A DNA stretch of 64,000 nucleotides from an uncultured candidate division Zixibacteria bacterium (GTDB taxonomy: Bacteria > Zixibacteria > MSB-5A5 > GN15 > FEB-12). How positions within the stretch are numbered: the first letter of the stretch is position 1; every line of letters starts with the position of its first letter. A model generated the notes under the pieces. The model did no database searches. It was not told the DNA's origin and worked only from the letters and a program-made list of their open reading frames with translations. Below, piece after piece: positions 1-64,000 of the stretch. Position numbers and translations under genes: made by a program. Location: NCBI GenBank assembly GCA_963806185.1, contig CAWDXE010000007.1:960001-1024000 (forward strand), in the 5' to 3' direction.

Positions 1-2033
1 GTGGTCGGATTGAACGGGTTCGGGTAGTTGGCAAAAACCTCGGTGGTGGCGGGCAGCGAAAGGTCGGTTGCTGAGCCGGAGCCACTCAGAGCGGCCAACA
101 GTGCCTGCTTCCCGGCCGACTCGGGGCAATTGACGAGAGCCGATAGCATTTGTCCCACGCGAATCTGGTTATTCATTCCGGCGGTGGAATCACCGGCAAG
201 AGGATCCGATCCCGGGTTGTCACTCCGTCTCCATCCAAAATGCTCACTGATAGGGCAGATGTCGTCGAGGTCAATCGTTCCCGACCCGTCAGCGTCGGCA
301 TACGTCATTGCCACTTTTCCCCAGCGATGGGCCGGTTCTGCGGCCGGGTCTGCCCCGCCCAGAGTCTGGCGAGCAGGGCCATCCTTCCCAAAATAAGCGC
401 CGATGGGCAGGATGTCGCGCTCGTCGACGACACCGTTGTCATCCAAATCACCCGGATAGACGATCGGGCCGGTGAATACGGTGCCGACGTAACTGGTGGT
501 CAGGATTTCCTCTGTGTGGCTTGTTAGTCCGGCTGAGACGAGGATATTGATCGTATCGTTGGGAAAGTGCCTGCCGTGCGCCTGTGTCACAATGAGCGAC
601 CGGCTTGCGGGATCGTAGGCGTATAGCATCTGGCCAATGCGACGGCTCGTGATCAGCACATGGGAGGCGAGGCTCTGCTCATTAAGCGCATGGCTAAAGG
701 TGAGGATAATTGGATCGGTAACGAGTATGTCGCCGAACGGGCTGGGCGGGGAGCAGGCGGCGCACGAGGTAACAGACATCGGCGTGGCGGGATCGACAGA
801 AACTGTGAACATGGTCCCAACCACCGCGAAGCCGTCGGTCGCGGTTACCACGATTCTGTGGTCACCCGCCTGGCCGGCTGTCGGAGAGAATGAAAATGAG
901 CCAGTGCCGTTTTCGTGATCCTCGAAAGAAGCATTGGCGGGCAGGTTGGCCATAGTAATGATCACCAGGTCACCATCGGGATCGGATGTGGTCACATCAA
1001 AGGCAAGGGTCTTGAGAGCAGAGACGTAGCGTTGAGTGACTCCTACGAGTTCCGGAGGACGATTGGTATTGGTGACCGTAATGGTGATCGTGGTCTCACT
1101 CTGGAGCAGGCCATCGCTCGCATGAAAAGTGGTATGGTATGTTCGCGCGGCGGCATAGCCGATTTCCCACTGAAAGAGGGCGGTCCCGTTGCCATAGTCA
1201 ACAAAGGTGGCTCCTGGTGGCATGTCAGTGACGCCCAGCGTCGGAATAGTCCCGTCCGGATCGGTAGCGTAGACCGAAAAGATAAGCGAGCTGCCTTCGG
1301 CGGCCGACTGACTGTCGACATGAGCGAGCTGCGGCGGGCGGTTGTCGGAGCGGACGGCTGTATTGATGGCGACGGCTGTCGTTTCCGTCGCGGCGTTGTA
1401 GGCGAATTGAATCGACGCCTCGAGCTGAGCGTCGGAGACGAAGACCCCTCCCTTGTTGATTACCACCGGGAAGTGAAGTGAATCGCCGGGCCAGATCAGG
1501 GCCAGCGACGGAGGGTCGACGGCGAGCCAGTCGGTTTGTGGGTAAGTCGATTTGGTGACTCGGGACGAATTTAACAGCACCAGTGCTTCACCCGTGTTGA
1601 AAAGCCACACGTCGACAGCGCGCTCCTGACCATAGAGGGCGAAATGATCAGTCGAATCGATTGTCGCGGGTCGAATGGTGAGCACACCGGCAAGGAATGA
1701 GAACCGATCAGAAACATCGGTGGCGGATCCGGATACGTCCGAGACGCGCACCCGGCAGGCAGGCGCGGTGATATACGGAATGAGACACGAGTACTGCCCG
1801 TCGTTGTACAGAAGGGTAGCGAGTCGACGCCAGGTCGCACCGTCGTCTGAAGAGAGGTCGACATTGACAAAAGGGATTTCCCCATCGGAAGTCCAGGTGA
1901 TGTACAGAGGTGTGCCCGCCTTGATGACGGTTCCGGCAGCCGGAGATTCAATGGCGATAGAGTTGGCCGAAGCCAATCCGGGAACGCTCAAACAGAGCGC
2001 AAGAAGCAGGAGCAATTTAGATAACAGATTCAT
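1..2033 (-). CDS. Large secreted multidomain protein (Ig-like domains, dockerin-like Ca-binding pair, C-terminal YPNPFNP/T9SS-CTD/FlgD-like domain); runs off the window edge
   Basis: Not in the ORF track because its stop lies outside the window. ATG at 2033 with GAGGTGA RBS and signal peptide MNLLSKLLLLLALCLSVPGLASA. The same frame carries GDLDDNGVVDERD...DADGSGTIDLDD and ANYPNPFNPTT at the window edge. Confidence 0.8.
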   Translation of the reverse strand, partial: MNLLSKLLLLLALCLSVPGLASANSIAIESPAAGTVIKAGTPLYITWTSDGEIPFVNVDLSSDDGATWRRLATLLYNDGQYSCLIPYITAPACRVRVSDVSGSATDVSDRFSFLAGVLTIRPATIDSTDHFALYGQERAVDVWLFNTGEALVLLNSSRVTKSTYPQTDWLAVDPPSLALIWPGDSLHFPVVINKGGVFVSDAQLEASIQFAYNAATETTAVAINTAVRSDNRPPQLAHVDSQSAAEGSSLIFSVYATDPDGTIPTLGVTDMPPGATFVDYGNGTALFQWEIGYAAARTYHTTFHASDGLLQSETTITITVTNTNRPPELVGVTQRYVSALKTLAFDVTTSDPDGDLVIITMANLPANASFEDHENGTGSFSFSPTAGQAGDHRIVVTATDGFAVVGTMFTVSVDPATPMSVTSCAACSPPSPFGDILVTDPIILTFSHALNEQSLASHVLITSRRIGQMLYAYDPASRSLIVTQAHGRHFPNDTINILVSAGLTSHTEEILTTSYVGTVFTGPIVYPGDLDDNGVVDERDILPIGAYFGKDGPARQTLGGADPAAEPAHRWGKVAMTYADADGSGTIDLDDICPISEHFGWRRSDNPGSDPLAGDSTAGMNNQIRVGQMLSALVNCPESAGKQALLAALSGSGSATDLSLPATTEVFANYPNPFNPT

Positions 2034-2198
2034 GCAGTCACCTCATCCCCCGTCCTCCTCGGTTGCGACATGACCATGATCTGCTCAACGCGACAGATGT
2101 ACATCGAATATACCTAATAAAGAAGCTCTGTCAATCCGTAGATTGGATGACAGAGCTTGTGAGTTCATAAATCGGAGACCTATTTTTGCACAGTCAGA

Positions 2199-2717
2199 TC
2201 ACGGCATGAGCAGGATAGTTTCTTTGACCTGGGCGTCCATCGGTTGGTTGGCCGGGATAACCCCTTGCCCCCCTTTGATGAGCAAACCAAAGCCGAGAAT
2301 GAAGGAAATAATCTTCTTGTTGCCGCCCTTGGCCACGAGTGGACCGTCGGGTCCGGCCAGCGCAAGCTTACGGTTGTCGGGGGAGTTGTAGAAACCCTTC
2401 GCGTCGAGTTCACCGAGTTCGACCTCGATAGAGCCGGGCTTGCCGGGCTTGCCCGCGGGCTGGACCTTTTTCACCGTAGCCGTGCCGGTGGCTCCTGCCT
2501 TGACGACCGAAATGCCGCCGACAACGATAGAATCAACCAATTTGATCGGGACCTTGTCGCCGACCTTGGCACTGCCGGATGAGACCTTTTCTGTGAAGGC
2601 GACGCGGACCTTGGTGCCGGCGGGCACTTGCACCTGAGCGAAGCCAAGCGCAGTCAGCGCGAATAGCGCAACCAAGATCAGGATGAACATCTGTGCGGAG
2701 CGATAACGTATAGCCAT
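2199..2717 (-). CDS. Exported VirB10/TrbI-like beta-domain protein, last gene of the T6SS operon
   Basis: Signal peptide (ALTALGFAQ), then VPAGTKVRV...SS..AKVGD.V...G...GS pattern, a hydrophobic Gly-flanked segment IISFILGFGLLIKGG and a closing IPAN motif, as in TrbI-like proteins; GGAGG RBS. Confidence 0.6.
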   Translation of the reverse strand: MAIRYRSAQMFILILVALFALTALGFAQVQVPAGTKVRVAFTEKVSSGSAKVGDKVPIKLVDSIVVGGISVVKAGATGTATVKKVQPAGKPGKPGSIEVELGELDAKGFYNSPDNRKLALAGPDGPLVAKGGNKKIISFILGFGLLIKGGQGVIPANQPMDAQVKETILLMP

Positions 2718-2737
2718 GTCGTGACCTCCTGTCGGAA

Positions 2738-4972
2738 CTATTGAATAACGGGCAGAATATCAATCAATTTCTTGTCGAATACGATGGTAACGGACTGCGA
2801 ACCTATGGTCAGCGTTCCTTCCATTTCGAAGAGAGCGAAATCACTATTCAGGATTCTTTTGACTTCGCTTCGCTCGCCCCAGTATTCGTCTTTGCCGTCG
2901 TGATTGTCAGGGTCGAGAGCAATGTGAATCTCATCCCCCGCCTTCCACTTGAGGACGTACGGCTTAGGGAACGTGGAAGTGACAGTCTGCCCCCTGACCC
3001 AGGCGTCGGGTCGCCCCGGTTCTTTCACCATGATGTGCAAGTGGTGACCGGCCGGAATGTTGGTGGCGCGGTAGGCATAGTCGCCGCGCTTTGAGAAAGC
3101 TTCAATTCCCTGGACGTAACGATCAATCTTGGAAATCGCGTTGGCATTATTGGCTGGGTCGACACTCAGCGTCTGACGGGCCTCTTTCAGTTCCCGGACA
3201 GCGCCTTTGACGCGGTACATGAGATCAGTGCTGGCGTTGATGCGGTCGAACAAGCCGCCGATTTCAGAGCCAAGCTGACCGGCTTCCTTGCGCGTCTGCT
3301 GGACGACGGTTTTGGCTTGTACAACCTGTCCCAGGCCGCTGAAAGCCTCGACCAGAGCCGGACCCATTTGCGCCTTGTCCTGAGCGACGCGGTCGCGCAT
3401 CTGCTTGAGCAGTTCGGGATCATCGGGGGCGAAGATCATGCTGCGGAATTTCTGCCACATCCAGACGGCGCGGTCGGCGTCGGTCTTAAGTGTGGAATTC
3501 TCCGGGGCCGCTGAAGCAATGGACTGGAAATTGTCGCCCACTTTGACAAATTCGGAAGCGTCGAGATCGTCGACAAACAACGAATCGCCGCCATCTACTT
3601 TCCGAGACGGCCAGAGGGCGGTGTCGCGAACGATGCCGGTGAATTTGTCGAGCGAGACCTTCAGTTCGCGTTCGAGATCATCCACAGAGGCGGAGGTGTA
3701 TTTGCGATAGATGTCCTGCGCCACGAGGGCGTAGCCGGGGAAGAACTGCTTAACAACGAACGATTTTGAGTACCGTTCGTAGGCATTCCGAATTTGATTG
3801 CGCGGCTCTTTCGGCATGGTAAAGTAATTCGCGCTCGGATAATGTTCCCGGGCCGTGTCCTCCACCCGGGTGGTGAAGGGCAATTGATACCAGAAATGGA
3901 ACATGAAGGGAATCGAGTAGACGATGATCCAGATGGCGGCGACGATCGAGGTCCATTTGGCGACCGTGCGAAACCGGCTGATCGATTTGTTGCGGGCGAT
4001 AGCCTGGAGAATCCAATAGAACGGGGCTTTCACGCCGATGGGCGTAAGTTTGTCCGGCGGACGGTACTTGGAATGACCGACGTCGGAGCCAATTTTGATC
4101 GGCGGCTGGCCGGTGGCCGAGACGAAGAAGATCTGGAAATCCAGGGTCCGTCCCAGCACGACGCGCAGGAGTTCGCGCGATTTTACGAGGATGTCGCGGA
4201 CTTCACCCGCCCAGGTCTGGTTGCGCGTGAGCGCGGGTTCGGTCATGACCTTGGCGACGAAGGTGTCAAAGTCTTCCGAGATGGCGTGCTCATTTTCCGG
4301 AGTAAGCAGAGTGATCTGCGCCTCGTCGCCAAAGCCGGCGAGCGTGTCGGATTTGGTGACCATCAGAGCGATCGGGATAGGAATTCGTCCCTGATGCGGG
4401 GCGATGCGCTCAAGGATGGTGACGAAGGTCTCCACGCGCGAGCGGCAGCCCAGTTCATCGAAGCGCAGTTTGGGATCGAAGACAAAGATCAGGGCGTCAC
4501 AATTGCAGAAGAAGTCGATAGCCTTTTCGCGCTGTTCCGGATTGCCGCCGAGCGACAGGATTTCGCCGGGGAAATCATAGCAGACGACCGGCACCTTGGC
4601 GCTGCCGTTGAGAATCGCCGTGAAGCGCAGGATCAGATCATGCATGGTGGCGTCCGGGAACGATTTATCACCCATGCGTTCAAAGCGAGTGCCGGGACCC
4701 TCGCTGACGGCCCGGCCGGTGATGGCGCGGGTGTTCTTGACCAGTTCGTTGGAAGTGGCCGTGTCGGAAACAGACAGTTGCAGTTCGCCGGCGAAGCGAG
4801 ACTCCTCGTACAGCACGGTGTAGAGAACGGTCTTACCGGTATAGCCGTGGCCGACGATGCCGATCTTGATGCCGGAGGGCCACTGCGTGGTAACCGCTGG
4901 TTTGCCGCCCTTCTTCCCTGAAGCGGCAAGCTTTGCTTTCTTTGAACCTAAGATCAGACTCGAAATATCCAC
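2738..4972 (-). CDS. P-loop GTPase domain + transmembrane helix + periplasmic region; TssM/IcmF-like membrane complex protein (putative)
   Basis: G1 GHGYTGKT, G3 YDFPGE, G4 TKSD(TLAGF), G5-like VSATG; TM WTSIVAAIWIIVYSIPFMFHFW; then a long helical region and a beta-rich C-terminus. Confidence 0.7.
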   Translation of the reverse strand: MDISSLILGSKKAKLAASGKKGGKPAVTTQWPSGIKIGIVGHGYTGKTVLYTVLYEESRFAGELQLSVSDTATSNELVKNTRAITGRAVSEGPGTRFERMGDKSFPDATMHDLILRFTAILNGSAKVPVVCYDFPGEILSLGGNPEQREKAIDFFCNCDALIFVFDPKLRFDELGCRSRVETFVTILERIAPHQGRIPIPIALMVTKSDTLAGFGDEAQITLLTPENEHAISEDFDTFVAKVMTEPALTRNQTWAGEVRDILVKSRELLRVVLGRTLDFQIFFVSATGQPPIKIGSDVGHSKYRPPDKLTPIGVKAPFYWILQAIARNKSISRFRTVAKWTSIVAAIWIIVYSIPFMFHFWYQLPFTTRVEDTAREHYPSANYFTMPKEPRNQIRNAYERYSKSFVVKQFFPGYALVAQDIYRKYTSASVDDLERELKVSLDKFTGIVRDTALWPSRKVDGGDSLFVDDLDASEFVKVGDNFQSIASAAPENSTLKTDADRAVWMWQKFRSMIFAPDDPELLKQMRDRVAQDKAQMGPALVEAFSGLGQVVQAKTVVQQTRKEAGQLGSEIGGLFDRINASTDLMYRVKGAVRELKEARQTLSVDPANNANAISKIDRYVQGIEAFSKRGDYAYRATNIPAGHHLHIMVKEPGRPDAWVRGQTVTSTFPKPYVLKWKAGDEIHIALDPDNHDGKDEYWGERSEVKRILNSDFALFEMEGTLTIGSQSVTIVFDKKLIDILPVIQ

Positions 4973-5006
4973 TGATGTATCCTACTAAGTTGCCCGGAAT
5001 CGATGG

Positions 5007-5957
5007 TCAGCGCGAGCCGGCATCGGTCTTAACCGCAGGTGAATTATTCGCGGGCGACGTTACGTACTCTTCCTGAAATTCCTGCAATTTGTGTTGCGTG
5101 TGTGACGACCAGAGTTTGGGCACCAGAATTGCCAGCGCTATGCTGACAATGATGATCCCGGCATACAACCCGTAAGCCGCTTTGCGCTGGGTCATGGTTA
5201 GCCAGAAATACCGATTACTCGAGAACGAACCCCGGAATTTGCGGCCCATTCCCGAAAATGAGGCTTTGACGCGGTCCCAGAATCCTATCTCAGTGACATA
5301 TCCCCATTCGCCAAAGTACAGGGCGGCCAGTTTGTCGATCTTGCTTTGCTTGTCGAAATACCCCAATTTCTGCAGAGTATACTCGAGAGAATTGCGGTCG
5401 CGCAGCAATTCGTTGCCGAATTCGAGCCGACGCCTGCCGAGTTCGAGTAACTGGTGTGGAAGCGACATCGCCTGCAAGGCCTCGGGCGACAGTCCGGCGT
5501 CAATTGGTGAGCCAAACTTGCTGGCGAAACGGGCGATTTCTCCCAGAAAGAAGACGTGCAGTCGGAAGTTGCCGTTCAGGGAGCCGGTCTGGAACAACTT
5601 CGGCACAAGGTGGTTGGCCATGTACGCAATGTCCTGCTTAATGGGACGGACACCACGACAATATGGGTACGCACGGTTATTCTGACCTTCGACTACAGCT
5701 ACGGACTCGAAATAGGAGACCAGAATCTGAACGGATAACTCACGCAGATCGGACGAATTCAGCGGTTGGGTCTTGATCTTTTCAAACAAGAGCGAGTCGA
5801 CCTCGACCGCCTTCTCCTTCTGGTGCCGCAGGGTGCCGAAAACGGCATAGATGCCATTATATGTTTGAAGAAAAGCCTCGGTCTCGAACTGAGCGTACTT
5901 GGTTTCGTACGTCTCGAGATAGGCGAAGAGGTCATTGATATAGTTCAGTGCGTCCAT
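5007..5957 (-). CDS. Helical cytoplasmic protein with C-terminal TM anchor (TssL/DotU-like topology)
   Basis: 316 aa with a single TM (AYGLYAGIIIVSIALAILVP) near the C-terminus, directly downstream of tssK. Sequence homology to TssL is not evident by eye. Confidence 0.55.
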   Translation of the reverse strand: MDALNYINDLFAYLETYETKYAQFETEAFLQTYNGIYAVFGTLRHQKEKAVEVDSLLFEKIKTQPLNSSDLRELSVQILVSYFESVAVVEGQNNRAYPYCRGVRPIKQDIAYMANHLVPKLFQTGSLNGNFRLHVFFLGEIARFASKFGSPIDAGLSPEALQAMSLPHQLLELGRRRLEFGNELLRDRNSLEYTLQKLGYFDKQSKIDKLAALYFGEWGYVTEIGFWDRVKASFSGMGRKFRGSFSSNRYFWLTMTQRKAAYGLYAGIIIVSIALAILVPKLWSSHTQHKLQEFQEEYVTSPANNSPAVKTDAGSR

Positions 5958-5981
5958 GCCAGCTGGTCCTTAACTATCAAC

Positions 5982-7419
5982 TCACACCGTGTAAACCGAG
6001 AGATCCGACTTGCGCATAGCCGACAATTTATCGGCAATAGCGGCGCCGGAAACAATCAACGTGAAGCGCCGAGCCGACGGGTGGCGATCCATACCGTCGG
6101 GCCTGAGCACAACTTTGCTGCCATACGAGACCGAGTCGATGACCACCGGGTCGACTTGCCCGAGGCCGGTGGACTTCGTTGATACCGAACTTGGCGCGCA
6201 TGCCGGACCACTCTCCAGCCGAGAGCAGTTCCTTGGCTACAAATACCAGTGCATCGGATACGGCCATCGGTTGGGCGAGATTGATCGATAAGTAGGTCAA
6301 TTCGCCGATCCGTTCCACTTTGTGCTCGCCGAACGCGGCCAGACGATAGGTGCGACCGTTGTAGGTGAGCGTTTCTTCGACAACGGCCCCGCGGTCGAGC
6401 TTGACCGGATCTTCCTGAGCCAGGAAACCGAGCACGCCGCGTAGTCGAGCCAGGATGTCGTCGATAGCTGCGAGCCCTAATGCTATTTGACGATGATCAT
6501 AGTCGGCCAACAGGAAAGTGTCGACGGCGGCCTCGAACGTGCGAACGTCGCCTTCCCCCTGCCGCGAGAAAAACTTCTCGTTGAGGTGGTCGCGCAATCT
6601 GGGCTGGAGCAAGAGGGCAGTGCGATAGAGACGGAAGAGCCTCTTGAGGAGAGCGACCATTTCGGCCGGATGCCCGGCGTTGCGCGTGGTGATCAAGCTG
6701 TCGGCGAACGCGGCGGTATGAGTGGCGCAGGCGAACAGCGCCTCGCGGACGGCCATTTGCAACTCGGAATCGGCAGGAGCCGCCGCAACCTTCTGATAGC
6801 CGGTGGCCGCTAATTTGAGAAGATTCTCTATGCGATTGCGGAATTCCTGAGCCTTGGCCATGAGTCGGGCGTCAGCCGACAAGGAGAGGCACGGAGGAAT
6901 ATAGCGATCTGAAATAGCTACCGAACCGCCGGCGACATTGATCTCGGCGACTTGCAGATAGTGTCCAACCGGAAGATCGGGTGGCTGACTCAAATGAAGT
7001 CGGTAATCAAAGGCGCGATACGGCGGCCTTGGAATATCTTCTCCGGGATCCGGCTGGCCCGCCTCACGTTTCGCCTGAGGCGACAGGCTGATATAGACCG
7101 GTACAGCGGCGTCGGACACTCGAGTATCGGCCTTCACCACGGGTTCGGTGGCGGGGTTGATTTCAACCACGCAGTAATCGGATGTAAGGGCCTGACAGCG
7201 CACTACCTGAACGGCCAGCGTAGAGCCGCTGAGGCTCAAGTGGAGGCTGAGCGAGGGCTCGCCGGAGGACGATTTGGCCGCCAGACCGTAATAGTCCCCT
7301 CCGCGCAGCGCATACCAGCGCACGAGGTTCTCAAAGTAAGCTTCCTGGTCGCGAAGGTGCTGCTCGCTCATGAGCATACCATCCTGCCAGTTTACAGAAA
7401 GAAGTCGAAATTCACTCAT
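5982..7419 (-). CDS. tssK: T6SS baseplate subunit TssK (apparent +1 frameshift near 6175)
   Basis: N-terminal VNWQDGMLMSEQHLRDQE, VVRCQALT and YIPPCLSL motifs. After ~6175 the alternative frame reads STGLGQVDPVVIDSVSYG...YTV* to a stop at 5982. Confidence 0.8.
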
Positions 7420-7479
7420 CGGAAACGTCACATGCGTTAAATGTTCAGTCCGCAATCTACGGACAGTTTATGGTCGGTG

Positions 7480-8433
7480 TCAAGACACCTTTGCCCGCAT
7501 CTGTCTATCGTTCTTTGTTTTGGCCAAACGGGCAGTATAGCCCAGACGATTGAGTCGATTTGGACCGGCGAGCCGACCGGCCGTAGGTAGACTGGCCACC
7601 CGCACGCGGCAGTTCATCCCCGCAGGCAGACAGACAGACAGCACCTCGTCCACCTTCCTCCGCAGGGGGTGGTTTGGCAGGAGGTCGGCAACCTGGTTCG
7701 GTGGGACATCGTGCACCGTCACCTCAAGAGAGGTATCGCACTCTGAGAAACTATTGCCCAGCACAGATTCGTGCCCCAGCGTATTCTGGTTCTGACCGAG
7801 TCTCCAGCGGAGTGCCTCAGGAGTCTCATGTCGGCTTTCAACGTTTTCCTGTATGGTAAAGCGAAAGCCAAAAAGGGCCTGGAGAAATCGTTCGACAAAG
7901 CGGGGGTTACCGCCCCAGTGGTAGAAGCCGGGCATAGACTCGGCCCAGACGCGCAGAGCATTGAGATCGGATTCCCCGACAGCGGATTGGTCAAACAACT
8001 GCAAGTAACGGGTCAAGTGGTGCTCGGACAGGATGCTGAAATTATAGGCCAGCGGCACGAGGACTGCCATCGCCTCAGCGTGCATAACCGCGGCGTCGAA
8101 GGGCGCCATGAAGCGGCGGGCATTATCTTCCCACTCGCCGGTACGATCGATATTGCCGGCCAGACCGTAGAAAAATTGGTACGGGAGAATATCAACGGCA
8201 CTGGCGAAGCCAACGTTTAGCGTAATGATCGAACTCGGGTAAAGCTCGGCACCCGGCGGTGGGTCCTGTTCCTGGATTTCACCACGGTAGTTGCCGGAGC
8301 TGCCCACAGCCAGGAATTGCATCTGGTGTGCCTCGACACCCAGTCGCTCCAGGATGATCAAGGCGACGGGTAGCGTGACAGGAGCACGTCGGTTTGAAAG
8401 ATTGGGCATGAGTTGCAGGCTCACCGGGCTCAT
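7480..8433 (-). CDS. tssG: T6SS baseplate subunit TssG with N-terminal PASTA-like domain
   Basis: ARRFMAPFD, WGGNPRFVERFLQALFG and LG.ESVLGNSF motifs; located after tssF with an ATGA overlap. Confidence 0.75.
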   Translation of the reverse strand: MSPVSLQLMPNLSNRRAPVTLPVALIILERLGVEAHQMQFLAVGSSGNYRGEIQEQDPPPGAELYPSSIITLNVGFASAVDILPYQFFYGLAGNIDRTGEWEDNARRFMAPFDAAVMHAEAMAVLVPLAYNFSILSEHHLTRYLQLFDQSAVGESDLNALRVWAESMPGFYHWGGNPRFVERFLQALFGFRFTIQENVESRHETPEALRWRLGQNQNTLGHESVLGNSFSECDTSLEVTVHDVPPNQVADLLPNHPLRRKVDEVLSVCLPAGMNCRVRVASLPTAGRLAGPNRLNRLGYTARLAKTKNDRQMRAKVS

Positions 8434-10079
8434 CGAGTTATCACTTCCACCTTGTATCGAGTATTGACGGCGGATCGAGCGGTGAGGAATCTCATCAGAC
8501 GATCGCGCGTCAGTTCAAGTTCCACTTCGGAGAGAAAATCATCCGCCTTGACATGGGCCTCCACCACAAGACACCGGCGCATACCGCGCTCGCCGCGTTC
8601 CACTCCCGGCCGGCAGTTGACTCTGGAGATTCGGGGATCAAAAGACGCGGTCCAGCGCTGAATGTCGGCGAAGGAGAGGGCGCGATCGCGCCCGCGCAGG
8701 CGAGCGGCAACTTCGGCCATCAATTGTTCTTCGTTGCGAGCCGGGACGGCTCCTTTAGACGGAAGCAGATTGGCCACGCTGGTGATACCGGGGTGAGGTG
8801 TGAACATCTCGTTTATTTTGCCGGGATCGATACCGTTGGCTTTGGGGCCAAGGGTCACACCGTAGAAGACGGTCAGTGATTCAGGGATGACATCGGCGGT
8901 CGGCGGAATCTCAATCCAGACGACGATGTGGTCTCTCCGTTCCTCCGTTGAGTACGTGTACATCTCCGGAAGAGACGAGTAGTGGCTACGCGTGCCGTAT
9001 TCGGTGCCTCGGGAGTCGACGACCCGGGAGATGCCGAGGACCTGTTCTGAGGGCTCAGGAAGTTCCATCTCAATGACGCGATTGGTGCCGGTGTGCTTGA
9101 ACAACGAGAGTTCATCCTTGTTGACGACGACGCAGCAATCAGTAAGCAATCGAGGCGTTTCGGCCAGGGCGCGGCGGTCGCCGCCAGCCGGCAGGTCAAT
9201 GCGCAGCCAGAAGAGCTTCTCGGCATCGTAGGGCATGGCAATACCTCTACGGGCGAGTTCTTCGCGAGTGTCTTCAGATATTTGGGATGGATCCCATTTT
9301 TCCACAAAGGATTCCGGGAGCCCGAGAAACTGTTCCTGCAGAATAGCGAACAGGTCATTGGTCGAGCGGAAGCCGCCCCACTGGCGGTCGATCAGCTCGT
9401 CCTTCAATTCTGCATTGCGAGAACCCGGACAGAAGCCGAATTCCTCGCGGAACCGCCCGGTGGCATCCGCGGGCAACCAGTTTCCCCAGATGATCTGTTT
9501 GGTGGCTTGAGGTTGGCCGTGAACAAACATCTGCGCTCCGGCCAACTGATGCGGGCGGCCATCGAAAGCCAGCCCAACCAGCAGGAAGCCCTGTCCCCGT
9601 CCGGGGATTTTGGCAGCCGTGGTCGAAGAAGCCAGCAGGTCGACTGCGACCTGATCGACGACGGCAAACATCTGGCGAACGGTCGTCTTGCAGAGACGTT
9701 CCGGCTTGAAAGCGGAGAAGTAGAAGGTATTCCCCCCGCGCCGCTTTTCCTGGTAGGAGAACTTGGTATTGACGTCGATCTCAACTACCGGGTCCAGGAG
9801 TTGACACTGCAGTACGGAGAAGGCGGGAACCGGCCAGCGGCTGATTTCGGGATACATCGACTGGATGAGCGCCTTGGTGGCGCGATCCCAGACCTCTTCA
9901 ACTCGTTTCTCGATTGTGGAAAGCTGATAGGCGTAGAGCTGCATCAGCATGCGCAGGACCGGGTCCAGTCGTTCGGCCGATTCCGGTGTTTCCGGATTCA
10001 TTCGCCGAAGCTGCCGGTGCATTTCGCGGAAGATTTCGTCGTGGGCTCTCGCCCGTCCTTCAATAGGTGTGCCCGCCAT
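8430..10079 (-). CDS. tssF: T6SS baseplate subunit TssF (T6SS-iii type)
   Basis: DPVLRMLMQLYAYQL...P...RWPVPAFSVLQ N-terminus and LRGRDRALSFADI C-terminal motif. Confidence 0.85.
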   Translation of the reverse strand: MAGTPIEGRARAHDEIFREMHRQLRRMNPETPESAERLDPVLRMLMQLYAYQLSTIEKRVEEVWDRATKALIQSMYPEISRWPVPAFSVLQCQLLDPVVEIDVNTKFSYQEKRRGGNTFYFSAFKPERLCKTTVRQMFAVVDQVAVDLLASSTTAAKIPGRGQGFLLVGLAFDGRPHQLAGAQMFVHGQPQATKQIIWGNWLPADATGRFREEFGFCPGSRNAELKDELIDRQWGGFRSTNDLFAILQEQFLGLPESFVEKWDPSQISEDTREELARRGIAMPYDAEKLFWLRIDLPAGGDRRALAETPRLLTDCCVVVNKDELSLFKHTGTNRVIEMELPEPSEQVLGISRVVDSRGTEYGTRSHYSSLPEMYTYSTEERRDHIVVWIEIPPTADVIPESLTVFYGVTLGPKANGIDPGKINEMFTPHPGITSVANLLPSKGAVPARNEEQLMAEVAARLRGRDRALSFADIQRWTASFDPRISRVNCRPGVERGERGMRRCLVVEAHVKADDFLSEVELELTRDRLMRFLTARSAVNTRYKVEVITR

Positions 10080-10082
10080 AGT

Positions 10083-10457
10083 TTAACCCAGATTGTAGAA
10101 GGCTTCAAACGGACGCAAGTGGCCGCCATCAGTGTATTCGCCGGTAACCTTGACGGCTACACCAATGCTGCGCGTCCCCACCGAAGTCGGTTGTTCGAAG
10201 GAGACAACGACGCTGGAAAGGCGGCGTTCGTACTTCTGAATAGCGTCACGGAGTCCGGAGCGAAGTTCAGATTTATTAGATGCCTGAATGTCGGCGTATT
10301 CGCGATCCCAGATGACCGAGCCGTATTCAGGATCGAACGGCAGTTGGCCCTTGCGAGTGGAGAGAATCAGACCAATCGAATACATGATTGACTCCTGCAG
10401 CGAAACGGACGGAAGATAGCCGTCGCGCAGGACGAGTGGAAGACCGAGGTAACGCAT
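10083..10457 (-). CDS. tssE: T6SS baseplate wedge TssE (gp25-like)
   Basis: LILSTRKGQLPFDPEYGSVIWD and AIQKYERRL gp25 motifs; TAATG overlap with vgrG. Confidence 0.9.
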   Translation of the reverse strand: MRYLGLPLVLRDGYLPSVSLQESIMYSIGLILSTRKGQLPFDPEYGSVIWDREYADIQASNKSELRSGLRDAIQKYERRLSSVVVSFEQPTSVGTRSIGVAVKVTGEYTDGGHLRPFEAFYNLG

Positions 10458-12319
10458 TAGTTAATCTTCACCGGCATACCCTGCACGGTGAGCGGGCCGT
10501 TGGCCTTGACCGTTCCAGTAGCGGCGCCCTCGACCGACAGAGTCGTGCCCTTCACGGTACACGAGGCGGTAGCCTCGAGATTGGCGTTGCCGGTGGCGGT
10601 TAGTTTCATGTCAGCCGTGGCCTTGGCCGTAAAATTGGCTTTTGCGGTTTCTTCGATATTGCCGCCGGCGGAGACTTTGACATCCTTGCTGGTTGCCTCA
10701 ATCGTGACCGACTCCTGAGCCTTTAGCGTGATGTTCTTCGCAACCAGGTTGATGTCTTCTTCACTCTCGATGGTAATTGAGATGCCGCCACTGACGGCAT
10801 CGAGAATTATGCAATTCTTGGCCTTGGTCTGGCGGATAATGACTTTTTCGTTGCCCGGCGAATCGACGAAGAGGATTTCGTTGCCGGAGACGGTTCGCAA
10901 GATCTTGATCACGTCAGAACCGCTCTCGGAGGCCGCCACCTCGCTTCCATCGACTATGCCCTTTGGCGGCAAATCCTTGCCGTTGTGCATGACGCCGAGT
11001 ATAACCGGCCGATCGGGGTCGCCGTTTTCGAAGCCGACGAGCACTTCATCGCCGACGTCCGGAAACGAAAACCAGCCGCGATCATTGCCGGCATCAGGCC
11101 GGGCCATGCGGCACCAGAAGAGCGACTCGTTCGCCATCCACGGGAGCGTGACCCGTATCCGGCCCATCTTCTCGGGATCGTTATTGTCAGCCACCAACCC
11201 GTACTGCAAATGCGTGGACCGATTCGTTGGGTCGTTGACCGGCGCAAAGGCAAGATCGAGAGGAACAGCCTGGAAACGGTTATGATACTGACCGCTATCG
11301 TTGATCACATGCGTTATTTCCGTGAGCCAGTACATGCCTCCGACGTTGCCGAGTTTGGCAATTTCGACACAACCGCCGAGGCCGATCGAGAGATCAATCG
11401 ATTGACCAATGGCCGTGACCAGTCGTCCCGCAGCACCGGAGCTCTGATTCTGCACAACTGCCTGCACATGGCTGGGAGAAGCTACTGAAGGGACATAAGA
11501 GAAATTGGCGGCGCTGTTGTAGATGGTTTTGGAGGCGTCGACGGAGGCCTTGATCAATCCGGACACCGCGATGGAAGGGAATTTCTGGGTATGCGACACC
11601 CATTCTTTCTTCTTGGGGTCCATCAGTTGAGCGTCGAAACCCAGCGATGTCGTGCCGAGATCGAGCATAAAGCTTCCCAGCGTTTCCTCAAAAGGCAGTC
11701 GCACCGACGTGGAAGACGAAGCCTTGCCGACGATGAATTCCTTGCCGGTGTAATAGGCATACAGACCATTACGAGCAGCCAGCCGGCAGATGTACTCATA
11801 ATCGGTTTCGTTGAACTGATGCAGTTGTTCGCTTTGTTCTGACGTGGAGGTTATCACCCCCTTGGTGATATCGTATTCGCCGAGGATAGTATCAATGGCC
11901 TGAGAATCCGTCTGATTGAACAGAAGACGGTTGTGCCTGACACTGTCGAGCAAGCAGGTGGGGCTTTGGGCCTCGATCAAGATCCAGTTGGCACCATCGA
12001 CGGAATTCTCTAAAGCGACACGAGTAATGAGACCGATGAAAGTCAGGCTTTTGTCACTTCCGGTGAGATTATCGAATGGCTTGATGGTAACCGTGATTTT
12101 TTCGCCGAGACCGTTGGTGTACGGCGTCGGGTCGATCGGGTCATTTGGGCCGAGTGCACCGACCTCCTTGACGCGCACGTTCAGGACGTGATGACCATCG
12201 ATGCGCTGGATCAGTTCCACGCCGGAGACGGATGCCTCGAGGGTCGTTTGACCGATGCGCACGTCGCAGAAGACGGAGATTTCGATCTTGGGCGTATACG
12301 GCGAATTGGATTGCTTCAT
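10457..12319 (-). CDS. vgrG: T6SS spike VgrG (gp27/gp5-OB, short beta-helical tip, no effector extension)
   Basis: QFNETDYEYICRLA; DNNDPEKMGRIRVTLPW; PDVGDEVLVGFENGDPDRPVILG. An in-frame TTG at 12322 is an alternative start. Confidence 0.93.
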   Translation of the reverse strand: MKQSNSPYTPKIEISVFCDVRIGQTTLEASVSGVELIQRIDGHHVLNVRVKEVGALGPNDPIDPTPYTNGLGEKITVTIKPFDNLTGSDKSLTFIGLITRVALENSVDGANWILIEAQSPTCLLDSVRHNRLLFNQTDSQAIDTILGEYDITKGVITSTSEQSEQLHQFNETDYEYICRLAARNGLYAYYTGKEFIVGKASSSTSVRLPFEETLGSFMLDLGTTSLGFDAQLMDPKKKEWVSHTQKFPSIAVSGLIKASVDASKTIYNSAANFSYVPSVASPSHVQAVVQNQSSGAAGRLVTAIGQSIDLSIGLGGCVEIAKLGNVGGMYWLTEITHVINDSGQYHNRFQAVPLDLAFAPVNDPTNRSTHLQYGLVADNNDPEKMGRIRVTLPWMANESLFWCRMARPDAGNDRGWFSFPDVGDEVLVGFENGDPDRPVILGVMHNGKDLPPKGIVDGSEVAASESGSDVIKILRTVSGNEILFVDSPGNEKVIIRQTKAKNCIILDAVSGGISITIESEEDINLVAKNITLKAQESVTIEATSKDVKVSAGGNIEETAKANFTAKATADMKLTATGNANLEATASCTVKGTTLSVEGAATGTVKANGPLTVQGMPVKIN

Positions 12320-12327
12320 CAATAGTC

Positions 12328-12357
12328 AAAGAGGGCGGCGGAATACCACCGCCCCTC
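12328..12357 (-). terminator. Intrinsic terminator/attenuator hairpin between hcp and vgrG
   Basis: GC-rich inverted repeat (gagggcggcg-gaata-ccaccgcccctc) followed on the minus strand by TTT. Confidence 0.6.
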
Positions 12358-12371
12358 CATAGTCGGTAAGG

Positions 12372-12776
12372 TTATTCCTGCCACCGGTTATCGATGCTGG
12401 CGTCAGCAATGCTGAGCGTCTGGCACGAAATCTGAAACTCCTCGTAGACCTGCTGGTCGGGACTCTCTTTGACGTGCGGAATAGTCTCCTTGTACGACGT
12501 AATGAAACCGTCGGTCCAGGTCAACTCTTTCATGACCGAGTCGTCGGGGTTGCGGAAGATGACCTTGCCGCCCTTCCAGTTCGGCTTTGCCGAGTTCATG
12601 GCCCAGGAAGCCATGGTGGTGTCAGCCGTCGATTCGCGGATGACGGTAATCACGCCGGCGTGGGCGCGGTCCGAGGGGCGACCGGTTTCGTCTTTCGCGG
12701 TATAAAGTACGTACGTGACCGAGTAGACGTTCGGATACGCGACTCCCTCAACTTCCAAAGTAGGCCGTCTTGCCAT
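12372..12776 (-). CDS. hcp: T6SS tube protein Hcp/TssD (Bacteroidota T6SS-iii type)
   Basis: 134 aa; DETGRPSDRAHAGVITVIRES, GKVIF...MKELTWTDGFITSYKE and FQISCQTL motifs; AAGGAG RBS. Confidence 0.88.
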   Translation of the reverse strand: MARRPTLEVEGVAYPNVYSVTYVLYTAKDETGRPSDRAHAGVITVIRESTADTTMASWAMNSAKPNWKGGKVIFRNPDDSVMKELTWTDGFITSYKETIPHVKESPDQQVYEEFQISCQTLSIADASIDNRWQE

Positions 12777-12853
12777 TTCCTTACTCCTTCTTCAGTGTAT
12801 AAATACCTGTCATTCTGTTGTCGTAAACAGTCGACCATGCTTCCGGCGGTCGT

Positions 12854-14281
12854 TCAGCTCTTGTCTTTGACGCCGGTCTTGCCGTCCTCGTTCCACGCCG
12901 CGAATTCGATAAAGAAGGTGCGGGCGGGATATTTCGGATTGAGCATGACCTTGATGTCGATTTCCTGACGCTTGCGCATTTCCTGGTCGGCGAAGATTTC
13001 GATTTTGTAATCTTCCAGGATCGAATCGGGGCCGGATATCGCCTTCATGAATTTCTCGATGTCGGTGCGCAGGGTGACGAGGAACTTCTCGTCGATTACG
13101 GTAAACGTCTGCTTATTGAGATAATTGCGGAGCGTCTTGTAGACGTAATCATAAGTCCGCCGGATCGAATAGACATTGAATGTCTCCTTGGTAAACAGGG
13201 TAGCGGCGCCCATCGCAACGGCAGAACCCTCGAAGTTTACCATGGGGTTGACGCCCTTTTCGTTGATCTTGCCGGCGTCGACCTGATTTACCTTGAAACG
13301 AAGGTACTTGGCGTCGCTGATCTTGCCGTGCTTGTAACCGGCCATCGGCTGCTGCATACCGGCCGTGGTGTCGCCCTGATACATCTTACCGGCGACGGAG
13401 GCTGACGGCGGCACCCACATGTCGTCATCTTCGTACTGATTAGCCGTGCGGGCAAGCACGTAGTTGGCGAAGATGGCCACATATTGCTTGTAATTGTCGA
13501 CGCCGGGCAGGTTGGCATAGTTCGGATCGTCAAGCATCTCCATGACCTCTTCGAACTTCTCGAAGTTTGGCAGATCGGTGAGCACCTGACACTTGTTGGC
13601 GAAGCCCAACTGCCGGGCGAAGTTGTCGACATTCTCGACACTGCCAAGATAGCCGGGAACAACGGCCATACCGAAGGCCTCCTTGATGCTGAATTCCCGA
13701 TAGAGGTCGGCGACGGCCTTGCAGAGTTGTTCGAACTTCTCTTTGTCGTTCGGGTCGGTCAGTTCTTCGGCCGACACATTGGCGAACCAGACGTTCACTT
13801 TTTCGTCAGGTTCCTGCTGGGCGTTGGCGAAGAACTTGTCGACGGCCCGGTAGGCGAGTTCGAGCTCGCGAGCAGTGCGATGGACGGTCTTCATGTTTTT
13901 GGAAAGGTTGGTCTCGAGTTTGGCCGCGGCCTCGGCGAGGCCCTTGCGCACGTCGTCGGGCGACTTGCTCGTGGACAGATGCTCCATCCAGAGTTTCATA
14001 CGATGGGCGAGAGTCTTCCGGCGGGCGGCAAATTCGGGTTTGTTGAGAAACTCCTTACGTTGAAACTCCTTTTTGGGGTCGAGCCATTCGACGCCGCTGA
14101 CCAGATCGTTGTCGGGAGTTTTGAACGACGGCATCAGAGCAGCCAGCTTGCTGTAGTCGCCGAACGAATCGGACAACAACGCCGCAAACTGGGCATCTGA
14201 AAGTCGGGCTTCAGTTTTCGCCGGAGCCTCGGCAAACGCCGGCTGTTCACCAGCCGATTCTTTTTTGACTTCATCAGACAT
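12854..14281 (-). CDS. tssC: T6SS contractile sheath large subunit TssC (T6SS-iii/DUF5458 type)
   Basis: RELELAYRAVDKFFAN, VVPGYLGS, VPPSASVAGKMY, QPMAGYKHG and PKYPARTF motifs. Confidence 0.9.
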   Translation of the reverse strand: MSDEVKKESAGEQPAFAEAPAKTEARLSDAQFAALLSDSFGDYSKLAALMPSFKTPDNDLVSGVEWLDPKKEFQRKEFLNKPEFAARRKTLAHRMKLWMEHLSTSKSPDDVRKGLAEAAAKLETNLSKNMKTVHRTARELELAYRAVDKFFANAQQEPDEKVNVWFANVSAEELTDPNDKEKFEQLCKAVADLYREFSIKEAFGMAVVPGYLGSVENVDNFARQLGFANKCQVLTDLPNFEKFEEVMEMLDDPNYANLPGVDNYKQYVAIFANYVLARTANQYEDDDMWVPPSASVAGKMYQGDTTAGMQQPMAGYKHGKISDAKYLRFKVNQVDAGKINEKGVNPMVNFEGSAVAMGAATLFTKETFNVYSIRRTYDYVYKTLRNYLNKQTFTVIDEKFLVTLRTDIEKFMKAISGPDSILEDYKIEIFADQEMRKRQEIDIKVMLNPKYPARTFFIEFAAWNEDGKTGVKDKS

Positions 14282-14296
14282 ATTGTGTCACCTCGG

Positions 14297-14737
14297 TTAT
14301 TCGCTCAACAGATCCACATAGTGCTGCATGATCTTCAGCAGCGCTTCTTTTTTTGCCTTATCCTCAAGCGTCTTGAGCAGCGCCTTGTTCTTTTTGAGCT
14401 GCTGTTCGAGATCATTGAGGATTTCCTTACCGTAGTACGTGTCACGCAGGTAGTCGTTCTTCTCAATCAGCTCTTTGGAGGTGAAATCCTTCATCGATTT
14501 GACATCGAAGTGGGCGTTGACCTGCTGGCCGTCGGTCGTTTCCAGTTGAGCTTCGAAGTTCGGCTGGAATTTTTCGAAGACCTCTTTCATGTTGGAGCAA
14601 CGGACCGGCGTGACGTCCGGGTTGTCTTCGGTATTCAACCGTGCCGCATAGAGCGTCTTGTTTGACTGCAACAACTCGACCGGAATCGAATCATCCTTTT
14701 TCACTTTCTCGGTGGCCCCGAGAACAAATTTGGCCAT
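14297..14737 (-). CDS. tssB: T6SS contractile sheath small subunit TssB (T6SS-iii type)
   Basis: NKTLYAARL, EVFEKFQPN, MKDF and QLKKNKAL motifs; directly before tssC; GGAGG RBS. Confidence 0.85.
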   Translation of the reverse strand: MAKFVLGATEKVKKDDSIPVELLQSNKTLYAARLNTEDNPDVTPVRCSNMKEVFEKFQPNFEAQLETTDGQQVNAHFDVKSMKDFTSKELIEKNDYLRDTYYGKEILNDLEQQLKKNKALLKTLEDKAKKEALLKIMQHYVDLLSE

Positions 14738-14757
14738 ATCCAGCCTCCAGGTCGTTA

Positions 14758-15876
14758 CTAGGCGTCTGCCCGTTTTTCTGTCGTAAAAATGTAGGCGTCA
14801 TTCTGCACATCGACCAGGACCCGGTCTCCTGACGCGATGGCGCCGGTGATGATGTCAACAGAAAGACGGTTTATTATATCGCGTTCAATTGTGCGTTGCA
14901 TGGGGCGCGCCCCAAGGTCGGGGACGTAGCCGTCGTGAGAGAGCTTGGTTTTCGCAGCCGGCGTCAGGACGGCCGTGATGTTCTGCTCTTTCAACATGTT
15001 GTTTACGGTCTCGAATTCCAGGACGGCGATCTTTTCGATCTGCTGCTGCGTGAAGGAGTGATACACGATGATATCGTTGAGCCGGTTGAGGAATTCGGGG
15101 CGGAACTTGCCGAAGAGGAAGCTGCGGACTTCTTCCATGTCGACCTCGCGTCCTTCGCGATCGGCCTCGAGAATGCGATCGGCGGCGTAGTTTGATGTCA
15201 GTACGACCATGCAGTTGGAGAAGTTGACCGTTCGCCCCTGACCGTCGGTAAGACGGCCATCGTCAAGCAACTGCAAAAGGACGTTGAACACGTCGGGGTG
15301 CGCCTTCTCGACTTCGTCGAAGAGGATAACCGAAAACGGTTTCCGTTTGACGGCTTCGGTCAGAAGGCCACCCGCCTCATAACCGACATAGCCGGGCGGC
15401 GCGCCGATCAACTTGGCGACGGAGTGGGGTTCCATGAACTCGGACATATCCATGCGGACCATGGCATTCTTATCGTCGAAGAGAAACTCGGCGAGCAGTT
15501 TCGGGAGGTAGGTCTTCCCCGTTCCGGTAGGGCCGAGGAAGAGAAAAGAGCCGATCGGGCGATTGGCCAGCTTAAGACCGGCGCGCGCTTTCCGCACGGC
15601 GTTGCAGATCGCCTTGATGGCGTTTTCCTGCCCGATGATCTTCTTCTGCAGGAACCCCTCCATGTTGACCAGACGGTCCTTTTCGGCGGTCATCATCTTG
15701 GAGAGCGGAATGCCTGTCCTCCGCGCCACGACCGCGGCAATATCTGACGCGTCGATGGTCTGATCGAGCTTGCCGACGACTGACTGCAACAACTCAAAGC
15801 GAGCCCGCTTGGCGTCAAAGGACGCCTTCAGCTGTTCGACGCGAACCGGTGTGGGCTTGATCTTCTTTTCGCTCAT
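14758..15876 (-). CDS. clpV: ClpV/ClpB-family AAA+ ATPase, C-terminal half (second nucleotide-binding domain)
   Basis: RPIGSFLFLGPTGTGKT, GAPPGYVGYE, LFDEVEKAHPDV and GARPMQR motifs; own ATG with GGAG 7 nt upstream, overlapping the previous stop (ATGA). Confidence 0.9.
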   Translation of the reverse strand: MSEKKIKPTPVRVEQLKASFDAKRARFELLQSVVGKLDQTIDASDIAAVVARRTGIPLSKMMTAEKDRLVNMEGFLQKKIIGQENAIKAICNAVRKARAGLKLANRPIGSFLFLGPTGTGKTYLPKLLAEFLFDDKNAMVRMDMSEFMEPHSVAKLIGAPPGYVGYEAGGLLTEAVKRKPFSVILFDEVEKAHPDVFNVLLQLLDDGRLTDGQGRTVNFSNCMVVLTSNYAADRILEADREGREVDMEEVRSFLFGKFRPEFLNRLNDIIVYHSFTQQQIEKIAVLEFETVNNMLKEQNITAVLTPAAKTKLSHDGYVPDLGARPMQRTIERDIINRLSVDIITGAIASGDRVLVDVQNDAYIFTTEKRADA

Positions 15877-17331
15877 ACGCCGGCTCCTGCTGCATCGATA
15901 CGATGCCCCCAGAGTTCATCGAGACGATTGACCGTGGCCTCGAATGTCTCGACGGCGGTTTTCAGTTTGCCGTACTCTTCGGATTCGGGATCAGGCTCTT
16001 TGCCGCCGAACGCAGCCAATTGCTTCTCGATCTCCTTCGCCTGCGCCTGCAGGGCGACGATCTTGTCCTTTCCGAATTCCTGCTTCACGGCATATTCCGA
16101 CGCGGCTTCGTCGATGATATCCAGCGCGATATCAGGGAGATTCCGTTCGGCCAGATAGCGGGTGGCGAACTTCACGGAGCCAACGATGGCGTCCTCAGTG
16201 TAGGTAATCTTGTGGTGCTCCTGGTACTTGGGAACGACGCCGCGGACAATGCGGATGGCTTCATCAGGAGAGGGTGGCTCAACCTTGACGCGTTCAAAGC
16301 GACGGTCCAGGGCCTTGTCTTTTTCAAGATGCTTGCTGTACTCTTCTTCCGTGGTCGCACCGACGAGGCGTATCTGACCGCGAGCCAGCGCCGGTTTAAG
16401 GAGATTGGCGGCATCCATGCCTCCGCCGGTTGAGCCGCCGCCACAAATCGTGTGGATTTCGTCGATGAAGAGCACAATGCGCCCGCCAGACTTGACGACG
16501 TCGCCCACGAGGGCCTTGAACCTCTCCTCAAATTCGCCTTTGTACTTGGCACCAGCGACGAGAGAACCCATGTCGACGCCCATGACTTTGACGCCGTGCA
16601 GGGAGCGCGGGACTTTTTCCTCAACTACGGCCTGAGCGAAGCCCTCGACGATGGCGGTTTTCCCTACACCGGCACCGCCGACGAGGACGGGACTGTTTTT
16701 GCGACGACGAAGCAGAATTTGAATGACTTGCTGGATTTCTTTGTCACGTCCGACGCAGATGTCAAATTGGCCGGCGGCCGCCTGATTGGTGAGATCTTCG
16801 CAATAACGGAGCGTCCCCGAGACCTCTTTGGAACCGGAATCAGAGTCACCGGATGACGGAGCGGTCGAACCGGCAGTCGCGATTTGCGCAACGGCCTTGG
16901 CCTCGGCGATCGCCTGGTAGATGTCTTCAGTGGTAACGCCGAGCCGATCACGCAGCACGCCGGGGAGCTTTGAGCGAACGTCGAAGGCGGCGATGAAAAT
17001 ATGCTCGGGCTCCACCAGCGCGTCGTATAGTTTGGCCTTCTCCTCAAGAGCCTGCGCCAAGGCATTCTGGGCCGCAGGGGACATTGTCAGGTTCTCTCTG
17101 ACGGAACTCTTCGACGGCTGTTCCTTCAGGAATTCTTCGACGATCGACTCAAGGTGGGCCCGGCTCTTCCCCAATTGCGAGAGGATGGACTCCAACCCTG
17201 ACCCTTCGTGGCGAATGGCAGCGACGAGGAGATGTGGCAAGTCAATTTCGGGGTGCCGGAAGGCGACGGCCACTTCCCTGGGCGGTGCGTATAACAGATC
17301 GAGAATCGGACGAATAATTGGCTATATCCAT
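15873..17331 (-). CDS. clpV: ClpV/ClpB-family AAA+ ATPase, N-terminal half (Clp-N repeats + first nucleotide-binding domain); apparent +1 frameshift near 17277
   Basis: VGRDKEI, GGAGVGKTAIVEG, LFIDEIH and DKALDRRF motifs. ATG 17331 gives MDIANYSSDSRSVIRTAQ, which joins EVAVAFRHPEID if one G of the GGG run is removed. Confidence 0.88.
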
Positions 17332-17395
17332 GCTTGATAGCGCCTTACCGCGTATTTGGTCTTAGATCCCGGATGTGAGCATCAAAGTTTGCCAA

Positions 17396-17425
17396 AAGGT
17401 ACGAATTCACAAATAAGCTTGTCAA
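17396..17425 (-). promoter_or_regulatory. Putative sigma70 promoter of the structural T6SS operon
   Basis: TTGACA-N18-TACCTT upstream of the clpV start. Confidence 0.5.
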
Positions 17426-17525
17426 GCGCAATTGGCCTGGAACGGCTTGCGCCGGCCTCAAACTTAGACCTCGTAGGTCTTTGAATAGGCATTGTACGCC
17501 GGGGATTCGCATTTCGACGCGAATT

Positions 17526-18215
17526 TCATCTGGCGTACAGGTCAAACCAGGAAAGATTCAACTCCTTTGCCCAGGACATAACGGCCCGACCAGGCGAAGC
17601 CTGCACTTTGAGAGTGACAAAACCGATCTGCCGGCCATCGCACCACCAATGCAGGTGGTCGATGTGATCCGAGTGATCGGGGGCGGTCGGGGGTTGCGTC
17701 TGAATCCCCAAAGTCAAACCGTCGTGGGTTTCCGTCTGCTGCGGTTCAAAACGAAGAGATTCCGTCAACACGGCCGCAGCTACTTTTTTGACGAATTCCA
17801 GGGTTGGTTGGTCGGGTGGCTTGGGCCAGTCCAGGGTGATGCTGATGAGACAGAAAGTCTGACCGATGTCGATCTGCTTTCCCGCCCATTGGTACCGGAC
17901 TCGCACGATATCGCACCGGTTTTGACGATCTCCGGCAAATGCAATATAGCGGGCATCGCCGGGTGGCTGGGCGGAATCGACCATGATTTGGTCAATCCAG
18001 GAAGTGGCAATCTCGACGGCTTCTTTCTGGCCAGGTGCGCGACCGGGTGTGGTACCAGCGGTCAGCGCATCCTCCTCCGTTTTGGTCAAGGAGACAAGTT
18101 GGGCACTTACGTTGTCAAATGGCATAGCCGATTCCTTCCCTTTCTCGGTTGGATTTCCGCAAACGGCCAGGACAAAAGCAATGGCAGTCAGGGTGGCAGC
18201 CTGGCACGGCTTCAT
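17526..18215 (-). CDS. Putative periplasmic immunity protein
   Basis: N-terminal signal MKPCQAATLTAIAFVLAVC (atypical lipobox); ATGA overlap with the upstream LysM effector. Confidence 0.55.
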   Translation of the reverse strand: MKPCQAATLTAIAFVLAVCGNPTEKGKESAMPFDNVSAQLVSLTKTEEDALTAGTTPGRAPGQKEAVEIATSWIDQIMVDSAQPPGDARYIAFAGDRQNRCDIVRVRYQWAGKQIDIGQTFCLISITLDWPKPPDQPTLEFVKKVAAAVLTESLRFEPQQTETHDGLTLGIQTQPPTAPDHSDHIDHLHWWCDGRQIGFVTLKVQASPGRAVMSWAKELNLSWFDLYAR

Positions 18216-19549
18216 AGCGGCGGCATATGCGACCACGCCTCGGGATCCCATATTGCCTCCGGACAGGGGCCTGGATTCTTGCAGAAGCCGGCGGCGTTAC
18301 TCACCCAGACCGTGGCCACAACCATGGCCTCCATGGCCGCGGCCGGGGAATCATAACAGCTTTCGCCGATGCAGTAGTATTTCTCGCCGTATTTCACCGT
18401 TCCTTCAAAATTGTTCCACCCCTGGTAGGCCGTCTTGCGTTTCGAGTGATCGCGAAAGATAAGCTTCTCGCTCGCTCCGTGCGGAGGATCAGGATTTGGG
18501 TGGGTAGCCGCCACACCGCGCGACTCGTTGGCTTTGCCTGAGCGGTCGAATTTACCGCTTCCCTTCAGCATGCCGGGATACAGATGCCCGAGCACAAATT
18601 TGTCCGGCAGGCCGAGCATTTGACAACTCTTTTGGAAGAGGTCGGCCAGGGCGTTGCATTCGGCACGTACTCCGCCGAAGATCTTCCAGACAGGATTGGG
18701 ATACGGTGCGCCCAGAAAGTAGTGGCCGATCTCCTGGCCGGAAATTACTTTGAAGACGGCATCAACATACCCCTGTTCATCGCGGGGAGACTCGGGATTA
18801 TCCGTGAAATATTTATCCACCCATGTTGTGAGCGCATACAGCCGCTTGACGGTCGGGGCGCTGCCGTACGGCTTGTCGTAGGTCAGCATGATATGGTGAG
18901 GGCCGGTGGGTCCGAGGTCAAACTTACGCTTGCCGATGTCGACCTCCCAGGACAACTGGACCTTCCAAGTCGCGATTTCATCCCACAATGGGGCTTCAGC
19001 TTCGAGGGTGGCCTCACCCCGGCCGTTTTCAATCTTAAATTCCTGGTCAACGAAAGACACTTTGAGCTGGTCACCCTTGACTCGGACGATGGCCTGCTCG
19101 GTGACGTGGTCGGCAGGCAGTGCTTCCACTTCGACAGTGATCTTGAGTTTCTGATGCTTGGTGTGTGAGATAGGGGAGTTGAGACGAGGGGTCCACTCCG
19201 GTTTGGGGAAGCGGTTTCCCGTATCGGTCCAGTCACGTTTGTTGTCGAGGAGCAGGTCGTGATCGGAGACGAACTTCAGGCCCTTAATGGAGAGGGATTC
19301 TATCTTGCGTGGGGCACGCCGGAAGAAACGAAAGATGCCGCCCGTGTGACTTCGGGCGCGATTGGGAGTGGCAGGAATCCAGACACGCTCGCCAACCGAG
19401 AGTTCGTTATGGTCAGGGTGTTTCTTTCGAAAGCTCTCGTTCCGGTCGTGGTAGTAGATCACTTTCCAGTCGGCCAGACCGTAGGTTCGGGCCAGGCGTG
19501 AGAGCGACTCTCCACGCTCGACAACATGATAGAATCCACCGTTGCTCAT
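18212..19549 (-). CDS. LysM-domain putative T6SS effector with transglutaminase/papain-like Cys domain
   Basis: LysM: YHVVERGESLSRLARTYGLADWKVIY...LSVGERVWIP. C-terminal AECNALADLFQKSCQMLG motif; no signal peptide. Confidence 0.65.
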   Translation of the reverse strand: MSNGGFYHVVERGESLSRLARTYGLADWKVIYYHDRNESFRKKHPDHNELSVGERVWIPATPNRARSHTGGIFRFFRRAPRKIESLSIKGLKFVSDHDLLLDNKRDWTDTGNRFPKPEWTPRLNSPISHTKHQKLKITVEVEALPADHVTEQAIVRVKGDQLKVSFVDQEFKIENGRGEATLEAEAPLWDEIATWKVQLSWEVDIGKRKFDLGPTGPHHIMLTYDKPYGSAPTVKRLYALTTWVDKYFTDNPESPRDEQGYVDAVFKVISGQEIGHYFLGAPYPNPVWKIFGGVRAECNALADLFQKSCQMLGLPDKFVLGHLYPGMLKGSGKFDRSGKANESRGVAATHPNPDPPHGASEKLIFRDHSKRKTAYQGWNNFEGTVKYGEKYYCIGESCYDSPAAAMEAMVVATVWVSNAAGFCKNPGPCPEAIWDPEAWSHMPPL

Positions 19550-20448
19550 GACTTGTCTTCGCGGCCGACGATCTGGTCAAGACTCGGCCATTCGATCACC
19601 ACTTCACCGGGCGGGAGGTCCTCTTCCTTCAAGTTGCCGTCGGCGTCGAGCTTTCCCTTCCGCTCTGAACCATCAGCCAGATGCAGGACATAATCCTCGT
19701 TGGCGACGGGGTTGCCGCTTTCATCAAGCACCTGCAGTTGGAGCCAGTCCTTAAACCGCAGGAGCCCGCTCGCCTGATCGACGCCATATTCGGTGCCGTC
19801 GACGCGGACGGTGAAGAAATACTCCGGATGGGCATAACTGCCGCCGTGCTCGGCCAGCTCATCGTTGGTGGGGATTTCGTCGACGTCCTCGTAATACTCG
19901 TACTCCCATTTCAGGTCGAACTTGCCGTCGTTGACCTGAACCGGCAGCTCCACTATCGGGTCGTGACACCCGTCGGCGTCGAATTCGTACACCACAAGTG
20001 TGACTTCCCAGCCGCTCGGCACACCTTTAACTTTACCCGAGAGTCCTACGATATCACCGCGTGTGGCCCGGTCCGCGCTCCATTTGAGTTCGCTGACTAC
20101 GACAGGCGGGCGGGCGGGAATGTGGTCGGATTCTCCCTTCACGCCGTTTTTGGACAGCTCAACTTCAAAATATACGGAGTCGCCGGATTCGATATCATCA
20201 GGAATGGGAATGGCACCCAGGAATCGGTTGCCCCGAACCTCACCCTCGATCTTACCCAGTTTCTTCCCCTTGTCGCTTTTGCCGGTCAATTTTATGGGGG
20301 CACCGTGTCCGACAAAGGCAGTCAGCACTTCACAGCGAGCGTCCTGGCCGCCGAAGGCAACCGAAGAGAGCCAATGGGCGGAGACAAGCGACGGATCGAG
20401 CTTGATCTTTTCTTTTTTGTCGGTGCTGACGGTGTGGGTTTCCGACAT
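19546..20448 (-). CDS. Ig-like/transthyretin-like adaptor protein, paralogous to the PAAR C-terminal extension
   Basis: WSADRATRGD...SYAHPEYFFTVRV...LDESGNPVANEDYVLHLADGSERKGKLDADG aligns by eye with the PAAR C-terminus. Confidence 0.65.
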   Translation of the reverse strand: MSETHTVSTDKKEKIKLDPSLVSAHWLSSVAFGGQDARCEVLTAFVGHGAPIKLTGKSDKGKKLGKIEGEVRGNRFLGAIPIPDDIESGDSVYFEVELSKNGVKGESDHIPARPPVVVSELKWSADRATRGDIVGLSGKVKGVPSGWEVTLVVYEFDADGCHDPIVELPVQVNDGKFDLKWEYEYYEDVDEIPTNDELAEHGGSYAHPEYFFTVRVDGTEYGVDQASGLLRFKDWLQLQVLDESGNPVANEDYVLHLADGSERKGKLDADGNLKEEDLPPGEVVIEWPSLDQIVGREDKS

Positions 20449-20459
20449 GACTGCCGCAA

Positions 20460-20891
20460 CTAATCTATGGGTGTAAAACTCTCTAAGATTTTCTCTACCT
20501 GACGACCGATGGTCTTGGCCGTTTTCTTGGAGAAATTGGCCGTGATGGTATAGGCGATACCGCCCGTAATAATGAAGATCAGTTTGCGGATTTCCGCCTG
20601 TTGGGGAGCCGGCGTGGTGGCATAGGCGAATTCATAGGCGGTAAGGCCATTTCCCAATTCCCGTTCTTCGGATTTCAGTGTCCTGGCATCGGGACGGGAC
20701 GCGAGCGTCTGGTCAATGTGCGAACGCGCGTATTCGCGAAGGGACTGCTTTCCGGCCTCGCGATCGAGTGTAATGACGAGGGTATGGTACACGCCTGACT
20801 CCTGGGGACCGCTGAAGGTGTACACGGTCTGCTCGTGCCAGTCGGATGGGAGTTTGAGATCGAAGCCGGGGTGTCGTCCTGATTTCGCCAT
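20460..20891 (-). CDS. DUF1795/DcrB (PsbP-like, Eag-type) chaperone-family protein
   Basis: FDLKLPSDWHEQTVYTF...SLREYARSHI...AYTITA...ILESF pattern; located in the effector operon. Confidence 0.75.
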   Translation of the reverse strand: MAKSGRHPGFDLKLPSDWHEQTVYTFSGPQESGVYHTLVITLDREAGKQSLREYARSHIDQTLASRPDARTLKSEERELGNGLTAYEFAYATTPAPQQAEIRKLIFIITGGIAYTITANFSKKTAKTIGRQVEKILESFTPID

Positions 20892-20893
20892 GA

Positions 20894-21673
20894 CTATTCG
20901 CCTGTTGAAGTCCAATCGCCAAGTTCGCGCACCAACTGGCCGTTTCTCCAGATAAGATAATACGTCCTGTTCCGAAGGGAAGTGCCGGTGCTGTCGATTT
21001 CGCCCTCGACGCCCTCGACCACGGTCTTCCCGTCGCCGAGATGGGACGAGGGTTCCGTGGCAATAGCAGAATCAAGAATGGGTACGAGCATCTCGTGGAC
21101 ATGGGTTTGATCGGTGCCAAATGACCAGGTCGCTGTGCCGACGCCCGGCGTGTTGATCGAGGTAGAGTCGAAGATCACGAAGCGCCAGGTAAGGAGACCA
21201 TCCTCGGCACAGCGCTGAGCCAATACCACGGGACTGGCAACCGAATCGCTCAAACGGGCCATAACAACTGATTGGCAACTGATTTCCTCCCATACGTCGC
21301 TCGTGTCGCCGGCTGATCTGAGCAGTTGATGACCGACAATCTCGGACGGAGGAATAGCATTGAAGTAGAGGATTTTGGTTTCCCAATCGGGCCCGTAAGG
21401 AGTGTATGGGTGCACTCTTTGATCGAGGGGCACGGAGACAATCAGCAGCGGCGTTTGAGCGCCACCGAACGAGATTGCCGTGTCCAACTCCACGAAAGAG
21501 TCCTTTCGCTGGGTCTGGGTTACCCAGTTGCGGGCGTCATCGCGTGTGGGTTGGTGGCTCGTTTGGGCAACTTCACGAGCGCAGCCAATCATCGTCAGAA
21601 GGGCCGCTGCGGCAAGGCAGGTCAAGAGCGATATTCTCGGGAAAGTACTCGACAGATTCATCGTGGGTTCCAT
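20894..21673 (-). CDS. Putative lipoprotein immunity protein
   Basis: Hydrophobic signal ending in a MIGC lipobox; starts 1 nt after the stop of the 777-aa ORF. Confidence 0.6.
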   Translation of the reverse strand: MEPTMNLSSTFPRISLLTCLAAAALLTMIGCAREVAQTSHQPTRDDARNWVTQTQRKDSFVELDTAISFGGAQTPLLIVSVPLDQRVHPYTPYGPDWETKILYFNAIPPSEIVGHQLLRSAGDTSDVWEEISCQSVVMARLSDSVASPVVLAQRCAEDGLLTWRFVIFDSTSINTPGVGTATWSFGTDQTHVHEMLVPILDSAIATEPSSHLGDGKTVVEGVEGEIDSTGTSLRNRTYYLIWRNGQLVRELGDWTSTGE

Positions 21674-21674
21674 T

Positions 21675-24008
21675 CTATGCGGTCAAATAGCAATACAGCC
21701 ACTGTTTCGCAATCGGTGGTTGGGGTTTTGGATCGCCGTCCATTATTTCAACCCTGGTCAGAAGTTTCTGGCTCACCAGTTTGTCTGCGATCGCCTTCAC
21801 TTGCTGCAACGCCTTGTTTTGTTCCTGCTCCAGAGCCGACAATGCCTGTGCCTTCGCCGAATCTCCTTTGGCGGCCGACTTCTCATACTGCTCCGCCAGT
21901 TTTCCGTAATTGAGCGGCAGGACCTCCAGCGCCAAACCGTCGCCGCCGGCCACTATTGCTCGCGGCACCACTGAATTCTTGATCCGATAGCGCAGGAGTT
22001 GGACATACTTGAGTAGATTTACGCTACAACGCATGGGAGACGCCAGTTTTTTTATATCGGCGTAGGTGAAATGGGCCGATAGCTGAGGATTCGAGTTGGG
22101 ATTGCTGGCGCCGGTGAGGTACTTGCGATCGGGCGTAAAGGCGAGTTCGTCGGCCATGGCGCCCGGCGTGCCTCCGGCAAGGGCGGCCAGTTCGTCATAG
22201 ATCAGGTCGACCTGGCGTTTCAGTTCGGGGTTGTAACCGGGGGTTGATTCGTCCGCGTCCTTTCTCCCCTGCCACTCCCACGGCAGGTACTTGCCGCTCA
22301 CTTGACACATAGTGCGAATGAGATTACCAGCGTGCAGCCTTTTCGAATAAAGAGCGGCATTGGCGGCCGAATATTGGGGCAGGGCAAATTGTTTGAGGAA
22401 TTCCCGGCGGCCAGCCTCGGTAAAGCGAGGTTGCCTGAGGAGGAGGCCAATAAAATCGGCGGTCCCGAAGGCTGAGAAGACTCGCAGCCACGGGTTGCGC
22501 GTGGTGTGACCGGCGGTGGCGTGTGCCCAGACGGTCGCCTGATTAATACCGTTAGCCAGAAGTCCGCGCATCAATATCCACCCCAGTGATTCGGCGCCGA
22601 TTTCTTCACCGGGATCCGGCTTGCCGTACGTTTTTTCCGAGAAGCGATCGACGCCTCCAGTGATCGAACGGCCGCAGTTGCAGGCGTAGAGCGGGATGAC
22701 CAAATCCGAGGTTACATCGTTCTTGATCATACTTACGAAGTCATCGGCAGAGGTGACGGTGAGACAGCCGGGGTCACTCCAATTATCCATCTTCAGTTCT
22801 GTCTTCTGCCGGATACCGTGAGAGTAGATGGCGAGCATGGATACTTTTACCGGATCGGGCAGCGCGGGGTCGGTGATGCCTTTGAGTTTAGACTTTAGTG
22901 TGGTGAGGCTTGAGCCGATTTTCTTGTAACTGTCGATTTGATAGAAGCCGAACCGGATCTTGCTCTTGTCTTCGTCGTAGAAGATCGTCGGCAGAGTGCT
23001 GATCATTTCCTCGGCCTGGTTCTGAAATTCCTTATTATTCAGCCCCTTCTTGATTCCAGCCTCGGCTGCGGCGATCTTGTTGTTGGCAAGGCCAATCTGC
23101 TTCTTGGCTTCTTTCAGTTTTTGGCCATTGTCTGTATCCAGATATTTTTTGTAATCAGGAGAAGTGAGGGGATCGAGGCCGGCCGGTGGCGTCGCGCCGG
23201 CTGGAACCGGGTCGTTTCCGTACGTCTTCTGCTTCCAGAGCGCGTCGGCGGCCGATTTGAAATCGGCCTTTGCCTTCTCCAGTTCTTTCTGGCCCTCAGC
23301 CTTCTTCTGCGCATTGTCTGCATTGGCTTCATCAGAAAACGCCGCGCGGTAATCGGCCACGAAGGCGACAGCGATTCCTTTGCGTTCATCCAACTGTCGA
23401 CGGATTGTTGCCTCAACATTGCGGACGACATAGGGCCGGGCGATTTTGGATTCACCGAAAGTGCGATCCAGAGACGTCGTTGTAAGGGTAGCAGCGAGTT
23501 CGAGAATACCTTCGTATTCCGGAAGGGGGATGACAAACTGGGAAGGGGATGATTCACCGGCACGGGTCAATTCAAAGGTGACCTTGCCGTAGAGCACGTT
23601 GACGTCGCTTTCGACCAGAGACGGCGACGAGGTGGGGCGGAATTGGTATCCGCCGGCAGTCCGCACAACCACGCCGGGAAAGGTTGCCAACCACTGATTC
23701 TTCCGTTCATTGAGGTCGGTCTCTTCATTGGTGAGAACGCGATTGATCGGGAAGAAATCCAATTCCCAGAGCTGGAGGTAGCAGTCGGCCGAGGTGGAGT
23801 CGGAGACGGTATCGGGCGTGTGAAAGGGAACGACGGGGATCTTGCCGGGCAGTTTGTGAGGTCCGGTCAGCGATACAGAATGCTTGTACGCCTCGACAGG
23901 ACCCGGCAGAGCATCACCAGTCTTGAGTGCGACGGTGAAAGCGGCTTCCAGTTTTGCCGGCTGCCTGGCGGCAGATTTCTTTTTCGCTTTCGCTGGTGGC
24001 GCGGCCAT
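21675..24008 (-). CDS. Putative T6SS effector, 777 aa (coiled coil; His-Gly...Ala-Cys caspase/C80-like core; degenerate M15-like C-terminus)
   Basis: No signal peptide; LAIYSHG...IPLYACNCG motifs; QLSAHFTYADI...LLKYVQLLR near the C-terminus; followed by a lipoprotein. Confidence 0.55.
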   Translation of the reverse strand: MAAPPAKAKKKSAARQPAKLEAAFTVALKTGDALPGPVEAYKHSVSLTGPHKLPGKIPVVPFHTPDTVSDSTSADCYLQLWELDFFPINRVLTNEETDLNERKNQWLATFPGVVVRTAGGYQFRPTSSPSLVESDVNVLYGKVTFELTRAGESSPSQFVIPLPEYEGILELAATLTTTSLDRTFGESKIARPYVVRNVEATIRRQLDERKGIAVAFVADYRAAFSDEANADNAQKKAEGQKELEKAKADFKSAADALWKQKTYGNDPVPAGATPPAGLDPLTSPDYKKYLDTDNGQKLKEAKKQIGLANNKIAAAEAGIKKGLNNKEFQNQAEEMISTLPTIFYDEDKSKIRFGFYQIDSYKKIGSSLTTLKSKLKGITDPALPDPVKVSMLAIYSHGIRQKTELKMDNWSDPGCLTVTSADDFVSMIKNDVTSDLVIPLYACNCGRSITGGVDRFSEKTYGKPDPGEEIGAESLGWILMRGLLANGINQATVWAHATAGHTTRNPWLRVFSAFGTADFIGLLLRQPRFTEAGRREFLKQFALPQYSAANAALYSKRLHAGNLIRTMCQVSGKYLPWEWQGRKDADESTPGYNPELKRQVDLIYDELAALAGGTPGAMADELAFTPDRKYLTGASNPNSNPQLSAHFTYADIKKLASPMRCSVNLLKYVQLLRYRIKNSVVPRAIVAGGDGLALEVLPLNYGKLAEQYEKSAAKGDSAKAQALSALEQEQNKALQQVKAIADKLVSQKLLTRVEIMDGDPKPQPPIAKQWLYCYLTA

Positions 24009-24030
24009 AATTGCGTATGCGACGGTCGCC

Positions 24031-24468
24031 TTACTCCGGTTGGCTATCGAATTCAGCTTCCTGATCGTCTGCAGTCAATTCATTTCCGGTGGGACCCTGA
24101 AAGGCATCCCGCTGATCCTCGAGCGCCGTAAACGGCACGCTGACCTCGACCGGCGTTGCCTCCGGTGGAATCGCCGGAACGATGTAACTGGCGTCACCGA
24201 CATGAAGCTGATAGTCGCCAAAGTCGGCGGGTGAGTGCTGAAACTTTCCCTGATCGTCAGTCTGGTCCTTGATTGACAGGCCGTGCCCTTCAAGCGTGAA
24301 GGCCCGTTGGGGCCACGGTTCGCCGCCGGCCTCACTCTGCAAAACGAAGGAAATTGCGCCAACACCATCGGGGAGAATCGTGAAGCTGTTCGTACGACCG
24401 GGAACAAGGCTGATCTTCTTCCCTTCGAAGGCGCTGCCATAGACATATCGGTGGTACGGGTCGCTCAT
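24031..24468 (-). CDS. Small transthyretin-like/carboxypeptidase-regulatory-like domain protein
   Basis: GEPWPQRAFTLEG...QTDDQG....GDYQL pattern; between PAAR and the effector. Confidence 0.55.
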   Translation of the reverse strand: MSDPYHRYVYGSAFEGKKISLVPGRTNSFTILPDGVGAISFVLQSEAGGEPWPQRAFTLEGHGLSIKDQTDDQGKFQHSPADFGDYQLHVGDASYIVPAIPPEATPVEVSVPFTALEDQRDAFQGPTGNELTADDQEAEFDSQPE

Positions 24469-24471
24469 GAA

Positions 24472-25620
24472 TCACTCCGGCGCGGATTCCGGTTCGGGAC
24501 GCGGAAAGTTGGGAAAACGCAGCCAGTGGATGGCGGCCGGTACCGGATCGAGGGTCGCTTTCCCGGACGAATCAAGTTTCCCGTCGCGCACTTCCCCGTT
24601 GGAGAGGAAAACCACGTAGGGTTCGTCTTTCAGGGCGTTGCCGTCTTCATCCTTGGCTTCGATTACTATCTTGTCAGTAAACGTAATCAGGGCCGAGCGC
24701 GCCTCAAGGGCTCCGATGCGGACCTTGAAGAAGTACTGCGGCAAGCTGTACGCCGAGCGGCCGTCGGAGAGGGTCGGAATCGAAGCGAAGGAAGGGTATT
24801 CGAACGCCCATTCTCTTTCGATGCCGTCGCTCTTGACGGTAACATCGGGAATGACGGTGACCATCTGATCCGGCTGTTTGATATCGCGCAGCCAGACTTC
24901 GAGCTGAGCAGGTGTGCCGTCCTCGACACCGACCGTGCTCACGGTCACCTTCACCTTGTCGCCGGCTTTGGCCTTGTCGGTCGACCACCGGGCTTGCGTG
25001 ATCGCCTTAAAAGCAACATCGTAATCACCTTCATCGGCCGCATTACGCTGGATGACGCCGGTGGACAGCTCACCGGACGACTTGCCGTCGGGATGAGTAA
25101 TTTCATGGACGACGCCCGTTATCGGGAAACCGCCCTTGTCGACTATTTGAACGTCGAGGAAGTGACCCTCAACGTCGTCTTCTTCGCTATCGCTGGAGTC
25201 TGACTCGCTTTCGGAACTTGCGTCGGTGTGACCACCTTCTTCGGCGGCGGCAGTTTCGCGATCGCCTTCTTTAGCACCGCCGCTTCCCCCTCCGCCGCCG
25301 GCTCCGCCCCCTCCCCCGCCGCTATCGCCAATCAACACGGTAGGGCATCCGCCGACGATTGAATCCGGTGGGCCGGCGCAAGTGGCCATGTCGCCCATTC
25401 TGGCAGCAGGCATTCCGCCGATAAGCACGGTTGCACTACCTTTCATAATGGGACCGCCGACGTGTGGTGGCGGCGGGACGCCGGGGTTGAGCATCGGACA
25501 GACGTGCATGTCACCCATGCGGGCGGCCGGCTGACCACCGATGAGAACCATCGGAAAGCCGACGACGATTGCTCCGCCGTGAGCGGTACTGTCACCAAGT
25601 CGAGCTGCTGGTTGGCCCAT
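24472..25620 (-). CDS. PAAR-repeat spike-tip protein with C-terminal extension
   Basis: Three PAAR motifs (PAARLGD, PAARMGD twice) with His/Cys ligands, a Gly/acidic linker, then transthyretin-like domains. Confidence 0.95.
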   Translation of the reverse strand: MGQPAARLGDSTAHGGAIVVGFPMVLIGGQPAARMGDMHVCPMLNPGVPPPPHVGGPIMKGSATVLIGGMPAARMGDMATCAGPPDSIVGGCPTVLIGDSGGGGGGAGGGGGSGGAKEGDRETAAAEEGGHTDASSESESDSSDSEEDDVEGHFLDVQIVDKGGFPITGVVHEITHPDGKSSGELSTGVIQRNAADEGDYDVAFKAITQARWSTDKAKAGDKVKVTVSTVGVEDGTPAQLEVWLRDIKQPDQMVTVIPDVTVKSDGIEREWAFEYPSFASIPTLSDGRSAYSLPQYFFKVRIGALEARSALITFTDKIVIEAKDEDGNALKDEPYVVFLSNGEVRDGKLDSSGKATLDPVPAAIHWLRFPNFPRPEPESAPE

Positions 25621-25660
25621 ATAATCGTGCGAATTCGAGCTATCGGATTTCTGTCATCAC

Positions 25661-25689
25661 AGTCTACCGGTTTTTCAAAAACCGGTCAA
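25661..25689 (-). promoter_or_regulatory. Sigma70 promoter of the PAAR operon with a perfect 21-bp palindromic operator candidate
   Basis: TTGACC-N17-TAGACT; ACCGGTTTTT-C-AAAAACCGGT (25666-25686) spans the spacer. Confidence 0.65.
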
Positions 25690-25726
25690 GTATTTGTAAC
25701 GCCTGATTATCTCCGTATGCGTGATA

Positions 25727-27046
25727 TCAAAAGCTGGCCTGAATGCCAATAGTAGGCACCCATTCCGCACGCATGCCGCCGCTATTGGTAGGCAGCAGAA
25801 CATCGGCCATAAACAGGACGCTCGACGAGGCGGCGTACTTCAGGCCGAACGAGGCGTTGTTAATGTTATCACTCTTGTAGTTCGGGATATTCGTCGGCGA
25901 CACTGTTCGCGAGACAACGGGGTTGCCGGTTGGAGAACTAATCGTCGAAATGGAGACCGCTCCCGGGAACTGGTAGGCCTTGATTTCTTCGCCAACTTCG
26001 AGATTGCCAAGCCACTCTGCCACGAGGGTGAATTTCTGACCCAGGCGGTAATCGTAGCCAAGGCCGATGTTGACTTGATCACGCTGGAACGCGCTGGAGT
26101 GAATATTATAGGTCAGATTCATGTGGGGAATGTATCCCTCCTCGGAACCCGAGACCAGCACACCGAACTTGTAACTGGCGTCGCCGGTGCCGAGGAAGTT
26201 CTTCTCGTCGCCGGTGGCCAGGCGGGCTTCGAACAAGCCGCTCACAACCGTCTTTTCAGATTTGGCCAGCATATACTTTGCGCGAAGGGCGATATCACCG
26301 ATGCCGGTAGCGGATTCATCGATGGCCGGCGGGGTCAGGGTCAGAATCGGATCACCCAGAGCTGTCGTATCATAGAAGTGGTTGGCATAACCGAACATCT
26401 CGAGCGTGTGGCTGTTGATACGAGAGGTAGGGTTGGCCTTCATGTTGATCGAGATGAACGGGACAGCCAAGCCGACGTCGAGCTTATCAGACACGCCGTA
26501 CGTGGCATACATGGCGGCGACATTGGCGGTGATATCCATCTTCATTTGCAGTTCAATGGTGTCGAATTCGTTGGGGTCGTCGCCCATGCCGTTGCCCAGT
26601 TCATCCTCGTGAAGGAAGGTGAATTTGATATCCTGCGTCTTGATACCGCGGATGCGTGTCAGCGGCATGTGAGTGAAATTCATGCCAACGTTCAGGACTT
26701 TCTTACCGAGGGTTTGCGCTCGTTCGGTGAAGATTGGTCCGGCACTGGTAGTGGCCGCGACCGGGACGCCGGAGGAGAAGTCGAAAGTCAGGCCGGCGCC
26801 GGTGGAACTGAGCGGGAACGAGGAGAGATTGCCGGAGATGTAGCTGGTGAGGGCGTCGCGAATCTGTTTGTTGACGGCTGAATTATCCGTCTTGAAGTGG
26901 TTGCCGTGCGAGCCGGGCGACAAATGAAGGTCGAGAACGGTCTTGAAAATGCCGTCCAATTGATCGCGTAGGTCGGCGGCGGCGGTGATGCCAGTCAAGG
27001 CAACACCGATGAACCCAACGTAAAGAAGTAAGCGCAGTTTTGTCAC
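25727..27046 (-). CDS. Outer-membrane beta-barrel protein (transporter/MetA-pathway-like)
   Basis: Signal peptide, ERAQTLGK, GIGDIALRAKY and alternating beta strands with terminal Phe (IGIQASF); GGAGG RBS before the GTG start. Confidence 0.7.
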   Translation of the reverse strand: MTKLRLLLYVGFIGVALTGITAAADLRDQLDGIFKTVLDLHLSPGSHGNHFKTDNSAVNKQIRDALTSYISGNLSSFPLSSTGAGLTFDFSSGVPVAATTSAGPIFTERAQTLGKKVLNVGMNFTHMPLTRIRGIKTQDIKFTFLHEDELGNGMGDDPNEFDTIELQMKMDITANVAAMYATYGVSDKLDVGLAVPFISINMKANPTSRINSHTLEMFGYANHFYDTTALGDPILTLTPPAIDESATGIGDIALRAKYMLAKSEKTVVSGLFEARLATGDEKNFLGTGDASYKFGVLVSGSEEGYIPHMNLTYNIHSSAFQRDQVNIGLGYDYRLGQKFTLVAEWLGNLEVGEEIKAYQFPGAVSISTISSPTGNPVVSRTVSPTNIPNYKSDNINNASFGLKYAASSSVLFMADVLLPTNSGGMRAEWVPTIGIQASF

Positions 27047-27071
27047 GATTAGACCTCCTATGTCCAGTTAG

Positions 27072-29243
27072 TTACTTGATTGCAGTTACTTTGCTGATCA
27101 GCCAATTGTCACCGCTTCGCACGAGAACGAACTGAAATTTGACCGGCGAAGAGCGTGAACCTTTGGTTTTCGGTCTGGCCGTACCGGCCAACTGAGCTGT
27201 GGCTTCGGCTCCCGAGATTTCGATGTCTGAGACTTTTCCCGACAATTCCATCCCGCCCGTAGTTGCAAACGAGTTGTTGTACGCGTCCCGGTCTTTGGAT
27301 GAGATCGATGGCCAGACCGCCTTCAGCTGGTCGACGCTGGCATTTTGCAGGGCCTGTTGGAAGCGGGAGATGGTCTGCTTGATGACCTTTTCGTTATCGA
27401 TTGAAGAGATGGCGACGTTGGACGGAGGGGCGGCCGGTGGCTGAAAGACGAAGATAAGGACGCACTCTTTGCCGCCGATCACTTTGACAGTGGAGTCCTG
27501 CTTCTGCTTGCCGTCGAGGCTGGTAACGGCAATCTGGTATGTCCCGGGCTCGACGGTGGCTGAATATGGTGTTTTTCCCTCGGCGGAAGTTGGTCCGGTA
27601 ATCTGGACGTGGGCTCCGCTTGGACCGCTGGTGATCTTCAGCAATCCGCCGGCGACGGCAGGAACCATGAAGGAACGGCTGGTGGTGCGACCCTTCACGA
27701 CAGTAAGCGATTCATTGAGCCACTGGCGCTGGTCGGGGCCATGCTGAATCCGGATTGCATAGGTCCCTACCGGGAGTGACTCCTGCCAGGTGGTACCGTT
27801 ATCGCGGCGGAGCTGATTATTGATGTAGATGTCACTCGGTTGATCAACAGTGAGGCTAAGCAGACCCTGTTCGACTACCGGCGAAGCTGATATTGCCGTA
27901 TCGGGCGATTCGAGGACGATCGAACGAGTCTCGGAATACGGCCCCGGCTGATTGTCGGCATTCATCCCTACGACGCGCCAATAATATGTAGCTCCGGATT
28001 TGAGGTCAGAGATAGTGAGACGCCCCTGGCGAAGGCCAGAATATTTCTTGGAGTCTACAAACGCACTTGATGAACTGATCTCGAGCGAATAGGTGCCCTG
28101 GTCGCCGATATCGCCGCGCCACGCAAACTCCACCGGCGCGGCCGAGCGGAAACGGCTCCCGTCTGAAGGTGAGACAAGCACGGGGGTCGAGGGAGGCGCC
28201 GCGGATTCAGGCGTTGCTTTCTGAACCGTTGTGGCGGTGGTTTCGGTGGGTGGCACAGTCTGCTGAGACGAGCCTGGTCCCTGCGGTGATTGTGCGGCGG
28301 AGGTTGGCTTGTGACCAAGGACCAGTGGATACAGGAGGTATCCGGCGACAGCCACGACAATCACCCCTGCCACGGCGATGCCGATTTTCGAATACCCTCC
28401 GCCGAGATATACGGAATCAACCTCTTTCAGAGCGGCGGCCAGTTCGTCGACCGACGGATATCTCTTCTTCGGATCGGGATGAGTCGCTCGCTTGAGGACG
28501 TTGCGCAAGCCGGGAGCGAGTTTTTTGCCGGCGCTGTCCTTCCATTCATCCACCAACGGGGCGGCAGGATTGCGATACGGGAAGCTGTTGGTGGCGAGGT
28601 TGAAGAGCGTGATGCCGAGTTCGTAGACGTCACTCAGATACGGGTTGTAATCCAGTCGCCCACCCTGCCGTTCGGGCGCGGCAAAATTCACTGACAGCGC
28701 CGCATAGCCAGTGCGTGTGCGCGAGGCGTCGGTTCCCTCTTTGGCGATGCCGAAGTCGATCAGATAGACGTGACCGTTCTTATCAATCAGGATATTGCCG
28801 GGTTTGAGATCGCGGTGGGCCACGCCTTGTTTGTGGGCATAGGCGACGGCATCGGCAACGTGACGCGCGACTTTCAGGAGGAGTTCGGATTCGAGCGGTC
28901 CCTTGTCATGCAGGATTTGGTCGGCGTTCCGGCCGTCGATGTACTGCATCACCAGGGCGTTTTCATCCGGAAAATAGTCCATCACCCGGGAGATGTTGGG
29001 GTGATCGAGGCGACAGAGAATCTGGGCTTCGCGATCGAAGCGTTCGCGGAAGGCCACTTCCTTGAAGAACTTAAGGACGAGCCTCTGCTGGGGGAGGTTG
29101 CTGTTGAAGCCTTCGTAGACCTCACCGAAACCACCGCCGCCGATATACGAGCGGACCTTGTATTTCCCGCCGATAGTCCAGCCGACTACACCAAGCGGAT
29201 CAGGGCCGTGTTGTTCGAGATCGTCGCCGAAAGTGCTAATCAT
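27072..29243 (-). CDS. Hanks-type Ser/Thr protein kinase with TM and periplasmic FN3-like, PEGA-like and NTF2-like domains
   Basis: GGGGFGEVY, HRDLKPGN, DFG, APE and DVYELG motifs; TM IGIAVAGVIVVAVAGYLLY. Confidence 0.93.
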   Translation of the reverse strand: MISTFGDDLEQHGPDPLGVVGWTIGGKYKVRSYIGGGGFGEVYEGFNSNLPQQRLVLKFFKEVAFRERFDREAQILCRLDHPNISRVMDYFPDENALVMQYIDGRNADQILHDKGPLESELLLKVARHVADAVAYAHKQGVAHRDLKPGNILIDKNGHVYLIDFGIAKEGTDASRTRTGYAALSVNFAAPERQGGRLDYNPYLSDVYELGITLFNLATNSFPYRNPAAPLVDEWKDSAGKKLAPGLRNVLKRATHPDPKKRYPSVDELAAALKEVDSVYLGGGYSKIGIAVAGVIVVAVAGYLLYPLVLGHKPTSAAQSPQGPGSSQQTVPPTETTATTVQKATPESAAPPSTPVLVSPSDGSRFRSAAPVEFAWRGDIGDQGTYSLEISSSSAFVDSKKYSGLRQGRLTISDLKSGATYYWRVVGMNADNQPGPYSETRSIVLESPDTAISASPVVEQGLLSLTVDQPSDIYINNQLRRDNGTTWQESLPVGTYAIRIQHGPDQRQWLNESLTVVKGRTTSRSFMVPAVAGGLLKITSGPSGAHVQITGPTSAEGKTPYSATVEPGTYQIAVTSLDGKQKQDSTVKVIGGKECVLIFVFQPPAAPPSNVAISSIDNEKVIKQTISRFQQALQNASVDQLKAVWPSISSKDRDAYNNSFATTGGMELSGKVSDIEISGAEATAQLAGTARPKTKGSRSSPVKFQFVLVRSGDNWLISKVTAIK

Positions 29244-29340
29244 GGTAACCCGGTGAATACATACGGGGCGACCCGACCGGGGCAGCGGGCACCGGCAGTC
29301 GCCGCATTTAATCGATTATATTGATCCAATTTATCGATCC

Positions 29341-29419
29341 AGTATAGAGGCTGCCTTACGGCTTGTCAATGAACAGTTTCCGACAGTCCTTGACAAGTCC
29401 GACCGCAAGAGTCTACCTT
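29341..29419. promoter_or_regulatory. Divergent sigma70 promoters
   Basis: Minus: TTGACA(29369-29364)-N17-TATACT. Plus: TTGACA(29390-29395)-N18-TACCTT(29414-29419). Confidence 0.7.
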
Positions 29420-29424
29420 GTCTC

Positions 29425-29877
29425 ATGCCCTGCTCCGATATAACCGAAGTTCTGCAGATAGAGATCGACGCTGAGGATCGGCTGGTGACCTATTCGCTCC
29501 TGAAACAGACGTGCGGGGGGTCGCTGGGAAAAGAGTCCCTGCTGTTGAAGTGGGCCGGAAACCGATCGGTAGCGGAGATTCTCGAGACCGACTTTGATCG
29601 GTTCCGGGCGCTGTTTCCGACTGATGATCCGGTGGTGGAGTTTGTGCGCCTGAAGCACTTCGTCGCCCTGCAGAAAGGGCTCGCGGCGTTACTCGGCACC
29701 CAGTCGGCTCAGCCGACCGACGCTTGCGCGGTCGACACGATCACCTATCTCCCTGACGGCGGGGTGCGCATGCTGGCGGAACTCAAAGTTGATGTATTGA
29801 CTGACGAAATAAAAGCCTGTGGCGGCTGCGGAAGCTGCGCCACAGGCTCAATCCCTACCAAACGACAGTGCCGGTAA
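29425..29877 (+). CDS. Hypothetical protein with C-terminal CGGCGSC motif
   Basis: 150-aa ORF filling the gap, with TCGG and KACGGCGSC cysteine clusters. Confidence 0.7.
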   Translation: MPCSDITEVLQIEIDAEDRLVTYSLLKQTCGGSLGKESLLLKWAGNRSVAEILETDFDRFRALFPTDDPVVEFVRLKHFVALQKGLAALLGTQSAQPTDACAVDTITYLPDGGVRMLAELKVDVLTDEIKACGGCGSCATGSIPTKRQCR

Positions 29878-29913
29878 TTCAGGCGGCTTCTGTCGTATCT
29901 TCCTTCTCCCTCA

Positions 29914-32374
29914 TCATTGCGGACAGGCCGGCGGCGGCGCGAAGGTCACGAAGAGGGTCGAGATCATTTGCGTCAGGTCGCCAATATCAATACCGGGCGT
30001 GCCGCTGAACTCCGCCTCATTGGCACAACAGAGCGGCGTGAAGGTGATGAACAGGTTGTTGATCAGCGCCGTCAAATCGCCGATGTCAACTGTCCCCTGT
30101 GCGTCGCAATCCACGTTGCCAACGGTCCCGACGCAGCAGCAGGCGTCGCCGATGCCATCTTGATTGGCGTCTTCCTGCAAAGGATTGAAGAAGATCGGGC
30201 AATTGTCCAGGAGGCCGCAGATGCCGTCGTTGTCAGCGTCATTGGTCGGATCCTGCGGGCAGGCGTCGCAGACGTCACCGATGCCGTCACTGTCGGCATC
30301 CGCCTGACCCGGATTGAACACCGCGGGACAGTTGTCAGTGGGACAGGTGTTTTCCGGATGGCCGGGATCGCCGAAACCGTCAATGTCGGTGTCGACGCAG
30401 GCAAATTGGCCGGCGACAACGGTCATGTCCGGCTGTGAGAAGCGGCTCCACTGCCCCTGCGCATCCTGACCACGGACGCGATAGTAGAACGTCCCGTTGA
30501 TATGATTCGTGAAGCTATAGGTAGTGTCGGTGAGCGTGGAAGAGACCACCGTCTTGAGACCGAACTTCTGGACCGGTGAGATGTCGTCGAAATAAACCCC
30601 CTCTTCGTAGAGAGCCTGGTCAGTGTACATCGACAGTCGGACGTACACGTCCTGTCCGACATAGGCGCCGAGGGAGAACTTGGCCAGCACACCCGATGAA
30701 CTTCCGGTGAAACCGAAGCCGCGATTGTTGCCGTTCGGATTGGACAGGCTGGAGATATTTCCCCTTATGGGCGTGAACGTCACACCGTCAGTTGAAATCT
30801 CGACATACGCGTAGTCCCAGTCGGACTCGAGGCCATATGCTGTCCAGAGTCTGAGTGAGTCGCCCGAAACGACGTGATATGGAAAATCGGAATCAATAAA
30901 GCGGGTCAGATTGTTGCCGGTGCCGGTAAAGAAGCTGTTGGGGAGGGATTGACGACGAACGGTTGACAGCGTCATGCCGGTTGAGGTCCAGTTGTTGAAG
31001 TTGTTGGCAGAGTCTGCACCCAACGAGCGGCTGCCGTATTCCGTCAATTCATACGCGATGGCCGGGTTGAGCGTGTCGTGCAACGACCAGGCCACCGGGA
31101 AGCTCGCACCATCGACGGAATCAGCGACGGCTACGGTCGGTTGTGCGGGTGCGCGCAGCTCATACGGGTTGCCGGCGACTCTGGTCAGAAATAAGGCAGG
31201 GCTGAAGATTTTCGGAAACGAGTTGCGCTTTGCGCGAGAGTGCGGGCCAGAAACCATCGCCGTCACTTCCAACCTCAATCGTCATGGCAAAGACCTTGTT
31301 CTTGGTTGTCTGTTCGCCGTACTCCCAGTCATCGCTGTCGCCATTGGTGACGTACAGTCCCCAGCCGGGAATAGGCGTATAGCCGTTAAACGCGGCGCAG
31401 GAATCGGCCATTTGCGAGAAGATGTCATTGTCGGGCGTCAGAAGCTGATCGTACCCCCAGGGATACAGGACAAGGTTGGAGTAGGAGTGGAAATTCATCG
31501 CGACACTAAAATTGTGTGCGGTCATGAAATCGCGAACGTGTTGTGTCTCCGGTTCGGAGAAAGCCGCCGTTCCCCGATATGTTTCGTTCGCGGGTGTCGG
31601 TGAGGAGCCGGCGTTGTCCCAGCCCCAGTGGTATCCGAAATTGCGATTGAGATCGACGCCATAGCTGAGATCAGCGTTTTCGCGGCGATTCTTTCGCCAC
31701 ATGCCAAGGCCGGTTGGCGCAATGACTTGGTTATAGTAGTAGCCGTCGGGATTGACATTGAGGAGAAACCAGATTTCGCGGCTATTGACCAGATTGGTGA
31801 TATCAGCGTCCACACCGTAGTTGGTCAACAGGTGATCCATGAAGTAAAAGAGCACTTCGGGGGTGATCACTTCCCGGGCATGAATGGCAGCCGTAAAGAA
31901 TATCTCCGGTTCGTCCTCATCGACATTCGGATTGTCGGACAATTTGACCACCCACATCGGCCGCCCCTCGATCGTGTTGCCAATCGATTGCTTGGCGGAG
32001 AGAAGCGTTGGATTAGCCGCAATCAGCGAGTCGAGTCGGGCATTGATTTCGGCCAGTGTTTTCCATCCCCCCATGTCGAGTGTCCCAGGGGTGCGGGCCA
32101 GCCTGGGGCGATAGTGGGCCTCAACGCTGGGATAAACGATTTCGGTCCGATACCCGGCGGCTGTAAGGCCGGCCAGTTCGGAACTGTCAGCGAATAATTC
32201 GAAATAGGTGTCGGCCGATTTGATGACGTCGAGCGGCATCTGGCGCAATTCGAAAAATTGCGTCTTGGTGTCAAAGAAGACCTTTGCCTGGATGTCTCTC
32301 TGATTCGCGGCGATCGCCGGTACGGCACAAACAAGCAGAAGGAGAGCGCAAGCGCAGAAACGGACCTGATGCAT
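29914..32374 (-). CDS. Secreted M14 zinc carboxypeptidase (carboxypeptidase T-like) with jelly-roll, thrombospondin type-3 repeats and dockerin-like domain; apparent +1 frameshift near 31200
   Basis: HAREVI, NPDG, RKNRR, GVDLNRNF and FHSY motifs. Second frame: WDYAYVEIS, DNCP..FNP.Q.D.D.DGIGD.CD repeats and GNVDCD...DIGDLT twice. Removing one C at ~31200 fuses the two frames. Confidence 0.88.
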
Positions 32375-32473
32375 AATTCCTCACCGTGACTGTAGGACCC
32401 AAAGTGTGTATAGAATCGAATATACACGGCGATGCCGTTTTTGCCGCAAACATTCTTGCCCCGATTAACGAAC

Positions 32474-32495
32474 AAGGCCCTCGACGGAGGGCCTT
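32474..32495 (-). terminator. Hairpin terminator downstream of the KGG gene
   Basis: CAAGGCCCTC-GACG-GAGGGCCTTG inverted repeat. Confidence 0.5.
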
Positions 32496-32528
32496 GACGT
32501 TAAGAGGTCACGATGGAAAAAGTGGGAA

Positions 32529-32792
32529 TCACGCCGGGCTGGTGCCCGCAGAATCTGCGTCACGGACGATCTGATCGTTGACGGAATTTCCAGTGATGAT
32601 CCCTGCGCTCTTTCGTCCAGCCTTACTGGCGCGTTCCGGATCGCGGGCGAAATTGCCGCCAGACGCTTCACCGCCTTTTCGGCCAATTTCAGCCATATGT
32701 CGACGGTCACGACTGACAGTCTCGCCGCCCTTTTTCCCGGCACGAGCGTGGCCAACCGAATCGCCGTGCCAACCTCTGCCTTGACCTGCCAT
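32529..32792 (-). CDS. KGG-repeat general stress protein (YciG/GsiB/Con-10-like)
   Basis: AGKKGG, MAEIGRKGGEASGGNFARDPERASKAGRK; AAAGGAG RBS. Confidence 0.85.
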   Translation of the reverse strand: MAGQGRGWHGDSVGHARAGKKGGETVSRDRRHMAEIGRKGGEASGGNFARDPERASKAGRKSAGIITGNSVNDQIVRDADSAGTSPA

Positions 32793-33017
32793 ATGATGAG
32801 TCTCCTTTCTGTCAAAAACGTTCCCCCTCACGATCCCACCCGATGTGAGCATATGTGCGCGTCGCAAACATCGCAGAAAGACGAGCGGAGAGGTATTTGT
32901 TCAACACTTTCACCACGAGAGAGCCAGAAAGTTCCTGACGAGCCTACGGAACTGGGAGCAGAGCGCCGGGAAAATACGGAGAGAGGACTGTAACTGAAAG
33001 GGGGGCTTTAGAATAAA

Positions 33018-33090
33018 AGCCGCAGAGCGGATTCGAACCGCTGACCTGCTGATTACGAATCAGCTGCTCTACCAGCTGAGCTACTGCGGC
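33018..33090 (-). tRNA. tRNA-Thr (anticodon CGT), CCA not encoded
   Basis: GCCGCAG acceptor stem, TAGCTCAGCTGGTAGAGC D-arm, CTGAT-TCGTAAT-CAG anticodon arm, GGTTCGAATCC T-arm. Confidence 0.96.
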
Positions 33091-33236
33091 TTAACACCTA
33101 TACGATTGGCAATGACCGCCTTAGGAGCGGCTTACTGACCGGAAACACTCAAATTGCGCATGTTCACCGTCAGTGCGCCCAAATGTAGGGAAATCGAAAG
33201 TATTGTCAACTTGATTGTTGGCGATTGCAGAATCAG

Positions 33237-33851
33237 TCAGGACAATCGACGCAAGAGGCCGACGACCTTTCCGGCAATGCGGAATTCGCCGGACCGTTTG
33301 TTGACAACAATAGGACGGAAATCGTCGTTTTCCGGCTGGAGGCGAACCTGAGTGCCCTCGGGGAAATATCGTTTGACGGTTGCTTCGCCGTTGACGATGG
33401 CGACGACTATATCGCCGCGCTGAGCAACCTCCTGTTTGCTTACCACGACCAGATCGCCATCAAGAATGCCGGCGTTTCGCATCGAGTCGCCTTTGACGCG
33501 CAATGAGAAGGTCTGTCCGCGCGGGAGAAAACTCAGATCGAGGGCAATATCTCCCTCGATGTTTTCCGGTGAGTCGATCGGCGTACCGGCGGGGACCGAG
33601 CCAACCAGGGGCACTCGTTTAATCCCTTCAGAAAGCGACCGGGTCAGTTCAAGACCGCGCGAAATGAACTCGGCCTTCTTGAGATACCCCTTTCGAATCA
33701 GGGCGTCGATATGAGTGCGTACACCGTTGGTGGAGGTGATGCCAAAAAAGGCTCCGATCTCGCGAATGGTAGGCGGCTGGCTACGGCCAACAATCTGCTT
33801 TTCTATGTATTCCAGAATGGAGCGTTGCTTCTTGGTCAACTCCGGTTTCAC
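33237..33851 (-). CDS. lexA: SOS repressor LexA
   Basis: LTKKQ..IL, PPTIREI, VPAG cleavage site, GDSM and ATVKR catalytic motifs. Confidence 0.97.
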   Translation of the reverse strand: MKPELTKKQRSILEYIEKQIVGRSQPPTIREIGAFFGITSTNGVRTHIDALIRKGYLKKAEFISRGLELTRSLSEGIKRVPLVGSVPAGTPIDSPENIEGDIALDLSFLPRGQTFSLRVKGDSMRNAGILDGDLVVVSKQEVAQRGDIVVAIVNGEATVKRYFPEGTQVRLQPENDDFRPIVVNKRSGEFRIAGKVVGLLRRLS

Positions 33852-33887
33852 GCCTACTCCCTTGGCTAATTCAGGATCTCTGGGTCC

Positions 33888-33916
33888 AGACTACTGCCCA
33901 GATGAGCAGATGTCAA
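33888..33916 (-). promoter_or_regulatory. lexA promoter with candidate SOS box in the spacer
   Basis: TTGACA-N17-TAGTCT; CTGCCCAGATGAGCAG at 33894-33909. Confidence 0.7.
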
Positions 33917-33962
33917 ACATAAATGTACCGAGGGAACCGTAGGATATGCTAAATGTGATACA

Positions 33963-33992
33963 GAAAAGCGGGCCCGCTTGTGGCAGGCCCGC
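33963..33992 (-). terminator. Intrinsic terminator after the EF-G-like gene
   Basis: GCGGGCC...GGCCCGC stem followed by TTTTC on the minus strand. Confidence 0.65.
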
Positions 33993-34017
33993 GAGGGAGA
34001 ATCATCGGCAGGGCAAA

Positions 34018-36102
34018 TCAGGAAGCGAGAGCTTCCTGCATGGCCTTGGCCTCGGCAATAACCTTCTGGGCGGTTTCGGACGGTACGTCTTCGTAATGCG
34101 AGAAGGACATGGAGTAGACCCCCTGCCCCTGGGTCATAGAACGAAGGTCGACCGAGTATTTGTACAATTCCGCCTGCGGCACTTGTGCCCGAATGCGCTG
34201 CGAACCGCTGTCTTCTTCCATGCCGGAGATCTTTCCCCGGCGTGAGGAGAGGTCACCCATGACATCGCCCGTGTAATCGGCGGGGACGACAATTTCTATA
34301 TTGAAGATCGGTTCGAGCAGGACTGGACGGCACTCAAGGAATCCCTCTTTGAAAGCCATAAGGCCGGCAATCTTGAAGGCCATATCGGAGGAGTCGACGT
34401 CGTGATATGATCCGAAATAGAGAGCTACTCTGACGTCGACCACAGGCGCACCCGCCAGCCCGCCGGCCTGCATTTGTTCGACCACGCCCTTTTCGACCGC
34501 CGGGATATACTTGATCGGTATGACGCCGCCCGTGATTTCGTTAACGAATTCGAAGCCGCCACCGCGAACGTTTGGCTCAATGCGGATGTACACGTCGCCG
34601 TATTGCCCGCGACCGCCCGATTGTTTCTTGTGCTTGTACTGCTTCTCCGTCTTGCCGCGAACCGTTTCGCGATATGGGATGCGGGGTTTGATCGCCTCAA
34701 CTTCGACACCGAAACGATGCTTGAGCTTATCCAAAAGGACTTCGATGTGAGTCGAGCCTTGACCCCAGAGCACGAGTTGTTTAAGAGCAGCATCCTGCAC
34801 CAGCTTGAAGGATTTGTCTTCTTCTTCCAGCTTGTGCAGACCCGTGGCGATTTTGTCCTCTTCCCCTTTCGTCTTTGGCTTCAGAGCTACGTCCATCACC
34901 GGATTGGGGAGTACTGTCGGCGGGAGAGCGACGGAAAGATCTTTCTCAGTGAAGGTGTTGCCGGTGTGAGCGTCTTTCATTTTCACCAGGATTCCGAGAT
35001 CGCCGGCTTCGGCCCCATTGAGTTCGATGCGGTTCTTGCCCTGCATCGTATATATCTGGGCAATCCTGGTACTCTGACCAGTACTCTGATTAACGAGTTC
35101 AATGCCGCCTTTGATGGTACCGGAGATAGCGCGGAAGACAGACATTTCTCCCAAATGGCCTTCGACGACGGTCTTGAAGATATACGCGACGGCTTTGCCG
35201 TTGGGATCGTAGGCGATCTCGACCGGCTGATCAGTGCCGGTTCTGAAGGCCTTTTCCTTTCGCATCATGTTGGCGGGAACCAGGAATTCGGCAAGGAAGT
35301 CGAGCAGGATGCGCGTACCCATATTGCGACTAGCCGACCCGAAGAACACCGGGAAGAGCGTTCCCTTCGCGATTCCTTTGCCCAGGCCCTTGCGCATGTC
35401 GTCGTCAGAGAGGGTGCCGTCGGCGAAGAATTTTTCCAGCAGAGCGTCATCACTTTCGGCGGCAACTTCGAGCAGCGATTCACGCTCGCTGGCGGCCAGC
35501 GATTTGAGATCGGCGGGGATTTCGATTTCCTTTTGTGAGTCACCTTCGAAGGTGTACGCTTTCATATGGAGGAGGTCGATGAGTCCCTTAAACGATTCGG
35601 CCTCACCAATCGGCAGCACCACAGCGACGGCCGACTTACCGAAGGCGCTGCGGATGGAGTCCAGGTTCTGGCGCCACTTGACGTTTTCTTTTTCGAGCTT
35701 ATTGACGAATATGAAACGGGCCCAGCCCTCTTTGGGGAAAGCGCGCCACTGAAGGCGAGTGCCGATTTCGACCCCTGAGGTTGCGTCGATCACGACGCCA
35801 ATAGCATCGACGACGCGGGCCGCCGAAAGCAATTCACCCACGAAATCGGGGTGGCCAGGACAGTCGATCAGGTTGATTTTGAGGTCTTTCCACTGGGTCG
35901 CAAGCAACTTGGAAGAGATGGTGGTCTTCCGGGCAAGTTCGGCGTCGTAGTAGTCGAACATCGAGGATCCGTCGTCAACCCGGCCAATACGGTTATTGAC
36001 GCCGGTCGTGAATGCAATTGCATCGGCTAGACTCGTCTTTCCGCAACCCCTTTGGCCGGCCAGACACAGGGTGCGAATCTTATCGGTTGTATACTCTTTC
36101 AC
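34018..36102 (-). CDS. fusA: Elongation factor G-like protein (EF-G2-type paralog)
   Basis: GQRGCGKT, DCPGHPDF, PYRET, KKQSGGRGQYG and GSYHDVDSS motifs; lacks the canonical RGITI switch and is not in the rpsL-rpsG operon. Confidence 0.92.
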   Translation of the reverse strand: MKEYTTDKIRTLCLAGQRGCGKTSLADAIAFTTGVNNRIGRVDDGSSMFDYYDAELARKTTISSKLLATQWKDLKINLIDCPGHPDFVGELLSAARVVDAIGVVIDATSGVEIGTRLQWRAFPKEGWARFIFVNKLEKENVKWRQNLDSIRSAFGKSAVAVVLPIGEAESFKGLIDLLHMKAYTFEGDSQKEIEIPADLKSLAASERESLLEVAAESDDALLEKFFADGTLSDDDMRKGLGKGIAKGTLFPVFFGSASRNMGTRILLDFLAEFLVPANMMRKEKAFRTGTDQPVEIAYDPNGKAVAYIFKTVVEGHLGEMSVFRAISGTIKGGIELVNQSTGQSTRIAQIYTMQGKNRIELNGAEAGDLGILVKMKDAHTGNTFTEKDLSVALPPTVLPNPVMDVALKPKTKGEEDKIATGLHKLEEEDKSFKLVQDAALKQLVLWGQGSTHIEVLLDKLKHRFGVEVEAIKPRIPYRETVRGKTEKQYKHKKQSGGRGQYGDVYIRIEPNVRGGGFEFVNEITGGVIPIKYIPAVEKGVVEQMQAGGLAGAPVVDVRVALYFGSYHDVDSSDMAFKIAGLMAFKEGFLECRPVLLEPIFNIEIVVPADYTGDVMGDLSSRRGKISGMEEDSGSQRIRAQVPQAELYKYSVDLRSMTQGQGVYSMSFSHYEDVPSETAQKVIAEAKAMQEALAS

Positions 36103-36241
36103 CGTTCTCCTCCAACCTTGCGCTCGAGCGCCTCAAAAAAACGTCAGAATTCGTTCGTGCGGGGCCATTTCATAAAGACAACTATTATATAGCACTCGGC
36201 GCTGCTTGTCAAGAAGACCGGTAAGTCCGCGTTAGACAAAG

Positions 36242-36271
36242 AAAAGGCCCGGCGCCCAAGCGCCGGACCTT
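36242..36271 (-). terminator. Intrinsic terminator after the yceI-family gene
   Basis: AAGGCCCGGCGC-CCAA-GCGCCGGACCTT stem; T-tract on the minus strand. Confidence 0.65.
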
Positions 36272-36293
36272 CGAATCATCTGAGTAACACTTT

Positions 36294-36884
36294 TTAAGCC
36301 TTAGGTTTGATAGCCTCGATTTCAAGGGAAATCTCAACATCGTTGCCGGCCACCAAGCCGCCATTATCCAGCGCCTTACTCCAGCTCACACCGTAATCCT
36401 GGCGGTTGATCTTGGTCCTGGCCGAGAAGCCAGCGTGGGTATTCCCCTTGGCGTCGACGACCGTTCCCCCAAACTCGCATTCGAAGGTCACTTCTTTGGT
36501 GACTCCTTTGAGCGTCAGATCGCCGACCAGGGTGAACGCATTTCCGTCGCCGGGGACAACTTTCCTGGAGACAAATTCGATGGTGGGGAATTTGGCCACA
36601 TCGAAGAACTGTTCGCCCTTCAGGTCCTGGTCACGGTACGTGTTGCTGGTATTCACCGAACCGGCCTGGATGGTGAATTTCACCGAGCCTGCTTTCAGGT
36701 CTTTGCCATCCCAGGTAAGGGTTCCGGCGAATTCGTCAAATTTGCCGTTGACCTTGGCCACAACCATGTGGCGGATGCTGAAGTCGACTGAAGAATGTGC
36801 GCCGTCGACTGTCCATTCGTCAGCCTTGGCGGCAGAAACAGTCAATATCAGCGCGAGAGTCAGTAATGAAAGGCGTTTGAGCAT
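36294..36884 (-). CDS. YceI-family periplasmic polyisoprenoid-binding protein
   Basis: WTVDGAHSSVDFSIRH, RDQDLK..FFDV.KFP, GDLTLKGVTK and INRQDYGV motifs. Confidence 0.93.
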   Translation of the reverse strand: MLKRLSLLTLALILTVSAAKADEWTVDGAHSSVDFSIRHMVVAKVNGKFDEFAGTLTWDGKDLKAGSVKFTIQAGSVNTSNTYRDQDLKGEQFFDVAKFPTIEFVSRKVVPGDGNAFTLVGDLTLKGVTKEVTFECEFGGTVVDAKGNTHAGFSARTKINRQDYGVSWSKALDNGGLVAGNDVEISLEIEAIKPKA

Positions 36885-37009
36885 AACAACTCCTCCGATA
36901 ATCGCAGACAATTGCACAGTGATTTAGTGAGTCAAACCAGTGCCCATTGTAACCGGCGGGCAGTTCCCTGGTTCCAAGAATGGGCCATTTTGCCGGCCGT
37001 TCACAGGGG

Positions 37010-37390
37010 TCAGCGGCGGAACAAGACGAGCAGTGCGCCTGTCACGTAGGCCAGCACCCACCAGATATAGGCAAAACGGGAGTACAGATGGAGTGCCCGC
37101 GAGACTTGTTCGGCGCCGCGCCGGCGGCGATGCCACCAGATCAGCGCTGTGTCCAACGTCATAGCTGTAAGAGAAGAATAGCCGAGGATTCCGTGCAGCG
37201 TAAAGGGAGAACTCGTGGAGCCAATGATCATGCAGGTGGTGGCAATGAAATCGAGTGTGACGCCGAGGGAGAGAAATTGAAGCACACGGTTGGAGACAAG
37301 GTGGGATCGTTGTTCCAGGGCGATGCCGATCGTATAACTTGCCAGGGCGAGATTCACGATGACGGTTCCGGTGACCAGAATTGGAGTCAT
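37010..37390 (-). CDS. Four-TM membrane protein (TIGR03987/HsmA-like)
   Basis: ALASYTIGI, GVTLDFIAT..M, LHGILG and WWVLAYVTG motifs. Confidence 0.7.
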   Translation of the reverse strand: MTPILVTGTVIVNLALASYTIGIALEQRSHLVSNRVLQFLSLGVTLDFIATTCMIIGSTSSPFTLHGILGYSSLTAMTLDTALIWWHRRRRGAEQVSRALHLYSRFAYIWWVLAYVTGALLVLFRR

Positions 37391-37757
37391 AATTTAGTGG
37401 ACGCTCCCGATTATTGACGACCAGGCGGAAATTTTGGACGCCAAGGTACTTTTTTTCCGCCTGGAGGCAAGCAATTTCCGGTTAATATTGTGGACCCATA
37501 CATAGATTTTATTTGACACAGCCATAGAAACTACTATGTTTTTAGTGGCTACCAGTCAGGCGACATACGCAAGCGACGAATGGATTTGTCGAAAAACGGG
37601 CCGCGGGCGGGTCTGCCGAGGGGCGGGTGTCGTTCCAGCGGTCCATTGACAGGATAGTCCCCAACTCTGGGGTAAACGAGAACCTTGTCCGGGAGGTGTT
37701 GTTTACTCTAAAACAAAACTCAACTTTCGGGCTCGTCGCGGGCAACCGCGGCGAGCT

Positions 37758-38354
37758 TTATTTTTGGTTCTTCCCTGCCCTGCCAAAGCTACGCTGACGC
37801 ACCGCTTCATACAGGCAAACGCCGGCGGACACCGATACATTCAGGCTTTCAACCTTGCCGGCCATGGGAATGCGCACCAGAAAATCACAATGGTCGGCGG
37901 TGAGCCGACGGATACCTGCCCCCTCGGAGCCGAGGACGATCGCAATGGGGCCGGTAAGTTCGATCTCGTACAAAGATTGAGAGGCCTCCTCCATCGTGCC
38001 CACTATCCATATCCCCCGCTCGCGAAGCTGATCCATAGTTCGGGCCAGATTGGTGACCGGAATAAAAGGCACTCGTTCAGCCGCGCCGCAGGCAACAGTC
38101 CGGACTACGTCAGTGATGGTAACCGATCGATCTTTGGGTGCGATCACTGCCAGCACCCCGGCTCCGTCGGCTGTCCGCAGACAGGCACCCAGATTATGGG
38201 GGTCCTGCACCTGGTCCAGGATAAGCAGCAGCGGCGCCGCCGGTGTCTGTTCGAGAAGGCCAAACAGATCGTCTTCGGAGTGGGTCTTGAACCGGGCCGT
38301 CAGATTGGTGTGACGGTGATGTCGTTCGCCCTGTGATCGTGGATTTTGTCCCAT
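37758..38354 (-). CDS. rlmB: 23S rRNA 2'-O-methyltransferase RlmB/TrmH family (catalytic SPOUT domain only)
   Basis: [23 protein letters not shown] and [14 protein letters not shown] motifs. Confidence 0.88.
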
Positions 38355-38390
38355 GCAATATCTGGACCTCGGCGTTACTGCCTTTATGAA

Positions 38391-39326
38391 TCAAAACACG
38401 GAGAACTTGAAGTATTTTCTCGGATTCTTCTCTATGTCAGCCACCAGGGAGTTGATGCGCACGACAAGATTGGTGACCTCGACATAGAGGGCAGTGTCGC
38501 GCACCATGAGCCCCAGGCTGCCGTCGCCCTGGTTGACGTGCGCCATGATCGAGTCGAGTTTGGCCGAGGTCGCGGCCAGATTATCGTACAGGGCCGGGTC
38601 GTTCAGGAGGCGGCCGACGGTGGTATTCTTCTGGTTGATCGTTGTGGTGAGAGTATCGATCGACCGGGCGGTTTGTTCGACCGAGGAGAAGAGTCGATCC
38701 TGGTTTTTCTGCAGTCCGGCAGTGAGCGCGGTGAGGCGGTCGAGTAATTCGGTCAAACGGACATACATGGCATCGTCGCGAGCAATCTTACCCAGTGTCC
38801 CTTCTCCCCTGTTCATACGAGTCAAAAGAGAGTCGAGATTGTTGACCATCGAACCGGCGGAGGTCAGGGCTTTCTCGCCTTCCTTAAACATGGCGGTGAC
38901 CTCGCCGACGTCACGGGTAGGGACTACGGCCATTTCCTCGATCTGGGGCTGGTCCAGGGTTCCGGGGATGACCTCAATATACTTGTCACCCAGAAATCCG
39001 ATAGTCCCGAGCTGTACAGCCGCATTGGTAGTCATTTTCGACCAGACTCCCTTTTTTACGCGGCAGACCACCTGCACCTGGCGGATTGAATCGAGATTGA
39101 CAAAGGTAACCGAGCGTACGTTGCCCACCTCGACTCCCGACATCCATACCGGCGAGCCGGTGACAAGGCCGTTGACGTTTCGAAAGTAGCAGGTGAATTT
39201 ACCCTTGGATTCGAAGATCGACGTGCCGCCGCCGGACAGCGAGGCATAAAACGCCGCAGCTATGGCGAACATGATCAGCAAGCCAACCCAAAGTTTTCCC
39301 CATCCGACGCCTATAGATCGTTTCAT
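38391..39326 (-). CDS. mlaD: MCE-domain protein MlaD
   Basis: TM, NGLVTGSPVWMSGVEVGNV, GFLGDKYIEV, GTLGK and DIEKNPRKY motifs. Confidence 0.9.
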   Translation of the reverse strand: MKRSIGVGWGKLWVGLLIMFAIAAAFYASLSGGGTSIFESKGKFTCYFRNVNGLVTGSPVWMSGVEVGNVRSVTFVNLDSIRQVQVVCRVKKGVWSKMTTNAAVQLGTIGFLGDKYIEVIPGTLDQPQIEEMAVVPTRDVGEVTAMFKEGEKALTSAGSMVNNLDSLLTRMNRGEGTLGKIARDDAMYVRLTELLDRLTALTAGLQKNQDRLFSSVEQTARSIDTLTTTINQKNTTVGRLLNDPALYDNLAATSAKLDSIMAHVNQGDGSLGLMVRDTALYVEVTNLVVRINSLVADIEKNPRKYFKFSVF

Positions 39327-39368
39327 CGTAGTATCCTCAAAGTTCTCTTTCCCTGACCAAGCGACGCA

Positions 39369-40148
39369 CTATTGATTATTGACAAAACGTTTCTCCAGAA
39401 CCTTTTCGAACGATTCGCGGAACGGCGCAAGAAAGTCTGTCACGCGCGGCTCCCGGGAGTCTCGAAGCTGCGACAGGTCGCCGTCAAAAGCAAGCATGCC
39501 ATCGTCAATAACGAGGAAGCGGTTCGCGATCGAGAAGGCATCGGCGATTTGATGCGTAACGACGATGGTCGAGATGCTCTTCTCGGCTGTCAATTTGTTG
39601 ATCAAGTGAAGGACGAGCTCGGTTGACTGCGGGTCAAGGCCGGTGGTCGGCTCGTCGTACAGCATGATTTTGGGATTGGTGGACAGCAGGGCGCGGCCTA
39701 TGGCGACGCGGCGCTGCATACCGCCGGACAACTGCTCCGGAAGTTTATCGATGATTTCGTCGGCATCCAAACCGACAAAGCCGAGCATTTCTCTGGCCCG
39801 GGATTCGATCTCCTCCCATTTCAGCTTTGTGTGTTCGAGCAGATAATAGCCCACGTTCTCGCCGACGGTAAGCGAATCAAAGAGCGCGCCGTCCTGGAAG
39901 ACCATGCCAATCTGCTTGCGTACTTCCCGTTTATGTTTCTCCCGCATCGTGCAGATGTTACTTCGATCAATATAGATTTCCCCTCGCTGTGGACACACCA
40001 GGCCGAGGATCAGGCGCAGGATGGTCGATTTCCCGGAACCGGAAGGTCCCATGATGACCGCCGACTCGTTGTCCTCGACCCGGAACGAAACATTCCTGAG
40101 AATCGAGCGCTCGCCGTAGCTGAAATCCACATTGCGCAGCTCGATCAT
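39369..40148 (-). CDS. mlaF: ABC ATPase MlaF
   Basis: GPSGSGKST, FQDGALFDSLTV, LSGGMQRRVAIGRA and YDEPTTGLDP motifs. Confidence 0.92.
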   Translation of the reverse strand: MIELRNVDFSYGERSILRNVSFRVEDNESAVIMGPSGSGKSTILRLILGLVCPQRGEIYIDRSNICTMREKHKREVRKQIGMVFQDGALFDSLTVGENVGYYLLEHTKLKWEEIESRAREMLGFVGLDADEIIDKLPEQLSGGMQRRVAIGRALLSTNPKIMLYDEPTTGLDPQSTELVLHLINKLTAEKSISTIVVTHQIADAFSIANRFLVIDDGMLAFDGDLSQLRDSREPRVTDFLAPFRESFEKVLEKRFVNNQ

Positions 40149-40954
40149 AGGTATCCCTTAATCCAGGAAAAGACAACCTTGGTTACGAAGAAGTCGACCA
40201 CCAGGATAATGATCGAACTCAGCATCACCGATTCGGTAGTGGCTCGTCCGACACCCTTGGTGCCACCTTCGGCAGTGAAGCCCTTGTAACACGATATAAA
40301 GGCGATGACAAAGGAAAAGAGAAACGGCTTCAACAAACCCACGAAGAGATTCCCGAAGATCAGGCGTTCTTTGACCGCTGACCAATACATGGTGGAGGTA
40401 ACGTGCGAGATAAACAGCGCAATCACCCATCCGCCCACGAGCGCGACCACGTCACAAACGATTGTCAGCGCCGGAACCATTATGATGAGGGCGATCAGTC
40501 GGGGTGTGGCGAGCTTTCTGATCGGATCAATGCCGAATGCAACCATGGCGTCAAGCTGATTGGATGATTTCATGGCGCCGATCTCGGCGGTGATGCCGGA
40601 GGCGACGCGCGCGGCGATCATCAGGGCGGTCAAGGTTGGCGCCAGGCTCCGGATCATGGCTATGGACATGATTCGGCCGATATAATTCTTGGCGCCGAAA
40701 TCGGCCAATTCAACGGAGAAAGCGAGGGCAAACCCCTGTCCGGAGAAGGTGCCGGTGAGAACAATCAGAAAGAGCGAGCCAACGCCGATCAGGTACATCT
40801 GCTCAAGGGTCTCCTCGACATAGAAAGGACGACCGAACAGCGAAGCGAGCATTCGCATCGAAAAGAAAAAGAGATTCTGGCTCTCAAAGGCAAAGCGCTT
40901 GAGACCGTTGTTGATCGCGCTTATAATAGCGGGCTCCTCCAGACTTCTTGGCAA
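40145..40954 (-). CDS. mlaE: ABC permease MlaE
   Basis: AEIGAMK..NQLDAM...GIDP and GGTKGVGRATT motifs. Confidence 0.92.
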   Translation of the reverse strand: MPRSLEEPAIISAINNGLKRFAFESQNLFFFSMRMLASLFGRPFYVEETLEQMYLIGVGSLFLIVLTGTFSGQGFALAFSVELADFGAKNYIGRIMSIAMIRSLAPTLTALMIAARVASGITAEIGAMKSSNQLDAMVAFGIDPIRKLATPRLIALIIMVPALTIVCDVVALVGGWVIALFISHVTSTMYWSAVKERLIFGNLFVGLLKPFLFSFVIAFISCYKGFTAEGGTKGVGRATTESVMLSSIIILVVDFFVTKVVFSWIKGYL

Positions 40955-41055
40955 TGGTAGGCCCCGGCAGGCAGTTAGTCAAGCAATTTGCCCACTTGGA
41001 CATAAGGGATCGATGACTTATATTTTCGACGATTACGGTTTGCTGACACTGAGGA

Positions 41056-42093
41056 ATGAACTTGGCAATGTACAATACGGACGGGACCAAGCGGGGCCAC
41101 GCAATCGCGCTATTTTCAGGGGGGCTCGATTCGGCGCTGGCGATCCTGCTGATGCTTCGCCAGAATATAGAAGTGACAGCGCTGACGTTCATGACCCACT
41201 TCGGGTGCGATTTGGGTGACCGCTCATCGTGCGGGTCCAACCCCTACCCTACCGCAGAGAAGTTCGGGTTCAACGTCAAGCTGATGCATTTGGGTCAGAA
41301 GTTTGTCGAGATTGTCGAGAAGCCGAAATTCGGGCGCGGGGCACACATGAATGTGTGTGTTGACTGCCGGATACTGATGCTCACTGAAGCCAAGAATTTC
41401 ATGGAGATGACAAACGCCGATTTTATCATCACCGGCGAGGTCCTGGGCCAACGTCCGTTTTCACAGGTGCGCGACAAGATGTTCCTGGTTATCAAGGAGT
41501 CCGGCCTGCAAGGCAAGCTACTGCGCCCTTTATCGGCCAAGCTTCTCCCCCCGACCGACGCGGAGATGAGCGGACTCGTGGACAGGGAGAAACTGGAAGC
41601 GATCCGGGGTCGATCCCGCAAGCGGCAGATAGAATTGGCACGCGAATTCGGACTGGAGGATTATCCGAATCCTGCGTCCGGCTGTCTGCTTACAGACGCG
41701 GGGTATTCCAATCGGCTTCGCGACCTGCTGGCCCATACGGCACATGTGACTTTCGATGATCTCAATCTTCTCAAAGTCGGCCGGCATTTCCGGCTTGATA
41801 GTCAGACGAAAGTGATAGTTGGTCGCAACGAGACAGAGAATCGGCAGATAGTTGCCTATCGCCGGCCACAACACGTTCTGCTTGAAGCGGTTGATGTGAC
41901 CTCGCCGACCACGCTACTGATTGGCCCGCCCACTGATGAGAATATTACAAAGGCGGCAATGATCACCGCCCGGTACACGCATGCTCGAAACGAGACCTCC
42001 GTTCGAATCGCTGCCCATGGATCTGAGCTTGAAAGAAATCTTGAAATTCAGCCGGCCAGCGAGCACGACTGTGATTGTGTCGCCGTTCGGTAG
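41056..42093 (+). CDS. PP-loop tRNA thiouridylase-like protein (ThiI/MnmA-related, DUF814-type C-terminus)
   Basis: SGGLDS, CVDCR, TGEVLGQRPFSQ, GCLLTD, GRHFR and GRNETEN motifs. Confidence 0.85.
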   Translation: MNLAMYNTDGTKRGHAIALFSGGLDSALAILLMLRQNIEVTALTFMTHFGCDLGDRSSCGSNPYPTAEKFGFNVKLMHLGQKFVEIVEKPKFGRGAHMNVCVDCRILMLTEAKNFMEMTNADFIITGEVLGQRPFSQVRDKMFLVIKESGLQGKLLRPLSAKLLPPTDAEMSGLVDREKLEAIRGRSRKRQIELAREFGLEDYPNPASGCLLTDAGYSNRLRDLLAHTAHVTFDDLNLLKVGRHFRLDSQTKVIVGRNETENRQIVAYRRPQHVLLEAVDVTSPTTLLIGPPTDENITKAAMITARYTHARNETSVRIAAHGSELERNLEIQPASEHDCDCVAVR

Positions 42094-42220
42094 TCGAGTA
42101 GATTGATCCACAACAACTTACTCACCTCGTTCAAGGGTTGATATTTCGTTCAATTTCACTGCGATTCGTTCCGATATATAGGCTATCGGACCGTTTCAGC
42201 GTACAATACGTACGCCCCTG

Positions 42221-42905
42221 ATGAGAAAATCCCGAGTGGAGGATATCTTCATGATGAGACTCATTCAGTTAACCATTTTTCTCGCTGTGATACTGGCCTC
42301 AATTCCAAAGGCGGCTGCTGATGTGGCGGTCAGCGCGACTGTCACCGACGAGGGTCTGAAGACATTTCATCTGGCGATAGGTGATTTTTTTAAGGTGTCT
42401 GGAGACGAGGTGGCATATGTTCGTGACCGGCATATTCCCGACGACGAGATGCCAGTGGTATTCTTCCTGGCGCGACGTGCGGAAGCCTCGCCGACTTTTA
42501 TCGTGGATCTTCGCCTGGCCAGGATGTCGTGGATGGATATCACCCGCAAGCTCGGCCTGGGCGCAGATATCTATTATGTAGAGGTAAAGCACGCGCCCGG
42601 CCCGCCCTACGGAAGGGCCTATGGTTTCTACAAGGATACGCCCCGCAAGAAGTGGGGCACGATTGCCCTGGCCGATGACGACATCATCAACCTGGTCAAC
42701 CTGAGGTTCATCTCCCAGCAATACCGTTACTCGCCCGATATGGTGATCAAGCAGCGCTGCTGCGGGCAAGAACTTCGTCCTGATCAATCAGGACGTCAAG
42801 ATCGGCAAGGAGAAGCAGAAAAATCGGAAGGCACAGCAAGCGGCGTTGAACGACGATGACAGTGGCAAAGTGAACAAGGGGAATGCCAAGAAGAAAGAAA
42901 AGTAA
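42221..42905 (+). CDS. Exported hypothetical protein (apparent +1 frameshift near 42758)
   Basis: Signal peptide, GPPYGRAYG motif. The +1 frame continues AGKNFVLINQDVK...KKKEK* to 42905, just before a terminator. The start may be at 42251. Confidence 0.7.
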
Positions 42906-42928
42906 CCGCTGTTCGCTCAGCGTCAAAA

Positions 42929-42972
42929 TGGCAATGCCGTCAGGAGTTTCACTTCCTGACGGCATTTTCGTT
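42929..42972. terminator. Hairpin terminator between convergent genes
   Basis: AATGCCGTCAGGA...TCCTGACGGCATT followed by TTCGTTT. Confidence 0.7.
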
Positions 42973-43006
42973 TGCCTAACTTTCCGACAATGCGTGGACG
43001 TTCAAC

Positions 43007-44539
43007 CTACAGCTTGATCTCGCCGACCGCTTCTTCGACCGCCTCGACAATCGAACCGTCCCGGACAAGCGCCGTGACGATTTCGATATCGGGGTAAAGG
43101 ACGCGATCATTGACGAGCTTTTTCAGCTTGCGACGGATGACCTTGTAGGCGGCCTCGGAGCCCTTACCGGCCTTGAGTGGACGCTTGAAGTCGAGTGCTT
43201 GCGCGCAGGACATCAATTGAATCGCGATAACGATTTCAGTATTGCGCACGATCTCGGTCAATTTGCTGGCTGTCACTGAGCCCATGCAGACATGGTCTTC
43301 CTGATCGGCTGACACGGAGATGTTGTCCACCACTGCCGGGTGCGAGAGTATCTTGTTCTCCGAGACGAGGGCGGCGGCCGAGTACTGGGCGACCATCAGG
43401 CCGCTGTTGAGACCACGACCTTCAACAAGGAAATCCGGGAGGCCGGACAGCACCGGGTTCATCAGGCGATTGGTATGACGTTCCGCCAGATCGGCAAATT
43501 CGGAAACAGCAATCGCCAGGAAGTCCTGCGCCATGGCTACTGCCTGTCCGTGGAAATTGCCGGCGGCGAGGTACTCGTCTTCTTTAGTGAAGAAGAGCGG
43601 ATTGTCAGCGACACCGTTGGCTTCGTTGAGATGGGTCTCGGTAACGTACCGGATAGCATCGAGCGACGGCCCCAGGATTTGCGGAATGCAGCGGAGCGAG
43701 TAGGCGTCCTGCACTTTTCCTTTGTTGGCCGGGATCGTTTCCGATTGGGCGATAAGGCGACGGACGTTTTCGGCTACGACTTGCTGACCGCGATGGTTGC
43801 GAATCTTGTGCACGCGCGGATCGAAGGCGGCCGTGCCCGAGCTAATGCAATCAGCGGTAAATGATGCCGCGATGATGGCATTCTTGGCGAGCTTATAGAT
43901 ATCGTGCAGGGCGAGCGTGCCAACACCCGTGAAGGCCTGGGTACCATTAATAAGTCCGAGACCCTCCTTGTAGCTGAGGGTGACCGGTGCAATGCCGGCC
44001 GCTTTGAGCGCCGCGGCACCGGACATCTTCTTCCCCTGATAGTGCGCCCAACCCTCGCCGATGACTACCTCGGCCATCTGCGAAAGCGGCGCCAGGTCGC
44101 CCGAAGTGCCCAGCGAGCCCTTCTTATAAATTACGGGGTGCACCCCTTTGTTCAGCATTGCGATAAGCGTGTCGACAATCAGCAGCCGAACGCCCGAGTA
44201 TCCTTTGGAAAGCGTGTTGACTCGGAGCAGCATGGCGGCCCGGACGTGATCCTCGGGGATCTCGTCGCCGACCGCTGCGGCGTGCGAGTAAACAATGCGC
44301 TTTTGAAGTTCTGTCCCCTGTTCGGGGGATATCATGATGCGGGCGAATTCACCGATGCCGGTGGTGACGCCGTAGATCGGCAACCCGGCTTTGACTTTGC
44401 GTTCGATTACCGCACGATTGGCCTTGATGGCCTGCTTGGCTTCGTCGGAGAGTTTGACTTTTGCCTTACCCCGGCAGACGGCCGCGATCTGATCGATGGT
44501 CAGATCGTTCCCGGTAATGACAACATCTTTACCTGCCAT
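43007..44539 (-). CDS. hutH: Histidine ammonia-lyase (MIO family)
   Basis: IYGVTTG.G, SHAAAVG, GSLGTSGDLAPL, KEGLGLING, QDAYSLRC, GNFHG and QEDHV motifs. Confidence 0.85.
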   Translation of the reverse strand: MAGKDVVITGNDLTIDQIAAVCRGKAKVKLSDEAKQAIKANRAVIERKVKAGLPIYGVTTGIGEFARIMISPEQGTELQKRIVYSHAAAVGDEIPEDHVRAAMLLRVNTLSKGYSGVRLLIVDTLIAMLNKGVHPVIYKKGSLGTSGDLAPLSQMAEVVIGEGWAHYQGKKMSGAAALKAAGIAPVTLSYKEGLGLINGTQAFTGVGTLALHDIYKLAKNAIIAASFTADCISSGTAAFDPRVHKIRNHRGQQVVAENVRRLIAQSETIPANKGKVQDAYSLRCIPQILGPSLDAIRYVTETHLNEANGVADNPLFFTKEDEYLAAGNFHGQAVAMAQDFLAIAVSEFADLAERHTNRLMNPVLSGLPDFLVEGRGLNSGLMVAQYSAAALVSENKILSHPAVVDNISVSADQEDHVCMGSVTASKLTEIVRNTEIVIAIQLMSCAQALDFKRPLKAGKGSEAAYKVIRRKLKKLVNDRVLYPDIEIVTALVRDGSIVEAVEEAVGEIKL

Positions 44540-44815
44540 ACCACACCTACAATTTCGATTTATGGTTGATGAATCTTATTACAAAAGTAGCGCTATGAAA
44601 CGGATGAGCTATTCATCCTGGAGTCCGGAACCGGACAGAGCATTGTAGCATTTCGCAAAGGAACGGATTGGCTTTGGACGAACGGCCACCCTTTTGAATC
44701 GTAGAAAGACGCGATACATGGCTATGCTCCTTGCTGCAAATATAGAGCACCGAAATTATGATTGTCAATCGGTAATCAGTGACACATTATGTAGGATATT
44801 GGGCACGAATCAGAT

Positions 44816-45631
44816 ATGAGTCTTCGCTTCGTAGCATTTGACACCGAGACGACCGGCCTTTGGGCACCGGTCCATAATATTGTAGAGATTGGGGCGGTCG
44901 CTTTCTCACTGGAAGGTGACGATACTGAGAATTTTCAGACCCTGGTCAATCCGGGGAGGAAGATGCCGCCGGAGGTCATACGGATTCATGGGATTACCGA
45001 TGACATGGTCGCCGGGGCGCCCCCGGCACCAGAAGCGTTGGCTCAGTTCTTTGCGTTTTGTGGCGATGACTCAGTACTCATCGCGCACAACGCCATGTTT
45101 GACATCTCATTTCTGGCCGCCGAGATCGAGCGGGCTCAGATTGCTTTCCCCTCCAATCCGGTGCTCGATACGGTGCAACTGTACCACAAGTACCTCCCCG
45201 GTCTGCCCTCCTACTCGCTGGAGTCACTATCGATCGGGCTCGGCTTGACCCGGCACCAGGAACACCGGGCACTTTCGGATGCGCTGTTGGTAATGGGGTT
45301 GATTCGGCGACTGGCGGATTCGCTGGGCGGGATGGAATCACGCGAGGCGGTCATGGCGCGATTTGGGCATCACTTTATGGCTGACGGGCGCATCGAGGAA
45401 GCAGTTTTGCCGGACGAGTTCGACGAACTTCGCACTGGCATCGCCAACCGGAGTCGGATCGAGATAGAATATGAATCGACCGGCAAACCGCCGACGACCC
45501 GTGTGATTCAGGCCAAACGAATCATGATGCAGAAGAATCAGTTTTACTTGTTCGCGTATTGTGAACTGGCCGAGGCGGATCGGACGTTTCGGCTGGACCG
45601 GATACTCCGGTATCGCGTGCTCGACAAATGA
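44816..45631 (+). CDS. DEDDh 3'-5' exonuclease (DnaQ-like) fused to a C-terminal WYL domain
   Basis: FDTETTG, AHNAMFD and HRALSDA motifs; C-terminal IEYE...R.I...YLFAYCELAEADRTFRLDRI. Confidence 0.88.
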   Translation: MSLRFVAFDTETTGLWAPVHNIVEIGAVAFSLEGDDTENFQTLVNPGRKMPPEVIRIHGITDDMVAGAPPAPEALAQFFAFCGDDSVLIAHNAMFDISFLAAEIERAQIAFPSNPVLDTVQLYHKYLPGLPSYSLESLSIGLGLTRHQEHRALSDALLVMGLIRRLADSLGGMESREAVMARFGHHFMADGRIEEAVLPDEFDELRTGIANRSRIEIEYESTGKPPTTRVIQAKRIMMQKNQFYLFAYCELAEADRTFRLDRILRYRVLDK

Positions 45632-45775
45632 TCTGCCATCGATAACGCGGACCGCATTTCTCCCTTTTTCACTTTTGTCCTGTTTCCCGCAGGTTGACCT
45701 TCCGGGAACCTTTCCTGATGCTTCCCGTTACAGGGAGCATCAGACATAACAGTCAAAACAATTTGAGGTGTAGAT

Positions 45776-46381
45776 ATGGCTTTCACTCTTCCGGAATTAG
45801 GATATGCGTACGACGCGCTGGAACCGTTCATCGACAAAGAAACGATGAACATCCATCACACCAAGCATCATCAGACCTATGTGACCAAGTTGAATCAGGC
45901 GGTCGAGAAGTATCCTGATTTGCAGACGCAGACGGCGGAGCAGTTGATCACGAATCTGAATGCTGTGCCGGAGGCGGTGCGGACGGCAGTTCGTAATCAT
46001 GGCGGCGGGGTGGCCAATCACTCGTTCTTCTGGCAGCACTTGAAGAAAGACGTCAAGTTTTCCGGCGCGGCTGCGGAGATGATCACGAAGAAGTTCGGCG
46101 GGTTCGACCAGTTCAAGGAGCAGTTTTCGACGGCCGCGGCCAACGTGTTTGGTTCCGGCTGGGCCTGGCTGGTGCTCAATCATGGCGAGTTGGAGATCAT
46201 GTCGACGCCCAATCAGGACTCCCCTCTGACGGTCGGCAAGAAGCCGATTCTCTGTCTTGATGTGTGGGAGCATGCATATTACCTGAAATATCAGAATCGC
46301 CGGCCGGATTATATCACTGCGTTTTTCAGCGTGATTAACTGGCAGAAGGCGGACGAGAATCTGTCACACGCAAAGAAGTAG
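45776..46381 (+). CDS. sodA: Fe/Mn superoxide dismutase (Mn-type signature)
   Basis: [33 protein letters not shown] and DVWEHAYY motifs. Confidence 0.93.
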
Positions 46382-46413
46382 TTTCTTTCCTGGTCCCATA
46401 TTGCAGAAGGCAG

Positions 46414-46450
46414 CGGCCGCTCAGAGATGAGCGGCCGTTTGTATTTGTTT
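46414..46450 (+). terminator. Intrinsic terminator after sod
   Basis: CGGCCGCTCA-GAGA-TGAGCGGCCG followed by a T-rich tail. Confidence 0.8.
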
Positions 46451-46535
46451 TGTTTTTGTTTGGGGGAAGGTTGTCGTTTGACGGCAGCGGCAGTCTGATA
46501 GGAAGGGGGGGGCGGTGCGGCGCTACTGATGACTG

Positions 46536-47162
46536 CTACTCCTCGGGGCTCCCCCACATTCTGATTTCGGGTTCGCCCGGATTTAATTCCTGGCTAATGA
46601 GCTCTTTGATACTCTCAAAGTGCTCCTCGTGAAAGCACATGATGCTCAGAACCTGTGTGTCAAAATTCCTGATGTAGAGATAATCGAACAGGCCCGCGAA
46701 ACCGATCCCCCAGGGATCCCCCATCTTGTGAGTTGCGAATAGTTCGATGACATTCAATAGTCGAGATTTCGGGAAAAAACCGACGGACCACAGGGTATAG
46801 TTGTGAACCTGGGTCGTTGCATCAATTGCCCAGTGGGTTTCTTCTTCTGAGTACTCTCGTATAGTGAGAAATGCTCCTGCTGTTAGTGTTTTCCGTTTCA
46901 GCCGTTCTTCAATTTTGCGAAGGTCACGACCGTGTGCTAAGCCATGTAGGAGGACCATCTCCCCGTGATATCTGTCCGTTGCCATTTTGAGGAAATCCGT
47001 ATTGTGGAATTTCCATGACCCGCCCAAGTCAAATGTCAGGTGAGGAGGTTTGTCATCGGAGGCATGCATGCGTTTTCGGCCCTCGGCTGAGGCTCCGTCA
47101 TAAATATAATAAGGCACAGATTCTCCCTCTGGAGTCTCGCTATCGAGAATATTGCGTAACAT
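46536..47162 (-). CDS. Hypothetical protein
   Basis: GAGGTG RBS before ATG 47162; no recognisable motifs; appears more AT-rich than its neighbours. Confidence 0.6.
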   Translation of the reverse strand: MLRNILDSETPEGESVPYYIYDGASAEGRKRMHASDDKPPHLTFDLGGSWKFHNTDFLKMATDRYHGEMVLLHGLAHGRDLRKIEERLKRKTLTAGAFLTIREYSEEETHWAIDATTQVHNYTLWSVGFFPKSRLLNVIELFATHKMGDPWGIGFAGLFDYLYIRNFDTQVLSIMCFHEEHFESIKELISQELNPGEPEIRMWGSPEE

Positions 47163-47213
47163 AGCACCTCTTCTCCACATGACGCAATCGATTTGGGGGA
47201 TGTTTTGTCCCGT

Positions 47214-47268
47214 GGATTCTGGCTCCTTCGGAATCGCGCTCTGCGCGTTCCTTCGGAGCCAGAATGAC
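47214..47268. repeat. REP-like palindrome (GTCATT-tagged)
   Basis: GGATTCTGGCTCC...GGAGCCAGAATGAC inverted repeat. Confidence 0.7.
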
Positions 47269-47366
47269 AATTCGGCGGTCGTCGCTTTCCGAGACCGCTG
47301 GTCATCATTTTACCTATCTCTCAATCTCTCAATCCCTCTCCCCTGACCTTCCCTGTCAAAATGGTA

Positions 47367-47414
47367 TTGACAGTTCGGCTGGGTTGGGTATCCTTATACT
47401 GAACATTTGAGCAG
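47367..47414 (+). promoter_or_regulatory. imuA promoter with candidate SOS box
   Basis: TTGACA-N16-TATCCT followed by CTGAACATTTGAGCAG (47399-47414). Confidence 0.7.
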
Positions 47415-47445
47415 TACCATTGCGCGCGACGTGAGTTGCTGGCGG

Positions 47446-47626
47446 GGCGGTGGACACTGAGGTCCTGAACCTTTAAGAAAAGGTTCAGGATGATAATTCG
47501 GGGGGTAGGTTCAGGATGACAAAGCGTGGGGGTTGTTGCAAATGGTGAGGCGGTGGACGCTGAGGTCCTGAACCTTTAAGAAAAGGTTCAGGATGACAAA
47601 GTGCGGGAAAAGATTCAGGATGACAA
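47446..47626. repeat. REP-like cluster in the imuA leader: two ~48-bp hairpin repeats plus two half copies
   Basis: GGCGGTGGAC(A/G)CTGAGGTCCTGAACCTTTAAGAAAAGGTTCAGGATGA at 47446 and 47549; TTCAGGATGACAA at 47510 and 47614. Confidence 0.85.
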
Positions 47627-47641
47627 TTCTGGGGGAAAATT

Positions 47642-48295
47642 ATGGAAGCGCAGACAAACCGTCAGGCCCTCTCAGACCTGGCTCGTCAGATTCAAAACCG
47701 GTGGCCACAGGCTCTGTTTTCGGCGCAGGAGCCCGGTTTGGTGTTTGCCACCGGTCACCGGGAGTTTGATAAGTTGTTTCCGCACGGGGGGATTCCCTAC
47801 GGTCAGCTGATCGAGATCACCGGCGGGATCGTCTGCGGCAAGACCAGTCTCCTCTTCATGTTGCTGGCGAAGATTACATCGCGCGGGATTGCCGCCTATC
47901 TCGATTACAGCAACTCCTTCTACCCCGTTGCGGCGGATGCGGCGGGGGTCGATCTGTCACGCCTGCTGGTAGTTGCGCCCGAGACGCAGGCAGGCGGGAT
48001 TCGGATCGCGGAAGTTTTATTGAGCCAGAAAATCACGCGCGGGGTGGTGTTCGATCTGGTCGGCGTCAAGACCCGTCTGCCGGAAACCCTGGTGCACCGT
48101 CTGCGGATGAAAACCACGCGGGCCAAGGCGCTGGTGATTTTCCTCACCGAAAGCAAGGCCGACCTGCTCGCCCCCAGTGTCACATCTTTGCGTCTCGAAG
48201 TGATGCGCACGACCCCGAACCGCCTGCAGGTGACGGTGGCGCGCAGTCGCATCTCACCGGAAGGAATAACTACGGAGGTGGATATAGATGTCTGA
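47642..48295 (+). CDS. imuA: ImuA-like RecA-fold protein
   Basis: TGHREFDKLFPHGGIPYGQLIEITG...GKTSL and AGVDLSRLLVV motifs; overlaps imuB. Confidence 0.8.
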   Translation: MEAQTNRQALSDLARQIQNRWPQALFSAQEPGLVFATGHREFDKLFPHGGIPYGQLIEITGGIVCGKTSLLFMLLAKITSRGIAAYLDYSNSFYPVAADAAGVDLSRLLVVAPETQAGGIRIAEVLLSQKITRGVVFDLVGVKTRLPETLVHRLRMKTTRAKALVIFLTESKADLLAPSVTSLRLEVMRTTPNRLQVTVARSRISPEGITTEVDIDV

Positions 48296-49797
48296 ACCGC
48301 GCATGGCCTGTGTGAGCATACCTGATTTTTCGGCCGAGGTATTGATACGATACGAACCGGCGCTGAAAGGGAAACTGCTGGCGCTGACGGAGGTTGGCCG
48401 GCCCGACGCGCTGATTGTGGCCGTCAATCAGGCGGCAATTGAAGCCGGCGTGACGACGGAACTGACCGCCGCGCAGGCGGGTGTTCTCTGCCCCGGCCTG
48501 CTGATCCGTCGGCGCGATCTGGCGCAGGAGTCGAAAGCTGAGGAGATGATTGTCGAACGACTGCGCACCTTGTCGCCGTCGGTAGAGACAACCTCGCAGG
48601 CGGGGACATTCCTGCTTGACGCCTCCGGCCTGGAGCGGCTGCATCAGTCGGAGGAACATCTGGCGCGCAAGATACAGGCGGTGTTGCGCCCGACCGGGTA
48701 TCCGGTGCGGGTGGGCATTGCGGCCAACATGTTTGTGGCGCAGGTGGCGGCGGAGGTCACGCGCGACGGCCGATCGACCCTTATTCCGACCGGAGGCGAA
48801 GAGGAATTTTTGCAACACCTGACAATCGATCATCTCAGGTTGTCACCGGAGATTGCGGAGCACCTGCACGATCTCGGCCTCTCCTCTATCGGTCAGGTAG
48901 CGGCGATCCAGGGAAACGAACTGGCGCGACGGTTCGGTGCGGCGGGGGCGACGATGGCTCATCATGCGCGGGGTGAAGAGTTGTCGCTTTTTGCGCCGGC
49001 TAAATTGCCGGAGGAGTTGTCGATCGCGCTGGTGTTAACCTATCCGGTGTTTACCGCCTCGGCGATTATCGCCCATACCGAGCAACTGCTGACAGAACTG
49101 TTTGACAAGTTGAGTCAACTGGCGCAGGGATGCAGTGAGATTGTGATCACCCTGTCGCTTGAGGATAAAACAGCGCCGGCGTTGACGGTAGCGCTGGAAC
49201 GGCCGACGTTGTCGACGCGCAAGTTCATGCGTCAACTGCGGGCGATACTTGAAAAAACAAAATTGCCGTCGGGTGTAAACGGCCTCACTATCACCATTCC
49301 CAACCTGGCGGTTTTGATATCCGAACAGTTGGGGCTGAGGGTGTCGGGGATCGACGCGGCGGCCTCGCGACTGCCGGTCGACGTCGCAGGCATGCCGTGT
49401 CATCAGCAACTGACGGCGGCCCGACTGCAGTGTGCGCTTTTGCCGGAGAAGAGATTTCATCTGTATCCGCTGGGTGAGATTCAGGCGAAGGCGCGCGAAC
49501 TGCCGGCGGGGATGCTTCACCCGTATACGGCGTCGCCGCTGAACGGATTGCGGCTGCTAGCCGAACCGCGACCGGTGGAGGTAACGATTGACGGCGACCG
49601 GCCGTGTGCGATGCGCCTGGGCGAGTCGGGCGATACCGATTACCCGGCATCAGGGGCCGTGGGAGCTTTCGGGCGGCTGGTGGAACACGTTGTACGAGCG
49701 GAGGTATTATGAGATGCAGATAGACAACGCGAATGCATATCTGGTGTATCGTGACGGAACAAACACGCAGTGGTTTGTGCAGGGAGTGTTTGATTGA
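48288..49797 (+). CDS. imuB: ImuB (inactive Y-family polymerase); apparent +1 frameshift near 49623
   Basis: IVAVNQAA..AGV, FLLDASGL and LHDLGL..IG motifs; the C-terminal GPWELSGGWW...RRYY...QGVFD motif lies in the +1 frame. Confidence 0.85.
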
Positions 49798-49845
49798 GGG
49801 GGGGATTAACCAATGATCACAGTTTTTACAGAGTGCTATTGAAAA

Positions 49846-50572
49846 GTCATTGCGAGGCCCTTCTTAGGGCCGTGGCAATCTCAAATTCAACGGAGTCTTA
49901 TGGCTATACATTCTGACAAATGCGAATCACACCGTTCTCTATACCGGTGTGACAAGCAACCTTCCCTCGCGATTATACCAGCATAGATTCGGCGTCATAC
50001 CCGGCTTTACGCAAAAGTACCGTATATTCAAGCTCGTTTACTATGAGGAATGCGCTGATGTGCACGAAGCGATCATTCGAGAAAAGCAGATCAAGAGCGG
50101 TTCGCGGAACAGTAAGATCAAGTTGATAAACGCGGGAAACTCGGAATGGGTTGATTTGGGACTCGAGATACTTGAGGGGAAAGATTTGCCTTCTAAGGAT
50201 ACGAGCAAAGGGAAAGATCGTGATCATCGATAGATTTGAGATTGCCACGGCTCACTAAGAAGTGAGCCTCGCAATGACTCGTATCGGCACCTTGAGTGAA
50301 GACTTGCCTTCGAAGGATACGAACAATGGGAAGGATCGTGATTGTCGGTAGATTAGAGATTGCCACGGCGCGAAGCGCGCCTCGCAATGACTCGTATCGT
50401 CGCCCTGAGCCCTTCGGCTTCGCTCAGGATGAACTACGTCGAAGGGTGACGCTTTACGATTGAGGGCAAGAATAGGGCGTCAGGATCACTCGCTAAGAAG
50501 CGAGGATCCTGACCTACAAAAAGAGAGCTGATAGATTGCCACGGCTCACTAAGAAGTGAGCCTCGCAATGAC
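49846..50572. mobile_element. GIY-YIG nuclease gene flanked by REP-like palindromes, inserted between imuB and dnaE2
   Basis: GTCATTGCGAGG...CCGTGGCAATCTC at 49846-49882; inverted copies at 50238-50278, 50356-50391 and 50533-50572; other hairpins at 50399-50450 and 50479-50517. Confidence 0.75.
49900..50233 (+). CDS. GIY-YIG (YhbQ-like) endonuclease; start uncertain
   Basis: LYILTN...LYTGVTSNL.SR..QH, FTQKYRIFKLVYYE, AIIREKQIK and N.EW.DL motifs. ATG 49900 (GGAG upstream) is 1 nt out of frame. Confidence 0.85.
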
Positions 50573-50623
50573 CTTTGAAAAGTATGGCGTGAAAATGCTG
50601 ATCACTATCCCTTGTCGGTACCC

Positions 50624-53739
<3,116 letters not shown>

Positions 53740-53742
53740 GTC

Positions 53743-54177
53743 TCAATACACAAACGGAATCAGCCGACTGGTATGCCGAGAGTACCCTTCGTATTCGGCA
53801 TACCTCTCGCGCAACAATCGTTCTTCGGCGTTGATTCGCATCAGCACAAAGGTGGTCACCACAATCCCTACCCCGGCACTTATCAACGACAGGTGTCCGA
53901 GGATGCTCACCCACAGCAGCGACAGCACTCCGGCATACATCGGATGGCGAATGATCTTAAACGGTCCGCGACGAATCAGTTCACCCTCACCGGGATAGGC
54001 AGTGACTCTGATATGATGACCGCGAAAGGCCACCCGCGCAGATATGGCCAAGGCAATCGCCGCCAACTGGCCGACAATAACCCATGGATTGCGGCTAATA
54101 AGCGAACCGGTGACGAGAAGGATCGCAAAGCCGAGCAATACGATTAAAAGCGTATACTTCTCAATAAATGTCTTCAT
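53743..54177 (-). CDS. Isoprenylcysteine carboxyl methyltransferase (ICMT/PEMT) family membrane protein
   Basis: LIRRGPFKIIRHPMYAG and EERLL...Y..Y....RLIPFVY motifs. Confidence 0.88.
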   Translation of the reverse strand: MKTFIEKYTLLIVLLGFAILLVTGSLISRNPWVIVGQLAAIALAISARVAFRGHHIRVTAYPGEGELIRRGPFKIIRHPMYAGVLSLLWVSILGHLSLISAGVGIVVTTFVLMRINAEERLLRERYAEYEGYSRHTSRLIPFVY

Positions 54178-54217
54178 GGGTCGAACCCCTGACGAATACT
54201 CCTGCAAAGCCCCCGCC

Positions 54218-54754
54218 CTATTTGACGTGCAGGTAACGCGTACGGAGTATTTCGGCGTGATGACGTTCATGCCCGGCAATGATCCAGGCAAGCGCTCGAA
54301 CGCTGACCGGGTTGTTCGAGGCGGTTCCTCGGCGCAGCCAGGCGTCGGCTCCAAAACTGCCAAGCAAGTCGATGGTGGACACGCGCAAATGGTCGAACTC
54401 GCTGGCCAGATCGGAAATCCTGCGAGAGCCGAAATCGCCGAAACGGACGAAATCATCCTGCTCCATGGAAGGCAGGGGAGTCTTGTCATTGCGGGCAATG
54501 CGCAGGGCGCGGTACCCGAATACGCGTTCGGTGTCAATCATGTGGCCGACCACCTCTTTGACGATCCACTTCCCCGGCGCGTAGGCGAACATACCCTGAT
54601 CATCGGATAACCCCGACAGCAGCCTGACCGTATCGGCTCCCTGACGTACAAGAGTTGCGATAATGTCGCCGTGGGGTACGGCGCCGATGTACGTGTGATA
54701 ATACGGGGCATACTCGTCGTCGGCCGGGGCGATAGCCCGAAAGTCGGGTGTCAT
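54218..54754 (-). CDS. DinB-family protein
   Basis: YAPGKW.VKEVVGHMIDTERVF.YRALR and IAGHERHH motifs. Confidence 0.9.
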   Translation of the reverse strand: MTPDFRAIAPADDEYAPYYHTYIGAVPHGDIIATLVRQGADTVRLLSGLSDDQGMFAYAPGKWIVKEVVGHMIDTERVFGYRALRIARNDKTPLPSMEQDDFVRFGDFGSRRISDLASEFDHLRVSTIDLLGSFGADAWLRRGTASNNPVSVRALAWIIAGHERHHAEILRTRYLHVK

Positions 54755-54972
54755 GGTACAGCTCCTCTATTCGTTGTGTAGATGACATTAAGAAGCTTAC
54801 CGGCGGGAGATTTCGCAAGCAGGATTTGAGTTGTTTTTCAGAATCGCATTAGAGGAGCATCGCGAAGGAAGTGTATGTGACGATGCTCCGCTTCGTCGGT
54901 GTCCGCTGCTCCGATTGGTTATATACGGGCGACAACATCGCGCCAGGAGATATTCGGCAAGTGCAAACCGCA

Positions 54973-55245
54973 CTACAGCATCGGGGCAATCACTTGCATT
55001 GCTTCAGAAGATGTTCGAACCGGGACGACCTCAAATTCCACCAGATCGTCCCAATGACCTATCCAGACATCAAAAAACGTCGGGTTGTCGGTCTTCATGA
55101 GTTGAAAACAACGCGAGAACTCCAGATCGACCCAGCTGGCAACATATTCCAGGCCGTCCGGAATAGACCTACCCTGCTCTTTGGCGCGGCGGTAGATATC
55201 AATCGCTCCCGGGGTCTTGTATCGCTCGATAACCATATACAGCAT
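54973..55245 (-). CDS. DUF3303-like small protein
   Basis: MLYMVIERY...GR.IPDGLEYVASW...RCFQLM...WDDLVEFEVVPV pattern. Confidence 0.75.
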   Translation of the reverse strand: MLYMVIERYKTPGAIDIYRRAKEQGRSIPDGLEYVASWVDLEFSRCFQLMKTDNPTFFDVWIGHWDDLVEFEVVPVRTSSEAMQVIAPML

Positions 55246-55276
55246 GATGAAGATGCCTTTCTTTTGGAATGCCTGA

Positions 55277-55834
55277 TCAGCGCGAAGCAGCGTCGACTAT
55301 CTTGAGAATCGTGTTCCAGTTGCGAGTCGTGATGTTGCGGCCGAACCGTTTTTCCAGGTCGGCCATGACGTCGGTCGTCTGCATGACAGGCGAAAGCGTG
55401 AGCGTGAAGCAGACTTCCCTGTCAGTAACGCGCACGATTTGGTACCCACCTTGCGAAACCTTGGCGGAAAGCATGGCGGGGGTTGGCTTCTCAGACAGAA
55501 ATGTGACGTATAGTCGAGTCTGCGGTGTGATTTTGATTCTCTTGAAGGGATTGGCCCCGACAAGTCTCTGCAAATCCTCGATTGTACGTGCAATGACTGA
55601 TACGTCGCGTCCCAATTCTTCTCTAAGTGTCCGCTCAATGCGTGGGGTGAGTGCGGCGACAGTTGTGGATTCGGCACTGAAAAGAACATTCCCGCTGGAG
55701 AGAACAGTCCTGACGTTCTGAGAGCTGAGCGACTCAAAAGCGGCCTTGAGGTCGGCCATCTTGACCGAATTGTGGCCGCCGACATTGATGCCGCGGAGAA
55801 AGGCGACGTAGACCCGGTGTGATTGCGTCGACAT
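55277..55834 (-). CDS. DUF1697 family protein
   Basis: YVAFLRGINVGG...MADL, SGNVLF and TTRNWNT motifs. Confidence 0.9.
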   Translation of the reverse strand: MSTQSHRVYVAFLRGINVGGHNSVKMADLKAAFESLSSQNVRTVLSSGNVLFSAESTTVAALTPRIERTLREELGRDVSVIARTIEDLQRLVGANPFKRIKITPQTRLYVTFLSEKPTPAMLSAKVSQGGYQIVRVTDREVCFTLTLSPVMQTTDVMADLEKRFGRNITTRNWNTILKIVDAASR

Positions 55835-55839
55835 CCGAC

Positions 55840-56298
55840 CTAACCGGCCTTCTTTAGAATGACAATCTGCCCGGCGTGGTACAGATCGTGCTGAACGACG
55901 CCGTGGATCTGGACGTAATATGTCGAGGCGCCCCGCCGCGGCTTCATGGCCAGATCGGCGTCGGAGAGAGCACCCACCACTTTCACCAGCGCCTCGTGAC
56001 GATCTGTGAGCACGGCGACTGTCCGTTTCCATTCGGCAGAAGTCGGGTTGACAATGGTCGGGAAGTTCTCAATCTCGGCAAAATTGGCCAGCTCACCGGT
56101 AATCCGCCGGCGCACGACCTCTTTCCAAGCGCCGATATGGTGTGCAATTTCCCAAATAGAGTGGGCACGAGAGATCGGTCGTGAGGCCGCACGAGCGGCA
56201 GTCACCCCTTTCAGCACCTCCATAACGGCCGGGCCATGCCAGGCGTCCCCGTAAAACCCCCTATTGAGTTGGTCGACTATTCGTTTGGTTTCACGCAT
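55840..56298 (-). CDS. DinB-family protein
   Basis: GDAWHGP, HSIWEIAHH and HDLYHAGQI motifs. Confidence 0.88.
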   Translation of the reverse strand: MRETKRIVDQLNRGFYGDAWHGPAVMEVLKGVTAARAASRPISRAHSIWEIAHHIGAWKEVVRRRITGELANFAEIENFPTIVNPTSAEWKRTVAVLTDRHEALVKVVGALSDADLAMKPRRGASTYYVQIHGVVQHDLYHAGQIVILKKAG

Positions 56299-56395
56299 AA
56301 CATTCTCCTGCGCGCCAATATACATGGGCTGGCCGGAATCACGATATCACTTTCTCGTAGACTGCAAGTATCAACTCATCGGATAGACGTCCGCT

Positions 56396-56878
56396 CTACC
56401 GGCCGTCGTATGCCTTTTGCAGGGCGGAAATGTCGAGCTTGATCATTTGCTCCAGTGCGGTCATAACACGACTGGCTCGCTCGGGTGCATCACCGGACAA
56501 CAGTTTACCAATGATGGTTGGGGTCACCTGCCAGGAGAGGCCGAATCTGTCGGTCAGCCAGCCACACTGAACGGGTTGGCCGCCATCGCACAGTTTGTCC
56601 CAATAATAATCGATTTCGGCCTGGGTATCACAATTCACCACAAACGATATGGCCGGCGACAGTTTGTAAATAGGGCCGCCGTTCAGGGCCATAAACTCCT
56701 GGCCATCGAGAGTAAATGCCACGACCATCACCGACCCGGTCGGGCGTTGTCCTCCCTCGACGTCCCTGACAACCTTGGTGATCCTGGAATTCTTGAAGAC
56801 GGAGACGTAGAAGTTGGCGGCCTCTTCGGCATTGTCGTTAAACCAGAGGAAGGGCGAGATTCTTTGCAAGTTTGCCAT
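56396..56878 (-). CDS. VOC/PhnB-like protein (3-demethylubiquinone-9 3-methyltransferase family)
   Basis: ISPFLWF..NAEEAANFY, ALNGGP and CGWLTDRFGLSWQV motifs. Confidence 0.92.
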   Translation of the reverse strand: MANLQRISPFLWFNDNAEEAANFYVSVFKNSRITKVVRDVEGGQRPTGSVMVVAFTLDGQEFMALNGGPIYKLSPAISFVVNCDTQAEIDYYWDKLCDGGQPVQCGWLTDRFGLSWQVTPTIIGKLLSGDAPERASRVMTALEQMIKLDISALQKAYDGR

Positions 56879-57060
56879 CCTTTCGTAAAATTTTGGTCGT
56901 ACTCCCGGGTACCGTTGGGGGGAATATAAGTGGATCGACCCGGTCTACGGAATCACTTTTTGCGAATGCAGGATAGGCCGATATTTCGCTGGCCTATGCA
57001 GAGTAAACGTATTTCACTTCGAAAGAAACAACAGGCACGACAACAGGAGATCAGGTGCAC

Positions 57061-57498
57061 ATGATGCAGAATACAAGTCCAAGCGATGAAACGGCCACAA
57101 TCGAGAGAGTAATCAAGAGTTCGATCACCTGGGCCATGACCAAAGACAAGAACCTGCTGTACCGCTGTTTCGTGAATGATTCGACGCTATTCTACTTCAG
57201 CCCTGACAGAGCCGGTACCATTAAGGGATTCCAGCAGTTCACGAAGCTGGTCGACGAGCTTTTCATGAACCCGGCTTTCAAGGCAGTGCGATCGGAATTC
57301 AAGGAGCTGACCGTCAATCAGTCGAAATCGGGAGACGTTGCCTGGTGGTCATGCATACTCGACGACTTCAATGAATGGCAAGGCAAACCTTCGAACTGGG
57401 AAAATGTTCGCTGGACCGGCGTCCTGGAGAGACTTGACGGCCAGTGGAGGATCATGCAGATGCACTTTTCGTATGCGGTCGAGGACATGCGAAAGTGA
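57061..57498 (+). CDS. SnoaL/NTF2-like protein
   Basis: GDVAW and RWTGVLER.DGQWRIMQMHFS motifs. Confidence 0.8.
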   Translation: MMQNTSPSDETATIERVIKSSITWAMTKDKNLLYRCFVNDSTLFYFSPDRAGTIKGFQQFTKLVDELFMNPAFKAVRSEFKELTVNQSKSGDVAWWSCILDDFNEWQGKPSNWENVRWTGVLERLDGQWRIMQMHFSYAVEDMRK

Positions 57499-57588
57499 AG
57501 CGGTGCGAATATCATTGCGACCGATCGTGTACGAAGTGACATTTGTTGGGGCAGGAGTGCATGGCTCCTGCCCTGCCGACGATGCGCG

Positions 57589-59625
57589 CTACAATGCGCC
57601 CAGTCCAATGATCTTTCCGTCAACCCAGTAGATGTCCGATTCGCCACTCGGTGAGCTATTGAGAAACAGATACTTGCCATCGCTCGAAACCATCGGACAA
57701 AGTCCGTTGATGCGTTTCCCGGCGACCTGTAGTTCAACCGGATCTCTCCACGTGCCATCCGGTCTTCGATAGGAAATCTTCAAATACAATCCGCCCGGGC
57801 TGTCGGGATCGGTTGTGGTGACAATCAGATAAGATTCGTCCGGAGCAATGAAGGGGCACATTTCCATATTCGGGGAATTGATGGCCGCGTCCAGATGTTC
57901 CGCCGGCTGCCATTGACCGCCGACGTACCTGGACACCCAAATATCGCCATTGCCGAGTCCACGCGGGTCCCCGGATGAGAAGTAGATGTTCCCGTTCGCG
58001 GCGACCGTGAACTGCCAGTGCAAGCGGTGACCGTCCAACCCCGTTTGCACACATCGTGGTTTTGACCATCCCGATGGCGTCCTGTCGACGTACCATATCC
58101 GGGCGGTCCTCCCCTCTCCAGCCGAGTCGTCGAGACGTCTGGAGAGGAAGAACAGCCGATTACCTCCCGGCTGAAAGTGAGGAACATCATCATTGATTCC
58201 CACGCTGGAGAATTCGGCCAGCCTCGGCACGGTCCAGTATCCGTTTTCCACGCGCGAAGTGAGAATCCCGCCGACGCTGTACCCGGAATCAGCGAACGCA
58301 TATTCAGAGGACCAGTACGCCTCGAGTCCGTCGGGAGAGAATGTGATGCTTCCGTGCTTGAACCGACATGATGCTACAATGTCGAGGGCGAACGGCTGCA
58401 GTTCGTTGCCCTGTGCCTCTTGCCCGAAATATGGTCCCTGAGGGCGCGGGAAGTTTGGCTTCTCGATTGTGGCGCCAATTTGTCGCAAGAGCGCGGATGT
58501 CTGGTCTTTCTCGAATTCCACGGCGAGGCTCAAAGGTGTGTATCCAGCCAGGCTCTGGGCATCGGCATTTGCACCGCGTGCAACCAAAAGACTGCACGCT
58601 TGCGAGCGGCCGCGCTCAGCAGCGTAATGTAGGGGGATGCGACCGTAACGGTCACGGTCATCCACTTTGAGACCTCGGGCAATCAACAGGTCACACATCT
58701 CAGCGGACCCGCCCTTGGCGGCCTCGTGGAGCAACGTGCCGCCAGATCCGCTTCGCTCGGAGATGACATGAACTGAATCGACCAGCGCCCTGAACAAGTT
58801 GTCCATTCCGTGCTGGGCGGCCTCGGCGATCATCCCTTTGCGGGCGTCTGGTGTCGGCGGCAACGACGCGCCACGCGTTACAAGCAGGTCGGCGAGTGAC
58901 CGAAAGCCCCGCCATGCCGCCAAGGATAGTGGCGTGTCACCGAATCTATCTTGTGCATTGATGTTGGCACCACGGTCGAGCAGAAAGGCGGCCATCTCCG
59001 GGTTACCGCGCTCGCGGGCGACCAGAAGCAGAGGTGTACGGCCGTAACTGTCAGCAGCCTCTGTTTTAGCGCCATGTAGAATCAAGAGGTGCGCAAACTC
59101 AAGACTTCCGCTCAGGGCAGCGATTTGGAGGGGAGTCGACTGTTCCCTGTTGGCAAGGTTGACGTCGGCCCCCCTTTCAATCAGCCACCGGGCCGCCTCA
59201 GGCTTGCTGTACAGCATGGCAAATAATAGGGCGGTCTGACCATTTCTGTCCTGAGCATTGATATCAGCCCCGGCGTTGATCAATAGTCCAAGGGCTCCGA
59301 CCTGCCCGGCAACCGCTGCATTGTGCGTCGGCTGGCTGCTGTCCCTGTCGCCAATGGTAACGTCGGCACCCCGTCGCAGCAACTCCCGGACAAGACTCGA
59401 GTGTCCTTTGTATGCGGCGATGTTGAGCGAGGTCATCCCGAGTGAATCGCGAGCGTTCAGACTGTCGGAGTGACTATCCAGCAGAGATGCGACGGTCGCG
59501 GAATCGCCCGTCTCGACCGCTTCGTGGATACCTCCTGCCGTTTCAGACACAGCCACCAACAGCACAAGAATGGCAACAACTGTGATGCTCAGTACTGCGA
59601 TGAGTCCTCTGAAGTGATTTCTCAT
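57589..59625 (-). CDS. Exported ankyrin-repeat protein with C-terminal PD40/TolB-like beta-propeller
   Basis: Signal peptide; about 9-10 ankyrin repeats (G.TPL..AA..G); FSPDG, P.IAPDESYL and P.VSSDGKYLF repeats. Confidence 0.9.
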   Translation of the reverse strand: MRNHFRGLIAVLSITVVAILVLLVAVSETAGGIHEAVETGDSATVASLLDSHSDSLNARDSLGMTSLNIAAYKGHSSLVRELLRRGADVTIGDRDSSQPTHNAAVAGQVGALGLLINAGADINAQDRNGQTALLFAMLYSKPEAARWLIERGADVNLANREQSTPLQIAALSGSLEFAHLLILHGAKTEAADSYGRTPLLLVARERGNPEMAAFLLDRGANINAQDRFGDTPLSLAAWRGFRSLADLLVTRGASLPPTPDARKGMIAEAAQHGMDNLFRALVDSVHVISERSGSGGTLLHEAAKGGSAEMCDLLIARGLKVDDRDRYGRIPLHYAAERGRSQACSLLVARGANADAQSLAGYTPLSLAVEFEKDQTSALLRQIGATIEKPNFPRPQGPYFGQEAQGNELQPFALDIVASCRFKHGSITFSPDGLEAYWSSEYAFADSGYSVGGILTSRVENGYWTVPRLAEFSSVGINDDVPHFQPGGNRLFFLSRRLDDSAGEGRTARIWYVDRTPSGWSKPRCVQTGLDGHRLHWQFTVAANGNIYFSSGDPRGLGNGDIWVSRYVGGQWQPAEHLDAAINSPNMEMCPFIAPDESYLIVTTTDPDSPGGLYLKISYRRPDGTWRDPVELQVAGKRINGLCPMVSSDGKYLFLNSSPSGESDIYWVDGKIIGLGAL

Positions 59626-59966
59626 ATGGGCCTCCATTGCGTCCGGGCGACCGTCGGCACAAAGAGTCGATGCCGGCACAGACGGGTCGGGTTCGTCAGT
59701 GAGTTCTCACACGGTGTTTGAACCATTTCGTGTATGTCGGAGTCTACGGTTGACGGGGTCCAAGGTTGCGTTGGAGTGGCCCTGGAATCAGGAGGACATT
59801 GGTGCATGATGATGAAGGGGCAGCGGGAGTGTGTCTTCCCCAAGGTGCTTGTCGGATACGAGAGCTTGGCTGCGCACCTCGCCAAATGTTTATTGGATAG
59901 CATCGACCCACGCTATATATTATCGCTTATTGGATCAACACAATCTATCTCTTACAGGAGGATCAA

Positions 59967-61388
59967 ATGCCGTCTCGCCTTTCGTCTGCCCGGCTGTCCG
60001 GACTGCTCTCCCTCATCGTTCTGGGGCTCGGAGCCTACGTCCAGGCGGCCACCCCTTCGTTAGTTTCCTATCAGGGTCGCTTGACCGATCTCTCCGGGAC
60101 GCCGGTCGCTGACGGCAACTACTCGGTAGCCTTCACGGTTTACGACGCGTCCACCGGCGGTACCGCCCTCTGGACTGAGACGCAAAACGTGGCGACCGTC
60201 GGCGGACTATTCTCTGTCCAACTGGGGGCGGTGACTGCGCTCGATGCCACGGTCTTTACTGATCCTAATCGGTGGCTAGGGGTTAAGGTTGGCGCCGATC
60301 CGGAGCTTGTCCCCCGCACGCGCTTTACTTCTTCCCCGTACGCCGATCGTATCGCCACGGTCGACGGTTCCACGGGTGGACAGATCGCCGGGCCGGTCGA
60401 AGTTACAGGTGCGGGGTTCGGCAAGGCGCAGATCACCGATGTTGGCGGCGAGGGCGAAGCAATCTACCTGTGGCAGGAAGACGGCTTCCCGTTCATGGGG
60501 TTGGAGCCGGACGCCAACGGAATCGGTGGATTCTTCCGCCTTTGGGGTGGAAATCCCTCGAGCGGGATGTATGTCGACGGTAATGCTACGGGCGGCGGAG
60601 ATTTGACGGCCAGCATATATGGGACGCAGTCCGGGACCATCTTCAACACCGGTCAGTCGGGTGACGCGTCGGTACAACTGCCCAACAGCGCGGTGGCGGC
60701 CAAGGAGATCCTCGATGAGCCGGGGCTGTCGGCCAATTACGCCTTCGGCAATATCGTACTCGGTCGAAGCCTTATGACCGATCTGGCCACGACCACGATC
60801 TCGATACCGGCCCCTGGGTATGTGCTGGCGATCGGAACGGTCGGCGAGTTCGATTTCAAAGGTACGACCGGAAATAACTGGGCATTTATCCAGATTGATA
60901 CCAATTCGTTCGGGTCGATGATTCCGGACCTGACCACCATCGGCGCATACACATTCCCTGATACGAATTACTATTTCTATGCCTTCAGCGGGCAGCGTGT
61001 CATGTACTTTAGCGCCCCCGGCACCTACACCTTCCGAGTGCAGGCGTTGCAGACCAGCCTTGCGATACCAAGCGCGACCATACGTGCGTACCAAGCAAAG
61101 ATCAGTGCCGTCTATATCCCGACGTCGTACGGCCCAGTCACCGTGCCGGTGCCGGGTAACGACGTTTCGCAGTTCGAGCAAGTCTCGAAGATGACAGGCA
61201 GCGATCGCGCGAGCGCGGTCGGACTGCCTATCTCCGACAATGTATACACGGCGGATCTTCGCGATCTGGAGCTGAAGGTGGCGCGGACGGAGGCCGAGGC
61301 GCAGAAGGCACGGGCGACACTTTTGGAGGCGCAGTTAAAGAAGCAGCCGGCTGTGCGAAATGTCGCAGGGGAGGCGGACAAGAAGTAG
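59967..61388 (+). CDS. Secreted surface/fibre-like protein with C-terminal coiled coil
   Basis: Signal peptide, SYQGRLTD..G.PV.DG.Y...F.VYDA..GG..LWTE.Q and GLFSVQLG N-terminal domain; DLRDLELKVARTEAEA coil. Confidence 0.75.
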   Translation: MPSRLSSARLSGLLSLIVLGLGAYVQAATPSLVSYQGRLTDLSGTPVADGNYSVAFTVYDASTGGTALWTETQNVATVGGLFSVQLGAVTALDATVFTDPNRWLGVKVGADPELVPRTRFTSSPYADRIATVDGSTGGQIAGPVEVTGAGFGKAQITDVGGEGEAIYLWQEDGFPFMGLEPDANGIGGFFRLWGGNPSSGMYVDGNATGGGDLTASIYGTQSGTIFNTGQSGDASVQLPNSAVAAKEILDEPGLSANYAFGNIVLGRSLMTDLATTTISIPAPGYVLAIGTVGEFDFKGTTGNNWAFIQIDTNSFGSMIPDLTTIGAYTFPDTNYYFYAFSGQRVMYFSAPGTYTFRVQALQTSLAIPSATIRAYQAKISAVYIPTSYGPVTVPVPGNDVSQFEQVSKMTGSDRASAVGLPISDNVYTADLRDLELKVARTEAEAQKARATLLEAQLKKQPAVRNVAGEADKK

Positions 61389-61389
61389 A

Positions 61390-62058
61390 GTGTGGCGTAC
61401 CACCAAGGTGCGCCACTTTTTGAGACACTTCATCGTAAAGCGGTGAGGTACGGAGATGAGCGACTGGTGGCGGCCACGGGAGGACGGGTATGATATTCGC
61501 AATCAAGACCGAGATCAAAGATCCGCGTGCGGCGACGTTTACCTTTCGCGCGCAAAAGACGATGTATGGCGGCAAGCAGATCGCCAGAAATGATATGATC
61601 TTTCTTTTCGCGAGCGAGAACGAGGGCGGCTCGGGGCTCATCGCCCGGGGACTCGTCACCGCAGCCACACCGATTCCGCTGAAGACCGGAGTCGCCCGCC
61701 AGACCCAGCGCGTGAGCATCACGGTGCGTCGCACCGCACTTGCCAAGCGACGGCTGGGACGGAGCGAACTCAAGCCTTTCTCAGACTGGACGGACGGTCG
61801 GCCGGAGACGGAGCTGAACTTCAAGTACTATCGTCAGGCAACCAACAAGATTGTCGGCATCTCAGAAGAAACGGCGGCGTTCCTCGATCGGTTCTTTTGA
61901 CGCGGCCGATTTCATTCAGCTGGCCTGGACTCCCCCCACAGAACTTAGACTTTCAGCGAGCCTCGGAAGCCTCGATCGGCGTAGTAATATCCGTGTGTGG
62001 CGCACCCCATGGTGCGCCACTTTTTGGGAAACCTCACCGTAAAACGGTGAGGTACGGA
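61390..62058. repeat. Two ~65-bp direct repeats, each with two hairpins, flanking a small gene
   Basis: GTGTGGCG(T/C)ACC..GGTGCGCCACTTTTTG...C(T/C)TCA(T/C)CGTAAA(G/A)CGGTGAGGTACGGA at 61390-61454 and 61995-62058. Confidence 0.85.
61490..61900 (+). CDS. Conserved hypothetical protein (possible EVE/PUA-like fold)
   Basis: GGAGG RBS; QKTMYGGK...FLFASENEGGSGLIARG and YRQATNK motifs; the fold is a guess. Confidence 0.7.
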   Translation: MIFAIKTEIKDPRAATFTFRAQKTMYGGKQIARNDMIFLFASENEGGSGLIARGLVTAATPIPLKTGVARQTQRVSITVRRTALAKRRLGRSELKPFSDWTDGRPETELNFKYYRQATNKIVGISEETAAFLDRFF

Positions 62059-62079
62059 ATCAGAGATGGCTACCGCCTC

Positions 62080-62775
62080 TCAGGCGGCGATGCCGAATAG
62101 TTTTCCAACCCCAGCTGTTAACGCCATAGCCAGAGCACCCCAGAGGGCAACTCGCCCTACCGAGGTCAGCACGGGGGCACCGGCGGCCTGGGCCGCCAAC
62201 GCTCCGAGGCCGGCAAGACAGACAAGTGACGAAATCGATACTACGGGCACAACGATACTCTGAGGAACCAACACAGCGGCCAGCAACGGAAGCACAGCTC
62301 CAGCCGTAAATGTGGCAGCGGACGTCAACGCCGCCTGTATCGGTCGAGCGCTGAGAACCTCAGATATGCCCAGTTCGTCATGGGCATGTGCACCTAAGGC
62401 GTCCCGTGCCATGAGCTGTTCGGCAACCTGCTTGGCCAGGGGCGCGTCCAGTCCCCGCTCAACGTAAATTGCCGCCAGTTCCTCCGCTTCAAAGTCGGGA
62501 TCGTTGGCAAGTTCTGCTTTCTCGCGCTCCAGGTCGGCTCGTTCCGTATCGGACTGCGTGCTGACCGACACGTACTCGCCTGCGGCCATCGACATGGCGC
62601 CCGCAACCAGACCGGCGAGTCCGGCGGCGAGTACACCACTCCGGCTCATTTCGGCCGCCGCAACGCCGACCAGAAGACTGGCCGTGGAAACAATACCATC
62701 GTTGGCGCCCATGACCGCGGCGCGGAGCCACCCAATTCGTTGTGTTCGATGTCGTTCGGGAAGATGCATTGCCAT
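62080..62775 (-). CDS. VIT1/CCC1 family Fe/Mn transporter
   Basis: GWLRAAVMGANDGIVS, SMAAGEYVSVS.Q and HAHDELG motifs. Confidence 0.95.
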   Translation of the reverse strand: MAMHLPERHRTQRIGWLRAAVMGANDGIVSTASLLVGVAAAEMSRSGVLAAGLAGLVAGAMSMAAGEYVSVSTQSDTERADLEREKAELANDPDFEAEELAAIYVERGLDAPLAKQVAEQLMARDALGAHAHDELGISEVLSARPIQAALTSAATFTAGAVLPLLAAVLVPQSIVVPVVSISSLVCLAGLGALAAQAAGAPVLTSVGRVALWGALAMALTAGVGKLFGIAA

Positions 62776-62973
62776 TCCTCACTGAGTCGTTTCCCAAGTA
62801 TTGGGAGACATTGTGTCGTCAAGACTGTTGGCGACGGTGATATGTCAAGGTAAGACGCACTATGCCGGATGACAATGGCATTTTGCGTGGCGTCCCCCAT
62901 GATGCGCCACGGGTAGGCGGAGGTATCTCAATTTCATCGGAGAGGATGGAAAGAGCGGCTATCTGCCCCGGGG

Positions 62974-63762
62974 CTATTGGGCGATCTTCTTCCATTCAGC
63001 CAAAGTGCGGCCATCGCCGGCCGACGTACTGAAATCGGCTGGACGGTCACTGCCGGGTCCGGCGTAAATGGTCCGAAATATTCCGCTCGTGAACTCATAG
63101 AGCCCGCGCTGTATTTGACCGGCGTGGCCGCCGTCGGTGATGTAATAGTCAATTTTATGAGGCGTTGTCGAGTCATCCACCTTGACCTTCGCTTTGAGAA
63201 ATAACTGCCCCCCAAACGTGACCGTCGTCTCAAAGCCGCGATAGGTTCTCCGGCCCGACTGCACCATCCTCTTGTCCAAGGGCATTCCATCGCGCACACA
63301 GGAAACCATCGCCCACTCACCCTCAAGTTCTGGTCGTGATGCAAATTCGAGAGCACCGAAGTCCGTCGACGATCCCGACGCCTCTTCCCCGCCCTCGGAT
63401 GCCCGGACAAACGTTTCCAAAGCGTGACCACTCTTCGGTGAGGTGGCGAGTCCGGTCGGCCTCGTTTGGCTGGTAACAGTCAGGCAGACAGTCCAGGTGT
63501 CGCCGTCGAGTTTGAATATGCCAAGCGAAGCCCTCCCCTTCTCCGGACCGTCGGTGAAATTCATATCGAGTTGGGCGGGCGTTACAGCGGTATTTACGGT
63601 GAAGTTGCCCCGGTAGGTAGCACCCATGCCGATCGCGACAAACTGGGTGCCCTCGATAACCATCTTTGCGCCGGTGAAGGCGCCGGCGGGCAGTTTGCCG
63701 CCGTCCATCTCGAGGGCGGTGATATTCCAGGTTCCCTGCAAGCTCTTGACCGTGTCGTTCAC
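62974..63762 (-). CDS. Tandem TIGR03067-like (lipocalin-like) domain protein
   Basis: Two repeats LQGTW/LEGEW...TP..(L/I)D...GI(F/Y)...RP..(F/L); AAGGAG RBS before GTG 63762. Confidence 0.8.
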   Translation of the reverse strand: MNDTVKSLQGTWNITALEMDGGKLPAGAFTGAKMVIEGTQFVAIGMGATYRGNFTVNTAVTPAQLDMNFTDGPEKGRASLGIFKLDGDTWTVCLTVTSQTRPTGLATSPKSGHALETFVRASEGGEEASGSSTDFGALEFASRPELEGEWAMVSCVRDGMPLDKRMVQSGRRTYRGFETTVTFGGQLFLKAKVKVDDSTTPHKIDYYITDGGHAGQIQRGLYEFTSGIFRTIYAGPGSDRPADFSTSAGDGRTLAEWKKIAQ

Positions 63763-64000
63763 GTGATGGTCTCCTTTTGCCGTCACAGATGACATTGTGT
63801 CCCGGACTGGTATAATATACTAGTTTAGTACATGATTGACAAGGGGGCAAAGAGACGGCGATGACCGGCTGATTTGTAATCTGGAAGTCGGAGATGTTCG
63901 GAGAAGGCGTAACAAGATACCCCGCCGTGAAGCGGTGGGGGTACCGAGTTCAAGGGGTGGGCTACGGCACTACCCGGCCGCCGGCTTTGGTTTGACGCCA

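Follow-up and report, generated by a model that had tools for sequence, protein, structure and literature searches.

A type VI secretion locus of Zixibacteria with a Bacteroidota-grouping tail and a probable three-protein anchor of its own

Introduction

Which proteins could hold a type VI secretion system (T6SS) in the cell envelope if its locus resembles neither T6SS-i, with its TssJ-TssL-TssM complex (PF12790, PF09850, PF14331), nor T6SS-iii, with TssNQOPR, at the genes that follow tssK? A locus from Zixibacteria raises this question. It lies in what we call the window, the whole stretch of 64,000 nucleotides that was analysed. According to PMC10781749, T6SS-iii is confined to Bacteroidota, with no case among more than 20,000 non-Bacteroidota genomes, and the paper leaves three scenarios open for the origin of the two unrelated membrane complexes.

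We consider it probable that this T6SS locus joins a tail and baseplate that group with those of Bacteroidota to a three-protein anchor unlike TssJLM or TssNQOPR. A sequence-only reading of the window had suggested an undescribed subtype, probably from Zixibacteria, and the names of homologs bear out this origin. Such a subtype, with a putative membrane complex of its own, is likely within the literature searched, which fell short of most subscription papers and yielded no published description of such a system. The variant itself is real and conserved widely; that it has a third kind of membrane complex is likely.

Organization of the locus

The 13 genes are all on the minus strand, in the order clpV(N)-clpV(C)-tssB-tssC-hcp-vgrG-tssE-tssF-tssG-tssK-316 aa-744 aa-172 aa (Table 1). 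This confirms the order and strand first described, a co-oriented run from clpV(N) to tssK followed by three envelope ORFs of 316, 744 and 172 aa. The general parts of a T6SS are all present: sheath (TssB/TssC), Hcp, VgrG/PAAR, TssE/F/G/K and ClpV.

Table 1. Genes of the T6SS locus and its upstream region, with positions in the window
Feature	Position	Strand	Evidence
PAAR protein with C-terminal extension (spike tip)	24472..25620	-	PAAR-type N-terminus in sequence
Variable genes, 777 aa + 259 aa; 445 aa (LysM-like start) + 241 aa	17526..24008	-	Between PAAR and clpV
DcrB-like adaptor	20460-20915	-	PF08786 28.5 bits
300-aa protein related to PAAR extension	19546-20448	-	Present upstream of clpV in relatives too
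clpV/tssH N-terminal half (Clp_N + first AAA+ domain)	15873..17273	-	TIGR03345 E 2e-113
clpV/tssH C-terminal half (second AAA+ domain)	14758..15876	-	PF07724 E 1.8e-61
tssB, sheath small subunit	14297..14737	-	PF05591 30.9 bits; groups with Bacteroidota TssB
tssC, sheath large subunit, Bacteroidota type	12854..14281	-	PF17541 247.9 bits; tree
hcp/tssD tube	12372..12776	-	PF17642 75.3 bits
vgrG spike	10457..12322	-	PF04717, PF05954, TIGR01646 144 bits
tssE (gp25-like)	10083..10457	-	PF04965 48.8 bits
tssF baseplate wedge	8430..10079	-	PF05947 E 0.0013, under cut-off; groups with Bacteroidota TssF
tssG baseplate wedge	7480..8433	-	PF06996 59.2 bits
tssK	5982..7419	-	Family match 25 bits; TIGR03353 E 6e-16
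316-aa all-helical protein, one C-terminal membrane helix	5007..5957	-	Hydropathy, model
744-aa membrane GTPase	2738..4972	-	Model, fold search, profiles
172-aa exported protein	2199..2717	-	Leader, profile links

ClpV is encoded by two ORFs that overlap by 4 nt, and the true start of clpV(N) is probably about 57 nt farther upstream (relatives align from their residue 20). A sequencing error was ruled out as the cause of the split, which recurs in 21 of 35 loci; the gene is fused in the other 14. The tssK gene has a frameshift near 6170 that splits off the last ~60 codons. Its relatives have about 482 aa, and when one intact 482-aa relative was used as a tblastn query, its residues 1-419 and 422-482 fell in two frames. 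Because of this frameshift in the assembly, the T6SS copy in the window may be inactive.

Ancestry of the tail and baseplate

TssC and TssD fitted the Bacteroidota-type models PF17541 and PF17642, both above the cut-off. TssB, VgrG, gp25/TssE and TssG were also above their Pfam cut-offs, and TssF and TssK gave weaker matches. TssB, TssE, TssF, TssG and TssK got no more than sub-threshold matches with the proteobacterial models of NCBIfam.

Trees were built with named plasmid loci as references (2-4 Bacteroidota rows and 6-7 T6SS-i rows), a small sampling that leaves out T6SS-ii and T6SS-iv. Quick trees of TssK, TssF and TssB joined the rows from Zixibacteria and from the Krumholzibacteria phylum to Bacteroidota, against T6SS-i, with an SH-aLRT of 100. 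In a careful 21-row tree of TssC, the union with Bacteroidota was supported at 100/100 and Bacteroidota themselves at 99/99; the Zixibacteria/Krumholzibacteria group was the sister of Bacteroidota with a support of 83/92, an order that a quick TssC tree of 32 rows left unsettled. The TssK family profile was nearer to TssK-iii (E 7e-31) than to TssK-i (E 1e-16). The proposal of a T6SS-iii-type tail and baseplate is thus borne out by the TssB, TssC, TssF and TssK trees, and the phylogenies of TssC and TssF both place these proteins with Bacteroidota T6SS-iii.

The locus differs from T6SS-iii in its hosts, which are Zixibacteria and Krumholzibacteria-labelled genomes, in a TssK that is ~100 aa longer (about 482 vs 359-388 aa), and in the ClpV that is split in many members.

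Linkage and distribution

Of 285 Zixibacteria genomes, 145 carry the gene for the 744-aa protein (the GTPase gene) and 151 have a TssC match, which is strong in 145 and weak, at E about 1e-6, in 6. The weak matches all belong to family f9 and were not counted for co-occurrence; by that count, 143 genomes, kin and not independent samples, had both the GTPase gene and a strong TssC. Two genomes had TssC only and two the GTPase gene only; these four are only 58-77% complete. A scan of named genomes with a single protein gave no confirmed locus, whereas an alignment scan did.

Gene order was counted, where the flank sufficed, in 80 loci, the best of 128 confirmed ones. The 316-aa gene was upstream of the GTPase gene in 71 of 72 loci and tssK in 69 of 70; on the downstream side, 65 of 68 had the 172-aa gene. 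Of 201 genomes sampled from the phylum to which a Krumholzibacteria-labelled genome belongs, 24 matched TssC (21 strongly), and eight fetched loci repeated the gene order. Two 316-aa homologs bear Eisenbacteria names. Conserved linkage of the three distal genes with the tail therefore held in Zixibacteria and in Krumholzibacteria-labelled genomes. A wider range, indicated by Ignavibacteria, Calditrichota and Deferrimicrobium labels, was rejected, as four of four checked share TssC coordinates with genomes of the Zixibacteria set.

In the loci that are split (G252, G253, G245, and G170), the 316-aa gene stays beside tssK and the 172-aa gene beside the GTPase gene. A 172-aa homolog adjoins the GTPase module even in the deepest lineages fetched. 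The position of the GTPase and 172-aa genes apart from the core in some genomes counts against reading the three proteins as an anchor.

The three envelope proteins

Each of the three distal proteins has an envelope topology. The model of the 744-aa protein (pLDDT 87.7) comprises a Ras-like domain (33-332), one membrane helix (~340-362) that is a segment of a long helix, a helical region (388-627), and a C-terminal beta domain (630-732). Of the 63 members of the family, 62 have an intact Walker A and 59 the G4 guanine-binding motif. A fold search with residues 32-332 gave a Rag-like GTPase as the best match (Z 15.9, rmsd 3.0, 177 aligned). The matches listed in the whole-chain search were GTPases, and TssM was not among them. 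A PDB sequence search with the profile of the 744-aa family had no significant match.

Profile comparison pointed to a further relation. The 744-aa family matched a TssM profile of seven sequences at 86.6% (E 4.4e-6) over 214 columns that span the GTPase core, the helical insert and the membrane helix, which corresponds to the third of TssM; in 20 column shuffles the value was at most 0.33%. This is a distant profile homology, below the Pfam cut-off, and on these profiles the first half of the 744-aa protein is TssM-related. The periplasmic parts gave no match to the TssM profile (0.3% and 0.2%). The periplasmic part, of about 365 aa, is about half of that of TssM, which counts against the anchor reading, and the whole protein is shorter than TssM (1128-1241 aa) and lacks the N-terminal membrane helices present in seven of seven TssM. 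The description of this protein as TssM-like thus stood for the GTPase insert and the membrane helix, whereas the profiles lent it no support in the periplasmic half.

The 316-aa protein has a hydropathy peak at 259-287, and its model (pLDDT 90.7) has 16 helices and no strands. TssL has a helical fold as well. The family is small, with 49 representatives among 1.84 billion, and its profile gave no match to TssL or TssN (0.2%). No consistent Pfam match was found among 62 members, the Atlas gave no usable match, and a PDB sequence search with the family profile gave nothing significant. These searches suggest a new helical membrane protein that shares its topology with TssL.

The 316- and 744-aa proteins might be a highly diverged TssL-TssM pair, the second a shortened TssM from end to end, and the 172-aa protein might stand in for TssJ; the locus would then be a true hybrid of a T6SS-i anchor and a T6SS-iii tail. 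The order tssK-316-744, that is, tssK, a C-terminally anchored helical protein and an NTPase-membrane-periplasmic protein, mirrors tssK-tssL-tssM. The alignment to TssM begins in the GTPase core and continues through the helical insert to the membrane helix, a motif flanking G4 is shared by 54 of the 63 members of the family and four of seven TssM, and the single C-terminal membrane helix of the all-helical 316-aa protein is matched by one helix in six of seven TssL. We nevertheless regard such a pair as unlikely, given the TssL and periplasmic TssM comparisons above, the missing N-terminal helices, and the absence of DotU from the 25 commonest Pfam matches of the 62 members of the 316-aa family; these negatives are weak because the reference profiles are small (seven sequences). 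Of the hybrid first proposed, the iii-type tail and part of TssM are supported; the TssL likeness goes no further than topology, and the periplasmic half of TssM had no profile match.

Pfam suggested another origin for the GTPase. Its top match was DO-GTPase2 in 63 of 63 members, ahead of IcmF-related_N, which was matched in 29 of 63 (E<=1); this ranking of Double-GTPase 2 above IcmF-N was counted against the anchor reading. The Double-GTPase/GAP1 pairs (PF19993, PF20013) are described in PMC7159879 as membrane-proximal conflict systems. IcmF and TssM were not found in the main text of that paper, whose supplementary neighbourhood tables could list such loci. A GAP1-N2-like gene directly follows the GTPase gene in deep lineages (families f5 and f16, and G346, a Krumholzibacteria-phylum genome), with Pfam E values of 1.6e-6 to 0.004 in four proteins and further profile matches. 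This arrangement is that of conflict systems which do not anchor secretion, and it was likewise counted against the anchor reading. Its identification as a TagF homolog found no support (profile match 0.11%, three TagF sequences).

A Double-GTPase/GAP1 signalling module, co-opted to sense firing or to regulate it, could also account for the three genes, the tail being held by an unrecognised anchor elsewhere or by no more than an inner-membrane tether. We think this improbable. The GAP1-like gene is missing from the own genome and from 80 of 80 loci of the window's clade (the best 80 of 128), where the three envelope genes persist and no other envelope gene of the operon is conserved, and the TssM-specific alignment extends beyond the GTPase core. 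In contrast to the known pairs, the protein is a single GTPase, encoded in a T6SS operon and carrying a periplasmic extension, the Walker B glutamate is not general, and the window protein scores below the Pfam cut-off. We infer a kinship between TssM and the Double-GTPases, of which the 744-aa protein would be a compact representative.

The 172-aa protein has an N-terminal hydrophobic leader. A lipobox is absent in 37 of 37 homologs, so that it is not a lipoprotein; this and the lack of a TssJ match set it apart from T6SS-i. The family has a conserved hydrophobic stretch of 14 residues where relatives have a glycine zipper, and such a hairpin is short for crossing a membrane, which counts against its reading as a ring. 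Its profile reaches TrbI/Gly-zipper proteins through a transitive link; neither this link nor the GAP1-N2-like gene had been foreseen in the sequence-only reading. With 14 linked proteins, chosen by the same profile, it aligned over 142 columns at 99%, and TrbI was listed for seven of 22 scanned linked proteins (best E 3.6e-7, under the cut-off with 30.6 of 35 bits). A direct TrbI match was found in none of the 37 members, and PDB sequence searches with the family profile gave no VirB10 and nothing significant; the Atlas lead was TrbI (0.79).

VirB10, the core protein of type IV secretion at the outer membrane, assembles there into a ring with a helical hairpin. The link to TrbI/VirB10 (PF03743) over the whole beta-barrel domain and the hydrophobic insert at the glycine-zipper position make a VirB10-like fold likely for the 172-aa protein, although, unlike TrbI/VirB10, it has neither an inner-membrane anchor nor a long linker and its insert is much shorter.

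Search for known anchor proteins

The genome that contains the window is 82% complete, which limits every absence found there. In it, family searches gave no match for TssN, TssO or TssR, with the positive controls silent too, and none for DotU/TssL, IcmF-N/TssM, TssJ or ImpA_N/TssA, with the controls positive. The latter searches uphold the initial observation that tssA and tssJ are missing; the lack of TssA, TssJ and TssL matches is a likeness to T6SS-iii.

Four relatives assembled as single contigs were also searched, and all four lacked TssN (positive control 309 bits) and DotU (positive controls detected). For tblastn, the queries were real TssN/Q/O/P/R proteins from two Bacteroidota loci. 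TssN, TssQ and TssO had no match in the own genome or the fetched loci of relatives; Q and O diverge fast, and according to PMC10781749 a very divergent TssQ or TssO could escape detection. TssP matched elsewhere in the own genome, confined to PKD repeats, and TssR had one match there, at E 0.005, and none in the fetched loci. Apart from these PKD repeats and this one hit, the search agrees with the earlier report of no recognisable tssN/O/P/Q/R.

An ordinary T6SS-iii whose TssNQOPR are encoded elsewhere or were missed is hardly credible: T6SS-iii loci are often split and their TssO/Q/R often unidentifiable (PMC10781749), and the genome is incomplete and has the PKD-domain TssP matches, but TssN, near-ubiquitous in T6SS-iii by the same source, is absent from the four single-contig relatives, and the TssN/Q/O/R queries match nothing in the fetched loci.

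Proposed mechanism and origin

We return to the three proteins as an anchor unlike TssJLM or TssNQOPR. From the parts that are demonstrated (gene content, tree position, linkage, the GTPase fold with its motifs and the TssM relation) we infer four steps. In the first, the C-terminal helix would seat the 316-aa protein in the inner membrane, and the protein would dock the head of TssK. This docking to the baseplate is likely by analogy to TssL/TssM in T6SS-i and to TssN, which docks TssK in Bacteroidota (PMC10781749).

In the second step, the 744-aa protein would act as a compact TssM-like scaffold whose cytoplasmic GTPase times assembly, and its helical stalk and beta domain would cross the periplasm. 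In the third, the 172-aa protein would take the position that TssJ or TssR has in other systems and form a VirB10-like outer-membrane ring, whose hydrophobic hairpins would line the exit or grip it. In the fourth, contraction of the sheath would push Hcp-VgrG-PAAR and effectors through the channel, and the split ClpV would recycle the sheath.

A sister lineage with a iii-type tail and a TssM-related protein, and without TssN, favours an ancestral TssM-type anchor that was replaced in Bacteroidota, and it makes this scenario testable. A more specific history is possible, and we put it forward tentatively: the subtype would be the sister of that of Bacteroidota, and its anchor would combine a GTP-switched TssM ancestor from Double-GTPase/GAP1 systems with a VirB10-like ring from the type IV secretion fold family. 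This history would mean that T6SS-i and T6SS-iii descend from an ancestor with a TssM-type anchor, later replaced in Bacteroidota.

Such a T6SS, which current subtype models would miss, is a likely antibacterial weapon of about half of the Zixibacteria sampled. The compact three-protein candidate anchor is also offered for structural work.

Genes upstream of clpV

The locus reaches upstream as far as the PAAR gene, and a 43%-identical relative of the PAAR protein matched PF05488 with 93 bits. Relatives also have DcrB-like and PAAR-related genes upstream of clpV. The variable genes between PAAR and clpV, for which no family above the cut-off was found in Pfam or NCBIfam, are candidate effector/immunity pairs.

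GC content is even over the whole window.

ClpV organisation

In the window, the ClpV ATPase was encoded by two genes, with the break following the first AAA+ domain. Of the 35 fetched loci, 21 had this split. The other 14 loci (families f16 and f17, and most loci of the Krumholzibacteria phylum) had a fused clpV. The split form is a natural two-chain Clp ATPase.

Accessory genes and neighbouring loci

In family f5, clpV was immediately preceded by FHA and Ser/Thr kinase genes, a pair reminiscent of the way Fha and PpkA control T6SS-i. At the f5 loci, one GAP1-like protein gave a weak match to DENN (E 0.0065). In G346, a Krumholzibacteria-phylum genome, the gene for a GAP1-like protein lay between those for the membrane GTPase and the 172-aa homologue.

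In relatives, the 172-aa gene is often followed by a convergent operon, which is absent from the window. A paralogue of the 172-aa family stands alone in genome G000.

Genome G420 encoded a much more divergent T6SS-like locus, with a TssC that was 26% identical and on a long branch. Other small genes (159, 341, and 219 aa) come after its T6SS-like genes, and the locus may encode another anchor variant.

Coordinates of the features discussed
Location	Feature	Details
Window 14758-17273	Split clpV	
Window 25727-29243	Ser/Thr kinase and probable outer-membrane protein genes	Just upstream of the PAAR gene, same strand
L047:853-2327; L141:1534-3062	f5 FHA and kinase genes	
L158:12108-15134	G346 GAP1-like protein	1008 aa, one membrane helix
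L099:12867-19527 (and similar loci)	Convergent operon	Kinase, two unknown proteins, probable outer-membrane barrel, lipoprotein
G000:C1:450775-451416	172-aa-family paralogue	Full glycine zipper, lipoprotein-like leader
L153:5125-18548	G420 T6SS-like locus	
Window 47642-53739	RecA-like, Y-family polymerase-like, and dnaE2-like genes	

The last genes listed presumably form an imuABC-type mutagenesis cassette; the dnaE2-like gene has an apparent frameshift near 52900.

Follow-up and report, generated by a model that had tools for sequence, protein, structure and literature searches.

About half of Zixibacteria species encode, within their gene cluster for a type VI secretion system (T6SS), a predicted membrane-anchored GTPase, and neither of the known T6SS membrane anchors was found there. 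The gene for this GTPase is placed close to the end of such an operon in the window (the whole stretch of 64,000 nucleotides analyzed), and its product likely replaces TssM because of its position, its exclusivity with TssM, and its architecture. We consider it probable that the protein does the job of TssM as the core of a three-protein envelope anchor, together with the neighboring proteins X316 and Z172. Such an anchor is likely a third kind of T6SS anchor, distantly related to TssM.

The T6SS operon and its conservation

The operon is a complete T6SS operon of the Bacteroidota type. Its order is a split clpV followed by tssB-C-hcp-vgrG-E-F-G-K-X316-GTPase-Z172; all genes are encoded on the minus strand and are single-copy in the source genome, which is 82% complete. 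The ClpV/TssH-like ATPase (14758..17273, Pfam and NCBIfam) is encoded by two ORFs at 15873-17273 and 14758-15876, and the sheath is encoded by tssB (14297..14737; PF05591) and the Bacteroidota-type tssC (12854..14281; PF17541, E 2e-73). These are followed by the Bacteroidota-type tube gene hcp/tssD (12372..12776; PF17642, E 5e-21), the spike gene vgrG (10457..12322; PF04717, PF05954, TIGR01646), tssE (10083..10457; PF04965, TIGR03357), tssF (8430..10079; TIGR02243, E 9e-8, and PF05947, below cut-off at E 0.0013), tssG (7480..8433; PF06996), and the baseplate adaptor gene tssK (6028..7455; PF05936, TIGR03353). Upstream, still within this strand block, lies the gene of a PAAR spike-tip protein (24472..25620, minus; PF05488). 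The plasmid proteins that TssC and TssK match best are from Bacteroidota, and the tssK profile is nearer to Bacteroidota than to the tssK of T6SS-i (99.7% vs 98.5%). The clpV split recurs in most related loci, the gene being fused in L035-L037 and L068. The frame of tssK changes near position 6176 (two frames in tblastn), with the last 65 residues of its homologues in the other frame; the shift may be genuine or may stem from an error in the assembly.

The block from PAAR to clpV (17526-25620, minus) contains DcrB/PsbP-like, LysM-like (by eye), and unannotated genes and varies among relatives; probably, these are effector and immunity genes. Two of its ORFs, 19546-20448 and 24472-25620, have one domain in common. 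Upstream, the minus-strand region 25727-29243 encodes a barrel protein of the outer membrane (PF13557) as well as a membrane-bound Ser/Thr kinase that carries a PEGA domain. Kinases border the operon in many relatives too, which may be compared with the phospho-regulation of T6SS-i.

Three genes follow tssK. X316 (5007..5957, minus) is conserved and helical and has a single membrane segment at its C-terminal end (261-279), the GTPase (2738..4972, minus) is a single ORF of 744 aa with a GTG start, and Z172 (2199..2717, minus) is a beta protein that is exported, has no lipobox, and conserves a hydrophobic stretch at 136-154. The GTPase gene is the second after tssK, and the earlier note was right by gene order in placing it in the TssM position. 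X316 appears TssL-like in position and topology; it had no Pfam, NCBIfam, or PDB-sequence match and no usable atlas match. Its identification as TssL stayed at chance in the profile test (0.3%, with 9 of 25 shuffles as good), and identification of X316 or the GTPase as TssN gained no support from a profile test. For Z172, a candidate outer-membrane partner of the GTPase, identification as TssJ gained no support, with no profile match; a lipobox-like motif occurs in 1 of 25 Z172 proteins. The atlas matches of Z172 were unnamed clusters, a TrbI cluster with a low score of 0.79 serving only as a lead, and Z172 may have a VirB10-like look.

Gene order was compared in 120 loci, 40 of them hand-picked across families and 80 the best of 113 from a genome scan; 103 were left after duplicate removal, and only those whose flanks are long enough enter each count. 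The gene directly upstream of the GTPase gene is X316 in 92/98 loci, tssK is two genes upstream in 88/94, and Z172 is located downstream, within 3.6 kb, in 78/84. A GAP1-N2-like gene is directly downstream in 19/91 loci and exceeds the Pfam cut-off in L049, L071, and L072. The GTPase gene sits away from tssK-X316 in 6/98 loci, and all five displaced-GTPase genomes tested retain X316 about 8 kb from tssC. The order tssK-X316-GTPase-GAP1-Z172 stays intact in L071-L077 (from Krumholzibacteriota-labelled and unlabelled bacteria), where the genes for tube and sheath are inverted or lie elsewhere. The related loci examined showed no further envelope gene that is conserved in the operon, and no conserved stretch was found in a first scan of the loci of the 16 most distant proteins. 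In two Krumholzibacteriota-labelled loci (L071, 5277-8321; L072, 12492-15518), GAP1-N2 forms the start of a longer protein, about 1000 aa in size, that also has a membrane segment and a long tail.

Among 285 genomes of the phylum, the GTPase and the PF17541 sheath were each found in 145, and the two occur together in 143 of the 147 genomes with either gene (lists compared by eye); as kin are not independent, these co-occurrence counts are descriptions, not statistics. The four discordant genomes, with the GTPase or the sheath alone, are 58-77% complete. The earlier note had named a lack of structural similarity to TssM and homologues mostly unlinked to T6SS genes as what would speak against its reading; instead, both the tssK linkage and this co-occurrence tie them to T6SS, and the protein shows a remote likeness to TssM at its two ends. 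The named homologues are mostly from Zixibacteria. True TssM is present in 23/285 genomes, one of which (G179) has the GTPase as well, and in 6/6 TssM genomes inspected it belongs to a separate ordinary tssK-L-M-tagF cluster. This canonical T6SS-i is almost exclusive of the GTPase-type system, and its TssM is ordinary, at about 1130 aa. TssN was over the cut-off in 0/285 genomes, with two weak matches, in a search that had no positive control, as 14 control genomes matched none. In the source genome no match was found for PF14331 (TssM), DotU, TssJ, or GAP1-N2, nor was TssN found there, and the 25 ORFs of the window gave no Pfam match to TssO, TssP, TssQ, or TssR.

Motifs, architecture, and ancestry of the GTPase

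The four motifs quoted in the earlier note were all found in the 744-aa ORF: GHGYTGKT at residues 41-48, DFPGE at 133-137, PIALMVTKSDTLAGF at 200-214, and VSATG at 284-288. They are conserved in an alignment of 78 non-redundant relatives, which comprises 59 proteins from the loci after duplicate removal, 18 distant ones from databases, and the query. Residues G41, K47, G136, K207, and D209 are present in 78/78, position 133 is D in 75 and E in 3, and S285 and G288 are kept in 77/78; T109, the Thr at the G2 position, was absent from the earlier motif list and is T in 74 and S in 4. Since they are near-invariant across these relatives, the G motifs are not due to chance. Two of them were read too broadly: S-x-x-G is conserved in the proposed G5, but its Ala occurs in just 16/78 relatives, and DxxG is conserved in DFPGE, but the following Glu occurs in just 23/78. 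The strict conservation of the motifs is notable because Walker A is missing in 1/9 plasmid TssM proteins. The TKxD motif suggests specificity for GTP. According to the accessible text of PMC3346141, Agrobacterium TssM, for which use of ATP was shown and hydrolysis of GTP noted, has the same TKxD motif, and IcmF is modelled as Ras-like in the available part of a preprint (bioRxiv 10.1101/2023.03.22.533729); given these precedents, to regard TssM as a GTPase is nothing new.

An AlphaFold2 model (48 sequences, pLDDT 86, pTM 0.53) and the hydrophobicity of the protein agree with the earlier description of one TM, a helical region, and a beta-rich tail. In its domain map, a basic N-terminal helix is followed by a Ras-like G domain (residues 33-332), a membrane helix (about 336-362, within a long helix 315-377), helical bundles (365-627), and a C2-like beta domain (630-740). 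The sole hydrophobic segment is 336-354, and region 320-340 contains five K/R and no D/E; the protein is predicted to be a single-pass inner-membrane GTPase. The best fold match of the G domain model is a Rag-like GTPase (Z 16.1, rmsd 2.9, 177 aligned). The exported part, about 380 aa, is poorly conserved and is shorter in one family with proteins of about 630 aa. When the query and three profiles were compared by sequence with solved structures, no match was significant.

Profile-profile comparison related the G domain to the cytoplasmic domain of TssM (91.6-91.8%, E 7-8e-7, about 130 columns through the G4-G5 insert) and DO-GTPases to TssM (96.7-97.4%). Between the G domain and DO-GTPases it gave 100%, a score that is biased because those DO-GTPases were picked by the profile of the GTPase family itself. 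The Pfam family DO-GTPase2 (PF19993) gave 23.1 bits for the query against a cut-off of 27 and matched 12/12 relatives, 3 of them above the cut-off; IcmF_N (PF14331) matched 8/12 relatives (E 0.003-0.095, all under the cut-off) and gave no match for the 744-aa query itself. A profile search of 1.84 billion proteins led from the GTPase family to relatives of about 800 aa and to DO-GTPases, with TssM not among the 61 of 150 matches scanned. In an unrooted tree of 66 G domains, 14 TssM domains form their own clade (support 0.996), and 23 members of the GTPase family are interleaved with DO-GTPases. The distance between G4 and G5 is 76 in the GTPase, 105-111 in TssM, and 35-50 in most measurable DO-GTPases.

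The tail folded alone reached pLDDT 94, and its best beta matches were C2 domains, weakly so in Foldseek (E 0.001-0.1); against C2 domains it gave Z 7.2, rmsd 3.2, and 93 aligned residues, and unrelated models also reach Z 7. TssM's last domain is called C2-like by Pfam, and the profile of the TssM C-terminus matched the tail weakly (40.9%, E 3e-4, 0/25 block shuffles as good), the score being 2.7% with 9 sequences in the TssM alignment, 19% with 15, and 41% with 29. PF06744 had no match in 51 GTPase family members among the first 25 of 58 families listed. The helical periplasmic part had no similarity to TssM (profile 0.14%), and PF06761, the central helical domain, had no Pfam or profile match in the GTPase, where this region is helical in the model. 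TssM was not among the 50 matches listed in either fold search of the tail, nor of the whole model, which does not exclude TssM likeness; for the cytoplasmic part of TssM, a structure at high resolution did not exist according to the accessible text of a 2019 paper (PMC6517824). The GAP1-N2-like protein weakly matched the TagF profile (69.6%, E 4e-5, 0/25 shuffles as good), the score having risen from 0.2% to 9% to 70%, where the final value was obtained after each of the two had been cut back to its 200 N-terminal residues. The G4-G5 insert, the tail, and the GAP1-N2/TagF match are three features pointing toward TssM.

The tail is also common to the GTPase family and DO-GTPases of about 730 aa (93%), two of ten of which, when looked up, were planctomycete-named. 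These proteins sit beside GAP1-N2, with FGE-domain genes in one locus scanned; across L192-L271, GAP1-N2, FGE-domain, TPR, and kinase-WD40 genes adjoin DO-GTPase2 proteins of this length. Of 80 loci around them, 28 were at least 9 kb long, and our own profiles detected a T6SS gene in none of these 28; therefore the design of a G domain, TM, helices, and tail with GAP1 does not by itself imply secretion. Other G-TM-helix proteins, of 700-1480 aa, are P0118, P0121, P0122, and P0127, the P0118 cluster being named Thiotrichaceae/Parabeggiatoa. The simplest reading of these weak matches may be one old G-TM-helix-C2 design with a partner of the TagF/GAP1 type, found in T6SS-i, in the Zixibacteria T6SS, and in non-secretion systems.

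In this scheme, DO-GTPases appear closer to the GTPase, TssM appears to be a remoter branch of the same design, and both appear to be branches of one larger family; the two alternatives in the earlier note are therefore both partly right. The "short, remote TssM relative" holds as remote likeness in the G domain (92%) and, weakly, in the tail (41%) and fails on the TssM Pfam cut-off, length, and N-terminal helices. The "double-GTPase-type" alternative is in part right in that the G domain is closest to DO-GTPases; the query stays under the PF19993 cut-off, and the Walker B Glu, present in the query, occurs in 23/78 of the family. The profile check suggested in that note likewise related the domain to both families, with no PF14331 match for the query and a PF19993 score below the cut-off.

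The proposed anchor and its rivals

The GTPase resembles TssM/IcmF as follows: its gene follows tssK and a tail-anchored partner and, in some lineages, is next to a TagF-like gene; it has Walker A, DxxG, and the TKxD-xx-GF region, a long G4-G5 insert, and, in the model, a membrane helix leading to helical bundles and a C2-like domain. However, the Pfam cut-off, its length, and the N-terminal helices all place it outside the TssM family. It falls below all TssM Pfam cut-offs (PF14331, PF06761, PF21070, PF06744), its length is 744 aa vs 1106-1190 aa in TssM, a hydrophobic segment before residue 120 is present in 0/78 GTPases vs 15/15 TssM, and its G1-G3 region is longer. The N-terminal hairpin of TssM is not universal, since Legionella IcmF is described in the available preprint text as having a single membrane helix at 317-338 (bioRxiv 10.1101/2023.03.22.533729). 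In contrast to T6SS-i, the operon has no TssJ or recognizable TssL and has a tube and sheath of the Bacteroidota type. With T6SS-iii of Bacteroidota (TssNQOPR) it shares this sheath (PF17541), this tube (PF17642), the nearest TssK, and anchor genes after tssG-tssK, but not TssN; in the accessible text of the T6SS-iii paper (Bongiovanni et al. 2024, PMC10781749), GTPase, ATPase, and NTPase are all absent. The DO-GTPase2/GAP1-N2 systems (PF19993, PF20013), in the accessible text of Kaur et al. 2020 (PMC7159879), have the nearest G domains, C-terminal membrane helices with beta-sandwich domains beyond, and the GAP1-N2 partner found downstream of some of our GTPases. They differ in the Walker B Glu, whereas our GTPase is single copy and embedded in a T6SS, with no GAP1 found in the source genome and neither an FNIII component nor variable effectors of DO-GTPase systems beside it within the window. 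The main text of that paper has no occurrence of T6SS, IcmF, or TssM and one of "type VI".

On the cytoplasmic side of the proposed anchor, the TssK baseplate would be docked by the G domain and X316. Several GTPase copies may form a ring whose exported helices guide the Hcp tube, while at the outer membrane the C2-like tips would meet Z172. The anchor would toggle between states through the binding and hydrolysis of GTP, and the GAP1-N2 protein, in lineages with it, may regulate this switch as TagF does in T6SS-i. The exported part is short (about 380 aa vs roughly 690 in TssM), and therefore its spanning of the periplasm is not assured. Counting against the anchor are this short and variable exported part, the middle region without TssM similarity, and the tssK frameshift.

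That the GTPase is a shrunken, fast-evolving true TssM, with X316 as TssL in an inherited tssK-L-M-tagF block and a secondary likeness to DO-GTPases, seems to us rather unlikely. The gene order does mirror tssK-tssL-tssM-tagF, both ends of the protein match TssM and GAP1 matches TagF, the G4-G5 distance is between those of most DO-GTPases and TssM, and Legionella IcmF is described with a single membrane helix. However, the TssM G domains form a separate clade while the GTPase family is interleaved with DO-GTPases, DO-GTPase2 matches all 12 relatives where IcmF_N matches 8 weakly, tssK is nearer to Bacteroidota than to T6SS-i, and the real TssM of Zixibacteria is ordinary. It is unlikely, in our estimate, that a DO-GTPase/GAP1 conflict system supplied the protein as an accessory GTP switch or sensor that regulates the T6SS, with the channel made of other unrecognized proteins or with anchoring at the inner membrane alone. 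Its closest relatives are indeed DO-GTPases with GAP1-N2 outside T6SS loci, GAP1-N2 is the next gene in 19/91 loci (over the Pfam cut-off in three), the exported part is poorly conserved, and the GTPase gene can sit away from tssK. The 143/147 co-occurrence nevertheless fits a core part, the operon revealed no other conserved envelope gene, and X316 is retained near tssC in 5/5 displaced-GTPase genomes tested.

A GBP/atlastin-like remodeller that bends or fuses the membrane at the firing site is very improbable. GBP1, Sey1, and atlastin were within the top five of the whole-model Foldseek search, and the basic N-terminal helix would suit this role, but the helices past the membrane helix are on the opposite side from the G domain, and the fold search at domain level favors small GTPases. 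This dynamin-like reading was rejected, as those Foldseek matches had rmsd 23-40 and TM-scores <0.2.

Returning to the anchor of X316, GTPase, and Z172, we tentatively extend it to a new T6SS subtype of Zixibacteria, Krumholzibacteriota, and their neighbors. This subtype would have a third membrane complex in which Z172 is a non-lipoprotein outer-membrane pore and the GTPase a true GTP switch; TssM-TagF and DO-GTPase-GAP1 might then descend from one ancestral GTPase-regulator pair, with this module as an intermediate.

Novelty and significance

No published description of a GTPase-anchored T6SS was found in a search that left subscription papers mostly uncovered, and the supplementary locus lists of PMC7159879 could include these loci. 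For the gain of envelope anchors by contractile injectors, the accessible text of PMC10781749 gives three scenarios, and it finds the two known complexes not to be homologous. With its near-invariant G motifs, the GTPase offers a clean case for asking the purpose of the nucleotide site of TssM, and X316, GTPase, and Z172 are three small genes whose products might be produced together and their structure solved as that of a minimal anchor. The GAP1-N2/TagF match would be the first functional lead on an uncharacterized conflict-system domain. A Bacteroidota-type tail with a TssM-like GTPase anchor would be a third combination, and half of a phylum has it.
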